Assembly: GCA_965247335.1 (NCBI GenBank)
Contig: CBDFGU010000009.1
Location: 851,243 to 915,242 of the forward strand
Direction of reading: 5' to 3'
Length of the DNA: 64,000 nucleotides
Source: Rickettsiales bacterium
Lineage (GTDB): Bacteria > Pseudomonadota > Alphaproteobacteria > Rickettsiales > UBA3002
The notes below the pieces were generated by a model. It did no database searches, was not told where the DNA came from, and was given only the letters and a program-made list of their open reading frames with translations. The position numbers and the translations under genes are program-made. Position 1 is the first letter of the stretch. Each line of letters starts with the position of its first letter. This document shows positions 1-64,000 of this stretch, in pieces.

Positions 1-332
1 GTCACCGTAGCACTCGCTGCAGCGCCATAACATACATAATCGGTAGCACTGCCGCTGCCGCCAGCAGAACCCCAGAACTGGGTTGCGTTTGGCATATCGC
101 CTGGCAGAGCGAAATATTTGGATTGAAAGGTGTTAAGCGCGGTAGCTAGCTGATTCTGCTGCTCAGTCACACTTCGCAATTCTGCGGCGCGAATTAGGGA
201 TTGCCCGGAGAGAACACCACCAACCAATAGTCCAAGAATCACTAGGACAATCGACAGCTCTACCAGGCTGAATGCATCGAAACGCAAACTATAGTTTTCA
301 AATTTTTGAGGACGAAAGTTATTATGTATCAT
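1..332 (-). CDS. prepilin-type N-terminal cleavage/methylation domain protein (type IV pilin or T2SS pseudopilin-like); C-terminus lies outside the window
   Basis: Own minus-strand translation from ATG at 332..330 gives MIHNNFRPQKFENYSLRFDA|FSLVELSIVLVILGLLVGGVLSGQSLIRAAELRSV... The F-x-L-x-E plus hydrophobic helix is the pilin class III signal motif. An in-frame stop lies upstream at 356..354. It is absent from the ORF track because it runs off the window edge. Confidence 0.6.
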   Translation of the reverse strand, partial: MIHNNFRPQKFENYSLRFDAFSLVELSIVLVILGLLVGGVLSGQSLIRAAELRSVTEQQNQLATALNTFQSKYFALPGDMPNATQFWGSAGGSGSATDYVCYGAAASATV

Positions 333-609
333 GTTTTTGAAGGTATCATGACTTTAACGCGATTGTATCCGTCATAATCCGTTTTCATGTGCAAATTTTC
401 ACTTATTACCGTGCTGGCACGATTATATATTTATCACGGCTTACAATAAAAACTACCACTGCTGGTAATTAATCTGCACAGCCTCACTACATTTTGATAG
501 ATTTTTGTTTTCTCGTGTGTTTTTCTTTAGATGTGCCGCGTCGAAATACGAAGAGCATGGACAGAAGGTCGGACAAGTAACTCTGGGTCATTCTTTTTCA
601 GGAGAGCAC

Positions 610-1116
610 ATGTCCGCAGTTCATGCCGCTGATTTCGCATCTTCCACTAACAATCCTCTCGATCTTGCTGAACAGCTCATCATCGACCGCGACTGGCTCT
701 GCGATCGCCCGGTGGACGAAGAACTCGTCGCTGAAGTGCAAGGCAGCTGGTGCAATTTCCGTATCTGGTTCGCTTGGCAGCCGGACCTTGACGCGCTGAT
801 TTTCTCCTGCGCCTATGATACTAAAATCCCCCAAAAATCCCGCAGCAAAATCCATCCCCTCCTCGCCGCTGTTAACGAAAAAATGTGGCTTGGCCATTTC
901 GATCTGGGCGCCGAGGACGGTATGGTCATGTTCCGGCATGCCTTGCTCCTGCGTGGCGGGCAGGGCGCCACATCCGAACAACTTGACGACCTTCTCGACA
1001 TCGCCATGTCCGAATGCAATCGCTTCTATCCGGCCTTCCAGTCGGTACTCTGGGGCGGCACCACGGTCGAGCAGGCACTTGAGATCGCCCTGCTCGATAC
1101 GGTCGGCGAAGCATAA
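610..1116 (+). CDS. YbjN-domain protein (chaperone-like / putative sensory transduction regulator family)
   Basis: ORF 505..1116 opens with TTG. The ATG at 610 is preceded by GGAGA. The segment WCNFRIWFAWQPDLDALIFSCAYDTKIP...MWLGHFDL...VMFRHALLLRG resembles YbjN-family proteins; this is recognised from memory, not searched. Confidence 0.55.
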   Translation: MSAVHAADFASSTNNPLDLAEQLIIDRDWLCDRPVDEELVAEVQGSWCNFRIWFAWQPDLDALIFSCAYDTKIPQKSRSKIHPLLAAVNEKMWLGHFDLGAEDGMVMFRHALLLRGGQGATSEQLDDLLDIAMSECNRFYPAFQSVLWGGTTVEQALEIALLDTVGEA

Positions 1117-1140
1117 GCACCACGTCCATCTTACCCAAGC

Positions 1141-1165
1141 GTCATTCCGGCCTTGAGCCGAAATC
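1141..1165. repeat. GTCATYCC-type short hairpin repeat (REP/MITE-like), copy 1
   Basis: The sequence is gtcattccggccttgagccgaaatc, preceded by caagc. It shares the head GTCATYCC plus a short internal hairpin with copies at 4599, 4645, 45701 and 46226. Confidence 0.5.
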
Positions 1166-1262
1166 TACCTCGAGCAAAAACTGCTGTCTTCTGCGTCGAC
1201 TAGCTCCGCGCGCAAGACAGTCAAAACTTTGCATTTGCATGTCGAAGACATGGAAATGTACA

Positions 1263-1295
1263 TAAAAAAATCCCCCGCCGTTTTCACGGCGAGGG
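1263..1295 (-). terminator. rho-independent terminator downstream of the SDR gene
   Basis: The minus strand reads ccctcgccg-tgaaaa-cggcggggg followed by atttttttat. A second 7-bp hairpin, ctgtaga/tctacag, lies just upstream at about 1303..1322. Confidence 0.6.
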
Positions 1296-1335
1296 TAAGG
1301 AGCATTCTGTAGACACATCTCTACAGGCTAAAAAT

Positions 1336-2052
1336 CTATATATTTGCGGCGAATTGCTGTTCAAGCGCTTTAGGGTCCGTGGCCCAGAGCTTGCCGACTT
1401 CTGCCGACATCGAATCCGGGAAAATATCCTCGCGATCGGCAATAATACCGGCCACGATGTTCTCCGCTGTCTTATTTACATCGGCTTTCTCCATCGGAAA
1501 ATCCTTCGCCATATCGGTGTCGATCGGGCCAGGAAAAATGCCGCAGACTAGTATGTCCCTCGCTTTCAACTGCGCGCGCATTGCCTGCGTCGCTGAAAAC
1601 AGTGCCGCTTTGGAGGCACTGTAACCGCCAATACCTGCCATGCTCGCCAGCCCCACCACTGAAATCACGTTGGCGATCGTCCCGCCACCATTACGCTCGA
1701 TCACCGGCACAAACGCATTCACCATCGAAAGCGTCCCAAAATAATTCACCTGCATATCCGCCATCAAATCGTTCGTCGTCGCCTCGATCACATTCGCGAA
1801 CGTCGCTACCCCCGCATTATTGATCAGCACATCGACATTGCTCGCCAGCTTCGCCGCCTGCTCGATCTGTTCGCGCTTGGTGATATCGAGCGCCACCGGC
1901 ACCACGCGCGGGTCGGCGAATTTCAAGCTCTTAACATCGCGCGCCGCCGCATAGATTTTTGACACGTTCTGCTTCAGCAACGCCTCAACGATGGCTTTGC
2001 CGATGCCACGATTGGCCCCGGTGACAAAAACAGCTTTGTTATCCAGCTTCAT
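1336..2052 (-). CDS. short-chain dehydrogenase/reductase (SDR) family oxidoreductase
   Basis: 238 aa. It has the N-terminal Rossmann motif VTGANRGIGKA, an NNAG motif and the catalytic YSASK (YxxxK). AGGAGA lies upstream of the ATG. Confidence 0.85.
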   Translation of the reverse strand: MKLDNKAVFVTGANRGIGKAIVEALLKQNVSKIYAAARDVKSLKFADPRVVPVALDITKREQIEQAAKLASNVDVLINNAGVATFANVIEATTNDLMADMQVNYFGTLSMVNAFVPVIERNGGGTIANVISVVGLASMAGIGGYSASKAALFSATQAMRAQLKARDILVCGIFPGPIDTDMAKDFPMEKADVNKTAENIVAGIIADREDIFPDSMSAEVGKLWATDPKALEQQFAANI

Positions 2053-2143
2053 GATGGTCTCCTAGTGGTTGGTTTATTAATTCGTTAGTTCCGTTTATAC
2101 GAACTAGTGGACTATCTGTCAAGCCTGTGCTATAAATTTTTTC

Positions 2144-2491
2144 ATGAGACCACTCACCCACCCGAATATGAAGGACGTTACTGTTGAAGGCATCCTCCAC
2201 GCACTGGCTGATCCGGTGCGCGTGCAGATCTACGCCGAGATCGCCGTCGCCGAATGCCCGCAACGCTGTTCGGATTTTCTCAAACTTAAGGGCAAGGAAC
2301 TACCGAAATCGACCCTGTCCCAGCATTTCAAGATATTGCGCGAAGCCGGCCTCATCCGCAGCGTCAAGCAAGGCGTCACCATGCAGAACACCACACGCTG
2401 CGCTGAACTTAGCGAGCGTTTTGGTGAGTTGGTGCCGACCATTATTGGTGCTTATCTCGGTCAGGATAAGAAGCGTAAATCGAAACGATGA
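2144..2491 (+). CDS. ArsR/SmtB-family winged-helix transcriptional regulator
   Basis: 115 aa. It has LHALADPVRVQIYAEI and LPKSTLSQHFKILREAGLIR, a typical ArsR-type HTH. It is divergent from the SDR gene. Confidence 0.75.
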   Translation: MRPLTHPNMKDVTVEGILHALADPVRVQIYAEIAVAECPQRCSDFLKLKGKELPKSTLSQHFKILREAGLIRSVKQGVTMQNTTRCAELSERFGELVPTIIGAYLGQDKKRKSKR

Positions 2492-2590
2492 TTTGGTTTG
2501 GCTCTAGGGAGTTCAGCGAGCTTAGGCATCGCTGAATGACACGGCCATTGAGGCCGAAAGTCTGCGCGGCGCTTGAGCGCAAATTCAAGC

Positions 2591-4591
2591 CTACATGAAA
2601 TAATACGGATTCACATCCACCTTGATGCGTACACCGGAAAATTTCTGCCCCTGCAGCCAGCCCCGCAACGTGCGCTGCAAATGAATGCCCGTCCTCGCCT
2701 TCACCAACAGCCGATACCGGTACTGCCCCCGCAACTTTGACAGCGGCGCCGGGGCCGGCCCCAGCACCCGGATGCGTTCATCGACCGGGGCCGTGCGCGC
2801 CAGCATCTGCCCCGCCGCGCGCACTTTCGCTTCATCCACCCCATCGAGCAAAATCGCCGCGAGCTGCCCGAATGGCGGCCAGCCGCCCGCCTTACGTTCG
2901 CGCGCTTCCAGTGCCATCAACCGGTCACGATCATGCGCCACCAGCGCCTTCATCACCGCGTGTTCCGGCGCATAGGTCTGCACCAGTACCGTACCCGCGA
3001 GTTCACCGCGTCCCGCTCGCCCGCCGAGCTGGTGCAATAACTGATAAGTCCTCTCACCCGCCCGCAGATCCGCGCCATCGAGCCCGACATCCGCATCGAC
3101 CACTACCACCAACGTCAGTCGCGGGAAATGATGCCCTTTCGCCACCATCTGCGTGCCGACAAGAATGTCGATCTTCCCTGCCTCAATCTCGGCCCACGTT
3201 TCCGCGGCGATCGCCTCATCCGATGACAGCACTGCTAAACGTGGCATCTGCTCGCTATCCACGAACATCCCTCGCACTTCTTCCGCGATGCGTTCCACTC
3301 CCGGCCCGCACGGTGCCAGCTTATCCGCTTCCGCCTTGCAGCTCGGGCAGGTGCTCGGCAGCTTTTCTTTATGTCCGCAATGGTGGCATTCAAGGCGGCT
3401 CTTGCCATGCACCACCAGCCATGCCGAACAATTGCCGCATTCGAACCGATGCCCACAGGCGCGACACAGCAACAAAGGCGCATATCCGCGCCGATTCATG
3501 AAGAACAGCACCTGCTCTCCTCGTGCCAGCGTTGCCAACATTTCTTTTCTCACCAGCGGCGAGATAAACGCCCCGCGCTCGGGCATATCGATCCGCAAAT
3601 CAATCAATCGCACTGTCGGCAGCCCCGCCGCCCCGAACCGTTCCGCCAGATGCAGCGCCCGGTACTTCCCCTCGCGGACATTTTCCAGCGTCTCGAGCGA
3701 TGGCGTTGCGCTGACGAGAATGATGGGAATTTTTTCGAAACTTGCCCGTACCACCGCCATGTCGCGCGCATGGTAGAGCACCCCATCCTCCTGTTTATAA
3801 CTCGGGTCATGCTCTTCATCCGTCACAATCAAGCCAAGATTATGGAAAGGCAAAAATAGCGCTGATCGCGCGCCCACTACGACCTGCACCTCCCCCTTTA
3901 CAACCGCTTTCCAAGCCCGCGCCTTGGCTGCTGGAGTCATGCGCGAGTGCCACACACAAGGCTCGGCACCGAAGGTCGTTTTGAACCGTTCCAGCCATTG
4001 GTGAGTGAGAGAAATCTCCGGCACTAAAACAAGCACTTGCTTGTTATTAGTGATGGCATCGGAGATTGCATGGAAATACACTTCCGTTTTGCCCGAACCG
4101 GTCACACCATCGAGTAGAACGGGCTTCGGCTCAGTTTCTGGCAGGGTTAGCTGCTCTGCAACCACTTTTTGCCCCGCAGTAAGTTTCGGCAGCGTAACAA
4201 TAAATGCCTGTGGATGAAATGCCTTTCGCGTCGCCTTCGCTGCATAGGTTAGCCCGCATAAACTAAGCACTGCACCCTTTGGCGCGAGGGTGAATTCGCT
4301 CACCCAATCGAGCCATTGGCGGAATTTCACACTCATCGGCGGCAATTCGTCGATGACGCGAACCACGGGTTTAAGTTTGGCGAGGGGCACCGTATTATCC
4401 GCAAGCGTTTCGCCCCAAATCACCCCCACGAGCGGGCGCCCGGCAAGTTTCGCTTCGACCAGCGCGCCCGCCTGCGTCCCTTCCGGCACGAGATAATCGA
4501 ACGGCGTTTCGAGCAGGGCGGGCAGCAGCACGGCAGCGCGGGTTGTGGGTTGCTCTTTAATAGTTGAAACTGCTACAAGCGATTCGTTCAT
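2591..4591 (-). CDS. priA: primosomal protein N' (replication restart helicase PriA)
   Basis: 666 aa. It has Walker [12 protein letters not shown], a DEEHD box, and the Cys-rich zinc-binding insert [20 protein letters not shown]...CHHCGH...CPSC. Confidence 0.93.
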
Positions 4592-4598
4592 TCATTCT

Positions 4599-4670
4599 CG
4601 TCATTCCAGCAAAAGCTGGAATCCACCTTAGTGACTTTTAAAATGGATTCCAGCTTTCGCTGGAATGACG
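4599..4670. repeat. inverted pair of GTCATTCC hairpin repeats (copies 2 and 3) in the priA/tal divergent spacer
   Basis: cgtcattccagcaaaagctggaatcc (4599..4624) and its reverse complement-like copy ggattccagctttcgctggaatgacg (4645..4670) are separated by 20 nt. Each unit also contains its own ttccagc/gctggaa hairpin. Confidence 0.6.
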
Positions 4671-4687
4671 CTAAACGAGAGGCCGCC

Positions 4688-5341
4688 ATGAAGTTTTTTG
4701 TCGATACTGCCGATATCAATGAAATCAAGGAACTCGCCGATACCGGCCTGCTCGACGGCGTGACGACCAACCCCAGCCTCATCAAAAAATCAGGCCGCGA
4801 TTTCAAGGAAACCATCAAGGAAATCTGCAGCATTACCGACGGCCCTGTTTCGGCCGAGGTGGTCGCGCTGGATTACGACGGCATGGTGCGCCAGGGCGAA
4901 GACCTTGCCAAGATCGCCAAAAACGTAACGATCAAAGTGCCCCTGACCCTCCCGGGTCTCAAAGCCTGCAAGTATTTTACCTCTCAAGGCACGATGGTCA
5001 ATGTCACACTCTGCTTCTCCGCCGCGCAGGCGCTGCTTGCCGCCAAAGCCGGTGCCACCTTCATCTCGCCCTTCGTGGGCCGCCTCGATGATGTCGGCAC
5101 CGATGGCCTCACCCTCATTCAGGACATCGTCGCCATCTACAATAACTACCCCGAGTTCGAAACGCAGGTCCTAGTTGCCTCCGTCCGTAACCCGATGCAT
5201 ATCGTCGAATCCGCCAAGATGGGCGCGCATGTCATGACCGCCCCGGCTTCGGTCATTAAGTCCCTCGTCAACCACCCGCTGACCGACCGCGGCCTCGAGC
5301 AATTCATGAAGGACTGGGCGGCGACGGGGCAGAACCTTTAG
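4688..5341 (+). CDS. tal: transaldolase-family enzyme (short type: fructose-6-phosphate aldolase / transaldolase)
   Basis: The ATG at 4688 gives [32 protein letters not shown], the canonical N-terminus of the roughly 217-aa class. The longer ORF from 4631 begins inside the repeat element. Confidence 0.88.
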
Positions 5342-6492
5342 CGCTGGCGCACTGCCGTATAAGGCGGACGGGCAAGTGGCGCGTTGGCCGCGCGCATTTC
5401 GGTATTATACCGGCGTAAGGAGGCAACCATTGTGGGATTAAGTTGCGGCGGTGTGTAGAGTGTTTCTGCGTTCGGTGATGCGGTACACGAAATCACATCC
5501 CGCACTATACCAAGCGGTGGCGAAGCGATGAGCTTAAGCGCCCAATCCGGCAGCCAGCTGCCTGCGGGCGGCTTTGCTACCGTATCCGTGTCCGCGGCAT
5601 AAATAAAATCGATATGGCCATAGGCATGACAATCTTGCATTGATCCTGCAGCCGTGCTGATCGCATTCTGCACTTCCGCACTGGAGGCGATGAAAGCATC
5701 GGTCACATGCCATCCAGCCTTGGCGAGTCCGTGCGCGAAGATGCCCTGATAGTCCCCAAAAGCCGTATTATCTGCTAAACCTGCTTGGTGAGCCTCCCCT
5801 ATTTTTGTTACAAGGTTACGGTTGGAATCGGCAAGCTGGGTGACAATGGTGGCGCTGATAATATCCGCGGGGATTTTTTGTTTACGCATGGCGATAATGT
5901 TCGCTTCGATGGACGCGAGCTTTTGTCGGTAGTGCGGATAATACTGCAACAATTCCCGTATCTGCAGCAGCAGTTTTGTGTGCTCGGCCAATCCCGGGGT
6001 AGTGGATTGCAGCTGCAGGTCGGCCGCATGGAGGTTTGGATTCGCCCGTAAGCTTCTATCAACCTGTGCTATCGGGTTCTGCTGACGCTTTAGTTCCTCC
6101 GTAAATAGGGTACCCGCACGGCTATCGTAAGTTATGACCCTTATATGTCGGTCGAGTGCGCTAGCCGCCATCAACCCTGATTCACGCAGGTTCGAAGCGT
6201 AAGCGGGATTTCCTGCTGCCTGATAGGCCGCGACTAGGGCCTCCCTGTTATCACGCTTGGTTTCCCCCAGCTTTCCGTCCTGATAGGCCCAATTCATCAC
6301 CATCATATACGGGCTGAGCTCTAATCCGATTGTTCCCACATTATTATAGCCCACCAATCGATCGAGGTTCTCTTTCAAGAAGGCAGAAGGGCCCGTTTGC
6401 AAATGCCACTCACGCATGGCTAAAACATGCCTCTTCGTATCGGGTGGCAATACTCTATCCAGTTCAACTGCACCATTAATGCCGAGATCCAT
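5338..6492 (-). CDS. hypothetical protein (384 aa, no signal peptide recognised)
   Basis: The ORF runs 5338..6498. The ATG at 6492 sits 6 nt after AGGTGG, whereas the GTG at 6498 abuts it. I recognised no family. The stop overlaps the tal stop (convergent TTAG). Confidence 0.55.
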
Positions 6493-6653
6493 GGCCACCC
6501 ACCTGCGATAAGCTTAATATCGGTTAATCTTTTTTTACGGATAATGAAAGCGGCTTTCGCTTTTTTGTCGCACTTTTGAAAAAAACACCCCTGAAGGCCT
6601 GTAACTGCCGCATAGCCATGAATGTGGCACAAAAACCTGCTAGTCTTCTCCTT

Positions 6654-7403
6654 ATGAGCACCGCCCCGCAAGCCGATACCATGAACGACGCGACCTTCCA
6701 GAAACAGGTCGTCGCCTACCTGCAACAGAACCCGCAATTCCTCGCCGAGCATCCGGAACTGTTCGAGGTGCTGGTCCCGCCCGAGCAGCAGCATGGGCGC
6801 GGCGTCATCGACTTCCAGTATTACGCCATCGACAATCTGCGCCGCGGCATGCGAAAAATGAAGGATCGTTTCCAAGGCCTTGTCACCAGCGCCCGCGAGA
6901 ATCTTTCCGTGCAGCAGCAGGTGCAGCGCGCCGTTGTCAGCACCATCCAGGCCCGCAACCTCGAGGAGTTACTCGACGTGCTGACCACCGATCTCATGAC
7001 CTGGTTCGACGTCGATATCGTCCGCCTCGCCATGGAATCCGACATGGCCGGCCTCTATGAGACCTACTACCACGAGGACAATTATTCCGGCATCTGCTTC
7101 GTCCCGAACGGCACCGCGAACGCTGTGCTGCTTGGGGAATCCGTCCGCCTCATCGGCGACACGCAGGGCGAACCACCCATCGGTTTTGAAATGGTCTTCG
7201 CGGATTGCTCCAGCCTCGTGCGCTCCTGTGCCCTTGTCCGCCTCGAACTACCGACCATCAAGCGCCCCGCCATCCTCGCTTTCGGCGTCCGCCATGCGGA
7301 TCGCTTCCACCCGCACCAGGGTGGCGAGCTGCTCGGCTTCCTCGGCGAGGTGATGAGCGTGATCCTCGATCGTTGCCTTACCGAGAGTGATTTCGCTGCA
7401 TAA
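6654..7403 (+). CDS. DUF484 (YigA-like, GAF-type fold) protein
   Basis: It has VVAYLQQNPQFLAEHPELFEVL and a coiled segment, and it sits immediately upstream of xerC as in many proteobacteria. The start is uncertain; in-frame candidates are at 6576, 6618, 6654 and 6681. Confidence 0.7.
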   Translation: MSTAPQADTMNDATFQKQVVAYLQQNPQFLAEHPELFEVLVPPEQQHGRGVIDFQYYAIDNLRRGMRKMKDRFQGLVTSARENLSVQQQVQRAVVSTIQARNLEELLDVLTTDLMTWFDVDIVRLAMESDMAGLYETYYHEDNYSGICFVPNGTANAVLLGESVRLIGDTQGEPPIGFEMVFADCSSLVRSCALVRLELPTIKRPAILAFGVRHADRFHPHQGGELLGFLGEVMSVILDRCLTESDFAA

Positions 7404-7436
7404 TATCGCCCCGGCGATTTACATTTCATTTCGCCC

Positions 7437-8408
7437 ATGCCAATTGAAGGCATGACCGCTAAATCCGTTGCCCCCATTGCGACCGATGTCCAGCTGCAGC
7501 TCCGCAGCTGGCTGAAAGAAATGGCGAGCGTCCGCCGTGCCAGCAACCATTCCATCGATGCGTATCTGCACGATGTCTCCGGCTTCATCGCCTTCCTGCA
7601 TCAGCACATCAGCGAATCGGTGACGCTCGAGAAACTCGGCGCACTCGAAGAGCGCGATGTGCGTTCATGGCTTGCCTACCGGGCCGGTCGCGGCTACGCT
7701 AAATCTTCCAACGCCCGCGCCCTTTCCGCCGTGCGCACCTTCTTCAGACATCTTAACAACCATGCCGGCATCCATAACCTCGCCGCGCTGCAAGTACCGA
7801 CCCCCAAGCTCGACAAACCATTGCCCAAAGCCCCGAACGTCGCCCAAACCAGCGCCACGCTCGATGGGCTTGAAGACGATCGGGATCCTTGGGTCGGCGC
7901 CCGCAACCATGCGCTTGCCATGCTGCTCTACGGCTGCGGCCTGCGCATCAGTGAGGCACTGGCGCTGACCATCGGCGACATTCATGCCGGCACCGATAGC
8001 CTGCGCGTCCTCGGCAAGGGCAAGAAGGAGCGACAGGTGCCACTCCTGCCGATCATCAAAAGCGCCATTGAGGATTACCTCGCGCAATCGCCCTACCACG
8101 AAGCGAAGTTCCATCGTGCGCCGGAATTCGCACTGTTCGTCGGTAAGCGCGGTAAACAATTACAGCCTGCCGTCTTTCAGCGTACGCTGCAGCATTTGCG
8201 TCGCGCCTACGGGCTGCCCGAAAGTCTTACTCCGCACGCATTGCGTCACGCCTTCGCGACGCACCTGCTCTCGAACGGTGCCGAGTTGCGCGACATTCAG
8301 GAACTGCTCGGACATGAATCGCTAAGCACAACACAGCGCTACACTCATGTCGATACCTCACGCCTCATGGCCGCCTACAATGCCGCCCATCCGAGCGTGA
8401 AAGAGTAA
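7437..8408 (+). CDS. xerC: site-specific tyrosine recombinase XerC
   Basis: 323 aa. The C-terminal catalytic region is LRHAFATHLLSNGAELRDIQELLGHESLSTTQRYTHV. The DUF484-xerC synteny supports XerC over XerD. Confidence 0.85.
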   Translation: MPIEGMTAKSVAPIATDVQLQLRSWLKEMASVRRASNHSIDAYLHDVSGFIAFLHQHISESVTLEKLGALEERDVRSWLAYRAGRGYAKSSNARALSAVRTFFRHLNNHAGIHNLAALQVPTPKLDKPLPKAPNVAQTSATLDGLEDDRDPWVGARNHALAMLLYGCGLRISEALALTIGDIHAGTDSLRVLGKGKKERQVPLLPIIKSAIEDYLAQSPYHEAKFHRAPEFALFVGKRGKQLQPAVFQRTLQHLRRAYGLPESLTPHALRHAFATHLLSNGAELRDIQELLGHESLSTTQRYTHVDTSRLMAAYNAAHPSVKE

Positions 8409-8424
8409 TTATACACTCCATTAT

Positions 8425-8502
8425 GGCGAGGCTCTCTTGGGCCGTGGCAATCCAACTTCTTTTACGGTTGAAATGGATGCCGCGCCTTGCTCGCAATGAC
8501 GA
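8425..8502. repeat. REP-like palindromic element (LARNDD-type)
   Basis: gccgtggcaatcca...tggatgccgcgccttgctcgcaatgacg is an imperfect hairpin of the kind that produces spurious ORFs such as 8423..8653. Confidence 0.4.
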
Positions 8503-8663
8503 TGTTTATGTTGCACCTGCATTGCGGCAAAACTGCAGCATTTTATCTATGGTGCAACGCCCTGCTATGGTGCGTCGCAGCTACGAATTCACCAGATTTC
8601 CTGCGCATTATTTGCTATATTGTACTGGTGGGACGAACCCACAGAAAGTGTAAGGTTAGTGTT

Positions 8664-8861
8664 ATGAAAGTGATTCATGTTATTACGTTGTTCCTCGTTA
8701 TTCTCGGTGGTCTGCATTTCGCGCTCACCGGCTTTGGGATCAATCTTCTTGGCGCCGTTTTCGGTGGCATGAACTTGACGGTCCTCTACATCGTGATGGG
8801 CGTTTCGACCATCTACCATGTCCTGCCGGTTCTTAGAACGCATCTGGCCTCGATCAAGTAA
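8664..8861 (+). CDS. DUF378-family small membrane protein
   Basis: The ATG at 8664 gives a 65-aa protein, MKVIHVITLFLVILGGLHFALTGFGINLLGAVFGG...VMGVSTIYHVL, with two TM helices. A terminator follows. Confidence 0.6.
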   Translation: MKVIHVITLFLVILGGLHFALTGFGINLLGAVFGGMNLTVLYIVMGVSTIYHVLPVLRTHLASIK

Positions 8862-8911
8862 GGCAACGTCGGCGCGGGTTACATTTGCCTGCCGCCGAGT
8901 GAGTCTAAAAA

Positions 8912-8945
8912 GCCCCGTCGGTTAAACCCGGCGGGGTTTCTTTTT
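8912..8945 (+). terminator. rho-independent terminator
   Basis: The stem gccccgtcgg / cccggcgggg (one mismatch) is followed by tttcttttt. A second weaker hairpin plus T-rich run lies at about 8984..9018. Confidence 0.6.
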
Positions 8946-9132
8946 CACTGCATCGGCTTCACTCCTCATGCAGACTATCACTGCCCTGCCGAAACAATCC
9001 GGCGGGGGTTTGTTTGTGGATGCAACGCAGCGTGCATAACGCCGTATTTCGTGCTATAACAGAGTTGAGTTTGTGCTCCGTCCTAGTGTTCATCGCCAGA
9101 ATTTGTATCTCCCTCTTGATCAGGAGATCGCC

Positions 9133-9279
9133 ATGAAACCGTTCTACGCCACTGGGCTTGTTTTCCTTACGGTCTGCAGCCTATGGGTGGTTGCCGAAAC
9201 GCTCTATCCTAACCACACCGCAAGCCTCGCGTATAACCCGAGCGTCACCTTCGGTAGCCTCGGCACCTTGCGCCCTTAG
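9133..9279 (+). CDS. small hypothetical membrane protein (48 aa)
   Basis: The ATG at 9133 is preceded by CAGGAGA. The protein MKPFYATGLVFLTVCSLWVVAETLY has one hydrophobic helix. No family was recognised. Confidence 0.35.
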   Translation: MKPFYATGLVFLTVCSLWVVAETLYPNHTASLAYNPSVTFGSLGTLRP

Positions 9280-9293
9280 GGGAAAAAAAGCGC

Positions 9294-10493
9294 TTACAGT
9301 TTCGCTGCCACCGCGTCGATGAAATCCGCGGTGGTGAGGTGCTTTTGCTCCTTGCCGACCAGCAGCGCAAGATCCTTCGTCATCGCCCCTGATTCCACCG
9401 TAGCGATCACCGCCTTTTCAAGTTTGCTCGCAAACTCGGCAACCTCCGGCGTGCTGTCGAACCGCGCGCGATAATGCAAGCCCTGCGTCCACGCGTAGAT
9501 ACTGGCAATCGGGTTGGTGCTCGTCTCCTTGCCCGCCTGGTGCTCGCGGTAATGCCGCGTCACCGTGCCGTGCGCCGCTTCGGTCTCGACCGTCTTGCCG
9601 TCCGGCGTCAGCAGGATGCTGGTCATCAGGCCGAGCGAGCCGAACCCCTGCGCCACCACGTCGGACTGTACATCGCCATCGTAATTCTTGCACGCCCACA
9701 CGAAGCCGCCGTTGGATTTGATCGCATAGGCCACGAGATCGTCGATCAGGCGGTGCTCGTACCACAGCTTGGCATTGATGAAGCGCTCCTTGAACTCGCT
9801 TTCATACACGCGCTGGAAAATATTTTTGAAATCCCCATCGTATTTTTTGAGGATGGTATTCTTGGTGGAAAGATACATTGGGTAATTTACATCGAGCGCA
9901 TAGGTGAAGCATGCCCGCGCGAACCCTTCGATCGATGCATTAAGGTTATACATGCTGAGCGCCACACCCGCCGACGGGAACTTGTACACCTCGACTTCCG
10001 TCGGCGCCGAACCATCATCCGGCACGAAATTCATGCTCAGCCGGCCCGGTCGGTCGATGATCATATCACTTGCCCGGTACTGGTCGCCGAACGCATGGCG
10101 CCCGACGATGATCGGCGCCTGCCAGCCCGGCACGTACCGCGGGATATTCTTGCAGATGATCGGCGCGCGGAAGATCGTGCCATCGAGGATATTGCGGATG
10201 GTGCCGTTGGGGGACTTCCACATCTGCTTGAGATTGAACTCTTTCACCCGCGCCTCGTCCGGGGTGATGGTCGCGCATTTGATGCCGACGCCGAATTCCT
10301 TGATGGCCTTTGCCGCATCATGGGTCACTTTGTCATCTGTCTTGTCGCGCTCTTCGATGCCTAAATCGAAATATTTCAAATCGATATCGAGGAACGGAAG
10401 AATAAGTTTCTGCTTAATCATCGCCCAGATGATACGGGTCATTTCATCGCCGTCGAGCTCGACGACCGGGGTCTTCACCTTGATTTTACTCAT
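9294..10493 (-). CDS. icd: NADP-dependent isocitrate dehydrogenase (homodimeric, eukaryote-like type)
   Basis: 399 aa. It has [36 protein letters not shown] and [14 protein letters not shown] lies upstream of the ATG. Confidence 0.92.
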
Positions 10494-10629
10494 AACGTCC
10501 TCATTCTATCGGGGGTAAGGCTTAAGTAAGCTCAACCGTTTCCTGATGCAAGCTGCACTGCACCACTTGCCCCGAATCCATTCCTCGCCTAGGATGCGCC
10601 CCTGGAAAACCTCTGAAAGCCTGTGCGCC

Positions 10630-11481
10630 ATGACCGACGAAACACCAAACCCCGACCTCAATCCCGAACCGATCGATGCGCCGCTCGAGCCGACCGAAGC
10701 GCCTGAAGGCGCGGCACCAGTAGCCGAAGCACCAACGAAAAAGCGCTTGCCGTTGCCGCCCATCAGCGGGCGTCGCCGGGTCATCGCGATCCTACTCGTC
10801 ATCGCGGCCTGCATTTATCTGGCGACCCTGAAGCATGGCGTCAGCGAAGACCGGCAGACGCATGAGGTCGCGCAGAAAGTGACCGGCCAGCAACGCGACC
10901 AGATCAATCACGATATCCTGAAAACCTTCGACAAGAATTACAAAGGCGAGATCCGCGATGGGAAACAATTCGAGCTTGTCGCCCGCGTCGGCAACGCCAT
11001 CGCGCAACAGCCGGAGGCGAAGAACAGCGCCGTGAAGCTGAAATTCCACCTGCTGGCCGAGCCGGATTCGATCAACCTCTACGGCCTCTCGACCGGCGAT
11101 GTCTACATCACCACCGCCATGCTCAACCGCATGCAGACCGAGGGCCAGCTCGCCGCTGCCCTTGCCCATGGCACGGCGCATGCGCTAGTTGGCGATATGG
11201 CAACCCCGGTACCTGCCGGTAAGCACCTGCTACCGCTTTGGCAGTATTCGCTGGAGCAGGAACACGCCGCCGATGCGCTGGGCCTGCGCTTGATGTCGGA
11301 AACCGGCTATGACCCGAATGCGTTCGGCTCGATGCTGACCATCCTCGCCAAGGCCTATAACGCCGGGGCGGATGTATCCTTCTTCACCAGCCACCCGAAC
11401 GCGCCGGACCGTCTCGCCTCACTCGATGCCACCATCAAGCAGCTCTACCCGCAAGGCCTGCCAACGGTGATGAGCAAGTAG
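10630..11481 (+). CDS. M48-family-like peptidase homolog with degenerate zinc motif (HGTAH)
   Basis: It has one TM segment (VIAILLVIAACIYLATL), then LAAALAHGTAHALVGD where M48 proteins carry HExxH, then EQEHAADALGLRLMSETGYDPNAF, a typical M48 C-terminal block. The start was chosen at ATG 10630; the ORF opens at 10546. Confidence 0.55.
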   Translation: MTDETPNPDLNPEPIDAPLEPTEAPEGAAPVAEAPTKKRLPLPPISGRRRVIAILLVIAACIYLATLKHGVSEDRQTHEVAQKVTGQQRDQINHDILKTFDKNYKGEIRDGKQFELVARVGNAIAQQPEAKNSAVKLKFHLLAEPDSINLYGLSTGDVYITTAMLNRMQTEGQLAAALAHGTAHALVGDMATPVPAGKHLLPLWQYSLEQEHAADALGLRLMSETGYDPNAFGSMLTILAKAYNAGADVSFFTSHPNAPDRLASLDATIKQLYPQGLPTVMSK

Positions 11482-11585
11482 CCTAACTTCCTAGGCAAAT
11501 GATTACTGCGTTTTTTCGCGTCGGACGTGTTCCGCGCGAAACACAGATAAATCATGCACTTTAAAATCGAAGATTTGAAGTGAGG

Positions 11586-14500
11586 CTATATCTCCTCAGC
11601 ACCCTCATATAGCATCGGCGGGATATTATCCTCCGGCCGGTCATCCGGCCAAGATTCCGATAGCGGCAGGTAGAAGCTGCGCGTTGCCTGCTGCTGCTCG
11701 TCAGCGAATACATAGGTCAGCGCGTAATGACGCGTATCACTAAACAGCATTGGCGGATTTTGCGAGACCTGCGTTACAGTCGGCGGCACTGTTGCATCAG
11801 CCACCGGGGATAACACTGGCGGTGCGGGCGGCGGCGGTGCGGCCGGGTCGAAGATCGTCGCGGTCGCCGTCGCACTGCTGTTGAAACTATAGTTCCCGCT
11901 ATCGGTTCCCATTGCCGTAATACCGCTTACGCTGACCGGCTTACCCGTGCCGATCGCCGCATCCGCAAAGCTCGCGCTACCATAGGCAAGGTTCAGCGAA
12001 TCACCGGTCACACGATTATCGCCGAGCGTCACGCTGACATTCGTGGTACCATCATATGCCCGGTCCGCCGCTGAGGCACTGACTGTCAGCGCCCGCGGGG
12101 TGATGGCGGCAGCCGTGCCAGCCGTGGTATTGAACGTGTAATTACCGGCATCCGTGCCTGCAAGCGTGATCCCGCTGACGCTAATCGCCTTGGCAGCGCC
12201 AACATTCTTGTCCATAAAGTTCGCCGTGTAGCCGATGCCGAGCACATCACCCGTCACCCGATTATCACTCAGCGTCACGTCTGCTGTCGTCAGCCCATTA
12301 TACACTTTATCGATGCCGGTCGCGCCGATGGTCAAGGCTTTCGGCGTGATGTTCGCCGTGTCCGTTGCACTGGTATTGAACGTATAGTTGCCACTATCTG
12401 TTCCCGTCACCGTGATGCCGGTCACGTTCACCGTCTTGCCGGTACCGGCATTCTTGTTCGTGAAGTTCGCTGCGGTGTCGGCGATCGCCAGCACATCGCC
12501 AGCGATGCGATCATCACCAAGCGTCGCACTCGCCGTTGTCAGCGCATCATAGATCTTGTCGGCCGCCGTCGCCGTTATCGTTAACGTCCTTTTCGTGATG
12601 TTCGCCGTATCCGTTGCCGTGGTGTTGAACGTATAGTTGCCGCTATCAGTTCCCATCACCGTTATTCCGTTGACTGTAACGACCTTGCTCGACCCGGCAT
12701 TCTTGTTGGCGAAGCTCGCACTGGTATCGTTGATGGTCAACACATCCCCCGCCACGCGATTATCGCCCAGCGTTACGCTGGCGGTGGCAAGACCATCATA
12801 CACTTTATCAAGTGCTGTCGCGCTAACCGTCAGCGCCCGCGGCGTGATATTCGCCGTATCCGTTGCTGTCGTGTTGAACGTGTAGTTGCCGCTATCGGTT
12901 CCCAGCACCGTGATACTATTGACCGTCACTAGCTTGCCATTCGCCACATCCTTATCCGTGAAGGTTGCGCTACCATGGCCAAGTGTCAACACGTCGCCCG
13001 CGACACGGTTATCACCGAGCACGACACTGGCCGTCGTCACACCATCATACACTTTATCAAGTGCTGTCGCGCTCACCGTCAGCGCCCGCGGGGTGATGTT
13101 CGCCGTATCCGTCGCGCTAGTGTTGAAGGTGTAGTTGCCACTATCTATACCCGTCACCGTGATGCCGGTTACATTCACCGTCTTGCCAGCACCGACATTC
13201 TTGTTGGTAAAGTTCGCCGCTGCATCGCTGATCGTCAACACATCGCCAGCAACGCGATTATCGCCCAGCGTCACGCCTGCTGTTGTCAGACCGTTATACA
13301 CTTTATCGACTGCCGTCGCCGTCACGCTCAGCGCGGCTTTAGTGATATTCGCCGTATCCGTTGCCGTCGTATTGAACGTGTAGTTACCACTATCCGCTCC
13401 CGTTACCGTAATCCCACTGATTGTGACGACCTTGTTCGATCCGGCATTCTTGTTGGCGAAGCTCTCGCTCGCATCACTGACGATCAAAGCATCTCCCGCC
13501 ACCCGATTATCGCCCAGCGTTACGCTGACGGTCGTCAACCCGTCGTAAATCTTGTCGGCAGCATTCGCTGTCACGGTCAGTGCTTTCGGCGTGATGTTTG
13601 CCGTATCCGTCGCGCTGGTGTTAAAGGTGTAGTTGCCGCTATCGGTTCCTGTCACCGTGATACCATTGACCGTCACCAGCTTGCCATTCGCCACATCCTT
13701 ATCCGTGAAGGTTGCGCTACCATAGCCAAGTGTCAGCACATCACCCGCGATGCGGTCATCGCTCAATGTTACGCTTGCGGTCGTTAGCCCATCATACACT
13801 TTATCAGCTGCGGTCGTCGTCACGGTCAGTGCTTTCGGCGTGATGTTCGCCGTATCCGTCGCGCTGGTGTTGAAGGTATAGTTGCCACTATCTATACCCG
13901 TCACCGTGATGCCCGTCACATTCACCGTCTTGCCGGTACCGGCATTTTTGTTGGTGAAGTTTGCTGCGGCGTCAGCGATTGTCAGCATGTCGCCGGCAAC
14001 GCGATCATCGCCCAGCGTCACACCCGCCGTCGTCAGACCGTTATATACCTTATCCGCCGCATTCGCCGTTACGGTCAGCGCTGCTTTGGTGATGTTCGCC
14101 GTAGTTCCTGCCGTGGTGTTGAAGCTGTAGTTGCCACTATCCGCCCCGGTGACCGTGATGCCGCTAACGCTCACTGCACGGCCTGTGCCTACATTCTTGT
14201 CGGGGAAACTGGCCGAACCATAGCCAAGCGTCAGCACATCCCCCGCCACCTGATTATCACTCAGCGTGACCGTAGCGGCCGCGAGGCCATCATATACTTT
14301 GCTGATGCCCGTGGCAGCGATCGTCAGCGCGCGCGGGGTGATATTCGCCGTATCCGTCGCCGTCGTGTTGAACGCGTAGTTGCCGCTATCGGTTCCCATC
14401 ACCGTAATGCCGTTGACCGTGACCAGCTTGCCATTCGCCACATTCTTATCCGCGAAGGTTGCGCTACCATGGCCAAGTGTCAATACGTCGCCCGCGACAC

Positions 14501-17500
14501 GGTCATCGCCCAGAACGACACTGGCCGTCGTCACACCATCATACACTTTATCAAGTGCTGTCGCGCTCACCGTCAGCGCCCGCGGAGTGATATTCGCCGT
14601 ATCCGTCGCGCTGGTGTTGAAGGTGTAGTTGCCACTATCTATACCCGTCACCGTGATGCCCGTCACATTCACCGTTTTATTGTTGTTCACATTCTTGTTG
14701 GTAAAGTTCGCCGTTGTATCGTTGATCGTCAGCACATCGCCGGTGACGCGGTTGTCGCCCAGCGTTACACCTGCCGTTGTCAGCGCATCATAAATCTTGT
14801 CGGCTGCCGTCGCCGTTACCGTCAGCGCTTTTTGCGTAATGTTCGCCGTGGTGCTCGCCGTACTATTGAACGTGTAGTTGCCGCTATCGGTACCCGTCAC
14901 CGTGATCCCGCTGACACTGACCGCCCGGCCCGTGCCCACGTTCTTGTCCGGGAAGCTGGCCGCACCATACCCCAGCGTCAGCACATCACCGGCGACGCGG
15001 TTATCACCGAGTGTTACGGTGGCTGCCGCAAGGCCGTCATACACTTTGCTGATACCGCTCGCCGTCACGGTAAGCGCTTTCGCGGTAATGTTTGCCGTCG
15101 TACTCGCCGTGGTATTGAAAATGTAGTTACCGCTATCCGTCCCCGTCACCGTAATGCCGCTGACACTGACCGCTCGGCCCGTGCCCACATTCTTGTCCGG
15201 GAAGCTGGCGGTGCCATATCCGAGCGTCAGCACATCACCCGCCACGCGATTATCGCCAAGCGTCACCGTCGCGGCCGCGAGGCCGTCATACACTTTACTG
15301 ATGCCCGAAGCCGTTACCGTCAACGCGGCTTTGGTGATGTTCGCCGTAGTGCTCGCCGTAGTACTGAACGTATAGTTGCCACTATCCGTCCCCGTCACCG
15401 TAATGCCGCTGACACTGACCGCACGACCCATACCTGCGTTTTTGTCGGGGAAGCTGGCCGCACCATATCCCAGCGTCAGCACATCACCCGCCACACGATT
15501 GTCGCCGAGTGTCACCGTCGCTGTCGCGAGGCCATCATACATTTTACTGATCCCGCTTGCACTTACCGTCAATACTTTTGCCGTGACATTCGCGGTCGTG
15601 CTCGCGGTGGTGTTGAACGTATAGTTGCCACTATCGGTACCCGTCACCGTAATGCCACTGACATTGACCGTGCGACCCGTACCCACATTCTTGTCCGGGA
15701 AACTAGCGCTGCCGTAACCGAGCGTCAGCACGTCACCGGCGATGCGGTTATCGCCGAGCGTCACCGTCGCGGCTGCGAGGCCGTCATACACTTTGCTGAT
15801 ACCCGAAGCCGTTACCGTCAATGCGGCTTGGGTAATATTTGCCGTCGTGCTCGCGGTACTATTGAACGTGTAGTTGCCACTGTCCGTTCCCGTCACCGTA
15901 ATGCTGCTGACGTTGACTGCGCGACCTGTGCCCACATTCTTGTCAGGGAAGCTGGCCGCGCCATAGCCGATCGTCAGCACATCACCGGTAATGCGATTAT
16001 CGCCCAATGTCACCGTTGCGGCTGCCAGGCCGTTATAGACTTTATCAATGCCCGAAGCCGTTACCGTCAACGCGGCTTGGGTAATATTTGCCGTCGTGCT
16101 CGCGGTACTACTGAACGTGTAGTTGCCACTGTCCGTTCCCGTCACTGTAATGCCGCTGACGCTGACCGCACGGCCGGTGCCCACATTCTTGTCGGGGAAG
16201 CCGGCGGCGCCGTAACCCACCGTCAGCACGTCACCTGCTACGCGATTATCACCGAGTGTTACGGTGGCTGCCGCAAGGCCGTTGTACACTTTATTAATAC
16301 CCGAAGCCGTTACCGTCAGGGCTTTCGCCGTGATGTTGGCCGTCGTGCTCGCCGTGGTGTTGAACGTATAGTTACCGCTATCCGTCCCCGTCACCGTAAT
16401 GCCGCTGACACTGACCGCTCGGCCCGTGCCCACGTTCTTGTCCGGGAAGCTGGCCGCACCATACACCAGCGTCAGCACATCACCGGCGACGCGATTATCA
16501 CCGAGTGTTACGGTGGCTGCCGCAAGGCCGTTGTACACTTTATCAATACCCGAAGCCGTTACCGTCAACGCTTTCGCCGTGATGTTGGCCGTCGTGCTCG
16601 CCGTGGTGTTGAACGTATAGTTGCCACTATCCGTCCCTGTTACCGTGATCCCGCTGACATTGACCGTGCGACCCATACCCACATTCTTGTCCGGGAAATT
16701 AGCGCTGCCGTAACCGAGCGTCAGCACGTCACCGGCGATGCGGTTATCGCCGAGCGTCACCGTCGCGGCTGCGAGGCCATCGTATACTTTGCTTATGCCG
16801 GTAGCACTTACCGTCAATACTTTCGCCGTGATATTTGCCGTCGTGCTCGCGGTGGTGTTGAACGTATAGTTGCCACTATCCGTCCCTGTTACTATGATCG
16901 CGCTGACATTGACCGTGCGACCCGTACCCACATTCTTGTCGGGGAAGCTGGCTGCACCGTAACCCAGCGTCAGCACATCACCCGCCACGCGATTATCGCC
17001 GAGTGTCACCACTGCCGCTGCCAAACCATCATAAACTTTGTTGACGCCGGTTGCACTGACCGTCAACGCTTTCGCCGTGATATTTGCCGTCGTGCTCGCG
17101 GTGGTGTTGAATGTATAGTTGCCACTATCGGTACCCGTCACCGTAATGCCACTGACGCTGACCGCCCGGCCCGCACCCACATTCTTGTCCGGAAAGCTGG
17201 CTGCTCCATAACCAAGCGTCAGCACATCGCCACTGATACGGTCATCCCCCAGCGTCACCGCTGCGGCCGCAAGGCCATTATACACTTTATCGATGCCGGT
17301 CGCCGTCACCGTCAGCGCTTTTTGCGTAATGTTCGCGGTCGTGCTCGCCGTACTATTGAACGTGTAGTTGCCACTATCGGTACCCGTCACCGTGATCCCG
17401 CTGACACTGACAGCCCGACCCGTACCTGTATTCTTGTTGGGGAAGCTGGCCGCACCATACCCCAGCGTCAGCACATCACCGGTGACGCGGTTATCGCCCA

Positions 17501-20500
17501 GCGTCACCGTCGCGGCTGCGAGGCCATCATACACTTTATTGATGCCGGTTGCGCTTACCGTCAGCGCTTTTTGCGTAATGTTCGCCGCTGTGCTCGCCGT
17601 ACTATTGAACGTATAGTTGCCGCTATCGGTACCCGTCACCGTGATCCCGCTGACACTGACCGCCCGGCCCGTGCCCACGTTCTTGTCCGGGAAGCTGGCC
17701 GCACCATACCCCAGCGTCAGCACATCACCGGCGACGCGGTTATCACCGAGTGTTACGGTGGCTGCCGCAAGGCCATCATACACTTTACTGATACCGCTCG
17801 CCGTCACGGTAAGCGCTTTCGCGGTAATGTTCGCCGTCGTACTCGCCGTGGTATTAAAAATGTAGTTACCGCTATCCGTCCCCGTCACCGTAATGCCGCT
17901 GACACTGACCGCTCGGCCCGTGCCCACGTTCTTATCGGGGAAGCTGGCGATGCTATACCCCAGCGTCAGCACATCACCCGCCACGCGATTATCGCCAAGC
18001 GTCACCGTCGCGGCTACGAGGCCATCATACACTTTACTGATGCCTGAAGCCGTTACCGTCAACGCGGCTTTGGTGATGGTGAGGCCGGTCGACGCGCCCG
18101 TATAGCTTACCGCATAATCGCTGGCCAGGCCGCTCGTGAAGTTCGCGCCGCTGACACCGATGGTCCACGGCGTGCCCACTGCGCTGATGTTGTACTGCCC
18201 GCTGGTCGCTGTCGTCGCATTGGTGCTGAGCACGACGCTGCCGATCACATCCGTGCCGTAGAGCGAGCTGGTGGTAACATTGAACCCTGTGGTGCCGAGG
18301 CTGCCGAAGCCATAGATACGCGATTGATCCGCCGCGCTGACCGTAATGGCCCGCGTGCCGACGACCCCAGAATTATTCGACACATACGTAAAGCCGTAGC
18401 CGGTCGACGACAGGAGCGTGCTGCCATTATTGCTGATGACATAGCCCGTGCCCGCATGCTGGCCCTGGACATAGCTCGTCTGGAAGATGCCGGTACCCGT
18501 GATGCTGTCGCTGCCGCTATCGAGCGGGTTGAGGTAGCCTGAAGTCTGCAAAACATACCCGGTCGGCACGATCACCGCATCGCCATAATTATAGGTCTGG
18601 CCCGAGATGGTGATGGTGAGCAGCGGCGTGGTGCTGTAGAGCATGCCGTTGCCGGTACCTAGCGCCGGGCAGCTGCCACCATAGGTGCAGCTGTAGCGGT
18701 TGAAGTTGTTGACGAGGCTTGTCGCGCCCGTATTGGCTGCTGGGTTGGTGCTGTAAATCAGCCAGCGGCCGCCCGCACCCGTGGTCAGGACACCCGCACC
18801 CTTCGTGTTGACGAAATTACGGCCCGCGACCAGCGTGATGGCGTTGGCGCTGGCGTCATTGGTTACGAGGTTCTGGTTCAGCACCACATCGCGTAACGCC
18901 TGGATGAAGATCGGCCCGCCCGAATCGCTGAGCGCCACCGCGTTAATGAAGTCGTTGCCGCTCTGGAACTTTACCGGATCCGTATACGTCGCGTAGTTAT
19001 TCGTCACATCGCCCGAGATCAGGTTGCCGAACGTGATGGACGACCAGCCATCGACGATACGGCCGTTCTCGGCCGTGGTCAGGTTGAGCCCCGCCGTGGT
19101 ATCCGCATCCGTCGTCGCCGTCCCGATATTCACGGCGCGGCCGGCTGTTTGCGGGGCGATGATCAGGGCACCCGTCCCGGCGAGGGTTGAACTCAACGTC
19201 AGGTTATCCGCGTTGATGGTGAGGATGCCGAGCGGCACGCTGCCGCCAACGGCTGCACTGAATGTCACCGTCCCGGTACCGGCTACGATGATGAGATTCT
19301 CCGGCGAGCCACCCGCGGTACCGTCCAGCGTGCTGTTGAAAGTAACGTTGTCGTTCGTCGTCGTGATATGGATGGTCTTGCCTTCGGCGATCACCGTCGC
19401 GTTCGGGAAGGTAACCGCGTTGGTCGCGGTGATGTCGTTCTCGAGGATGTTGGCCGCGTTGCCGAAATTCACCGTGCCCGACGAAATGATCGGGGTCTTG
19501 ACGTCGAGCGTGGCAAAACCCTGCCAGTCGATATTGCCGAACGTTGCCCCGGCATACAGGAGTGTCGTCGCATCGGGGCTGTAGCTTGAGCGCGTCGGGT
19601 TCAGGCCCGAACGCAGCGTGAAGTTGCCCGTGCCGGATTTCAGGATACCGTTGATATACAGGTCACCCGTGCCGTTGATGTTGGCATTCGCGGCTTCGAG
19701 GGTGAGGGCACCCGTTGCGCCCGTCGCCAGTGTCCTGCCGGAGTTGATGGTCAGGTCGCGCTGGCTGATGATGCTGACATTGCCGCTGCTGACCAGGTCG
19801 TTATCGAGCGTGAAATCCTGGAAGCCCTGGATATCGACCACGCCGACCGTGGCCCCCTGCTGGGTGAGATTGGTCGTGACGTAGTTCGGGCGCGTGCCAT
19901 TGATACCCGAATGCAAGGTCAGCGCCCCGCTGCCCATCGCGATATTGCCGTTAAGATTCAGGTTGCCCGTCCCGGCGATGACGTTGTTTGCTGCTTCGAG
20001 GGTAAGCGCCCCGGTCGCCCCCGGCGTGATGGTCATACCCACATTTTCCGTCAGGTCGCGCTGGGCGATAATCGAGATATTGCCGCTGCTGGCAAGGTTG
20101 CGGTTAAGCGTGAGATCCTGATAGCCGGTGATGCTGATCGCCCCGAAGGTCGTCAGTGGTACAAGGTTCGCGGTGGTGAACGTCACCGAAGGGCGCGTCC
20201 CGTTCACCCCGGAAATCAACGTCAATGCTCCAGTGCCTCCGGAGATGGTGCCGAGGATGTTGAGGTTGCCCGGGTTGCCGATCGAGCCTGCCGCTGCTTC
20301 GAGAGCCAGCTGGCCAGCGGCGCCGGTAGTGACTGTAACCCCGGAATTGACATTAAGATCGGCCACTGAAATCGCGACGATATCCCCGTTGCTCGTGATA
20401 TTCTTGGCGAAGGTCAGCGTCTGGATACCACGGATATTGAGCGCGCCGATCACCCCAGCCCCTTGCGGATTGAAGGTCGTATTGTCGAGCGTGTAGCTTG

Positions 20501-23500
20501 GGCGCGTGCCGTTGGAACCCGAGATCAGCGTCACCGCACCCGTACCCGGCGCAAGCACGCCGCTAAGCGTCAGGTTGCCGGTATTCGTGTAGGTTCCATT
20601 TCCCGACTCAAGCGTCAGCGCCGAGGCCGAGCCGGGCGTTACCGTCATCCCGCTGTTGAGGGTAAGATCGTGCACGGCGATGATCGTGATATTGCCGTTG
20701 CTGCTGAGGTTGCGGTTGACCGTCACATCCTGCAACCCTTCGATATCGAGTGCGCCAAAGGTACTTTGCGGGATGAAGTTGCTGGTGGTGATCGTCCAGC
20801 TCGGCCGCGTTCCGTTCAGGCCGGAATACAGCGTCGTCGCGCCGTTACCGACATTGAGAACACCGCTCAAAGTCAGATTCCCCGTGCTGCCGGTCGAGCC
20901 GCTTGCTGCCTTGAGCGTGAGGCTGCCCGTCGCGCCGGTGGTCACGGTCATGCCGCTATTCACGGTGAGGTCGCGAGTTGCCACGATGTTGATGTTGCTA
21001 CTGCTCGCCAGGTTGCGGTTGATGACGAAATCCTGGTAGCCACTGGCAGTGATGGCCCCAAACGTACTTTGAGGTGTGAAGTTCGTGGTGCCGATCGTAT
21101 AATTCGCGCGGGTGCTGCCATTGACGCCCGAGACCAGCGTCAGCGCCCCGCTGCCGGCATTGATGACGCCGTTCAGGTTCGAGATGCCGGCACTACCGGT
21201 GCTGCCGCCGCCGCTGTCGAGCGTTAAGGTGCTGGCGGCGCCATTGCGGATGGTGTTGGCCGCATTCAGCGTCAGGTCACCGTAACTGATAACGTTGATG
21301 TTGCCGCTGCTGATGAGATCGGTATTGAATGTCAGGGCGTTGATGCCGGTAATGCTGACCGCCCCGAGCGTTCCTTGCGGTGTGAAATTGGTCGCATCCG
21401 CCGTCCAGTTCGGGCGAGTACCATTCACCCCCGACAGTAATGTCAGCGCCCCGGTGCCCGGCGAGATCGTCCCGTTGAGCACGAGGTTACCCGTCCCGGT
21501 GACGACATTGTTTGCCGCTTCCAGTGCGAACGAACCCGCTGGGCCGGAGGCGATCGTCTTGCCGGTAGAGAGCGTCAGGTCCTTGAAGGATTTGATCAGG
21601 ATGTTACCGGCGCTGCTCAGGATATTACCGCTCGCAATGATATTGCCCGTGGTCGTGGTCGCAGTAAAATTGCCCGTCAGCGCCACATCCGGCAGGGTCA
21701 GCGCATTGGTCGAGGTCAGTGCCACCGTGGTCAGCGGCGTCACCGCGCCCATCGCCGCGTTGATAACGAATGTACCCGCGGTGCCGGTAAGCGAGATACC
21801 GTTGATCGCGCCGTTATAGGTCGTCGTCGCCGTACCGGAATTGGTGGTCAGGCTTTCCGCGCCGCCGCCCGCCGTGCCGTCGACCGTCCCGAGCGTGATC
21901 GCCGCATTCGCCGTTGAGAAGGTCGGTGCGAACGTATCCTGGATCACCAGCGGGTTGCTGATCGTGATCGTCCCCGTACCCGCCGTTGTCAAGGCACTGC
22001 CATTGATCGAGGTACCAGTATTATTGGCGATAAGGATATTCCCCGCTGTCAGCACGAGCGGGCGGGCGATGGTGAGGATATTGAAGCCCTCCATATCGAC
22101 CGTGCCGCCGAACGAACCGGCATGGCTGAGCGTCGTCGCACTTGCCGTGAAGCTTGGCCGCGCGCCGTTGATACCGGAGATGAGCGTTACCGCTCCCGTG
22201 CCCACGGCGACGTTCCCGTTCAGGGTCAGGTTGCCGGTGCCGGCCACCGCACCACCGGCGGCTTTCAGGGTCAGCGCGCCGGTGCCCGCCGCTGTGATGG
22301 TCTTGCCCGCCGCTTCCGTCAGGTCACGTGCCGCCGTTAGCACCGCCGCCCCGGTCGAGGTGATATTGCCATTCACCGCGATATCGCGCGCCGCGGTGAA
22401 CGTGCCCGCACTCGTCGTGATAGTGCCGTTGGTAGTCAAATCACGCGCACTTGTCATCGTCACCGCACCGGTCGCGGTGATGCTGCCCGCCGTGATGTCA
22501 CCCGTCGCACCTGTGGTCGTCGCTGCGAGGCTTGCTGCGGTGATCGTTGGCAGCATCAACGCCTGCACACTATTCAGCGTCACCGCTGCCATCGTTGTTG
22601 TCTGGCCGAGCGTCCCGCCGAAGGTGATCGTATCCGCCGTCGCATTGAGGATGAAATTGTTGAGGTTGCCGGTGAAGGTCGTCGTCGCCGTGCCGCTACT
22701 GGTAGTCAGCGAACTTGCCGCCGAGCCGCCCGTGATGGTGCTACCAAACGTGATCGCCTGGTTCGCAGTCGTCACGGTCGGCGTCGCCCCGGCCACGATA
22801 GTGACCGGGTTTGTGATGTTGATGGTGCCCGTGCCGAGCGTCGACAGGCTCGAACCTGAGCCGAGCGCGAGGCTGGTATTATTCGCGAACGAAAGATTTT
22901 GGTTCGCACTCAGCCCGAAGGCGCGGCTGACGGTCAGCACGTTGAAGCCCTCGATATCAACCGGCCCGTTGAAATTGCCCGCATGCACGAGGCTGGTCGC
23001 CGTCGCCGTCCAGCTCGGGCGCGCGCCGTTGATACCGCTATAGAGCGTCAGCGCGCCGGTACCGATGCCCACATTGCCGACGATATTCAGGTTACCCGTA
23101 CCGGCCGTCGCCCCGTTAGCCGCTTTCAGCGTCAGGTTCCCCGAACCATTCGCCGTTACCGTTTTGCCCGTCGCGATGTTCAGGTCGCGAAACGCGGTAA
23201 TGATCACATCCCCCGTCGAGGTAATGTTGCCCGTCGTAATGTCACCCGTCGCCCCGGTGCTTGTCACGGTGACGCTCGCCGCCGTGATATCCGGCAAGGT
23301 CACCGCCGCCACATCGTTGATGGTCACGGCACCCATCGTCGTCGTCGCGCCAAGTGTACCGCCGAACGTAAAGTTGTTCGCCGTTGCCGTAAGAATGAAG
23401 TTATTGAGCACGCCGAAGGTCGTCGCCGCCGTACCGGAGTTGGTGGTAAGCGAACTCGCCGCCGAGCCGCCCGTAATAGCGCCGAGCACGATCGGCTGGT

Positions 23501-26500
23501 TCGCCGTGGTGATGGAAACGACCGCACCCGCCGTAATGCTCAGCGGATTACTGATGGTGATCGTCCCCGTTCCAGTCGTGCTCAGATTCTGGCTCAGCAC
23601 CGTGGAGGTATTGTTCGCGATGGTCAGGGTATTGTTGGTGCCAAGGTTGAATGCTCGCGACAGCGTCAACGTCGCGAAGCCCTCGATATCGACATTGCCG
23701 AAATTCGCCCCCTGCGCGATGAGGTTGCTGGTCGTCGGTGTCCAGCTCGGCCGCGTCGTGCCACTATACAAAGTAAGGGTGCCGGTGCCGACGGAAAGAT
23801 TGCCGTTCAGCGTCAGCGCTCCCACCCCGGTCGCCGGCACGCCATTCGCTGCCTTAAGGCTGAGGCTGCCCGTCGCCCCCGTCGTGATGGTCTTCGCCGC
23901 TGCCAGCGTCAGGTTGCGGAACGCTGTCATCGTGACGTTCCCGCCCGCCGCAACATTGCCGTTCACCGCAATATCCGCCGCCGTCCCCGCCGTCGTGATT
24001 GTCGTGTTGCCTGTCGTCGTAATGTCGCCACCGGCCGTCACGCTGCCACTCGCCCCGCTCGTGCTGACATTCAGGCTCGCCGCCGTGATGGCCGGCAAGG
24101 TCAGCGCATTGGTTGCCGTCAGCGCTACCGCACCCATCGCCGTCGTCGCCCCGAGCGTACTACCGAAGCTGATCGTCGCCGCCGTCACGGTTGGATCAAA
24201 GCCGTTCAGCGCCCCGGTGAAGGTTACCGTGCCCGTGCCTGCATTCACGTTCATCGTCTCGGCCACGCCACCCGGAGTGCCCGCGACCGCGCCACCGAAC
24301 GTCACGTTACCGCCACCCGTAGTAATAGTAGTGGCCGACGCTTCCGCCAGCGTGATCGGACCGTTGATGGTGATGGTACCTGCACCGAGCGTTGATAAAG
24401 TCTGGCCACCATTCAGCACTGTTGCCGTATTATTTGTCAAAGTCAGATTGTTGCCCGTGGTCAGCATGAGCGGACGATTGATCGTCAATGTATTGAACCC
24501 TTCGATATCGACCGCCCCACCGAACGAGCCCGTATGGGCCAGTGTCGTCGCATCCGCCGTCCAGCTTGGCCGGGTGCCGTTGATGCCGCTGTAGAGTGTG
24601 GCCGCCCCGCTGCCGCCGTGACTTAAATTCCCGTTGAGATTCAGGTTGCCCGTGCCGCTCGTCACCCCATTCGCCGCTTTCAGGCTCAGCGCCCCCGTGC
24701 CCGCCGTGGTGATGGTCTTGCCCGCCGCCAGCGTCAGGTCGCGGAAAGCGGTGATGGTCACCGCACCGGCCGAAGTGAGGTTACCATTCACCGCGATATC
24801 CGCCGTCGCGCCGCTCGTCGTTGCCGTGAAACTCGCCGCTGTGATGTCCGGCAAGGTCAATGCGTTGACTGCAGCCAGCGTCACCGCGCCCATCGTGGTC
24901 GATTGGCCGAGCGAACCGCCCAAGCTCACCGTTCCCGCCGTTGCCGTCAGGCCAAAATTATTCAGGTTGCCGGTGAACGTTGTCGTCGCCGTGCCGGAGT
25001 TGGTGGTGAGCGAACTCCCCGCCGAACCACCCGTCACCGTATTGCTGAAGGTGATCGGCTGGTTCGCCGTCGTCACGGTCACGCTCGACCCCGCCGCGAT
25101 GGTCGTCGGGTTGGTGATGCTGATGCTGCCTGTGCCGCTCGTCGTCAGATTGCCGCCCAGCACCAGCGAGGTATTGTTGGCGAACGAAAGGCTATTATTC
25201 ACCGCCATCGTGATTGCCCGGCCGATCGTCAGGGTAGTGAATCCTTCGATATCGATCGGCCCGAACGACCCGGCATTGACCAACGTCGTCGCGTTCGCCG
25301 TCCAGCTCGGCCGCGTGCCGTTGATGCCGCTGATCAGGGTGAGCGCCCCGGTGCCGACATTCAGATTACCGTTCAGGTTCAAGTTACCCGTCCCGCTTGT
25401 CACCCCGTTCGCAGCCTCGAGCGTCAAGGCGTTGGTGCTCCCGGCCGTGATGGTTTTCGCCGCCGCCAACGTCAGGTCACGCATGGCGATGATACTGACC
25501 GCACCTGTGCTCGTAATGTTTCCGTTGGCCGTAATATCCGCCGTCGCGTTCGTCGTCGCGGCGTTGAAACTCGTTGCCGTGATGTCCGGCAGGGTCAGCG
25601 CGCTTGCCGCCGTCAACGCCACCGCGCCCATGGTCGTCGTGCTGCCGAGCGTGCCGCCAAGGGTCAGCGTGCCCGCTGTTGCGGTCAGGCCAAAATTGTT
25701 AAGTACGCCGAAGCTCGTCGTCGCCGTGCCCGAATTGGTGGTCAGCGTGCTCGCCGCCGAGCCGCCGGTGATCGCGCCGAGGGTAATGTTCTGGTTCGCC
25801 GAGGTCACGCTCGGCGTCGCACCCGCGAGGATCGTCACCGGGTTGCTGACCGTGATCGTTCCCGTGCCGAGCGTACTCAGATTCGCCCCGAGCACCGTCG
25901 AGGTGTTGTTGGCGATTGTCAGATTCCCGGCCGCGAGGTCGAGCGCCCGGCTCAGCGTCAGCACATTGAAACCTTCGAGGTCGACCGCGTTATTAAACGA
26001 ACCAGCATGCACCAGACTGGTCGCGCTCGCCGTCCAGCTCGGCCGCGTCCCATTCACCCCACTATACAAGGTGAGTGCCCCGCTGCCGATAGTGAGGCTG
26101 CCGTTCAAAGTCAGGTTACCCGTCCCGCCCGTCGAACCGTTCGCGGCTTTAAGGCTGAGGTTGCCTGCACCACCCGCCGTGATGGTCTTGCCCGCGGCCA
26201 GCGTCAGGTCGCGGAAGGCCGTCACCACCACCGCTCCCGCCGAGTTCAGGTTACCGTTTACGCTGATATCCCCCGCTGCGCCGCTGGTGCCCAGAGTAAT
26301 AGTTGTTGCCGTGATGTCCGGCAGGCTCAGCGCATTCACCGCCGTCAGCACCACCGCCCCCATGGTCGTCGTCGCGCCGAGGGTCGAGCCAACGGTGATG
26401 GTCGCCGCCGAAATAGTCGGGTCGAAGCCGTTGAGCGCTCCGGTGAAGCTTGTCGTCCCGGCGCCGCTGTTCACCGCCAGCGTCTCGACGACACCGCCTG

Positions 26501-28631
26501 GCGTCCCCGTGACCGTGCCGCCAAAGGTCACGCTGCCGCCCCCGGTGGTGACCGCCACCGCCGACGCTTCCGGCAGCACGACCGGGCCAGTCATGGTCAC
26601 CGTGCCGGCACCTAACACGGAAAGATTGTTATTGAGATTTATCAGGGTGTTGTTTGCAAGTTTCAGGTTATTGCCCGTGGTCAGCGCCAGCGCACGGTTC
26701 ACCGTCAGCACATTGAAGCCTTCGATATCGACCGCACCCCCGAATGACCCGGCATGCGCCAGCGTCGTCGCGTCCATCGTCCAGCTCGGACGGGTGCCGT
26801 TAATACCCGAGATCAGGGTCAGGGGCCCGGTGCCCAGCGTCAGGTTACCCGTCAGGTTAAGGTTGCCGGTGCCGCTCGTCACCCCGTTCGCCGCTTTCAC
26901 GCTGATGCCGCTTCCGGAGAGACCTGCCGCGACGTTAACGTCCTGATTCGCGAGCAGGTTGATGTTGCCGGCGGTGCTGATCGCGCTATTCACCGTAATG
27001 CTGCCAGCCGCCGCTACATTGGCGTTCAGGTTAATGTCGCCGCTGCCGGCATTGGTGATGGTATTATTCACGATGATGTTGTTCGAAGCATTCACCGTCA
27101 GACTACGCACGCTGTTCCACGATACCGCATCGACGAAGGTGATATTGCCAAGGCCGCCCGTCCCCGCCGCGCTGCTGATGATCACGTTCGCTGCGCCGTT
27201 CAGTGCGCTCACTAGTGTCGCCACGCTCAGATTGCTGGTCGCCCCGCCGGTTGAGCCAAACGGACTCGCCGCAGTGATGACGCTATCGGCCGCGTTGCTG
27301 ATGGTGATATCCGCCGGGTCGAGCAGCCAGATCCCAGTGGTGCCGTGCGCCGCGCTCGCATTCACGCTTCCGGCCAATTGGAGGAAGTCATGGCCCGAGG
27401 TTTCGATGAAGCCGCCATTGCCGCTGGCGCCATACGCTCCAACATCGGCAAACCCGTTGAAGACCGTTCCCTGATCAGACCAGACAACGACCCTGCCGCC
27501 ATTTCCCGCGCCGGTTGCAGCGGCCAGTAGGTCGACGCCGTTAGCAACAAAGACGCGGGACGCGGTCGGCACCACCCCGTTCGGGAAGAGAGCGGTTAAT
27601 TGCGCCCCTTGATACAGGCCGCCATGAACATCTCCGCTAACCAGGATCTCCCCGCCCCCCGCCACGCCCGACGCATCGAGATGGGCGCCGTTCAGCAGCG
27701 CGACATTATCGCCAAGCACATGGATTGCCCCACCTTTTTCACCGGCATGCTTGCCGCTTGCATCCAGTTTCGCCGTAACGATGACCTGACGGCTACGGCC
27801 CGTACTTGCCGCTGAAGCGATGATGATCGCCCCCTGATGAGTACTCACCGTCTGCGCCGTCAGGGTGCCTTCCGCGGCAATGGAGCTGGTCAGGATGGAC
27901 TTGCCCGTGGCGGCGGTCAACGCCACGACCCCGCCATCCGCTGCGATAGTCCCTGTATTCTTAACCAGTTGTTTTGTCACGTTATCAGAGACAGCAACCT
28001 CAAGCAGCCCGTCCCCGTATAGATCGACCGTTGCCGTGTCGCCCGAGGCCAGCTGGGCCCGTCCCAGCCTTGCGGTGATGATTCCTTGATTTTCGACATC
28101 CGGCGCGACGAGGCCGACCAGGCCCGCCTCTTTCGCCGTCAGCTGGCCTTTATTGATGATCGCCGCGTCCGGGTTGCTGCTGGCCTTGTTTAGCTGTAGT
28201 TTTCCGCCGGCCATGAAGGTGCTATTATCCGTATCCGCGGTGCTGACGACGAGGCTATTCGCATCGACCTGGGCGCCGGCGCCGAACACCACGCCGTTCT
28301 GGTTGACAATGACGACATTGCCATTGGCCGTGAGCCTGCCGTTGATCTGCGACGCACTGGTGCTGTTGACGCGGTTGAGGGCAATGGAATTCGCGGTTGG
28401 CTGAACGAATTCAGTGGTTTCGCTCGGGGCGATATCGAAGCCGCGCCAGTCGATGACGGCACGGTCGCTGTGCTGGGCGATATGTACCGTAGTCGGATTG
28501 GTTGTGGTGATGGTCGCTGAACCGGCGGCAACAACGCCATCCAACGGGTTGGCAAACGCAGGCTCAACGCGCGTGAGCGCGATGAGCGCGCACGCGAGTA
28601 TTACTAGCCGTTTGAAAAATGTTTGCCTCAA
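11586..28631 (-). CDS. giant two-partner-secretion exoprotein (TpsA; filamentous-haemagglutinin-family adhesin with MBG/YDG repeats), 5,681 aa
   Basis: The ORF is uninterrupted over 17,046 nt. It has a signal peptide (LACALIALTRVEPAFA) and a TPS/haemagglutination-activity domain (NPLDGVVAAGSATI..., LNRV..., ANGNVVIVNQNGVVFG). It carries the conserved GGFIETSG...GIWLLDPADITI block, then 14 NGTRPSW-anchored modules, then 25 MBG/YDG units. The start is TTG at 28631, with GGCAGG upstream. Confidence 0.9.
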   Translation of the reverse strand: MRQTFFKRLVILACALIALTRVEPAFANPLDGVVAAGSATITTTNPTTVHIAQHSDRAVIDWRGFDIAPSETTEFVQPTANSIALNRVNSTSASQINGRLTANGNVVIVNQNGVVFGAGAQVDANSLVVSTADTDNSTFMAGGKLQLNKASSNPDAAIINKGQLTAKEAGLVGLVAPDVENQGIITARLGRAQLASGDTATVDLYGDGLLEVAVSDNVTKQLVKNTGTIAADGGVVALTAATGKSILTSSIAAEGTLTAQTVSTHQGAIIIASAASTGRSRQVIVTAKLDASGKHAGEKGGAIHVLGDNVALLNGAHLDASGVAGGGEILVSGDVHGGLYQGAQLTALFPNGVVPTASRVFVANGVDLLAAATGAGNGGRVVVWSDQGTVFNGFADVGAYGASGNGGFIETSGHDFLQLAGSVNASAAHGTTGIWLLDPADITISNAADSVITAASPFGSTGGATSNLSVATLVSALNGAANVIISSAAGTGGLGNITFVDAVSWNSVRSLTVNASNNIIVNNTITNAGSGDINLNANVAAAGSITVNSAISTAGNINLLANQDVNVAAGLSGSGISVKAANGVTSGTGNLNLTGNLTLGTGPLTLISGINGTRPSWTMDATTLAHAGSFGGAVDIEGFNVLTVNRALALTTGNNLKLANNTLINLNNNLSVLGAGTVTMTGPVVLPEASAVAVTTGGGSVTFGGTVTGTPGGVVETLAVNSGAGTTSFTGALNGFDPTISAATITVGSTLGATTTMGAVVLTAVNALSLPDITATTITLGTSGAAGDISVNGNLNSAGAVVVTAFRDLTLAAGKTITAGGAGNLSLKAANGSTGGTGNLTLNGSLTIGSGALTLYSGVNGTRPSWTASATSLVHAGSFNNAVDLEGFNVLTLSRALDLAAGNLTIANNTSTVLGANLSTLGTGTITVSNPVTILAGATPSVTSANQNITLGAITGGSAASTLTTNSGTATTSFGVLNNFGLTATAGTLTLGGTLGSTTTMGAVALTAASALTLPDITATSFNAATTNATADITANGNITSTGAVSIIAMRDLTLAAAKTITAGSTNALTLEAANGVTSGTGNLNLNGNLNVGTGALTLISGINGTRPSWTANATTLVNAGSFGPIDIEGFTTLTIGRAITMAVNNSLSFANNTSLVLGGNLTTSGTGSISITNPTTIAAGSSVTVTTANQPITFSNTVTGGSAGSSLTTNSGTATTTFTGNLNNFGLTATAGTVSLGGSLGQSTTMGAVTLAAVNALTLPDITAASFTATTSGATADIAVNGNLTSAGAVTITAFRDLTLAAGKTITTAGTGALSLKAANGVTSGTGNLNLNGNLSHGGSGAATLYSGINGTRPSWTADATTLAHTGSFGGAVDIEGFNTLTINRPLMLTTGNNLTLTNNTATVLNGGQTLSTLGAGTITINGPITLAEASATTITTGGGNVTFGGAVAGTPGGVAETMNVNAGTGTVTFTGALNGFDPTVTAATISFGSTLGATTAMGAVALTATNALTLPAITAASLNVSTSGASGSVTAGGDITTTGNTTITTAGTAADIAVNGNVAAGGNVTMTAFRNLTLAAAKTITTGATGSLSLKAANGVPATGVGALTLNGNLSVGTGTLTLYSGTTRPSWTPTTSNLIAQGANFGNVDIEGFATLTLSRAFNLGTNNTLTIANNTSTVLSQNLSTTGTGTITISNPLSITAGAVVSITTANQPIVLGAITGGSAASSLTTNSGTAATTFGVLNNFILTATANNFTFGGTLGATTTMGAVTINDVAAVTLPDITAASVTVTSTGATGDITTGNITSTGDVIITAFRDLNIATGKTVTANGSGNLTLKAANGATAGTGNLNIVGNVGIGTGALTLYSGINGARPSWTATATSLVHAGNFNGPVDIEGFNVLTVSRAFGLSANQNLSFANNTSLALGSGSSLSTLGTGTINITNPVTIVAGATPTVTTANQAITFGSTITGGSAASSLTTSSGTATTTFTGNLNNFILNATADTITFGGTLGQTTTMAAVTLNSVQALMLPTITAASLAATTTGATGDITAGSITATGAVTMTSARDLTTNGTITTSAGTFTAARDIAVNGNITSTGAAVLTAARDLTEAAGKTITAAGTGALTLKAAGGAVAGTGNLTLNGNVAVGTGAVTLISGINGARPSFTASATTLSHAGSFGGTVDMEGFNILTIARPLVLTAGNILIANNTGTSINGSALTTAGTGTITISNPLVIQDTFAPTFSTANAAITLGTVDGTAGGGAESLTTNSGTATTTYNGAINGISLTGTAGTFVINAAMGAVTPLTTVALTSTNALTLPDVALTGNFTATTTTGNIIASGNILSSAGNILIKSFKDLTLSTGKTIASGPAGSFALEAANNVVTGTGNLVLNGTISPGTGALTLLSGVNGTRPNWTADATNFTPQGTLGAVSITGINALTFNTDLISSGNINVISYGDLTLNAANTIRNGAASTLTLDSGGGSTGSAGISNLNGVINAGSGALTLVSGVNGSTRANYTIGTTNFTPQSTFGAITASGYQDFVINRNLASSSNINIVATRDLTVNSGMTVTTGATGSLTLKAASGSTGSTGNLTLSGVLNVGNGATTLYSGLNGTRPSWTITTSNFIPQSTFGALDIEGLQDVTVNRNLSSNGNITIIAVHDLTLNSGMTVTPGSASALTLESGNGTYTNTGNLTLSGVLAPGTGAVTLISGSNGTRPSYTLDNTTFNPQGAGVIGALNIRGIQTLTFAKNITSNGDIVAISVADLNVNSGVTVTTGAAGQLALEAAAGSIGNPGNLNILGTISGGTGALTLISGVNGTRPSVTFTTANLVPLTTFGAISITGYQDLTLNRNLASSGNISIIAQRDLTENVGMTITPGATGALTLEAANNVIAGTGNLNLNGNIAMGSGALTLHSGINGTRPNYVTTNLTQQGATVGVVDIQGFQDFTLDNDLVSSGNVSIISQRDLTINSGRTLATGATGALTLEAANANINGTGDLYINGILKSGTGNFTLRSGLNPTRSSYSPDATTLLYAGATFGNIDWQGFATLDVKTPIISSGTVNFGNAANILENDITATNAVTFPNATVIAEGKTIHITTTNDNVTFNSTLDGTAGGSPENLIIVAGTGTVTFSAAVGGSVPLGILTINADNLTLSSTLAGTGALIIAPQTAGRAVNIGTATTDADTTAGLNLTTAENGRIVDGWSSITFGNLISGDVTNNYATYTDPVKFQSGNDFINAVALSDSGGPIFIQALRDVVLNQNLVTNDASANAITLVAGRNFVNTKGAGVLTTGAGGRWLIYSTNPAANTGATSLVNNFNRYSCTYGGSCPALGTGNGMLYSTTPLLTITISGQTYNYGDAVIVPTGYVLQTSGYLNPLDSGSDSITGTGIFQTSYVQGQHAGTGYVISNNGSTLLSSTGYGFTYVSNNSGVVGTRAITVSAADQSRIYGFGSLGTTGFNVTTSSLYGTDVIGSVVLSTNATTATSGQYNISAVGTPWTIGVSGANFTSGLASDYAVSYTGASTGLTITKAALTVTASGISKVYDGLVAATVTLGDNRVAGDVLTLGYSIASFPDKNVGTGRAVSVSGITVTGTDSGNYIFNTTASTTANITAKALTVTASGISKVYDGLAAATVTLGDNRVAGDVLTLGYGAASFPDKNVGTGRAVSVSGITVTGTDSGNYTFNSTASTAANITQKALTVSATGINKVYDGLAAATVTLGDNRVTGDVLTLGYGAASFPNKNTGTGRAVSVSGITVTGTDSGNYTFNSTASTTANITQKALTVTATGIDKVYNGLAAAAVTLGDDRISGDVLTLGYGAASFPDKNVGAGRAVSVSGITVTGTDSGNYTFNTTASTTANITAKALTVSATGVNKVYDGLAAAVVTLGDNRVAGDVLTLGYGAASFPDKNVGTGRTVNVSAIIVTGTDSGNYTFNTTASTTANITAKVLTVSATGISKVYDGLAAATVTLGDNRIAGDVLTLGYGSANFPDKNVGMGRTVNVSGITVTGTDSGNYTFNTTASTTANITAKALTVTASGIDKVYNGLAAATVTLGDNRVAGDVLTLVYGAASFPDKNVGTGRAVSVSGITVTGTDSGNYTFNTTASTTANITAKALTVTASGINKVYNGLAAATVTLGDNRVAGDVLTVGYGAAGFPDKNVGTGRAVSVSGITVTGTDSGNYTFSSTASTTANITQAALTVTASGIDKVYNGLAAATVTLGDNRITGDVLTIGYGAASFPDKNVGTGRAVNVSSITVTGTDSGNYTFNSTASTTANITQAALTVTASGISKVYDGLAAATVTLGDNRIAGDVLTLGYGSASFPDKNVGTGRTVNVSGITVTGTDSGNYTFNTTASTTANVTAKVLTVSASGISKMYDGLATATVTLGDNRVAGDVLTLGYGAASFPDKNAGMGRAVSVSGITVTGTDSGNYTFSTTASTTANITKAALTVTASGISKVYDGLAAATVTLGDNRVAGDVLTLGYGTASFPDKNVGTGRAVSVSGITVTGTDSGNYIFNTTASTTANITAKALTVTASGISKVYDGLAAATVTLGDNRVAGDVLTLGYGAASFPDKNVGTGRAVSVSGITVTGTDSGNYTFNSTASTTANITQKALTVTATAADKIYDALTTAGVTLGDNRVTGDVLTINDTTANFTNKNVNNNKTVNVTGITVTGIDSGNYTFNTSATDTANITPRALTVSATALDKVYDGVTTASVVLGDDRVAGDVLTLGHGSATFADKNVANGKLVTVNGITVMGTDSGNYAFNTTATDTANITPRALTIAATGISKVYDGLAAATVTLSDNQVAGDVLTLGYGSASFPDKNVGTGRAVSVSGITVTGADSGNYSFNTTAGTTANITKAALTVTANAADKVYNGLTTAGVTLGDDRVAGDMLTIADAAANFTNKNAGTGKTVNVTGITVTGIDSGNYTFNTSATDTANITPKALTVTTTAADKVYDGLTTASVTLSDDRIAGDVLTLGYGSATFTDKDVANGKLVTVNGITVTGTDSGNYTFNTSATDTANITPKALTVTANAADKIYDGLTTVSVTLGDNRVAGDALIVSDASESFANKNAGSNKVVTISGITVTGADSGNYTFNTTATDTANITKAALSVTATAVDKVYNGLTTAGVTLGDNRVAGDVLTISDAAANFTNKNVGAGKTVNVTGITVTGIDSGNYTFNTSATDTANITPRALTVSATALDKVYDGVTTASVVLGDNRVAGDVLTLGHGSATFTDKDVANGKLVTVNSITVLGTDSGNYTFNTTATDTANITPRALTVSATALDKVYDGLATASVTLGDNRVAGDVLTINDTSASFANKNAGSSKVVTVNGITVMGTDSGNYTFNTTATDTANITKRTLTITATAADKIYDALTTASATLGDDRIAGDVLAIADTAANFTNKNAGTGKTVNVTGITVTGTDSGNYTFNTSATDTANITPKALTIGATGIDKVYNGLTTADVTLSDNRVTGDVLGIGYTANFMDKNVGAAKAISVSGITLAGTDAGNYTFNTTAGTAAAITPRALTVSASAADRAYDGTTNVSVTLGDNRVTGDSLNLAYGSASFADAAIGTGKPVSVSGITAMGTDSGNYSFNSSATATATIFDPAAPPPPAPPVLSPVADATVPPTVTQVSQNPPMLFSDTRHYALTYVFADEQQQATRSFYLPLSESWPDDRPEDNIPPMLYEGAEEI
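11847..18071 (-). repeat. tandem array of 25 x 249-bp (83-aa) MBG/YDG-type repeats inside tpsA
   Basis: The unit consensus is ALTVTASGISKVYDGLAAATVTLGDNRVAGDVLTLGYGAASFPDKNVGTGRAVSVSGITVTGTDSGNYTFNTTASTTANIT. The array length of 6,225 nt equals 25 x 249. The periodicity is visible as 82-aa antisense ORFs spaced exactly 249 nt apart (12637, 12886, 13135...). Confidence 0.9.
19500..26990 (-). repeat. 14 diverged beta-helix-like modules anchored on G-x-NGTRPSWT (approximate bounds)
   Basis: The motif recurs at about 26781, 26034, 25302, 24561, 23742, 23010, 22150 and 21405, a period of 732-860 nt. It then recurs at about 21100, 20795, 20493, 20190, 19882 and 19590, a period of about 300 nt. Confidence 0.7.
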
Positions 28632-28663
28632 AACTACCTGCCCTGATAACCAGCCAACAGGTA

Positions 28664-28692
28664 ATCATATCATTTTTTTATGCCCAAAGCAA
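28664..28692 (-). promoter_or_regulatory. possible sigma70-type promoter in the tpsB-tpsA spacer
   Basis: The minus strand reads TTGCTT - 17 nt - TATGAT inside an AT-rich 93-nt spacer, about 30 nt upstream of the tpsA start. This is sequence resemblance only. Confidence 0.25.
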
Positions 28693-28724
28693 AAAAAGTA
28701 ACATGAACTTTATAAACCAACATT

Positions 28725-30404
28725 TTAAAAACTATGGCTAAACTGCACCATGAGTCGGGGCGAAGAGTGATTGCCGCCATACAGTGGGGCTAACTCGGTA
28801 TGGTCGATCGGTACGGCGACCCCGACATTGCCATTATCACCCCAGTCCGTCACGAAACGAACCCCGACCCCCGCCGACGCCGCCGAATCCCGTCGCAGTT
28901 GGCTCACATCATCGTTGATTACTATACCATAATCAACGAAAGCATAGGGTTCAACATTCACCGGCTGCAGGTTGCGCCAGCCATCATAACGCAGCTCAAG
29001 CGCGGCCTCGCCGCCCTTGTCACCGACGATTTCGGAGGAGTCGAATGCCCGGCCGAAATTCTGGCCACCGTAGCCCAATTCTTCGGAGGCATAAAGCGGC
29101 CCGGAAGCCCATTGGCCATCAAACTGGACGAACGCCGACCAGTCCTGCGTCAGGGTCTGCAGGCGCGACATGGAAAGCTCAAGCTTGGTGAAATCAGGCT
29201 TGGCCTCGCCGCGCGACAAGTTAATATCTCCATCTTTGCTGGAGCCGAGCCCGTCAATTCCTTGACTTAAGGTAAGATTTGCCACGTTGGAACCTTTCCA
29301 GCTATCGGTCAGGTCATAGGAGAGCTTGGCACGGGCCACCCGGACATGTTCGCGAGTCAGCGGCGTATCGAGGATATCGCTATGGACATTGCGCCCCTCG
29401 ACCATCAGGCTGGTCGCTAGATTGGTCAGGCGCTGCCGCACCCACTGGTATTGCACGCTCAGGTTGAGGTCGGTCGCCGTGCTGTCAATGTCGAGCGGTG
29501 ACAGATTATAGCCCGGATGGGCCCGCGTCACCCCCCCCTCAATGGCCACCGTCACATCCGGCCATACAGTCATTGCATGGTGGATGGTGCCGAAACCGAG
29601 TTCGCGCGTCGGCATGCTGGTCAAGCCCGAAATGCTGGTCTGGTTCAAGGGGATAAAGCTGGCACTGGCGCTGGCCGTGATCTCATGAGGCCCAAGGAAC
29701 CGCGATCCGTAATTGTCGAACCCAATGGAACCGCTCGCTTTTTTCTCCTGCGGCAGCAGGGTCAGCAGGCTTTCCCCCTTCTGCCCGTTCGGCATTGCTG
29801 AAAGAATGGCTCGGAAACTGACGCCCGGCAGGTCGTTCAAGCTTAATAACACACTCTCCAGAGTTTGGGTAGTCAACCGTTTTTCCTGCGTAATACGCGC
29901 TATGTATCCGCGTATAACAAAGTCGGTCTTGGCGTCTTTTACCTCGACCCTGCCAATATACCCTTCGGTCACCGCGATATGCACCACCCCATCGCTGATC
30001 TGCTGATCCGGCACCTCGACCCGTGACAGGAAATAGCCCGCATCGCGGTATTTCTCGCCGATCCTGTCGGCGATGCCATACACGTCTTTCAGTGTAACCT
30101 TCTGGCCGATCTTGTCCTGGTAAGGCGCAAGCAGGGTGGCGGTGCTATAGATAGTCGCGCCGTCGATGACCAGTCCCTTTAACACGAACTTCACCGTTTC
30201 CGCTCCTTGCGGAGCGCGCGCAACGGGTGCCGCCGGCGGCAGGGGCGAGACCACGGGCGCGACTGGTGCCGGGGCGACGCTTTGCTTGTCCTGCTGGACG
30301 CGGCCGACATCCGCCGCCCCGGGTACGGCTTGTGCCGACGCGTCGCCCATTGCCATGATAGCAACAGCGACGCACGCAACCCGACGCCATGTCCTACGAT
30401 CCAT
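28725..30404 (-). CDS. ShlB/FhaC/HecB-family TpsB outer-membrane transporter (POTRA domains plus beta-barrel)
   Basis: 559 aa. It has a signal peptide (VAVAIMAMGDASAQA) and a POTRA-like block VKFVLKGLVIDGATIYS...YRDAGYFLSRVEVPDQQISDGVVHIAVTEGYIGRVEV. The barrel ends in ...RLMVQFSHSF, with a terminal Phe. Confidence 0.88.
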   Translation of the reverse strand: MDRRTWRRVACVAVAIMAMGDASAQAVPGAADVGRVQQDKQSVAPAPVAPVVSPLPPAAPVARAPQGAETVKFVLKGLVIDGATIYSTATLLAPYQDKIGQKVTLKDVYGIADRIGEKYRDAGYFLSRVEVPDQQISDGVVHIAVTEGYIGRVEVKDAKTDFVIRGYIARITQEKRLTTQTLESVLLSLNDLPGVSFRAILSAMPNGQKGESLLTLLPQEKKASGSIGFDNYGSRFLGPHEITASASASFIPLNQTSISGLTSMPTRELGFGTIHHAMTVWPDVTVAIEGGVTRAHPGYNLSPLDIDSTATDLNLSVQYQWVRQRLTNLATSLMVEGRNVHSDILDTPLTREHVRVARAKLSYDLTDSWKGSNVANLTLSQGIDGLGSSKDGDINLSRGEAKPDFTKLELSMSRLQTLTQDWSAFVQFDGQWASGPLYASEELGYGGQNFGRAFDSSEIVGDKGGEAALELRYDGWRNLQPVNVEPYAFVDYGIVINDDVSQLRRDSAASAGVGVRFVTDWGDNGNVGVAVPIDHTELAPLYGGNHSSPRLMVQFSHSF

Positions 30405-30432
30405 CCGTCCCCGCGATTAAAATCCGTTGCGG

Positions 30433-30461
30433 AAACTAAACGAGCCCTCGGTACCGGTCAA
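30433..30461 (-). promoter_or_regulatory. possible sigma70-type promoter for tpsB
   Basis: The minus strand reads TTGACC - 17 nt - TAGTTT, between the tRNA 3' end and the tpsB start. This is resemblance only. Confidence 0.25.
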
Positions 30462-30505
30462 GGCAGTAAAAAATGAGCTGCCGTTACCACATTTACAGCT
30501 TGGGC

Positions 30506-30582
<77 letters not shown>

Positions 30583-30703
30583 ACCCCGCGCTCTTGATAA
30601 TGCATCGCGCGGCAAGAATCTATCGCCGTGTAGGTCATCTGGTCCACTTCTTGCATCAGATTGTGTATGTCTATCAATACCTATATCTGGCAGGAGGCCG
30701 ACC

Positions 30704-31234
30704 ATGACCATTTCATCCGCAACCAATCCGTCCATCTTTAGTCCCAGCGCAGCGACGGCCGGCAAAGTTCCGAGTGCCGCTGAGACCGCTTCTGCCGACC
30801 AGAGTTTTCAGGAACTTATCGGCAACAATGATGATCCCGCCATCGACGCGAAAGAGATGCTCTCGGAAGTCACCGGCGGCGGCGCTGCGGGCTACTGGGC
30901 CTGGCAGATCAAGCAGATGCGGGAAAAAGCGGCCAGCGAAGTCATGGCCAGCATGAACCTCACCGCGGACAAAATTGCCGCCATGGATACCAAGACCCGC
31001 GTCGCGACCGAGGAGAAGATCGAACAGCTCGTCGAACAGAAAGTGAAGCAGGACATCGCCGAGGATTCAAAAAAGAAACAGCAGCAGGCCCTCGTCACCA
31101 GCGCCAGCATGACCAGCATCATCACCAACGCGCAAAGCATCAAGGACAAGCTGGCGACGGGGCAGAATGCCACCCTCATCGCCACCAACAAACCGTCCGA
31201 CGCGACCGACCTGCTCCTCTTCGGCGCCGCCTAG
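30704..31234 (+). CDS. hypothetical protein (176 aa, Ala/Lys/Glu-rich, probably helical)
   Basis: The ATG is preceded by GGCAGGAGG. No family was recognised. Confidence 0.5.
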   Translation: MTISSATNPSIFSPSAATAGKVPSAAETASADQSFQELIGNNDDPAIDAKEMLSEVTGGGAAGYWAWQIKQMREKAASEVMASMNLTADKIAAMDTKTRVATEEKIEQLVEQKVKQDIAEDSKKKQQQALVTSASMTSIITNAQSIKDKLATGQNATLIATNKPSDATDLLLFGAA

Positions 31235-31273
31235 GGCTTTGACTTTCAAGCACGGCATGACCATGTTTGTCTC

Positions 31274-34200
31274 ATGACCGACTGGCTCGAATCAATCAGC
31301 GCCCACGCCTTCACGCAGGAGGCGACCGCCGTCGGCGACCTCATGCATCGCGTGGCTGCCATCCAGACGTCCGATGCCACTAGCCGCACCCGTGCCACCG
31401 CCCTCATCACCCATATGCGTGCCGCAGGGGCGGGCAACACCATCGAATCCTTCCTGCAATCCTACGGCCTCTCGACCAAGGAAGGCATCGCCATGATGTG
31501 CCTTGCCGAGGCACTCCTGCGCATTCCGGATGCGGCGACCGCCGACGACCTCATCGCCGAGACCTTCACCACCGGCAACTGGAAGCAGCATCTCGGGCAA
31601 AGCGATTCCGCCCTCGTCAATGCCAGCACCTGGGCACTCATGCTCACCGGCTCCGTGCTCGATCTCGACCAGGGCGAGTCCATCAGCGGCTGGTTCGGCG
31701 CGCTCGTCAAGCGCTCGGGCGAACCGGTCATCCGCCAGGCCCTGCGCGCCGGGATGAAATTCCTCGGGCATCAATTCGTCATGGGCGAAACTATCGATGA
31801 TGCCATCGCTCACGCCAAGGCCGACGAAAAAAACGGCTATACCATCTCCTACGACATTCTCGGCGAGGGTGCCCGCACCGACGCCCAGGCCCGCCACTAC
31901 ACCGAATCCTATCTCTCGGGCATCCACGAAATTGCTGCAGCCTCCGCTGCAACAAAATTATTCGATCGCCCCGGTATTTCGGTCAAACTTTCCGCCCTCC
32001 ATCCGCGCTACACCGAAACCCAGCGTGACCGCGTATTCGCCGCACTCCTTCCCCGTCTTAAATCTATTCTTCGCCTCGGTATGCAATGCAACATCGCCGT
32101 TTCGCTCGATGCCGAAGAAGCTAACCGCCTCGAGCTTGAACTCGAGCTTTACCGCACCCTGCTCGGGGATCCTGAGTTTGCCGGTTTCGAAGGCATCGGC
32201 TTCGTCCTCCAAGCTTACCAGAAGCGCGCCGTCCACGTCGCTGAAGCACTTGCCGCGCTGGCTAAACACCTTGACCGCCGCATTCCCATCCGCCTCGTCA
32301 AAGGGGCGTATTGGGATAGCGAGATCAAGCATGCGCAAGTGATGGGCCTGCCCGGCTACCCCGTCTTCACCCGCAAGGAATACACCGATCTTTCCTATCT
32401 CGCCTGCGCCCAAATTTTGCTGGCCAATGCCGCGAACATTTATCCGCAATTCGCCACCCATAACGCACTCACGGTCGCTACCATCGCAACCCTTGCCAAA
32501 GAAAAAAACCTTCACGCAGATACGTTCGAATTCCAGCGTCTGCACGGCATGGGGGAGAGCCTGCACGACCAGCTCGTCGGCCCCTACCGCTCGCGCATCT
32601 ACGCCCCCGTCGGCATGCATAAGGACCTCCTCGCCTACCTCATTCGCCGCCTGCTCGAGAGCGGCGCGAACAGTTCCTTCGTCCACCTCCTGATGGACCG
32701 CGCAACTCCCGTCGATGCCCTCATCGTCAGCCCCATCGATCGCACCCGCGCCTGCAATAATTTGCCCAATCCCGCCATCCCCCTACCACGCGATCTCTAC
32801 GGCCCAACGCGCCAGAATCCGCTAGGCATCGATTTTGGTTATCGCAATCTACGTGAACCATTGCTGCAAGAAGTTGTGTCGTACCTCGCGCGATTAGAAA
32901 ATGTAGCCAGTGCAACGAACGCTGTCGTTTCGCTCCCATTACGGGAGAGGCTAAGTAAGGCGGCGTCAAAAGTGAGCGCAAGCCTCACCACCCTTTTACC
33001 CCGTCCTTCTTCCGCGAAGGGAGAGGACCTGCCTGCTGCTCCAATCGATATCGCTATTGAAGAAATACCCGCCCTTTTTGCTGCAGCAAAAAAAGCCTTT
33101 CCTTTCTGGAATCTAACGCCCGTCGCCATCCGCACTGCCGCCCTTCGCAAGGCTGCCGACCTCCTCGAAGAACGCCGCGCCGAATGCATCAGCCTTTGCA
33201 TCACGGAAGCCAAGAAAACCTATGCCGACGCCATCGCTGAGATCCGCGAGGCGGCCGATTTTTGCCGCTACTATGCCAACGAAGCCGAGCGGATTCTTAC
33301 GCCCCAAACGCTTCCCGGCCCGACCGGTGAAAGCAACCTTCTCACCCTCCACGGCCGTGGCGTCTTTGTCTGCATCTCACCATGGAACTTCCCGCTCGCC
33401 ATCTTCGCCGGGCAGATCGCTGCAGCCCTCGTCACCGGCAATGTTGTGATCGCCAAGCCCGCCGAACAGACGCCGCGCCTTGCCGCATTATGCGTCAAAT
33501 TGCTGCATGAGGCAGGCATCCCGCCGGATATCCTGCAACTCGCCTGTGGAGATGGCGAAACCGCCGGTTCCGCCCTCGTCGCTGCCCTGGAAGTCGCTGG
33601 CGTCTGCTTCACCGGCTCCACCCTTGTCGCCAAACATATCGGTCGCGCCCTCGCTGAAAAGGATGGCCCCCTCGTTCCCTTCATCGCCGAGACTGGCGGT
33701 CTGAATGCGATGATCGTCGACAGTTCCGCCCTGCTTGAACAAGCTTGTGACGACATCATTCAAAGCGCATTCGGTTCCGCCGGCCAGCGCTGCTCGTCAC
33801 TGCGCATGCTGTTCGTACAGGAGGAAGTCGCGCCACTTTTAAAAGACCTTCTCGTCGGCGCCATGGACGAATTGCGCGTTGCCTCACCGCATGAACTTTC
33901 CACCGACATCGGCCCTGTCATCGACCGCGCCGCACAAGCCAACCTCCGCGCTCATATCGACGCTATGGCCCGCATCGCCCGCTGGAGCCATACCATCCCC
34001 GCACCCAACGATGACACTTTCGTCGCCCCGCATCTCTTTGGCCTCGATTCGCCGGACGTGCTGAAAGAGGAAATATTCGGACCTATCCTGCATGTTTTCA
34101 CCTACAAATCGCCGCAACTGAAGGATGTTTTGCAGCAAATTTCCAGTTCCGGTTATGGCCTGACATTCGGACTGCACACCCGTTTACGCAGCAAGATGAA

Positions 34201-34411
34201 CGACATACTCGCGGCCATCCCAGCCGGCAACCGCTACGTCAATCGTACCATGACCGGGGCCGTCGTCGGCGTGCAACCCTTTGGCGGCGAAGGACTTTCC
34301 GGCACCGGCCCCAAGGCCGGCGGCCCGCATTATCTCTTGCGTTTCGTCACCGAACGCACCACCACTATCAATACCACCGCCATCGGCGGCAATGTGGAGC
34401 TGCTGCAATGA
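31274..34411 (+). CDS. putA: bifunctional proline dehydrogenase / L-glutamate gamma-semialdehyde dehydrogenase PutA (no N-terminal DNA-binding domain evident)
   Basis: 1,045 aa. The proline dehydrogenase barrel region has YDILGEGART and VKGAYWD. The ALDH half has ETGGLNAMIVD and the catalytic Cys in FGSAGQRCSSLR. Confidence 0.92.
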   Translation: MTDWLESISAHAFTQEATAVGDLMHRVAAIQTSDATSRTRATALITHMRAAGAGNTIESFLQSYGLSTKEGIAMMCLAEALLRIPDAATADDLIAETFTTGNWKQHLGQSDSALVNASTWALMLTGSVLDLDQGESISGWFGALVKRSGEPVIRQALRAGMKFLGHQFVMGETIDDAIAHAKADEKNGYTISYDILGEGARTDAQARHYTESYLSGIHEIAAASAATKLFDRPGISVKLSALHPRYTETQRDRVFAALLPRLKSILRLGMQCNIAVSLDAEEANRLELELELYRTLLGDPEFAGFEGIGFVLQAYQKRAVHVAEALAALAKHLDRRIPIRLVKGAYWDSEIKHAQVMGLPGYPVFTRKEYTDLSYLACAQILLANAANIYPQFATHNALTVATIATLAKEKNLHADTFEFQRLHGMGESLHDQLVGPYRSRIYAPVGMHKDLLAYLIRRLLESGANSSFVHLLMDRATPVDALIVSPIDRTRACNNLPNPAIPLPRDLYGPTRQNPLGIDFGYRNLREPLLQEVVSYLARLENVASATNAVVSLPLRERLSKAASKVSASLTTLLPRPSSAKGEDLPAAPIDIAIEEIPALFAAAKKAFPFWNLTPVAIRTAALRKAADLLEERRAECISLCITEAKKTYADAIAEIREAADFCRYYANEAERILTPQTLPGPTGESNLLTLHGRGVFVCISPWNFPLAIFAGQIAAALVTGNVVIAKPAEQTPRLAALCVKLLHEAGIPPDILQLACGDGETAGSALVAALEVAGVCFTGSTLVAKHIGRALAEKDGPLVPFIAETGGLNAMIVDSSALLEQACDDIIQSAFGSAGQRCSSLRMLFVQEEVAPLLKDLLVGAMDELRVASPHELSTDIGPVIDRAAQANLRAHIDAMARIARWSHTIPAPNDDTFVAPHLFGLDSPDVLKEEIFGPILHVFTYKSPQLKDVLQQISSSGYGLTFGLHTRLRSKMNDILAAIPAGNRYVNRTMTGAVVGVQPFGGEGLSGTGPKAGGPHYLLRFVTERTTTINTTAIGGNVELLQ

Positions 34412-34671
34412 CCACCAAAGCCAAACTTCAGGTTACCATCGCCAACGCCATCGGCAAGGCGGATTCGAGTTATTTTTTCGAGGATTACGATAAACAGGCC
34501 AAAGCAGTTATCACCGCGCTCGATGCCAAAGGCTTTGTCGTCATGGCCAAGGACCTTCCTGATGAAGTTTGGACCCAGATCGCCAAAGAAATGCGCACCG
34601 GCCGCGTCAAGCCGGAAGAGCATGTAAAGGATGTCGTACAGGTCGCCATGCGATTGTTGGCACTTAAGTAA
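34408..34671 (+). CDS. hypothetical protein (87 aa), start overlaps the putA stop (ATGA)
   Basis: The ORF is in the track. The 4-nt overlap with putA suggests translational coupling. No family was recognised. Confidence 0.45.
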   Translation: MTTKAKLQVTIANAIGKADSSYFFEDYDKQAKAVITALDAKGFVVMAKDLPDEVWTQIAKEMRTGRVKPEEHVKDVVQVAMRLLALK

Positions 34672-34676
34672 TCGCT

Positions 34677-34808
34677 ATGCATCAGATAATCACACTTTCA
34701 TTCGTACTACTCATTCTCGCCGCCTGTAGCCGTGAGGAAGGGCAAGCCAGCATCCGCAGCTGGTGCATCGATAATACCGAGATCTGCAACCCGAATGCGG
34801 TGAAGTAA
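34677..34808 (+). CDS. possible small lipoprotein (43 aa)
   Basis: Own translation gives MHQIITLSFVLLILAAC|SREEGQASIRSWCIDNTEICNPNAVK, with a lipobox-like LAAC and two further Cys. It is below the ORF-track length cutoff. Confidence 0.35.
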   Translation: MHQIITLSFVLLILAACSREEGQASIRSWCIDNTEICNPNAVK

Positions 34809-34812
34809 GCGA

Positions 34813-36201
34813 CTAGATATGAATCGGGCGATTTTCAACCGCCAACGCGGCTTCCTTGACCGCCTCATTATACGTCGGGTGCGCGTGGCACGTCCGCGCG
34901 ATGTCCTCCGCCGAGGCCCCGAACTCCATCGCGACGCAGGCTTCATGGATCATGTTGCCTGCCTGCGGCCCGAGGATATGCACGCCCAGCACCTCATCCG
35001 TCTTCGCATCGGCGATGATCTTCACCAGCCCGTCCGTCTGCCCCGTCGCCCGCCCACGCGAGTTGGCGAGGAATGGAAACTTACCGACTTTATAGGCAAC
35101 ACCTGCGGTCTTTAATTCTTCCTCCATCTTCCCCACTGTGGCCAGTTCTGGATGCGTATAGATAACGCCCGGGATGGTGTTGTAATTCACATGCGGTTTC
35201 TGGCCCGCGATGGTCTCCATCACCGCCATGCCTTCATCCTCGGCTTTGTGCGCCAGCATTGGTCCTGCGATGACGTCACCGATGGCATAGATGCCCGGCA
35301 CCTTGGTCTGCCAATGCGCATCCGTCTCAACCTGCCCACGCTTATTCACGGCCAGGCCGACATTCTCCAGCCCCAGTTTATCCGTATAGGCCCGGCGCCC
35401 CACCGCCAACAACACGATATCGGCTTTGAGCGTCTCTGCCGCACCGCCCGCCGCCGGCTCGAACGTCAGCTCGACGCCGTCCTTGCCGGTTTTTGCGCCC
35501 GTCACCTTCTGACCAAGCTTGAATTCGAGGCCCTGCTTTTCGAGCATGCGCTGGAACTGTTTTGCCATCTCCGCGTCGATGCCTGGCGTGATGCGTTCGA
35601 GATATTCAATGACAGTTACCTTGCTGCCCAGGCGCTTCCACACCGAACCCAATTCGAGGCCGATCACCCCCGCGCCGATGACGACCAGATGCTTCGGCAC
35701 TTCCTTGAGTTCCAGCGCACCGGTGCTGCTCACGATCAGTTTTTCATCCACCACCACATTCGGCAGCGGCGATACTTCCGACCCTGTCGCGATGACGATG
35801 TTCTTCGTCGCGTATTTCGTGCCCTCGACCGTTACTTCGCCTTTCGCCGTAATGGTTCCATGGCCCTTGATCCACGTCACCTTGTTCTTCTTGAACAGGC
35901 CCTCGATGCCCTTGGTCAGTTTATCGACCACGTCGAGCTTGCGCGCCATCATGGTGGCAAGGTTCAGCTTCACCGTCGCCTCGATGCCGTGCGCGGCGAA
36001 ATGCTGGTTCGCGTCATCGAATTTTTCGGAGCTTTCAAGCAGCGCCTTCGAGGGAATGCAGCCCACGTTCAAACACGTGCCGCCAAGGCGTTCGTATTTC
36101 TCGACGCACGCCGTCTTTAACCCTAATTGCGCCGCGCGTATTGCCGCAACATATCCGCCCGGGCCACTGCCGATCACGATCACATCAAATTGCTCAGCCA
36201 T
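34813..36201 (-). CDS. lpdA: dihydrolipoyl dehydrogenase (E3 component)
   Basis: The ATG at 36201 gives [27 protein letters not shown]...[13 protein letters not shown] (redox-active disulfide), 462 aa. The longer ORF extending to 36363 is an upstream extension. Confidence 0.93.
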
Positions 36202-36539
36202 TAAATCTTCTCCACTGTACACGCCGTGCCGTAGGCCAGCACTTCCGTTAATCCCGCCATCAATTCCGTCGCATCGTAGCGAAAGCCGATGACCGCGTTC
36301 GCCCCACGCGCCGCCGCATGTTCGTCCATCAGGTCGTACGCATGCTGGCGCGCTGTTTCGCACATACTGCTATATAAAACATTGTTGCCGCCGAACAAGG
36401 TCATGAACGACGCCACGAAATTGCCGCCCATCCCGCGCGAGCGCACGATGATGCCGCGGACGATCCCGAGCGATTCGACGATGCGGTAGCCCGGCAACTC
36501 GAAATTCGTCGTCACCATTCCGGGCGCAATATTGTTCAT
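36201..36539 (-). CDS. ybjQ: YbjQ/UPF0145-family protein
   Basis: 112 aa. It has [26 protein letters not shown]...FRYDATEL...VLAYGTA. Its stop overlaps the lpdA start by 1 nt, and its start overlaps the upstream stop (ATGA). Confidence 0.75.
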
Positions 36540-37096
36540 CGTGCAGCCTCGATCTGATTAAAGGTCAAAAGATACTTCGTTCCATTAGCGGCGGGTTTAT
36601 CGGCCTCTGAAAGTGCGGCTGCAAACGATACACCCTGTGGGCGCACGATTTCGACATAACGAAGTGTGGTGTCGCCTTGCCGTATAGAGGGCTTTGGTTT
36701 TAGCTCACCTTGAAACACTTTGGCGATGCCGTTGACCATTAGATAAAACTCTTCGCCCATGCCGTCTTTACTTGCATCGCTGATCTGCATGCTGCAGATG
36801 CCGCGTGTATCATAGACGATCATAAAAGGCTGCTTGGTAGCCGGCGACTTCATGACCCATACGTTATCTTTCTGAGTAGGAAGCGCTACTAGGCTGGCCG
36901 CCTTATCCGCCGGAACGCGCGTTGCGACTTTAATTTTTTCAAGCTTTTCCATCTCTGCAGTGATTTTTGGTAACTGCGCCAAACTAGTCACGCAAATATT
37001 GCCGAATAGCGTCATCGCTTCCTTGGCTTCACCGTCACTGGCCATCGCTTGAAGCGGCAGCCACAGCGCTAGGAATACGATTAAGCCAGCTCGCAT
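36536..37096 (-). CDS. hypothetical exported protein (186 aa)
   Basis: It has a signal peptide, MRAGLIVFLALWLPLQAMA|SD. Its ATG abuts the sucB stop (TAA ATG). The region is visibly AT-richer than its flanks. No family was recognised. Confidence 0.5.
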   Translation of the reverse strand: MRAGLIVFLALWLPLQAMASDGEAKEAMTLFGNICVTSLAQLPKITAEMEKLEKIKVATRVPADKAASLVALPTQKDNVWVMKSPATKQPFMIVYDTRGICSMQISDASKDGMGEEFYLMVNGIAKVFQGELKPKPSIRQGDTTLRYVEIVRPQGVSFAAALSEADKPAANGTKYLLTFNQIEAAR

Positions 37097-38371
37097 TTAC
37101 AGCCCCAGCAACAACCGGCGCGGATCCTCGAGGGCCTGCTTCACCTTCACGAGGAAGGTCACGGATTCCGAGCCGTCGATGATGCGGTGATCGTAGCTCA
37201 TCGCGAGATACATCATCGGGCGGATGACGATCTGGCCATTCACCACCACTGGGCGTTCCATCGTCTTATGCATGCCGAGGATCGCCGATTGCGGCGGGTT
37301 GATGATTGGTGTCGACATCAGCGAACCGTAGGTGCCGCCATTGCTGATCGTATACGTACCGCCCGTCATGTCCTTCATGCTCAAGCTGCCGTCGCGCGCT
37401 TTCTTGGCGAAATCGGCAATGTCCTGCTCGATCTGGCCGAGGGTCTTCTTATCGCAATCGCGCACCACCGGTACCACCAGCCCATTCGGGCCGCCGACCG
37501 CCACACCGATATCATAGTAATTCTTGTAGACGACCTCATCGCCCGAGATTTCCGCATTCACCGCCGGAATCTGTTTCAACGCATTCACCGCCGCCTTTAC
37601 GAAGAAGCTCATGAAGCCCAGTTTGATGCCGTGCTTCTTCTCGAACTCTTCCTTGTATTCGTTGCGCAGCGCCATGATGTTGGTCATGTCCACTTCGTTG
37701 AATGTGGTCAGGATCGCCGCTGTATTCTGCGACTCTTTCAACCGGCGCGCGATGGTCTGGCGCAATTTGCTCATCTTCACGCGTTCTTCGCGCGGGCCGG
37801 CTGCCGGAGCTGCCGCGAAGCCGTCGCCACCCTCGATCGCATTCAGCACATCGCCTTTTTTCAGGCGGCCGTCCTTGCCGGTACCTTCGATGCTGCCCGC
37901 TTTCACCTGCGGGTTCTCCGCCAGCATTTTTTGCACGGCCGGACCACTCTTCTCGACACCCGCTTCCTGCATCTTGCTTTCGTACTGGTTTTTCTCCGGC
38001 GAAAGTTTCGCTACTTCACTTTGCGCACTTTCTGCCGGTTTTGCTGCCGCTTTCGGCTCTTCTTTTGCCGCCGGTTTTTCCTCTTTCTTCTCTTCTTTCT
38101 TCTCGCCCGCTGGCGCCGCTTTTCCGCCCGCAGCACCCATTTCGATCTTGCCGAGTGTCGCGCCGACCTCGACCGTCGCGCCTTGTTTCACGGTTTGCTC
38201 TTTCAGCACGCCCGCTGACGGAGCGTTGACCTCGACCGTCACTTTGTCCGTCTCAAGCTCCACCAGCGGCTCATCGGCTTTCACCGTATCGCCCACCTGC
38301 TTGAACCATTTCGCCACCGTCGCTTCCGTAACGGATTCACCGAGGGTCGGAACCGTAATTTCACCGGCCAT
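37097..38371 (-). CDS. sucB: dihydrolipoyllysine-residue succinyltransferase (E2 of 2-oxoglutarate dehydrogenase)
   Basis: 424 aa. It has a lipoyl domain ([13 protein letters not shown]), an Ala/Pro/Lys linker, and a catalytic domain with the DHRIIDG motif. Confidence 0.93.
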
Positions 38372-38380
38372 AAACTTCTC

Positions 38381-41293
38381 CTATGCTTTCTTTTTCTGTT
38401 TTGCCGTGTCGCTGGCCAGCGTCATCGCCGCCTCGATTACTGCCGTTTGCGCTTTCGTATGCAGCTTCATATACCCTTCCGCCGGGCTCGCCATTTCCGG
38501 GCGGCCGACATACTGGATTCGGTTCGTTGCCCGTCCTGTCGCGTCCATCACCTCGCCGATGCGTGGGCCCATGAAGCTCCATGCACCGGCATTCTTCGGC
38601 TCTTCCTGAACCCATGCCACCTGGGCGTTGGGATATTTCTTGAGCGCGGTTTCGATCTCGTTCGCCGGGAATGGATAGAACTGCTCGCAGCGCACGATGG
38701 CGATGTCCGCGATCTTCTTTTCGCGACGCGATTCGAGCAGATCGTAATAGACCTTGCCGCTACAGAAGATGACGCGTTTCACCTCCGCATCCTTGCCGAT
38801 CGTATCGATCTCCGGGATCACCCGCATGAAGCGCGTACCCGTCGCGAAATCCGCGAGATCCGACACGGCGAGCTTATGCCTTAACAGCGATTTCGGCGCC
38901 ATCACGATGAGCGGCTTGCGGAACTTACGGCCGATCAACTGACGGCGCAATGCATGGAACATATTCGCCGGGGTGGTGATATTCACCACCTGCATATTGT
39001 CCTCGCCGCACAGTTGGAGGAAGCGTTCCAATCGCGCGCTGCTATGCTCCGGCCCCTGCCCCTCATAACCATGCGGCAGCAGCATCACGAGGCCGCACAT
39101 GCGCAGCCATTTATTCTCGCCGCTCGAAATGAACTGGTCGATCACCATCTGCGCGCCGTTGGCGAAATCGCCGAACTGGCCTTCCCACAGCGTCAGTGCA
39201 CCGGGTTCCGCCAGCGAATAGCCATACTCGAAACCAAGCACCGCGAGTTCACTCAGCGATGAATCATGCACCTCGTAGCGCGCCTGTCCATCCGCCACGT
39301 TATTGAGTGGCACATAGCGCTCTTCATTTTCCTGGTCGACCCACACCGAGTTGCGGTGCGAGAACGTCCCGCGGCCCGAATCCTGCCCCGTCAAGCGCAC
39401 TGGCACACCTTCCGCCACCAGCGACGCGAAGGCCAGCGCCTCGCCTGTACCCCAGTCGAGGCCGGTGCCGCTCGCCAGCATCTCTTCCTTGCGCTTCAAA
39501 ATACGCTCGAGCTGACGGATGATGTTAAAGCCTTCCGGCACCTTGGTCAGGCCCGCGCCGAGCTTCACCAGTTTCTTGGTATCGACGCCCGTATCCGGTT
39601 CCTTGCCAAGGCCTGATTCCGCTTTGTTAAAACCGGTCCATTTCCCTTCGAGCCAGTTCGCCTTGTTCGGCTTGAACACCTTGCCCGCATCGTATTCCTT
39701 GTTGAAATGTTCGTGCAGCGCTTCGGCCATCTGCGCGATCTCGGCCTCGGTCATCACGCCTTCCTCGACGAGGCGTTTGCCGTACACATGGGCGGGCAGC
39801 ACCTTCTTGCTGATGATCTTGTACATCAGCGGCTGCGTGTACATCGGCTCGTCGCCCTCGTTGTGGCCGTATTTGCGGTAGCAGATGATATCGACCACCG
39901 AATCGCGCCCAAATTCCTGCCGGAATTCCGTCGCCAGCTGGCAGCAGAAGACCACGGCTTCCGGGTCATCCCCGTTGCAATGGAAGATCGGCGCCTGGAT
40001 CATTTTCGCGACGTCCGTCGGATACGGCGTAAAGCGTGAATATTTCGGCGCGGTGGTGAAGCCGATCTGGTTGTTGACGACGACATGCACCGTACCGCCC
40101 GTGCGGTAGCCGCGCAGTTCGGCAAGCGACAACGTCTCCGGCACCGAGCCTTGACCGGCGAATGCCGCATCGCCGTGCAGCGTCAGTGCCATCACTTTTT
40201 TACGCTCCGTATCGTTATGCTGGTCCTGCTTTGCCCGCACTTTGCCGACGACGACCGGGTTCACGATTTCCAGGTGTGACGGGTTCGCGGTCAGCGACAG
40301 ATGCATTGATTTATCGGTCGCCATCACGCGATCATGGCTCGCGCCCAAATGGTATTTCACATCGCCCGAGCTATCGATGCTGTCCGGGAAATCGAGGTTG
40401 CCGTTGAAGATCGAGAACAGCTCCGAATATGGCTTTCCCATGATGCTCGTCAGCACGTTCATGCGGCCGCGGTGAGGCATGCCGATGACGATCTCATCGA
40501 CCCCAATTTTCGATGCCGTTTCCAAAATTGCGATCAATCCCGGCACCATCGCATCGCCACCTTGAATGGAGAAGCGTTTCATGCCGGTATATTTCACCTG
40601 GACGAATTCCTCGAACCCCTCGACTTCGAGCAAGCTGCCGAGGATGGATTTTTTTTCTTCCGTCGAGAATTTCGGCTTGCCCGCCGCTTCTTCCATCCGT
40701 TGCTGCACCCATTGACGCTGGGCAGGGTCTTGGATATGCATAAACTCGACGCCGTAACTGCCTGAATAGGTCGCCTGCAAAATGGCGAGGATTTCGCTTA
40801 ACGTCGCCCGCTCCTTGCCGAGATTGCCGCCGAGATAAATGCTGCGCGCGTTATCCGCGTCCGTGAAGCCATAGGTCTTTGGATCGAGGTCGGTGTGCAT
40901 TTTCGGCACTTCGATCCCGAGCGGATCGAGCGTCGCCATCAGGTGCCCGCGGACGCGATACGCCCGAATCAGCGTCGCCGCCTGCAGCGCCCGCAGGGCT
41001 TCCTGCTGGACGGCCGCGCCGTCCAGCATTTTTTTATCGGTATCGCCGCCTTTGGCAGCATTTTTCATCAAGACAACGGGCGTTACTGCGTCAGGGTCCG
41101 GCTGGCCGATGACGCCTTTACCCGTGCTGTCCCATGCCACCTCATAGGACGCCGAATCGCCCAAGCTCGCGAAGAAGCGCTGCCAGCTGGCATCGACACT
41201 CAACGGGTCGGTCAGATACCGGTCGTAAAGCTCGGCAATGAAGGTGGCATTTGCCCCGTAAAGATAAGAGTTTTCAAGAAAATCCTGTGCCAT
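38381..41293 (-). CDS. sucA: 2-oxoglutarate dehydrogenase E1 component
   Basis: 970 aa. The N-terminus is MAQDFLENSYLYGANATFIAELYDRY, and the protein has a ThDP-binding region and a transketolase-like C-terminal half. Confidence 0.93.
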   Translation of the reverse strand: MAQDFLENSYLYGANATFIAELYDRYLTDPLSVDASWQRFFASLGDSASYEVAWDSTGKGVIGQPDPDAVTPVVLMKNAAKGGDTDKKMLDGAAVQQEALRALQAATLIRAYRVRGHLMATLDPLGIEVPKMHTDLDPKTYGFTDADNARSIYLGGNLGKERATLSEILAILQATYSGSYGVEFMHIQDPAQRQWVQQRMEEAAGKPKFSTEEKKSILGSLLEVEGFEEFVQVKYTGMKRFSIQGGDAMVPGLIAILETASKIGVDEIVIGMPHRGRMNVLTSIMGKPYSELFSIFNGNLDFPDSIDSSGDVKYHLGASHDRVMATDKSMHLSLTANPSHLEIVNPVVVGKVRAKQDQHNDTERKKVMALTLHGDAAFAGQGSVPETLSLAELRGYRTGGTVHVVVNNQIGFTTAPKYSRFTPYPTDVAKMIQAPIFHCNGDDPEAVVFCCQLATEFRQEFGRDSVVDIICYRKYGHNEGDEPMYTQPLMYKIISKKVLPAHVYGKRLVEEGVMTEAEIAQMAEALHEHFNKEYDAGKVFKPNKANWLEGKWTGFNKAESGLGKEPDTGVDTKKLVKLGAGLTKVPEGFNIIRQLERILKRKEEMLASGTGLDWGTGEALAFASLVAEGVPVRLTGQDSGRGTFSHRNSVWVDQENEERYVPLNNVADGQARYEVHDSSLSELAVLGFEYGYSLAEPGALTLWEGQFGDFANGAQMVIDQFISSGENKWLRMCGLVMLLPHGYEGQGPEHSSARLERFLQLCGEDNMQVVNITTPANMFHALRRQLIGRKFRKPLIVMAPKSLLRHKLAVSDLADFATGTRFMRVIPEIDTIGKDAEVKRVIFCSGKVYYDLLESRREKKIADIAIVRCEQFYPFPANEIETALKKYPNAQVAWVQEEPKNAGAWSFMGPRIGEVMDATGRATNRIQYVGRPEMASPAEGYMKLHTKAQTAVIEAAMTLASDTAKQKKKA

Positions 41294-41347
41294 GACGAAC
41301 CTGCGAAGGGTGTGTTGTTTTGCATTTTCTTATGCCTCCAGCGGGCC

Positions 41348-41370
41348 ATTTGCAAGCGCAACTTGCAAAT
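41348..41370. promoter_or_regulatory. perfect 9-bp inverted repeat (ATTTGCAAG-N5-CTTGCAAAT) upstream of sucA
   Basis: It is seen directly in the sequence, 55-77 nt upstream of the sucA ATG, with no adjacent T-run. It is either an operator-like palindrome or an intercistronic RNA hairpin. Confidence 0.25.
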
Positions 41371-41452
41371 TGGTTGACAGAGTCAAATAGTCACTTAAAA
41401 ATCGTTTAATGCGCTTCATTCTTTTCTCTAAAAATGAACAGGCACGCCAATA

Positions 41453-41571
41453 GCAGGCGTCAAAACGGATGCAGTGCTAGGTGTCGTCTGCGCAACGAGG
41501 AAGTGTAGCAGCGCTACATGACCGAAGTGAGCACAGGCGATGCCGACGCAATGCGCCGTTTTCACGCCTGC
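41453..41571. repeat. 119-bp MITE-like / hairpin element in the sucD-sucA spacer
   Basis: Its terminal inverted repeats, gcaggcgtcaaaacgg (41453..41468) and ccgttttcacgcctgc (41556..41571), are complementary at 15 of 16 positions. It also has an internal tgtagc/gctaca hairpin. Confidence 0.45.
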
Positions 41572-41577
41572 GGAAAG

Positions 41578-42453
41578 TTATTTCCCGAGAAGTTCTTTCA
41601 TGGTCTTGCCCATATACCCCGGATTGTCACAGACCTTGATCCCGGCGCTCTTCATCGCCTCGATCTTGTCTTCCGCGCCACCCTTGCCGCCGGAAACGAT
41701 CGCGCCCGCATGGCCCATGCGGCGGCCCGGGGGCGCCGTACGGCCCGCGATGAAACCGACGACCGGTTTCTTGATTTTCGATTTCTTCAGGAACTCCGAC
41801 GCTTGTTCTTCCGCATCACCACCGATCTCGCCAATCATGATGATGGCATCCGTCTCATCGTCCTTCAGGAACATCTCGAGCACGTCCATATGGTTCGTGC
41901 CGTTCACCGGGTCGCCGCCGATGCCGACGCAGGACGATTGCCCGAGGCCGACGCCCGTCGTCTGGCCCACCGCTTCATAGGTTAGCGTGCCGGAGCGTGA
42001 CAGGATACCGATCCGACCTTTTTTATGAATATGTCCCGGCATGATGCCGATCTTGCACTCACCCGGCGTGATGACGCCCGGGCAGTTCGGCCCGACGAGG
42101 CGCGTCTTGCTGCCACCCAGTGCGCGCTTCACCTTCACCATGTCGAGCACCGGAATGCCTTCGGTAATGCAAATGGCGAGTTCGATCTGCGCGTCGATAG
42201 CTTCGAGGATCGCATCCGCCGCAAAGCGTGGCGGCACATAGATCACCGTCGCATTCGCCCCCGTCTTTTGTTTGGCTTCGTGCACGGTATTGAAGACCGG
42301 CAACTCAAGATGCTTGGTGCCACCCTTGCCCGGCGTCACGCCGCCGACCATCTGCGTGCCATAGGCGATAGCCTGTTCGGAGTGGTAGGTGCCTTCACGG
42401 CCGGTGAAGCCCTGACAGATGACTTTAGTATTTTTGTTAACGAGAATCGACAT
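41578..42453 (-). CDS. sucD: succinyl-CoA synthetase alpha subunit
   Basis: 291 aa. It has [18 protein letters not shown] and the phosphohistidine loop region GHAGAI. Confidence 0.94.
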
Positions 42454-42495
42454 AGTTTACTCCTTTGCACATTCGCGGCCGCGCGAATGTGAATG

Positions 42496-43668
42496 TTACG
42501 CTGCTGCTTTTTTTACATTCGAGGTGATCTTGTCCGCCGCATCGGCCAGATCGTCCGCCGCCACGATGGCAAGGCCCGAGGTCGCGAGCATCTTCTTGCC
42601 CAGCTCCACGTTCGTACCGGCCAAACGCACCACCAGCGGTACATTCAGGCTGACTTCACGTGCGGCCGAAATGATGCCTTCCGCGATGATATCGCAACGC
42701 ATGATGCCACCAAAAATATTGACGAGGATGCCCTCGACATTCGGGTCGGAAAGGATGAGCTTGAAGGCCTCCGTCACCTTTTCCTTGCTCGCCCCACCGC
42801 CCACATCGAGGAAGTTGGCCGGCTCGCCGCCATAGAGCTTGATGATGTCCATCGTCGCCATCGCGAGCCCGGCACCGTTCACCATGCAACCGATATTGCC
42901 GTCCATCTTTACGTAGCTCAGGCCGAATTTCGCTGCCTGCAATTCCAACGGATCCTCTTCCGACTCATCGCGCATCTCGGCGATCTCCTGCTGACGGAAC
43001 AGCGCATTGTCGTCGAAATTAAACTTTGCATCGAGCGCGATCAGCTTGTTCTGCTTGGTGATGACCAACGGGTTGATCTCCACTTGCGACGCGTCCGTCT
43101 TCAGGAACGCATCGTAGAAACCGAACACCATTTTCTGGAATTCGGCATTCAATTCCGCCGGAATCTGCATGCCGAAGGCGAGCTTGCGCGCGTGGTAGGC
43201 TTGAATGCCCGCCGCCGGGTCGACCGGTACGGTGATGATCTTTTCCGGGTGCTTCGCTGCCACCTCCTCGATATCGACGCCGCCTTCCTTGCTGCCAATG
43301 AAAGTGATCGCCGAAAACGTGCGGTCGAGCACGACCGAGAGATACAGCTCGGAACCGATATCCGACCCTTCCTCGATATAGACGCGCTTCACTTCTTTCC
43401 CTTCCGGGCCGGTCTGGTGGGTGACCAGTGTCATCCCCAGCATTTCCTTGGTCAGGCGCTTCACTTCGTCGAGCGATTTGGCAAGCTTAACGCCGCCCGC
43501 TTTGCCGCGGCCGCCCGCATGAATTTGCGCTTTCACCACCCACAGCGTGCCGCCGAGGGATTGTGCCACCTGCTCGGCCTCGGCCGGGGTGTACGCCACG
43601 CCGCCGCGCGGCACGGCCACGCCGAATTTCGCGAGAACCGATTTCGCCTGATATTCATGAATGTTCAT
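42496..43668 (-). CDS. sucC: succinyl-CoA synthetase beta subunit
   Basis: 390 aa. It has the [20 protein letters not shown]-grasp N-terminus and [10 protein letters not shown]. Confidence 0.94.
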
Positions 43669-43681
43669 TGGACTCCCACTC

Positions 43682-43942
43682 TTAAACGTTTCTACTGAAT
43701 GTTGTACTACGCGTACGCGGTTTGCAAACTATGTCGCCATCTTTCAATGCTTGCTCACCGAACAAATCGTTAAATATTTCAACCGCTGCATTTTTTGTTC
43801 TTTCTACCGCATCCATACCGGCTTCCTCAGGCGTAATTTCCAGTCGATACTCTTTCGACCCTTTGTCTGGAAAACGAACCATAACCTGCCCACCTAAGCC
43901 CCGCAGCTTTTCCTGCATTTGCTTGGCTTGTGCTTGATTCAT
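43682..43942 (-). CDS. hypothetical protein (86 aa) between mdh and sucC
   Basis: Its ATG directly abuts the mdh stop (TAA ATG), and its stop lies 13 nt before the sucC start. The region is visibly AT-richer than its flanks. No family was recognised. Confidence 0.45.
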
Positions 43943-45016
<1,074 letters not shown>

Positions 45017-45154
45017 TTAGTCACCGCCTGTCATGAATACAGCACAGGGGTTAGGAAAGCGTTAATGCCAATCGAGCGCTGTTTTACGGTAAACTTATCG
45101 TTTCGTAGTGATTGAAGCATCGCAAACCTCTCACCCGGCAGGCAGGATACGTTA

Positions 45155-45625
45155 ATGAGCCAGACGACCGACATCGGTATCTACACATCGGCCCGCACTA
45201 TCTTTATCGTGTTGGCCGTGACCAGCGCTTTTGTCTTTGCCCCGCTGGCGGCAGTCGCCCTGGGCGTTGGCCCGGCTGGCGTCACGGCCGGTACGCAGGA
45301 GGGCCTTGCCGCTCCCGGCGCTCCCGGGGGTGTCATCAACACCACCACTGAGATGCGCGCAAGCAGCATGTCCGATAGCCACGATACCACCGCCGCAGAC
45401 GTTTCCAGCGGGAATGCAGCGAATGGCTACAATCATCAACATACCATGAAGCCACTTAGGAATTCCGATAACACCGCAGCGTCGACGAGCCGCACGAAGG
45501 CCGACACCTCCGCTGTCGATCTTGATAGCAACCTGTCGACTACCCCGGCACCGCTCGGCGTGAATAACAAATCCGACCTTGGCGTCGGGGTCGAATCCCG
45601 TATGCCCGGCGCGGCGGGCCGCTAG
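45155..45625 (+). CDS. hypothetical membrane-anchored low-complexity protein (156 aa)
   Basis: It has one N-terminal TM helix (IFIVLAVTSAFVFAPLAAVAL) followed by a Ser/Thr/Ala/Gly-rich tail. No family was recognised. Confidence 0.4.
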   Translation: MSQTTDIGIYTSARTIFIVLAVTSAFVFAPLAAVALGVGPAGVTAGTQEGLAAPGAPGGVINTTTEMRASSMSDSHDTTAADVSSGNAANGYNHQHTMKPLRNSDNTAASTSRTKADTSAVDLDSNLSTTPAPLGVNNKSDLGVGVESRMPGAAGR

Positions 45626-45700
45626 TTCACTTCTTTTCTAGCACTGATTTGTTCCGAATTCCCTAAATCCTAGCTAGCATCCGCCGCCTTAGTTCTGCAC

Positions 45701-45729
45701 GTCATTCCAGCGCAGGCAAGAATCGCTGG
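45701..45729. repeat. GTCATTCC-type hairpin repeat, copy 4
   Basis: The sequence is gtcattccagcgcaggcaagaatcgctgg, with a ccagcg/cgctgg stem. Confidence 0.5.
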
Positions 45730-45794
45730 CCGCAACTAAACATTTTTGCGAGTCCCCCTTCCCGGCCCCTCACCCCCATGCGATAGTCCTCGAT

Positions 45795-46021
45795 GCTGGG
45801 TGCTAGCGTAAGCGCTCCGTTCCTTGACGGGACATACTACGAAAACTTGCATGACAGGCGGGTCTCGCCAACGCTGAAACTTTCAGCGGCGGCGGAAGCT
45901 ACGGATAGGTGGATAAGCAATCCCCCGAGCAGTCCGCAGCGATGACCTGCCAAAAGGCCTGGGGAAGCGTAGGCTGATTCCATGTAAAACCGATTGCTTA
46001 CGCGAACGCCTGGCACCCAGC
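45795..46021. other. 227-bp element closed by long inverted termini: candidate structured ncRNA or MITE
   Basis: gctgggtgc (45795..45803) pairs with gcacccagc (46013..46021). gcgtaagc (45806..45813) pairs with gcttacgc (45996..46003). Internal hairpins include cgctgaaa/tttcagcg. It lies in a roughly 730-bp convergent gene-free gap. Confidence 0.3.
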
Positions 46022-46225
46022 ACCTCTACAAATTACGCAGTATCACGCATTAAAAACTTTACGCAACAAACCCATCTATGCACCCCCCCTGGCCCTACCT
46101 GCCATGCCGAAGCCTTGGCGAAGGCAGTTACCGGGCTCTGCGCATAAACTATATTCTTTTTGAAATAAACGCGGATGCCGTCATGCGACGGCATGGCAGC
46201 GCGTGTGGTACCGTCCGTAACAAGC

Positions 46226-46251
46226 GTCATCCCGAACTCGTTTCGGGATCC
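46226..46251. repeat. GTCATCCC-type hairpin repeat, copy 5
   Basis: The sequence is gtcatcccgaactcgtttcgggatcc, with a cccgaa/ttcggg stem, preceded by caagc as in copy 1. Confidence 0.5.
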
Positions 46252-46354
46252 ATCTTCTATCTTTCAGCAAAAACGACTGCGCTTTTGCGACGGACTTGCT
46301 CCGCGTAAAATGCAGGCTGCTAATTGCACTTCCAATCCTGATTACAAATGAAAT

Positions 46355-47614
46355 CTATTTATTCATCCGCGCGAAGAACTCGTCGTTCGATTTCGTATCC
46401 TTCATTTTGTCGAGCAGGAACTCCATCGCATCCATCGCGCCCATCGGGTTGAGGATCTTGCGCAGCATCCACACTTTCGCGAGATCGCCTTTTTCATACA
46501 GCAGGTCCTCTTTGCGCGTGCCGGATTTGGTGATGTCCATCGCCGGGAAGATGCGTTTGTCCGAGAGCTTGCGGTCGAGCACGATCTCGGAGTTGCCCGT
46601 CCCTTTGAATTCCTCAAAGATCACCTCATCCATCCGCGAACCCGTCTCGATCAATGCCGTCGAAATGATCGTCAGCGACCCGCCGAACTCGATGTTCCGC
46701 GCCGCCCCGAAGAAGCGTTTTGGGCGCTGCAAGGCGTTGGCATCGACACCCCCGGTCAACACTTTACCCGAGGACGGCACCACCGTGTTGTAGGCGCGGC
46801 CGAGGCGCGTAATCGAATCAAGCAGGATCACCACATCCTTCTTATGCTCCACCAATCGCTTGGCTTTCTCGATGACCATTTCCGCGAGCTGCACATGGCG
46901 GTTCGCCGGTTCATCGAACGTACTCGAGACCACTTCCGCTTTCACGCTACGCGCCATGTCCGTTACTTCCTCCGGGCGCTCATCGACCAGCAGCACGATC
47001 AGGTAGCATTCCGGATGATTCGTCGTGATCGCATGCGCGATGTTCTGCATCACCACCGTTTTGCCGGTGCGCGGCGGCGCCACAATCAATGTCCGCTGGC
47101 CCTTGCCCTGCGGCGCGATCAGGTCGATGACGCGCTTGGTCATCTCGTCCTTTTTCGTCGGGTCGACATATTCCATTTTGAGGCGCTCTTCCGGGTAGAG
47201 CGGCGTCAGGTTCTCGAAACCGAGGCGGTGGCGCAGGTTCTCAATGCCCTCGAAATTGACCAGCTTCACTTCCTGGATGGTGAAGTAGCGTTCCTCTCCC
47301 TTCGGCGCCCGCAGCACACCCTCGAGCGTATCGCCGGTGCGCAGGCCCAGCTTCTTGACGATCGCGGTCGGCACGTAGATATCGTCCGGCCCGGCGAGAT
47401 AGTTCGCCTCCGGGTAGCGCAGGAAACCGAAGCCGTCCTGCAGCACTTCGATGACCCCTTGGCCGGTGATTTCGGTGCCTTCCTCGGCCGCTTTCTTCAG
47501 CAGCGCGAAGACCATTTCCTGTTTAATGAGCGAGCTTGCATTCTCGATGCCAGCCTCTTCCGCCATATGGAGCAGCTCATTAGGTTTCTTGCGTTTCAGT
47601 TCTTGCAGTTTCAT
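46355..47614 (-). CDS. rho: transcription termination factor Rho
   Basis: The ATG at 47614 gives [27 protein letters not shown] (419 aa). It has an RNA-binding domain, Walker A PPRTGKT, and the C-terminal FFARMNK. The ORF extension to 47752 is not needed. Confidence 0.94.
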
Positions 47615-47745
47615 GGATAACTCTAAAAAAATAAGTGGGGAAAAGATGCGGCCATTTGTGAGAGTTGTGCTGTCGTAACAGCACGCGGCCTGCGTATCCC
47701 GAAGGACTCGGGATGGCATTAATTTAACGATTTTTGTAGACGTGT

Positions 47746-47791
47746 AAAGCAAAATCGAGGAACGGGCCGCTTGATGCGGTATCCGTTCCTC
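47746..47791 (-). terminator. rho-independent terminator after the 102-aa membrane protein gene
   Basis: A perfect 9-bp stem, gaggaacgg/ccgttcctc, is followed on the minus strand by gattttgcttt. Confidence 0.55.
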
Positions 47792-47799
47792 GAAAATGC

Positions 47800-48108
47800 T
47801 TAGGGAAGCTGCGTTATGGCCATTCCGAACTGCACAAACGCCGCTACCCCGCTATACCAGCACAGAGCATAAGCTACGAACTCTGTCTTTTTTGCATAGG
47901 GGGGAATATGTTGGTAAATAGAATAGATGATGGTCACCAACACCACTCCACTGATGAAATGGCTCCAGATGCTCCAGCCTTGCGTCAAATCGAGCGAAAG
48001 CCAGAGCGCGAGGATACCAGGAAGAATGCATCCAAGGGTAATCGATAACGTCCTGGCGAATGCCGTGACTTTACCGAAAGCCTTTTGTGCTTCTAAACTG
48101 ACGGACAT
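47800..48108 (-). CDS. hypothetical membrane protein (102 aa, about 3 TM helices)
   Basis: The ORF is in the track, with hydrophobic segments such as [15 protein letters not shown] and [13 protein letters not shown] terminator follows. No family was recognised. Confidence 0.45.
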
Positions 48109-48233
48109 GTTTTTTACTCCATGTCACAGTGACCGCGCAAAAAAAGATTTTCTGCAGAAGGACACAATGAACGACGCTGGCTTAACCACACCCGTGACAG
48201 CGCTGTGACGAATCGATGAAGGTTTAGTGACAG

Positions 48234-48686
48234 TCAGAACGGCTTCAATACGACAAGGAACACGATGGCGACAAAAATCACTGTAATCATCTCATTGATA
48301 ATCTTATAGGATTTTGGGCTTCTTGTGTTTGCATCCCGGCTGAATTTACGCACTGAGCTGCTCAGAAAGCCATGCAGTCCCGTCATTATCAGCACCAGCC
48401 CGACCTTCGCCATCAGCCAATGCGCAGGGTTCTCCGGCGAGCCATAACCCGTCACCAGTACCAGCAAAATGCCGAACAACCACGTCGACAGCATCGCCGG
48501 TACGATGATGGCCTTGAGCAGGCGCCGCTCCATCACCTTGAAAAGATTGCTCTCCGCCGAGCCCTTTTTCACGCCAGCATGGTACGCCAGCAGCCGCGGC
48601 AAATAGAACATGCCTGCCATCCACGCCGTCATGCTGACAAGATGCATCGCTTTGAAGATGGGGTAATAAGCCGGGTTTAGTTGCAT
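48234..48686 (-). CDS. hemJ: protoporphyrinogen IX oxidase HemJ (UPF0093/CopD-like)
   Basis: 150 aa. It has FKAMHLVSMTAWMAGMFYLPRLLAYHA, the characteristic HemJ N-terminal motif. Its start overlaps the hemH stop by 1 nt. Confidence 0.8.
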   Translation of the reverse strand: MQLNPAYYPIFKAMHLVSMTAWMAGMFYLPRLLAYHAGVKKGSAESNLFKVMERRLLKAIIVPAMLSTWLFGILLVLVTGYGSPENPAHWLMAKVGLVLIMTGLHGFLSSSVRKFSRDANTRSPKSYKIINEMITVIFVAIVFLVVLKPF

Positions 48687-49750
48687 CAGGCGCTCCGTAG
48701 GTTGCAGGGACAGCCGCTCCAGCGAGCGTCGCAGCGACGCGTGCCCGTGTCAGCAGCGAGGCTCGCCTCCGCGGTGAGATTCAAGCAGATATCCGACAAG
48801 GCCGCAATGAAATGCGCCTGTGTCGATAAGGTCGGCACGCGGTAATAATGGTTCACCCCGTTCTCGTGCGCCAGATCGGCATATTCGATATCGAGCTCGA
48901 CCAGCGTCTCCGAATGTTCCGACACGAATGCGATCGGCACGAGCACCACCGGCTTCTTCTCATACCCGGCCCGCAGCAATTCGTCGCTCGTCGACGGGCC
49001 GATCCATTTCATCGGCCCCACCCGGCTTTGGTAGCAATTGACGAAATCGACCTCCGCGATGCCCAGCTCCCTAAGGATAGCCCGGGTGGAGTCTTCCACC
49101 TGCGACTGGTATGGGTCACCTTTCCTGATGATCTTTTCCGGCAGCCCATGCGCCGAGAACAGGATGCGCGGCTCACCGAAACGTTTTGCTTCTTCATAAT
49201 AGGTACGAATGAGCAACGAATGTGCCGTGATGAATTCACCGTGAGTCGGATAACAGCACACTTTACTTGTCGGTACATCAAGGCTTGCTGCACGCGCTGC
49301 ACGATCCCAGTTCATGAAACTCGAACCCGTCGTCGTCGTCGAGAATTGGGGATAGAGCGGCAATACAATGATATGATCCGGCCCGTACGATTTCACCTCG
49401 TGCGCCGTTTGCTCCGCGAATGGATGCCAGTAGCGCATCGCCATGAAGACCTTCACTTCACCATGCCCAGCGAGGCTCGCCTCGAGCGCTCTGGCCTGCG
49501 CCTCAGTATTTTCGACGATCGGCGACTTGCCACCCAGCTCATCATAAATCGCCTTGGCCGTCGCCTCGCGCCGCCGCGAAATGAACGCCGCCAGCATGCG
49601 GCGAAACGGATTCGGCAGCCCGATGATCGCCGGGTCATTGAAGAGATTGAACAGGAACGGCCGCACCGCCTCGGTGCTATCTGGCCCACCGAGATTCACC
49701 AGCACAATGGCCGTTTTCCGTTGCGGCGAAATGGCTTTCAGCGCCGCCAT
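48686..49750 (-). CDS. hemH: ferrochelatase
   Basis: 354 aa. It has AIVLVNLGGPDS, LPLYPQFSTTTTGS and VSEHSETL. The C-terminal tail carries CDARWSGCPC. Confidence 0.92.
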   Translation of the reverse strand: MAALKAISPQRKTAIVLVNLGGPDSTEAVRPFLFNLFNDPAIIGLPNPFRRMLAAFISRRREATAKAIYDELGGKSPIVENTEAQARALEASLAGHGEVKVFMAMRYWHPFAEQTAHEVKSYGPDHIIVLPLYPQFSTTTTGSSFMNWDRAARAASLDVPTSKVCCYPTHGEFITAHSLLIRTYYEEAKRFGEPRILFSAHGLPEKIIRKGDPYQSQVEDSTRAILRELGIAEVDFVNCYQSRVGPMKWIGPSTSDELLRAGYEKKPVVLVPIAFVSEHSETLVELDIEYADLAHENGVNHYYRVPTLSTQAHFIAALSDICLNLTAEASLAADTGTRRCDARWSGCPCNLRSA

Positions 49751-50775
49751 GATTGTACCGCGTTCGCCACCGCCATGACGTTTTCAATAGGTGTGCTGGG
49801 AATAAATCCATGCCCCAGATTAAAAACGCTAGGCGTCATTTTCATTTTAGAAAGAATCGCTTCGGTGGCAGCAACAGCGCCTGCCTTGTCCGAAGCAATC
49901 AGCAGCGGATCAAGATTGCCCTGCACCGCCTGCTTGGCATTGGCCCGCTGCGCAATCGCGAATTGCATCGGCGTATGCTGATCGACCCCGATACAGTTCA
50001 CCCCCGTCTGTTGCGCATAATCGGCAAGGTTTTGCCCCGCCCCTTTCGCAAAACCAATGATCGGCACGCTAGCGTGTTTTTCTTTAATCAATCTGATCAA
50101 CTTCACCGTCGGCTTGGTGACCCATCGCGCGAATTGCTCTGGTGTCAGCAGCCCCGCCCAGCTATCGAAAATCTGGATCGCTTCTGCTCCCGCCTCGATC
50201 TGCATCGAAAGGTACTCCGCCGTCGCGGCTACGAGCCGATCGATGAGTTTTTCCATGAGTGCTGGCTGTTGTAGCGCGAACAGCCGCGCCGCCTCGAATT
50301 CCTTACCCGATTTCCCTTGCAGCATGTAGCACGCCACTGTCCACGGTGCTCCCGCAAACCCAATGAGCGCAACGCCATCGGGCAAATCTTTTTTTACCCG
50401 TTTGACCGTTTCGGCAATGGGTGCCAGTTTGCCGGGGATGTCGGAAAGGTCCAGTTTCTCGATGGTGTCCTGCGAAGTGGTCAACCCCACCCGCGGACCT
50501 TCGCCCTCGACGAATTTTACCTCGACGCCCATCGCATACGGAATCACCAGAATGTCCGAGAACAGAATCGCCGCGTCCATCCCGAACCGCCGCAACGGTT
50601 GCAACGTCACTTCCGCCGCCTTGCTCGGCGTGAAGCATAAATCCAAAAATCCACTCGTCGTCGCCCTTACCTCGCGGTATTCCGGCAGGAAGCGTCCCGC
50701 CTGTCGCATAAACCAAAACGGCACCCTCGGGGTCACGTTACCTTTTAATGCTTCAATGAGAAGTTTGTCTGTCAT
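49738..50775 (-). CDS. hemE: uroporphyrinogen decarboxylase
   Basis: The ATG at 50775 gives MTDKLLIEALKGNVTPRVPFWFMRQAGRFLPEY (345 aa). Its 3' end overlaps the hemH start by 13 nt. Confidence 0.93.
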   Translation of the reverse strand: MTDKLLIEALKGNVTPRVPFWFMRQAGRFLPEYREVRATTSGFLDLCFTPSKAAEVTLQPLRRFGMDAAILFSDILVIPYAMGVEVKFVEGEGPRVGLTTSQDTIEKLDLSDIPGKLAPIAETVKRVKKDLPDGVALIGFAGAPWTVACYMLQGKSGKEFEAARLFALQQPALMEKLIDRLVAATAEYLSMQIEAGAEAIQIFDSWAGLLTPEQFARWVTKPTVKLIRLIKEKHASVPIIGFAKGAGQNLADYAQQTGVNCIGVDQHTPMQFAIAQRANAKQAVQGNLDPLLIASDKAGAVAATEAILSKMKMTPSVFNLGHGFIPSTPIENVMAVANAVQSWRR

Positions 50776-51147
50776 GCAAAACGAGTTATCCCGTTTCCTT
50801 CTAATACTAAATAAGAATAATGTTTTTTTAATGTAGTAGATAGATGGGAGGCCTGCTTGCGGGGATTCAGGAACCATACAGACCCATTCATGATTTATCC
50901 GGTGAACAGCTTAAAACCGTTTATCTGGGATAAGTCAGTTCATGAAGGCTAAAACTCTTTGAAATAAGCCTCACCGGCACGGTGTGAAAAATGGGGGTAA
51001 GTAGGATTTACACAGAATACCGTTCGGGCATCGATTTTTTATTCGCGCGTGGGCGAAGCTGTGAGGAACGCCACAGACGATGCTGGCAACTTTCGACATG
51101 CACCGATATAGGGTGGATATGACCATGACCATCCACAGCTTATCCCG
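50776..51147. other. candidate chromosomal replication origin (oriC) in the hemE / DUF299 spacer
   Basis: The 372-bp divergent spacer has an AT-rich block at about 50796..50845. DnaA-box-like 7/9 matches are ggtggatat (51112..51120, reverse orientation) and ccatccaca (51129..51137). TTATCC-core motifs lie at 50786, 50895, 50921/50927 and 51140. The synteny hemE | DUF299-aroE-coaE-dnaQ is conserved, and gene orientation flips here. Confidence 0.5.
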
Positions 51148-51981
51148 ATGAAGAAGTTTCACTTGCATCTCGTGTCGGATTCGACAGGCGAGACAGTCTC
51201 TTCTGTCGCCCGTGCGTCCCTGGCCCAGTTCGACGACGTGGATGCCGAAGAACATGTCTGGTCGCTGGTGCGCACGCAAGGTCAGCTCGAAAAAATGATC
51301 GCGAGCCTTGATACCTATCCCGGCATCGTCATGTTTACTTTGGTCGATAACGCTATGCGCGAACAATTGCGCCAAGCCTGCGGCAAGCGCGGCCTACCCT
51401 GTATTCCAGTCCTCGGGCATGTCATCCGTGAGATGGGCAATTACCTCCACGTTGAAGCCAGCGGCCATACCGGTGCCCAGTACGAACTCAGCGAAGATTA
51501 TTTCGCTCGTATTGATGCGATTAACTATGCCTTGGAACATGATGACGGGCAGGCTACCTGGGAACTCGAGAATGCCGACATTGTCATCGTCGGCCCATCG
51601 CGCACCAGTAAATCGCCGACCTGTGTCTATCTTGCCTATCGCGGCTACAAGGCGGCGAACGTGCCCTATGTCCCCAATATCGCCTTGCCGGACAATATCA
51701 CTGGGTTGAAACAGCCCTTAATGGTTGGCCTTACTATTTCCGGTGACCGCCTGATCGAAATCCGCACCACGCGCTTGGCCGCGATGAATCAGGATATGCA
51801 GACGGATTATGTGAACGAGGAAAAAGTGAATGACGAGATTGACAGCGCAAAGAAGCTCTTCCGTCAGCAAAGTTGGCCGGTGATCGACGTAACGCGCCGC
51901 TCAGTCGAGGAGACAGCGACCCTCATCATCCAGTACCGTCAACGCCAGATCGAAAAACGCCGTGCAGCTGCAGGAGCTTGA
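51148..51981 (+). CDS. DUF299 kinase/pyrophosphorylase (pyruvate phosphate dikinase / PEP synthase regulatory protein family)
   Basis: 277 aa. It has MKKFHLHLVSDSTGETV and a P-loop-like GPSRTSKSPT. Confidence 0.85.
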   Translation: MKKFHLHLVSDSTGETVSSVARASLAQFDDVDAEEHVWSLVRTQGQLEKMIASLDTYPGIVMFTLVDNAMREQLRQACGKRGLPCIPVLGHVIREMGNYLHVEASGHTGAQYELSEDYFARIDAINYALEHDDGQATWELENADIVIVGPSRTSKSPTCVYLAYRGYKAANVPYVPNIALPDNITGLKQPLMVGLTISGDRLIEIRTTRLAAMNQDMQTDYVNEEKVNDEIDSAKKLFRQQSWPVIDVTRRSVEETATLIIQYRQRQIEKRRAAAGA

Positions 51982-51984
51982 ACC

Positions 51985-52830
51985 ATGACCGAAACATCGA
52001 ACCTAACGGGCCTTATCGGCTATCCTGTTGCCCATTCGCTTTCGCCCCACATCCATGCGTACTGGATCGCAGAACATAAGCTCGAAAGCGACTATAAACT
52101 TTTCACCACCGCTCCGGCACGCCTGCGCCAGACCATGCAGCATATGCGCAAAAAAAATGTCGCGGGAATCAACATCACGATTCCGCATAAACAGAACGTG
52201 ATCGAGTATCTGGATAGCGTTGATGACACCGCAAAAAAAATCGGCGCGGTGAATACCGTCATCAATAAGAACGGCAAATTTGTCGGCACCAATACGGATG
52301 CGTATGGCTTCATCACTAACCTGCGCGAAGGCCTCACCGGCAAGACCGACGGCGACATTCAGCCGTTCCTGAAAAATGTTGTTATCCTTGGGGCCGGCGG
52401 TGCAACCCGCGCGGCGACCCTTGCGCTCAAAGAAGCCGGTGCTATCACCATCACGTTGGTCAACCGTAGCAACGAAGCGGCGGTGACGCTCGCCAGCCAT
52501 TTTGGTGTGGCCTCCCGGCCGTGGGATGTACGCAACGAAGCGCTCGCCGAAGCAACCTTGCTAATCAATACGACCAGCCTCGGCATGAAGGATTACGACG
52601 AGCTGGATATCGATCTTGGCAAATTACCCAAAACCGCCGCCGTGCATGATATTGTGTATGCACCGCTCGAAACCGAACTGCTCAAAAAGGCAAAAAAACG
52701 CGGCAACAAAACTGTCGATGGTTTGGGTATGTTGCTCTACCAGGCGCAAGCAGCCTTTGAAAAATGGCACGATGTGCGACCCGCCGTAACCAAGGAATTA
52801 CGCAAGCATGTATTGGAGATGAGTGCATGA
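51985..52830 (+). CDS. aroE: shikimate dehydrogenase
   Basis: 281 aa. It has LIGYPVAHSLSPHIH, NITIPHK, and the GAGGATRA NADP-binding loop. Confidence 0.9.
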   Translation: MTETSNLTGLIGYPVAHSLSPHIHAYWIAEHKLESDYKLFTTAPARLRQTMQHMRKKNVAGINITIPHKQNVIEYLDSVDDTAKKIGAVNTVINKNGKFVGTNTDAYGFITNLREGLTGKTDGDIQPFLKNVVILGAGGATRAATLALKEAGAITITLVNRSNEAAVTLASHFGVASRPWDVRNEALAEATLLINTTSLGMKDYDELDIDLGKLPKTAAVHDIVYAPLETELLKKAKKRGNKTVDGLGMLLYQAQAAFEKWHDVRPAVTKELRKHVLEMSA

Positions 52831-53468
52831 GCGCGCGGCGCTGGTCGGCAGGCCCGGCCGCAACCAGCAAAAAACCCATGGTGATCGGCGTGACCGGTGG
52901 CATGGCCAGCGGTAAATCGACCGTCGCCCGCATGTTCGCTGGCCGCGGGATCGCCCATGTCGATGCGGACCAACTCGTCCATCACTTGATGCGCTATGAC
53001 CGCGCGATGATCGACGAAATTGCTGCAGCATTCCCGGCCGCCACAATGAGCGGCTGCCCGATCGACCGTGACGCACTCGCCCGAGAAATCACCAACAATC
53101 CAAAAATGCTAAGTGTTTTGGAATCCATTATCCACCCCCGTGTCCGCGGTGCCGAGGAACGCGCCATCAGGATCGCCCGCCGCAACGGCCTGCGTGCCGT
53201 CATCCTCGATATCCCGCTATTGTTCGAAACCGATGCCCAGTATCTGTGCGACGTGATCGTCGTCGCCCATGCGCCGCTGCCCCACCGCAAACGCCGCGCC
53301 CTCACGCGCGCCGGGATGACCGAAGAAAAATGGCGACGCCTGCTCGACCGCCAGCTAAGCGATCACGTGCGGAACCACGCGGCGGATGTGGTTATCTCGA
53401 CCGCGATCGGCAAAGGTGCCACTCGTGTGCGGGTGAAACAACTGATGAAGCGATGGAACCTGCAGTAA
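52827..53468 (+). CDS. coaE: dephospho-CoA kinase
   Basis: The ATG at 52827 overlaps the aroE stop (ATGA). The P-loop is IGVTGGMASGKSTV. An alternative start lies at 52878. Confidence 0.88.
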   Translation: MSARRWSAGPAATSKKPMVIGVTGGMASGKSTVARMFAGRGIAHVDADQLVHHLMRYDRAMIDEIAAAFPAATMSGCPIDRDALAREITNNPKMLSVLESIIHPRVRGAEERAIRIARRNGLRAVILDIPLLFETDAQYLCDVIVVAHAPLPHRKRRALTRAGMTEEKWRRLLDRQLSDHVRNHAADVVISTAIGKGATRVRVKQLMKRWNLQ

Positions 53469-53524
53469 GGCGCCAGCGAGCGGAGAAAACCAATGAAGCC
53501 CGCGAAATGCAAAACCAGACAAAA

Positions 53525-53902
53525 CTAATTACAAGTTGCGCCACGCGTCGGTATATAGGCGTTTCCCAGCGCACCACCACCGACTGCACCCGCTGCTGTG
53601 GTCAATCCGCGACCGCCGCCTTTGCCGAAGGCGCTGCCGACGAGGCCGCCAGCGACCGCACCGCCGACCGTGCCGACGATGTTATGGTCGTCACAGGAAG
53701 GACGGGTTGCAGGGCGTCCCGCTGCCGGCTGGGCAGCGGCATACTGGCCAGTGCGCGGATGATGAATTACCGCTTGTTGCGCTGGCGGTGGTGCCGAAGC
53801 TTCCATGGTGCTGCTGGTGTAATATGATGAACCTACGGCAGTACCGGCGATAACGGCAAGGGCCGCAGCACCGATAAGGACATATTTTACGGTCGGTTTC
53901 AT
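53525..53902 (-). CDS. glycine-zipper 2TM / 17-kDa-surface-antigen-like outer membrane protein
   Basis: The ATG at 53902 is preceded by AGGAG. It has a signal peptide (MKPTVKYVLIGAAALAVIAG) and a glycine zipper (VGGAVAGGLVGSAFGKGGGRGLTTAAGAVGGGALG). Confidence 0.7.
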   Translation of the reverse strand: MKPTVKYVLIGAAALAVIAGTAVGSSYYTSSTMEASAPPPAQQAVIHHPRTGQYAAAQPAAGRPATRPSCDDHNIVGTVGGAVAGGLVGSAFGKGGGRGLTTAAGAVGGGALGNAYIPTRGATCN

Positions 53903-54050
53903 AACAATGCTCCTATAGTTTTTCGCAACATCTACGATATGTACGGTAAATTCAGTCAAAATACAGACTTTAATCGGGCATTACCGATAAGCAGCGCATA
54001 AGTTTCACAGTATTGTTGCCTGAAAAGTCACCACTCCCTAAATTCCACTT

Positions 54051-54743
54051 ATGAGAGAAATCGTCCTCGACACCGAGACCACTGGCCTCGACCCCGCCTC
54101 CGGCCACCGCATCGTCGAGATCGGTTGCGTCGAGATGATCGGCCATATCCGCACCGGCAACCATTACCACACCTACCTCAATCCCGAGCGCGATATGCCG
54201 ATGGAAGCGCAGAATATCCATGGCCTGACCAGTGAATTCCTTAAGGACAAACCGCTATTCCGCAATGTTGCTTCCTCGTTTCTCGAGTTCGTCGGCGATT
54301 CACCGCTCGTCATCCATAATGCCGGATTCGACCTGAAATTTCTCAATCATGAACTGAACGCGCTCGACCTGCCGCTGATCGATTTCGCCCGCGCGACGGA
54401 TACCGTCCTCATCGCCCGCCGCATGTTTCCGGGCTCGCCGGCGAACCTCGATGCATTGTGCAAACGCTTCGGCGTCGATGCCACCGCCCGTACCAAGCAC
54501 GGCGCATTGCTCGATGCCGAACTGCTCGCCGATGTGTACCTCGAACTTAAAGGCGGCCGCCAATCGAGCATGGCGGGCCTCATGCAGGCGAGTGCCACCG
54601 TGCATGATGGACAGGGCATCGAACTCACCTTCACCGGTCATAGCGATATCCCGGTGCGCCACTTCCTGCCGAGCCTCGAGGAGATCGCAGCGCATAAGGC
54701 CATGATCGATAAATTGAAAGATCCTATCTGGCGGATGCAGTGA
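54051..54743 (+). CDS. dnaQ: DNA polymerase III epsilon subunit (3'-5' exonuclease)
   Basis: 230 aa. It has Exo I MREIVLDTETTGLD, Exo II VIHNAGFDLKFL and Exo III HGALLDAELLADVY. Confidence 0.92.
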   Translation: MREIVLDTETTGLDPASGHRIVEIGCVEMIGHIRTGNHYHTYLNPERDMPMEAQNIHGLTSEFLKDKPLFRNVASSFLEFVGDSPLVIHNAGFDLKFLNHELNALDLPLIDFARATDTVLIARRMFPGSPANLDALCKRFGVDATARTKHGALLDAELLADVYLELKGGRQSSMAGLMQASATVHDGQGIELTFTGHSDIPVRHFLPSLEEIAAHKAMIDKLKDPIWRMQ

Positions 54744-54885
54744 TGTGGAGCGATGCGGTATCGATTATTGCTAGATATTGATTCTGCTAAAAATCTTCGG
54801 CGTGGGAAAAGTGGGGATAAGTCGCAACGCCGCCGCACGCCTGAGCCGTCGGCGCCACGTTCCTGAAATCACCGCAAAATAGGGC

Positions 54886-54913
54886 TTGCATCGTCGGTGC
54901 GCTCCCCTATAGA
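54886..54913 (+). promoter_or_regulatory. possible sigma70-type promoter of the atp operon
   Basis: TTGCAT - 16 nt - TATAGA lies about 45 nt upstream of the atpH start. This is resemblance only. Confidence 0.3.
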
Positions 54914-54957
54914 TTCCGCGCGCGAAAAAGACCCCGATAAAAACAGGAAAAATCCCC

Positions 54958-55515
54958 GTGAGCATGAATCGCACCGATGCTATCCAGATCTCCCGCCGCT
55001 ACGCGACGGCGATGTTTGACCTGGCCGTAGACGCGAAAAAAGAGAAGACCCTGGTTGAGGAATTCTCGACCCTGGCCCAAGCCATTGCGGAGAACGCGGA
55101 ACTGGCCGATGCGCTGGCCAACCCGACCATCCATCACAGCCAGAAGGCGGCCGTGCTGGCAGCGCTGGTGAAAAAGGGCGATGCGCTGACCAAGAAAGCT
55201 GTCGCGGCCATCGTTGACGGCGGCCGGGCCGACCTGATTCCGACCATTGCGGAAGACCTGCAACAACGCCTTTCCACCCATAACAATGAAGTCGAAGCTG
55301 TCGTCACCTCGGCCCGCTCCTTGAGCACGACGACGCAAAAACAACTCGTCCAGTCCCTCACCGAAGCCACCGGCAAAACGGTGAAGCTGAAATTAAAAGA
55401 GGACGCGAGCGTCCTCGGCGGCCTGTCGATCGAACTCGGCTCGCTGCGCCTCGACGCCACGTTGGCCGGCGCACTCAACACCATGCGTGAGCAACTGCTC
55501 GCCCCCACCCATTAA
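54958..55515 (+). CDS. atpH: F1 ATP synthase delta subunit (OSCP)
   Basis: 185 aa. It has ISRRYATAMFDLA. The start is GTG at 54958 (AGGAAA upstream) or ATG at 54964. Confidence 0.88.
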   Translation: MSMNRTDAIQISRRYATAMFDLAVDAKKEKTLVEEFSTLAQAIAENAELADALANPTIHHSQKAAVLAALVKKGDALTKKAVAAIVDGGRADLIPTIAEDLQQRLSTHNNEVEAVVTSARSLSTTTQKQLVQSLTEATGKTVKLKLKEDASVLGGLSIELGSLRLDATLAGALNTMREQLLAPTH

Positions 55516-55534
55516 GTTAAACTAGGAGTTACCC

Positions 55535-57064
55535 ATGGAAATTCGTCCTTCAGAAATTTCGGACATCTTGAAAGCCCAGATCGCAGGTATCGACGGTGGC
55601 GCCAGCCTCGCCGAAGTCGGCCGCGTCGTTTCGGTCGGGGATGGCATCGCGACCATCTATGGCCTCGAAAACGTGCAGGCAGGCGAGATGGTCGAGTTCG
55701 ATGGCGGCATCAAAGGCATGGCCTTGAACCTCGAGACCGACTCGGTCGGCGTCGTGATCTTTGGTTCCGATACCACCATCAAGGAAGGCTCGTCGTGCAA
55801 ACGTACCGGCTCGGTGGTAGATGTGCCGGTTGGCCCGGAACTGCTCGGCCGCGTTGTCGATCCGCTCGGCAACCCGATCGATGGCAAGGGCCCGATCAAC
55901 GCGAAAAAACGTAGCCGCGTCGAGACCAAAGCGCCCGGCATCGTCTACCGTAAATCGGTGCATGAACCCGTGCAGACCGGCATCAAATCCATCGATGCGC
56001 TCGTGCCGATCGGCCGTGGTCAGCGCGAACTGATCATCGGGGATCGCCAGACCGGCAAGACCGCGATCGCGATCGATACCATCCTCAACCAGAAAGCTGC
56101 GCACGAAGCTGGCGACAAGACCAAGCAGCTGTTCTGCGTCTATGTCGCCATCGGCCAGAAACGCTCGACCGTCGCGCAAGTGGTGAAAAAACTCGAAGAG
56201 ACCGGCGCGATGAAGTACACCATCGTTATCGCCGCGACCGCATCGGAAGCAGCGCCATTGCAATATCTCGCACCGTATTCGGGTGCGGCCATGGGCGAGT
56301 ATTTCCGCGATAACGCGCAACACGCCCTTATCATCTATGATGATCTGTCGAAACAGGCCGTTGCCTACCGCCAGATGTCGCTCCTCCTGCGCCGTCCACC
56401 GGGCCGTGAAGCCTACCCGGGTGACGTCTTTTACGTCCATAGCCGCCTGCTCGAACGCGCCGCGAAAATGTCGGACGATAAAGGTGCGGGTTCGCTCACC
56501 GCGCTGCCGATCATCGAAACGCAAGCCGGTGACGTCTCCGCCTACATCCCGACCAACGTGATCTCGATCACCGACGGCCAGATCTTCCTCGAGACTGAGC
56601 TGTTCTATAAAGGCGTCCGCCCCGCGGTGAACGTTGGTCTGTCCGTGTCCCGCGTCGGTTCGTCGGCCCAGGTGAAGGCGATGAAACAAGTTGCCGGTAC
56701 CATCAAGCTCGATCTCGCCCAGTTCCGTGAGATGGAAGCCTTCGCCCAGTTCGGTTCCGACCTCGATGCCTCGACCCAAAAACTGCTGGCCCGTGGTTCG
56801 CGCCTGACCGAACTCCTGAAGCAGGCGCAATACTCGCCGCTGCAGATGGAAGAGCAGGTCTGCGTGATCTATGCCGGGGTGAAAGGCTATCTTGACGATG
56901 TGCCGCTGAACAAGGTCGGCGCCTTCGAGGCCGATTTGTTGCGTGACCTGCGCTCGCATCAGACGCTGCTGGCGACCATTAAAAAAGAAGAGAAGCTGAC
57001 CGATGCCTCGGAAGCGGATCTCAAAAAAGCCATCGAAACCGTCAAGACCCGTTTTGCAGCATAA
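55535..57064 (+). CDS. atpA: F1 ATP synthase alpha subunit
   Basis: 509 aa, with Walker [15 protein letters not shown]. Confidence 0.96.
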
Positions 57065-57073
57065 GGATAATCC

Positions 57074-57943
57074 ATGCCATCGTTGAAGGACCTCAAGGTC
57101 CGCATCAAGAGCGTGAAATCCACGCAGAAGATCACCAAGGCGATGAAGATGGTCGCCGCGGCGAAACTGCGCCGGGCGCGGGAAGCGGCGGAAGCTGCAC
57201 GGCCCTATGCGCTCGCCATGGAAGGCATGGTGCAACGCTTGGCTACCGCAGCCGCCGGTCAGGCCAATCTGCCGAAGCTGCTTGCCGGCACGGGTGCCGA
57301 CAAGCACGAACTGCTCATCGTCGTCACCGCCGATCGTGGCCTGTCGGGCGCGTTTAATTCTTCGGTCGTCCGCGCCGCGCGTAAGTACATTCGCGAACAG
57401 CAGGCCGCAGGCAAAAACGTGAAACTGTTTACCGTGGGCCGCAAGGGTCGTGACTGGCTGGGCGAGTACAAAGCCAACTTCCTCGGCACCCGCACCGACC
57501 TCGCCAAGACCACCAGTTACGAAACTGCCGATGCCATCGCGCAGGAGATCTTTAAGGAACTTGAGGCCGGGAATATCGACCGCATCACTATGGTCTATAA
57601 CCAGTTCAAATCGGTCATTTCGCAGATCGTCACCTTCCAGCAGCTCATGCCACTTGCCGTCAAGCAAACGGAATCAAAAGAAGCGCCGCTACCATACGAG
57701 TTCGAGCCAAGCGAAGAAGAAATCCTCGCCGACCTTCTCCCACGTAATTTCGCCATGCAGCTCTTCAGCGCGATGCTCGAGAACAACGCCGGCTTCTACG
57801 GCGCGCAGATGAACGCCATGGAGAACGCGACCAAGAACGCGGGCGAGATGATCAAGAAACTGACGCTGAAATATAACCGCACCCGTCAGGCGAACATCAC
57901 CAAAGAACTCATCGAAATCATTTCCGGCGCGGAGGCGATTTAG
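57074..57943 (+). CDS. atpG: F1 ATP synthase gamma subunit
   Basis: 289 aa. It has MPSLKDLKVRIKSVKSTQKITKAMKMVAAAKLRRA, and the C-terminus is ITKELIEIISGAEAI. Confidence 0.95.
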   Translation: MPSLKDLKVRIKSVKSTQKITKAMKMVAAAKLRRAREAAEAARPYALAMEGMVQRLATAAAGQANLPKLLAGTGADKHELLIVVTADRGLSGAFNSSVVRAARKYIREQQAAGKNVKLFTVGRKGRDWLGEYKANFLGTRTDLAKTTSYETADAIAQEIFKELEAGNIDRITMVYNQFKSVISQIVTFQQLMPLAVKQTESKEAPLPYEFEPSEEEILADLLPRNFAMQLFSAMLENNAGFYGAQMNAMENATKNAGEMIKKLTLKYNRTRQANITKELIEIISGAEAI

Positions 57944-58369
57944 GTGAAATTGCTCGCCATAGCCATTTTTGTCGCACTGCTTTCCGGCGCGTGTATTACG
58001 CATGCCGAAGAGATCAGTGATAAGCAAAAAGCCAAGCAAGTTATGGGAAAGATCATCAATCAATGTGCCACTATTACGGGCGCTAATTACTTGAACCAAA
58101 AGTGCAAACAATTGACAGATCAGCCGGGCGACCAATTAAGTGAAGAGCCTGCATACTGTCAGGAGAAAATTTCCAAAATCATGGGTCCAAATCCTAAATT
58201 TATAGCGCAGCTAGACAGGTCCGCGCACGAAGTCGCCGATAAAACAGAATGCAATGAAAAATCCAAAACTATCATTATCCAAAGCTTTAATATGTCTGTG
58301 CCCCTACATGACGCTTTGAGCAAACTTGTTAACGGACCCAACACAACGGACCTAAGAAATCCGCATTAG
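57944..58369 (+). CDS. hypothetical exported Cys-rich protein (141 aa) inserted between atpG and atpD
   Basis: The GTG start directly abuts the atpG stop, with GGAGG 8 nt upstream. It has a signal peptide, MKLLAIAIFVALLSGAC, followed by four further Cys. The region is visibly AT-richer than atpG and atpD. Confidence 0.5.
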   Translation: MKLLAIAIFVALLSGACITHAEEISDKQKAKQVMGKIINQCATITGANYLNQKCKQLTDQPGDQLSEEPAYCQEKISKIMGPNPKFIAQLDRSAHEVADKTECNEKSKTIIIQSFNMSVPLHDALSKLVNGPNTTDLRNPH

Positions 58370-58381
58370 GCTAAATTTTAA

Positions 58382-59839
<1,458 letters not shown>

Positions 59840-59842
59840 GTC

Positions 59843-60259
59843 ATGGCAACCACCCCATCGTCGTTTCATTTGAAAATCATCTCGCCAGCCGAAGTGTTGG
59901 TCGATGCCGAAGTACCGCTTGTTCAGGTACCAGGCGTCGAGGGGGATTTCGGCGTGCTACCGGGCCATTCTCCGCTCTTCTCGATGATCCGTCCCGGTGT
60001 CATTAATGTGAAAATGGCGGATGGACAAACCCGCCGTTTCTTCGCGAAATCCGGGTATGCGGATGTGACGCCGACCAGTTGCACCGTGCTTTCGGACCAT
60101 ATCCAGGATATGAAAAACATTGCCCAGGGTACAGCGGAGACCGCATTGACCGAGGCCAAGACGGCGCTCGCCAAGGCAGAGACCGCCATCGATCGCGCTG
60201 CCGCTGAGAAGCTGTTGCAATCGGCCGAGGCCCTCGTCACGGCTATGAAAGCCGCCTAG
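59843..60259 (+). CDS. atpC: F1 ATP synthase epsilon subunit
   Basis: 138 aa. It has FHLKIISPAEVLVDAEVPLVQVPGVEGDFGVLPGHSP. Confidence 0.92.
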   Translation: MATTPSSFHLKIISPAEVLVDAEVPLVQVPGVEGDFGVLPGHSPLFSMIRPGVINVKMADGQTRRFFAKSGYADVTPTSCTVLSDHIQDMKNIAQGTAETALTEAKTALAKAETAIDRAAAEKLLQSAEALVTAMKAA

Positions 60260-60336
60260 TCCTTCGAATACTTATGCTTTCCTTATACTGGCACGCCGCT
60301 TGCATTTGGTGATCCAACTGTACCCAGGAGCCATTC

Positions 60337-61044
60337 ATGCAATCAGGAATCGACAGTAGCCGCCTTCGTATCGCCGCTGAGACCGCCATGCCGAGCAAAG
60401 CCGATACGCCAGCGGATGTTTACGCGGATGCCTATCCCACTCAGACCGCATCGTCCTGCTTGAAAACGTCGACCAAAGCGGCGTGCATGACGACCGCCGA
60501 TGCTACCGCTGCTAACACAGGATTTTTCGGACCGCAGGGCCCAAGCTTCCGCGACGTGCTCGATGCCATCAACCCGCTGAACCAGATTCCGGGCGTTTCC
60601 GACATCCTCGCCAGCACGACCGGCCATGAACCCTCGACCGCCGCGAAACTTGCCGGCGGCGCCATTGGTGCCCTTATCGGCGGCCCGATCAGCCTTGTGG
60701 CAAGCCTGGCCAGTATCATCTTCGAAAGTGGGACGGGCAAGAGCCCAGCCAACGCCGTTTATGCCGCCGTCGCTGGCGATACGGACGCGGGCGACGTACA
60801 GGTAGCGAAAGCCGATACAGCGGTCGTACCGGTTGAGGCAACGGAATTGGCCTCACTCGAACCGGCAGCGAATTCCGCGTCTAATGCTTTAGATGCTGCG
60901 AATGCAACGGCGCGTCTGCCGCAATCGACGAATAACCCGGTGCTTGATCTCTACGGTGCCAGCACCAGTTCGGCCCATGCGTCCTATAAAAAAGCACAAT
61001 TCCTGCCGTATCTGCGCGACGTGAATCATACGAATGTAATGTAG
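60337..61044 (+). CDS. hypothetical protein (235 aa)
   Basis: The ORF is in the track, with CAGGAG upstream. It has a central block, SFRDVLDAINPLNQIPGVS, and a glycine-rich hydrophobic segment, LAGGAIGALIGGPISLVASLASIIF. No family was named. Confidence 0.5.
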   Translation: MQSGIDSSRLRIAAETAMPSKADTPADVYADAYPTQTASSCLKTSTKAACMTTADATAANTGFFGPQGPSFRDVLDAINPLNQIPGVSDILASTTGHEPSTAAKLAGGAIGALIGGPISLVASLASIIFESGTGKSPANAVYAAVAGDTDAGDVQVAKADTAVVPVEATELASLEPAANSASNALDAANATARLPQSTNNPVLDLYGASTSSAHASYKKAQFLPYLRDVNHTNVM

Positions 61045-61225
61045 CTCTGATAGTGGATGATCGGCTACGCCGCAGTGAATAACAGTGTCATTCGTAACCA
61101 GATATTCCCGACTAAAGTCCGATCACGCAGTTGCTCCTTGCGTTTCGCTTATTTAATACAACCTTACGGCAATGGAATCCTAATGCGCCGACCCGCATGC
61201 TCATTAGGTAAATCATGGGGAAGCA

Positions 61226-61711
61226 ATGAAATTCACCAATCCAAAACATAAAAATCGTAAAGTTGTTAAAGCTGGCCTATTCGACCACGCCGCCACTGCA
61301 ATCTCGCGCTTTGCCGGATTGCCCGTAACGTTCTTCACGGCGGTGTTCATCGTTATTGTCTGGGCTATTTCAGGGCCAATTTTTGACTATTCGGAAACCT
61401 GGCAACTGGTCATCAATACCGGCACCACCATCATTACGTTCCTGCTATTGTTCGTCGTCCAAAGTACGCAGAACCGCGATACCACGGCGTTACAACTCAA
61501 GCTCGATGCCATTATCTTCGTGCTCACCGGGTGTGATAACGATCTCATCAATGCGGAGGACCTGACGTTAAAAGAGCTTGAAGGCAAAGTGGCCGACTTC
61601 AAGAGCAAGGCAAATACCTCGACCCCGCATGCCCGTAGCAAGCGCTTCTCACAGCTGACATCAAAAAAGCCGAAGATGCGCCAAGCCAAGCCGCGCAAGG
61701 AATTGCCGTAA
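61226..61711 (+). CDS. low-affinity iron permease family protein
   Basis: 161 aa. It has WAISGPIFDYSETWQLVINTGTTIITFLLLFVVQSTQNRDTTALQLKLDAII, which matches the family signature as I remember it. Confidence 0.75.
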   Translation: MKFTNPKHKNRKVVKAGLFDHAATAISRFAGLPVTFFTAVFIVIVWAISGPIFDYSETWQLVINTGTTIITFLLLFVVQSTQNRDTTALQLKLDAIIFVLTGCDNDLINAEDLTLKELEGKVADFKSKANTSTPHARSKRFSQLTSKKPKMRQAKPRKELP

Positions 61712-62383
61712 TCAGTGCCGACTCCCGAATAGCGCCGTGCCAATGCGCACCATCGTGGCCCCCAAACGGATCGCCGACTCGAAGTCACTACTCATGCCCA
61801 TGCTGAGTTCCTTCACGCCGAATTCATCGGCCATCTTTTTCAGTAACGCGAAATGCGGCGCAGGATTAGCGCCATCGGGCGGCACGCACATCAGGCCAGT
61901 AATAGGCAGGCTCAGTTCGCGGCAATGGGCCAATAAAAAAGCCACATCGCGCGGGGCGACCCCGGCTTTTTGGGGTTCCTCGCCGGTATTGACCTGAATC
62001 AGGAAACTTGGGCGTTTTCCCAGTTTATGACAGGCGGCAGCCAGCGCTTGAACGATCTTCGGGCGGTCCACTGTCTGAATGACATCGAACAACGCTACGG
62101 CATCCTCGGCCTTGTTTGATTGCAGCGCCCCAATAAGGTGCAGGCGCACCGGCGGATAGCGTGCTTTAAGCGCAGGCCATTTCCCCTGCGCTTCTTGCAC
62201 TTTGTTTTCGCCGAAATCGTTCAATCCTAGCGCAATAGCTGCTGCCAAGAGCTCTACAGGCTGGTTTTTGCTGGCCCCAACGAGAATAGGATGGGACAGC
62301 GCTGAAGGCTTAGCATCTGCCACTCGCTGTTGCAGGGATGCAAGGGTTGTGGCAAGGAGGCCATACTGGGGGTGGGTGTTCAT
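61712..62383 (-). CDS. yggS: YggS-family pyridoxal-phosphate homeostasis protein
   Basis: The ATG at 62383 is preferred; the ORF opens with TTG at 62401. It has VGASKNQP, FGENKVQEA, HLIGALQSNK and LSMGMSSDFESAIRLGATMVRIGTALFG. Confidence 0.88.
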   Translation of the reverse strand: MNTHPQYGLLATTLASLQQRVADAKPSALSHPILVGASKNQPVELLAAAIALGLNDFGENKVQEAQGKWPALKARYPPVRLHLIGALQSNKAEDAVALFDVIQTVDRPKIVQALAAACHKLGKRPSFLIQVNTGEEPQKAGVAPRDVAFLLAHCRELSLPITGLMCVPPDGANPAPHFALLKKMADEFGVKELSMGMSSDFESAIRLGATMVRIGTALFGSRH

Positions 62384-62654
62384 AGTTTTATAGAAATACA
62401 ATGACTTAAAAGATTAGTCCAGTCCTTCTATTACCCGTAACCGCTTTGTGGCAGAACTGCAACAGCCCGTTTTTAAAGGGAGGTTCGAAGCAATAAAAAG
62501 CTTGGGCGCACTTGATTGAGATGGGCCATCGGCTAATAAATGGGCCCGTGGAACATGGTGAAGCATTTCGGTGCGGCTCCTCGTTCATATTCGGGTAATG
62601 GTGTGCATGTTGTGTGTCATTACGTTTATTGTTTCATTAAAGAAGGAACTGATC

Positions 62655-63806
62655 ATGAAAAAAATTCTTTTAGGTACAACGGGCCTTGTTGCTGTTGCAC
62701 TGCTCGCTACGGCAGCTTCGGCAGAAACCCCTAAAGTAACCCTCGGCGGCTTCTCGGATTTCCAGGCTGGCTGGGTTAACGACGATCAAGATGCTGGCCA
62801 ACAATCGGTTGGTTTCCGCAACGATAACGAAATCACCGTTAAAGTTGATGGTAAAACGGATGGTGGCCTCGGCTACGGTGCGGAGATCGATCTCGAAGCC
62901 GACATCACGAATGATGCTGATAACCAAGGTACCAACGCGTCGCGTACCTTCACCTACCTTGAAGGCAACTGGGGTCGCGTAGAACTCGGTGGCAACAAGT
63001 CGGTTGCTTCGACGATGCGCGTTGACGCTTCGACCCTCGCTGCTGCTACCGGTGGTATCAACGGTGCATGGACCTACTTCGTGAATCCGGGCGCAGGCTT
63101 CGGTGCGGGTAGCCAGGGCTTCATCACCACCAGCAAACTGCCGGGCGAACATGGTTCGACCGCAGCACTGGGTGACGAGACCACCTACAACGCGACCAAA
63201 GTCAGCTACTACACCCCGAAATTTGTGGGCTTCCAGGCTGGCGTGAGCTACACCCCGAACCTTGCAGATCGTGGCCAAGCGGTTAACCGCGTTGACAACA
63301 ACGGCGAGAACAACGTTCTCGACTTCGGCCTCGGCTACGAAGGCACCTTCAGCGGCTTCAAGCTCGCTGCTGCTGGTACCTACGAAACTGCAAACGGCAA
63401 CGGCGGTGGCGCCGGCGGCGTTGCAGGTTACGGTTCGGACGATATCAACGCGTGGAACGTTGGCGGCCTCGTTGGCTGGCATAACTTCAGCGTTGCTGGT
63501 TCGTACGGTAACTGGTCGGATTCGGGTATCGCTGGTTCGGATGGCGATTACTATACCGCTGGTCTTGGTTGGACCGCTGGCCCAATCGGCGTTTCGGCGA
63601 CCTACATCGACTCGACGCTTAGCGGCACTGCTGCTACGCCGGGCGACAATGATTTCCGCAACGTTGTTCTCGGTGCGGAATATAAGCTTGCTGCTGGCCT
63701 TACCCCGTATGCTGAAGTCAGCTTCTACGACTTCGACGGCAACACCGGCACCGCTTATGACAACAAAGGTACGAGCGTAATTCTCGGTACCCAAGTTGCC
63801 TTCTAA
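62655..63806 (+). CDS. outer-membrane porin (alphaproteobacterial general porin type)
   Basis: The ATG at 62655 follows AAGAAGGAA. It has a signal peptide (MKKILLGTTGLVAVALLATAASA), alternating beta-strand patterning, and a C-terminal ...VILGTQVAF. Confidence 0.75.
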   Translation: MKKILLGTTGLVAVALLATAASAETPKVTLGGFSDFQAGWVNDDQDAGQQSVGFRNDNEITVKVDGKTDGGLGYGAEIDLEADITNDADNQGTNASRTFTYLEGNWGRVELGGNKSVASTMRVDASTLAAATGGINGAWTYFVNPGAGFGAGSQGFITTSKLPGEHGSTAALGDETTYNATKVSYYTPKFVGFQAGVSYTPNLADRGQAVNRVDNNGENNVLDFGLGYEGTFSGFKLAAAGTYETANGNGGGAGGVAGYGSDDINAWNVGGLVGWHNFSVAGSYGNWSDSGIAGSDGDYYTAGLGWTAGPIGVSATYIDSTLSGTAATPGDNDFRNVVLGAEYKLAAGLTPYAEVSFYDFDGNTGTAYDNKGTSVILGTQVAF

Positions 63807-63831
63807 GCGATTCGTTTAAGACAATGAGAGA

Positions 63832-63860
63832 GGGCGGTTCGTTAAGAACCGCCCTTTTTT
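63832..63860 (+). terminator. rho-independent terminator of the porin gene
   Basis: A perfect 9-bp stem, gggcggttc / gaaccgccc, has a 5-nt loop and is followed by tttttt. Confidence 0.8.
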
Positions 63861-63929
63861 ATTGCCACTCTTGCAAACTTTATGCGTATCGCTAGTGTGC
63901 GTTTTCTATCAACCACCTAAGGTACAATC

Positions 63930-64000
63930 ATGACGACCCGTTCTTCCTTCTCCTCTGCGCTGCTCATCACGGCTTCTTTGCTGCTGACACTTCCTTCCTG
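63930..64000 (+). CDS. start of an exported protein (partial, runs off the window)
   Basis: The ATG at 63930 gives MTTRSSFSSALLITASLLLTLPS..., which is signal-peptide-like. Only 23 codons are visible. Confidence 0.3.
   Translation, partial: MTTRSSFSSALLITASLLLTLPS

What the first reader, a model, noticed from the sequence alone, without database searches (positions are those of the whole stretch)
11847..18071. 25 tandem 249-bp MBG/YDG repeats with two unit classes and higher-order duplications
The array is exactly 25 x 249 nt. Units 1-13 and unit 16 are one near-identical class (GYGAASFPDKNVGTGRAVSVSGITVTGTDSGNYTFN). Units 14-23 alternate among diverged classes (..ANFTNKN..GKTVNVTGITVTGIDSGNY.. 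and ..GHGSATF.DK.VANGKLVTVNGITV.GTDSGNY..). Higher-order copies are visible. The antisense ORFs at 14878..15126 and 17617..17865 translate identically, an offset of 2,739 nt or 11 units. Those at 12886 and 14380 are near-identical, an offset of 1,494 nt or 6 units. This pattern points to recent block duplication or gene conversion, and it predicts length variation by recombination between units. It is also a classic place for short-read assemblies to collapse or expand.
Basis: seen in the sequence. Interest (0 to 1): 0.65.

Follow-up and report, generated by a model that had tools for sequence, protein, structure and literature searches.

The report
YDG-domain repeat stalk of giant adhesin
The 25 tandem 249-bp repeats are real and encode the repeat-domain "stalk" at the tail end of a 5,681-residue secreted adhesin of an uncultured alphaproteobacterium; this is an ordinary example of a known protein class, and most of its copies are old rather than freshly duplicated.

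Summary
Window 11850-18071 holds 25 in-frame tandem units (24 of 249 nt, one of 246 nt) on the minus strand. Each unit is a Pfam YDG domain (PF18657). They form the C-terminal third of a 5,681-aa two-partner-secretion exoprotein (TpsA, 11586-28631), whose TpsB transporter gene lies directly upstream.

The "recent duplication" reading holds only in part. Units 1-13 and 16 are 82-99% alike as protein but only 76-88% alike as DNA. Median dS is about 0.6-1.0 and dN/dS about 0.09, so most copies are old and under purifying selection.

Young events are few:
- A 524-nt, two-unit tract (units 1-2 and 12-13) is 96% identical.
- A 234-nt tract (units 15 and 21) is 95% identical.
- Short mosaic patches are statistically significant.

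Units 14-23 form a three-unit (747-nt) higher-order repeat. Units cluster by species, and copy number differs widely between species.

Short-read unitigs from a public run match the array exactly at single-copy depth and span key junctions. This argues against collapse or expansion, but no long read verifies the count of 25.

YDG arrays of up to 43-55 copies exist elsewhere, and the domain was defined in the "Periscope Protein" study. Verdict: a real but ordinary new member of a known kind.

The parts
11586..28631 (-). tpsA: a single 5,681-codon ORF with a TTG start, encoding a giant two-partner-secretion exoprotein / fibrillar adhesin
   Evidence: ORF list and translation. The reading frame stays open through the whole array. 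The N-terminus MRQTFFKRLVILACALIALTRVEPAFA looks like a signal peptide; this is read from the sequence and was not run through a predictor.
27804..28508 (-). TPS secretion domain (aa 42-276), the part recognised by TpsB
   Evidence: Pfam PF05860, E = 2.4e-32, 113 bits against a cut-off of 33.5. NCBIfam TIGR01901, E = 8e-22.
28725..30404 (-). tpsB: Omp85-type transporter (ShlB/FhaC family with POTRA_2), directly upstream on the same strand
   Evidence: Pfam PF03865, E = 8.8e-23, and PF08479, E = 9.1e-17.
14835..18071 (-). YDG units 1-13 (class A). They are 82-99% identical as protein and 76-88% as DNA, apart from the recent tract.
   Evidence: Median dS 0.97, dN 0.087, dN/dS 0.09. Third codon positions vary at 78 of 83 codons, against 31 for first and 21 for second positions.
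12345..14834 (-). YDG units 14-23: a three-unit (747-nt) higher-order repeat of classes B-C-D. The third slot of the first triplet is occupied by a class A unit (unit 16).
   Evidence: Identity is 78-81% at offsets of 3, 6 and 9 units, against 68-70% at other offsets (permutation p = 0.0002). Clades B (99/97), C (91/76) and D (96/97) appear in the unit tree.
11850..12344 (-). YDG units 24 (82 aa) and 25, the most diverged terminal units
   Evidence: HMM envelopes at aa 5430-5511 and 5512-5594. Long branches in the tree.
11589..11849 (-). 87-aa C-terminal tail: a proline-rich linker followed by an acidic end, with no known family
   Evidence: No Pfam match at E <= 1. Tails of relatives share only a P-x-T-V-like motif after a Pro-rich stretch. 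There is no VENN motif.
17548..18071 (-). Recent tract, copy 1 (units 1-2 plus 26 nt of unit 3)
   Evidence: It shows 21 differences in 524 nt against 14809-15332. Identity falls to 66% and 33% beyond the two ends. dS is 0.06 for units 2/13 and 0.17 for units 1/12.
14809..15332 (-). Recent tract, copy 2 (units 12-13 plus 26 nt of unit 14)
   Evidence: Same evidence as copy 1. Unitigs shared by both copies have about twice the depth (63.9 and 80.9) of copy-specific unitigs (28-36) in run X2.
12951..13184 (-). Second younger tract (mainly unit 21, running into unit 20), 95% identical to 14445-14678 (mainly unit 15, running into unit 14)
   Evidence: For units 15/21, dS = 0.21 and dN = 0.033.

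Best explanation
The array encodes 25 consecutive YDG domains. Each is an all-beta module of about 83 residues. Together they make up the C-terminal third of a giant TpsA exoprotein that is exported across the outer membrane by the adjacent TpsB.

The most likely role (inferred) is a long modular stalk, or a multivalent surface-exposed segment, of a fibrillar adhesin. Its length would be set by the number of units.

The array grew by tandem duplication in this lineage in at least two modes. One was a run of single units (class A). The other was a three-unit block (B-C-D) copied about three times.

Most of these duplications are old. Synonymous sites have diverged by about 0.6-1 substitutions per site, while purifying selection (dN/dS about 0.09) has kept the proteins nearly identical.

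Occasional unequal exchange or gene conversion still occurs. It has left one two-unit tract that is 96% identical, a one-unit tract that is 95% identical, and many 100-170-nt mosaic patches. There remain 43 in-register exact matches of at least 30 nt as substrates for in-frame gain or loss of whole units. Length change is therefore possible, but it should be much rarer than in arrays whose DNA repeats are near-identical.
For: Shown by tool results:
- Gene, TPS domain and TpsB.
- 25 YDG matches, which are the only ones in the 2.66-Mb genome.
- A confident all-beta model of one unit, pLDDT 95.5.
- Identity matrices and dN/dS.
- Recent tracts and their sharp boundaries.
- Mosaic test: 16 of 91 and 6 of 36 pairs at p < 0.01.
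- Period-3 super-repeat.
- Tree with species-specific clades: all 10 units of the congener G016 form one clade at 100/97.
- Congeners and relatives carry 1, 8, 11 or 20 YDG units.
- In-register exact matches.
- Run X2 matches the array with no differences. Unit-specific unitigs sit at 24-36x against flanks at 34-43x, shared unitigs sit at about 2x that depth, and unitigs span junctions 11>12, 13>14, 2>3 and pre-array>1.

From the literature:
- YDG (PF18657) was built from repeats of candidate variable-length stalk proteins (PMC8201768).
- It is used as a 'stalk domain' marker for fibrillar adhesins (PMC9210967).
- The TPS-secreted CdrA varies in its number of MBG_2 repeats (PMC8201768).
Against: - The stalk function is inferred by analogy. 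The three-unit model failed (pLDDT 33), so a rod-like arrangement is not shown.
- No solved structure resembles the unit significantly (best Foldseek E = 0.42; no PDB relative by sequence).
- A dN/dS of 0.09 over nearly all residues is tighter than a passive spacer would need. It may mean that each unit binds something.
- No expression data were found.
- The total copy number rests on the submitted assembly plus k-mer depth, not on spanning reads.
Confidence: 0.82

Rival explanations
1. This is the first reader's view: a fast, currently active variable-length (Periscope-type / contingency) array. Its copy number would change frequently within populations through recombination between near-identical units.
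For: - A 524-nt tract is 96% identical, with a 161-nt exact match.
- There are 43 in-register exact matches of at least 30 nt.
- Mosaicism is significant.
- Units cluster by species, and copy number differs between species.
- The domain family was defined from such proteins.
Against: - Median DNA identity within class A is about 80%, dS is about 0.6-1, and even the youngest pair has dS of 0.06.
- Run X3, a strain 1-2% diverged, keeps unit-specific sequence and several unit junctions.
- No alternative unit-to-unit junction was seen in X2 or X3. The one apparent joint was an alignment artefact.
Confidence: 0.2
2. This is an assembly artefact: the true array has a different number of units, through collapse or spurious expansion of repeats.
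For: - Short-read contigs of the same sample shatter inside the array.
- MAGs of relatives end inside YDG arrays.
- No spanning read was available.
Against: - All 25 units differ from each other (maximum 98% identity). An assembler cannot invent diverged copies, so spurious expansion is implausible.
- The frame is intact for 17 kb.
- Unit-specific unitigs are at single-copy depth (24-36x against flanks at 34-43x). Unitigs shared by two units are at about 2x.
- Four critical junctions around the near-identical tracts are spanned by exact unitigs.
Confidence: 0.07
3. The YDG units are themselves ligand-binding modules, giving multivalent binding to a glycan or a cell surface, rather than an inert spacer. 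The array's job would be avidity, not reach.
For: - Purifying selection is strong on almost every residue of every unit (dN/dS 0.09).
- The Y-D/N-G and G-N-Y motifs are invariant across species.
- No distinct C-terminal effector domain follows the array. The tail is 87 aa with no family match.
Against: - No binding data exist for any YDG domain in the papers found.
- The conserved motifs may be structural.
- This reading is compatible with the best explanation rather than exclusive of it.
Confidence: 0.3

Closest known systems
Periscope Proteins (Whelan et al. 2021, PMC8201768), in particular the TPS-secreted CdrA of Pseudomonas aeruginosa with MBG_2 repeats
   Same: Both are single-chain surface or secreted proteins with a long tandem array of small folded beta domains. 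Both use two-partner secretion, as CdrA/CdrB does. The repeat family here (YDG, PF18657) was created in that very study. Repeat number differs between related genomes.
   Different: DNA identity between units here is mostly 76-88%, not 'highly identical'. Within-species length variation is not shown. The array is C-terminal, with no recognisable functional head. The host is an uncultured environmental alphaproteobacterium.
Filamentous haemagglutinin-type TpsA adhesins (FHA/FhaC, HMW1, ShlA/ShlB family; T5bSS)
   Same: An N-terminal TPS domain with NPNL/NPNGI-like motifs, an adjacent Omp85/POTRA TpsB, and very large size.
   Different: No Pfam haemagglutinin-repeat (beta-helix) families were detected. 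Instead, the middle of the protein holds its own repeats of about 100-290 aa, and the C-terminal third is a YDG array.
Other YDG-array proteins in public data
   Same: There are 16,334 representative proteins with YDG matches. Arrays of 25-55 units occur, some with obvious higher-order repeats (for example P0029 with 25 units and P0026 with 43).
   Different: Only 50-59% identical to this one. The nearest N-terminal relative is 57-62% identical.
CdiA contact-dependent inhibition toxins
   Same: A TPS-secreted giant protein.
   Different: There is no VENN or pretoxin motif, no C-terminal toxin domain, and no downstream immunity gene. The next gene is a convergent M48 peptidase.

Membership tests
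Two-partner secretion TpsA (T5bSS passenger) | N-terminal TPS secretion domain | tested here: met
   PF05860 at 113 bits (cut-off 33.5); TIGR01901 at 76.9 bits (cut-off 29.1).
Two-partner secretion TpsA (T5bSS passenger) | Cognate Omp85-type TpsB with POTRA domains in the same locus | tested here: met
   28725-30404 (-): PF03865 and PF08479, 93 nt upstream of tpsA on the same strand.
Two-partner secretion TpsA (T5bSS passenger) | Actual secretion and surface display | not testable with these tools
   This needs expression and fractionation. No RNA run holds the gene.
YDG domain family (Pfam PF18657) | Match to the family HMM above the gathering score | tested here: met
   25 stretches, 1165 bits in total, and each unit at 54-71 bits in the six-frame genome search.
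MBG domain families (PF17883 / PF18676) | Match to the family HMM | tested here: not met
   No MBG hit in either half of the protein at E <= 0.001, nor in the 343 aa before the array at E <= 1. The congener G016 does carry MBG_2-like units between its YDG blocks.
Periscope Proteins | Tandem array of individually folding domains in a single-chain surface protein | tested here: met
   The unit model has pLDDT 95.5 and is all-beta. There are 25 contiguous units. Surface location is inferred from the TPS context.
Periscope Proteins | Highly identical repeats at the DNA level | tested here: not met
   Class A nucleotide identity is 76-88%. Only pairs 1/12, 2/13 and 15/21 reach 93-98%.
Periscope Proteins | Repeat-number variation between strains of one species | not testable with these tools
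   There is no conspecific full-length homologue; the best non-self hit is 57% identical. Runs X2 and X3 are held only as short contigs. Between species, the count ranges from 1 to 25.
Periscope Proteins | Rod-like, extended arrangement of the array | tested here: inconclusive
   The three-unit AlphaFold model failed (pLDDT 33).
CdiA (contact-dependent inhibition) | Pretoxin VENN motif, C-terminal toxin and downstream immunity gene | tested here: not met
   No VENN string, no toxin family in the tail, and the downstream neighbour is a convergent M48 peptidase.

The most novel reading that the evidence does not exclude
The array may be a 'recombination-proofed' stalk. Selection would keep the 14 class A units almost identical as protein, while favouring, or at least tolerating to near-saturation, synonymous scrambling. 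That scrambling removes long DNA identities and so stabilises an unusually long array against deletion. This would be the opposite strategy to Periscope Proteins. The same pattern, with amino-acid identity above nucleotide identity, is seen in the congener G016.
Probability: 0.12. Interest if true: 0.5.

Novelty: new member of a known kind. Interest (0 to 1): 0.25.

Why it matters
The main value is in annotation and method.

- The finding shows that a repeat array can look freshly duplicated at the protein level yet be old at the DNA level. Predictions of length hypervariability and of assembly collapse should therefore be made from nucleotide identity, not peptide identity.
- It adds a complete, uninterrupted 25-unit YDG array, with its TPS partner, from an uncultured alphaproteobacterial lineage. 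In that lineage most MAGs break inside such genes.
- It provides a confident single-unit model for a domain family that has no solved structure.

Tried and rejected
- **Three-unit AlphaFold model.** It was built from window paralogues only and failed (pLDDT 33). It was replaced by a one-unit model with a more diverse alignment.
- **Structural relatives.** A PDB profile search and Foldseek against the PDB gave no significant relative. Only weak Ig-like, PKD, Rib or cohesin resemblance appeared (TM <= 0.44), so I do not assign a fold family.
- **Other Pfam rows.** The Ig_CD22, DUF7348 and Ppnp rows have zero individually significant stretches. They are summed noise from the repeats and were rejected.
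- **Plus-strand ORFs.** ORFs 14469-18047 (1,192 aa) and 12975-13787 are antisense shadows of the repeats. Codon-position variability (78 of 83 third positions in the minus-strand frame) shows that the minus frame is the selected one.
- **Apparent X2 joints.** The joint 14956>16173 has a side of only 22 nt and is not a multiple of 249. The joint 16571>17080 carries a 10-nt insert that actually belongs to the unit boundaries at 15825 and 16074. Both are alignment artefacts.
- **tRNA-linked island.** No second copy of the tRNA-Arg 3' end was found in the window.
- **Conspecific homologues.** A search for homologues to compare copy number found none above 62% identity.
- **Expression.** An RNA-run search found no transcript data.
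- **P0029.** This protein has 25 YDG stretches and could have been an independent copy of this gene, but it is only 59% identical.
Full report
**1. Observation**

Tandem Repeats Finder reports a 249-nt period across 12241-18065, with scores up to 3656. The region lies inside one 5,681-codon ORF on the minus strand, 11586-28631. Cutting 18071 down to 11847 into 25 pieces of 249 nt gives 25 in-frame peptide units.

Unit 24 is one codon short (82 aa). The true array is therefore aa 3521-5594, which is window 11850-18071.

Pfam assigns all 25 units to YDG (PF18657; 1165 bits, 25 stretches). No MBG family matches anywhere in the protein, including the 343 aa before the array. These 25 domains are the only YDG domains in the 2.66-Mb genome.

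- Segments 14878-15126 and 17617-17865 differ at 4 nt, all synonymous in the gene's frame.
- The pair at 12886 and 14380 differs at 17 nt and 5 aa.

**2. What the gene is**

The protein begins with a signal-peptide-like N-terminus (read from the sequence). It then has a TPS secretion domain at aa 42-276 (PF05860, 113 bits; TIGR01901).

Directly upstream on the same strand lies a ShlB/FhaC-type Omp85 transporter with a POTRA_2 domain, at 28725-30404. A tRNA-Arg(CCT) gene precedes that transporter. This is a two-partner secretion (type Vb) locus.

There is no CDI signature. The protein has no VENN motif and no toxin family in its 87-aa tail. The downstream gene is a convergent M48 peptidase.

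Relatives are all uncultured. MAGs of the same genus carry inconsistent submitter labels ('Rickettsiales bacterium', 'uncultured Azospirillum sp.'). The best N-terminal matches are 57-62% identical.

**3. Anatomy of the array**

Identity matrices and a maximum-likelihood tree define four unit classes:
- Class A: units 1-13 and 16.
- Class B: units 14, 17, 20 and 23.
- Class C: units 15, 18 and 21.
- Class D: units 19 and 22.

Units 24 and 25 are diverged terminal units.

In units 14-23, identity is 78-81% at offsets of 3, 6 and 9 units and 68-70% at other offsets (permutation p = 0.0002). This is a B-C-D higher-order repeat of 747 nt, with unit 16 (class A) sitting in a D slot. Within units 1-13, identity does not decay with distance.

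**4. Age of the copies**

Class A units are 82-99% identical as protein but only 76-88% identical as DNA.
- Nei-Gojobori estimates over the 91 class A pairs give median pS 0.54, dS 0.97, dN 0.087 and dN/dS 0.09.
- At 27 fourfold sites, the mean pairwise difference is 0.40, against 0.69 at saturation for this gene's GC3-rich composition. That corresponds to about 0.6 substitutions per site.
- Third codon positions vary at 78 of 83 codons, against 31 for first and 21 for second positions.

Most units are therefore old duplicates held by purifying selection, not recent copies.

The exceptions are:
- Units 2/13 (dS 0.06), units 1/12 (dS 0.17) and units 15/21 (dS 0.21).
- A 524-nt tract, 14809-15332 and 17548-18071, has 21 differences. 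Identity drops to 66% and 33% just outside it.
- A 234-nt tract, 12951-13184 and 14445-14678, is 95% identical.

A GENECONV-style permutation of polymorphic sites finds unexpectedly long shared runs. They occur in 16 of 91 class A pairs (0.9 expected) and in 6 of 36 other pairs. The units are thus mosaics produced by short-tract conversion or intra-unit unequal crossovers.

In-register exact matches of at least 30 nt number 43, and the longest is 161 nt. In-frame gain or loss of units remains mechanistically possible. From general knowledge of RecA-dependent recombination, which needs roughly 25-30 nt of identity and rises steeply with length, it should be far less frequent than in arrays of near-identical DNA repeats.

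**5. Comparison across genomes**

A congener (G016) has a 4,009-aa orthologue-like TpsA with 8 + 3 YDG units, separated by eight MBG_2-like units. Its six main units are 90-99% identical as protein and 86-93% as DNA, which is the same pattern as here.

All ten G016 units form one clade (100/97) separate from the window's units. The two consensus units are 67% identical. The arrays therefore expanded, or were homogenised, after the species split.

YDG counts elsewhere are:
- 0-13 in 23 congeners.
- 20 in a same-order genome, with a period of about 90 aa.
- 8 in locus L016, at least 11 in L017 and 1 in L015.

Many MAG hits lie at contig ends. This confirms that short-read assemblies break in such arrays.

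**6. Is the assembly right?**

No raw long reads were available, and the runs are held only as Logan contigs. Run X2 holds the locus with no differences.
- The flanks are in 2.6-kb and 11.8-kb contigs. The array is in unitigs of 45-550 nt.
- Unit-specific unitigs have depth 24-36, against 34-43 in the flanks.
- Unitigs common to the two near-identical tracts have depth 63.9 and 80.9.
- Exact unitigs span junctions 13>14, 11>12, 2>3 and pre-array>unit 1.

All 25 units are distinct in sequence, so spurious expansion is implausible. The single-copy depth argues against collapse. Two apparent joints were alignment artefacts.

Run X3 carries a strain 1-2% diverged. It keeps unit-specific sequence and several junctions. 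This is weak evidence for stability of the array within the species.

**7. Structure and function**

A one-unit AlphaFold model, built from an alignment of 38 YDG units from the window and related loci, is confident (pLDDT 95.5) and all-beta. A three-unit model failed.

Neither a PDB profile search nor Foldseek finds a significant solved relative. The best Foldseek hit has E = 0.42, with weak Ig-like, PKD or Rib resemblance.

In the literature:
- YDG (PF18657) was created during the Periscope Protein study, from long, highly identical repeats of surface proteins (PMC8201768).
- It is used as a stalk-domain marker for fibrillar adhesins (PMC9210967).
- In rhizosphere genomes, YDG/MBG domains are typical of T5bSS passengers (bioRxiv 10.1101/2024.05.07.592589).
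- CdrA, a TPS-secreted protein with MBG_2 repeats, varies in repeat number.

By analogy, the array most likely forms an extended stalk or multivalent surface segment. This step is inferred, not shown.

**8. Novelty**

A profile search of 1.84 billion representative proteins finds 16,334 proteins with YDG matches, including arrays of 43-55 units. Two of these were inspected and show their own near-identical units and higher-order repeats.

A 25-unit array is therefore not exceptional. The finding is a real, well-resolved but ordinary new member of a known class.

The one mildly interesting twist is the contrast between near-identical protein units and strongly diverged synonymous sites. That contrast makes this array a poor fit to the 'high DNA identity' criterion of Periscope Proteins. 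It also allows, with low probability, a reading in which DNA divergence is itself advantageous because it stabilises a long stalk.

Noticed in passing
window 19500-27000 (-), same gene: The middle of TpsA is built from its own large repeats: modules of about 245-290 aa and about 100 aa, anchored on L-x-SG-x-NGTRPSWT ... IEGF. No Pfam or NCBIfam family matches them. Tandem Repeats Finder cannot see them because the period exceeds 500 nt. An earlier first-stage note (e1-4993187) flags the same feature.
   Followed up: no
window 11589-11849 (-); tails of G016 (L011), L016 and G034 (L012): After the last YDG unit, all four proteins have a Pro-rich linker followed by a short conserved P-x-T-V-x-x-x-x-Q-like motif (VPPTVTQVSQ / LPNTVVKVSQ / LPNTVKKGVQ / LPTTVEQARV). 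The rest of each tail is otherwise unrelated and acidic or basic. The motif could be a processing or retention signal.
   Followed up: partly
window 14469-18047 (+) and 12975-13787 (+): Long open frames of 1,192 and 270 codons lie antisense to the array. They are repeat-induced shadow ORFs that a gene caller might wrongly annotate.
   Followed up: yes
G000:C9:2194034-2194819 (-) (L010): A second TpsA gene in the same genome has a 2,405-codon open frame and a TPS domain (100 bits). It has no YDG domains.
   Followed up: no
L011 (G016:C13) 1659-3365 (-) versus 4029-16058 (+): In the congener, a 568-aa ORF next to the TpsA gene is divergently oriented. If it is the TpsB gene, its arrangement differs from the co-directional tpsB-tpsA order in the window. 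Its identity as TpsB was not checked.
   Followed up: no
L017 (JAKFVN010000027.1) 9959-15703 and 17815-20468: The TpsA frame stops at 15703, but at least 11 YDG units continue in another frame up to the contig end. This suggests a frameshift or misassembly, or a split gene, in that MAG.
   Followed up: no
window 30506-30582 (-): A tRNA-Arg(CCT) gene sits immediately upstream of tpsB. No repeat of its 3' end occurs elsewhere in the window, so there is no evidence for a tRNA-linked island.
   Followed up: yes
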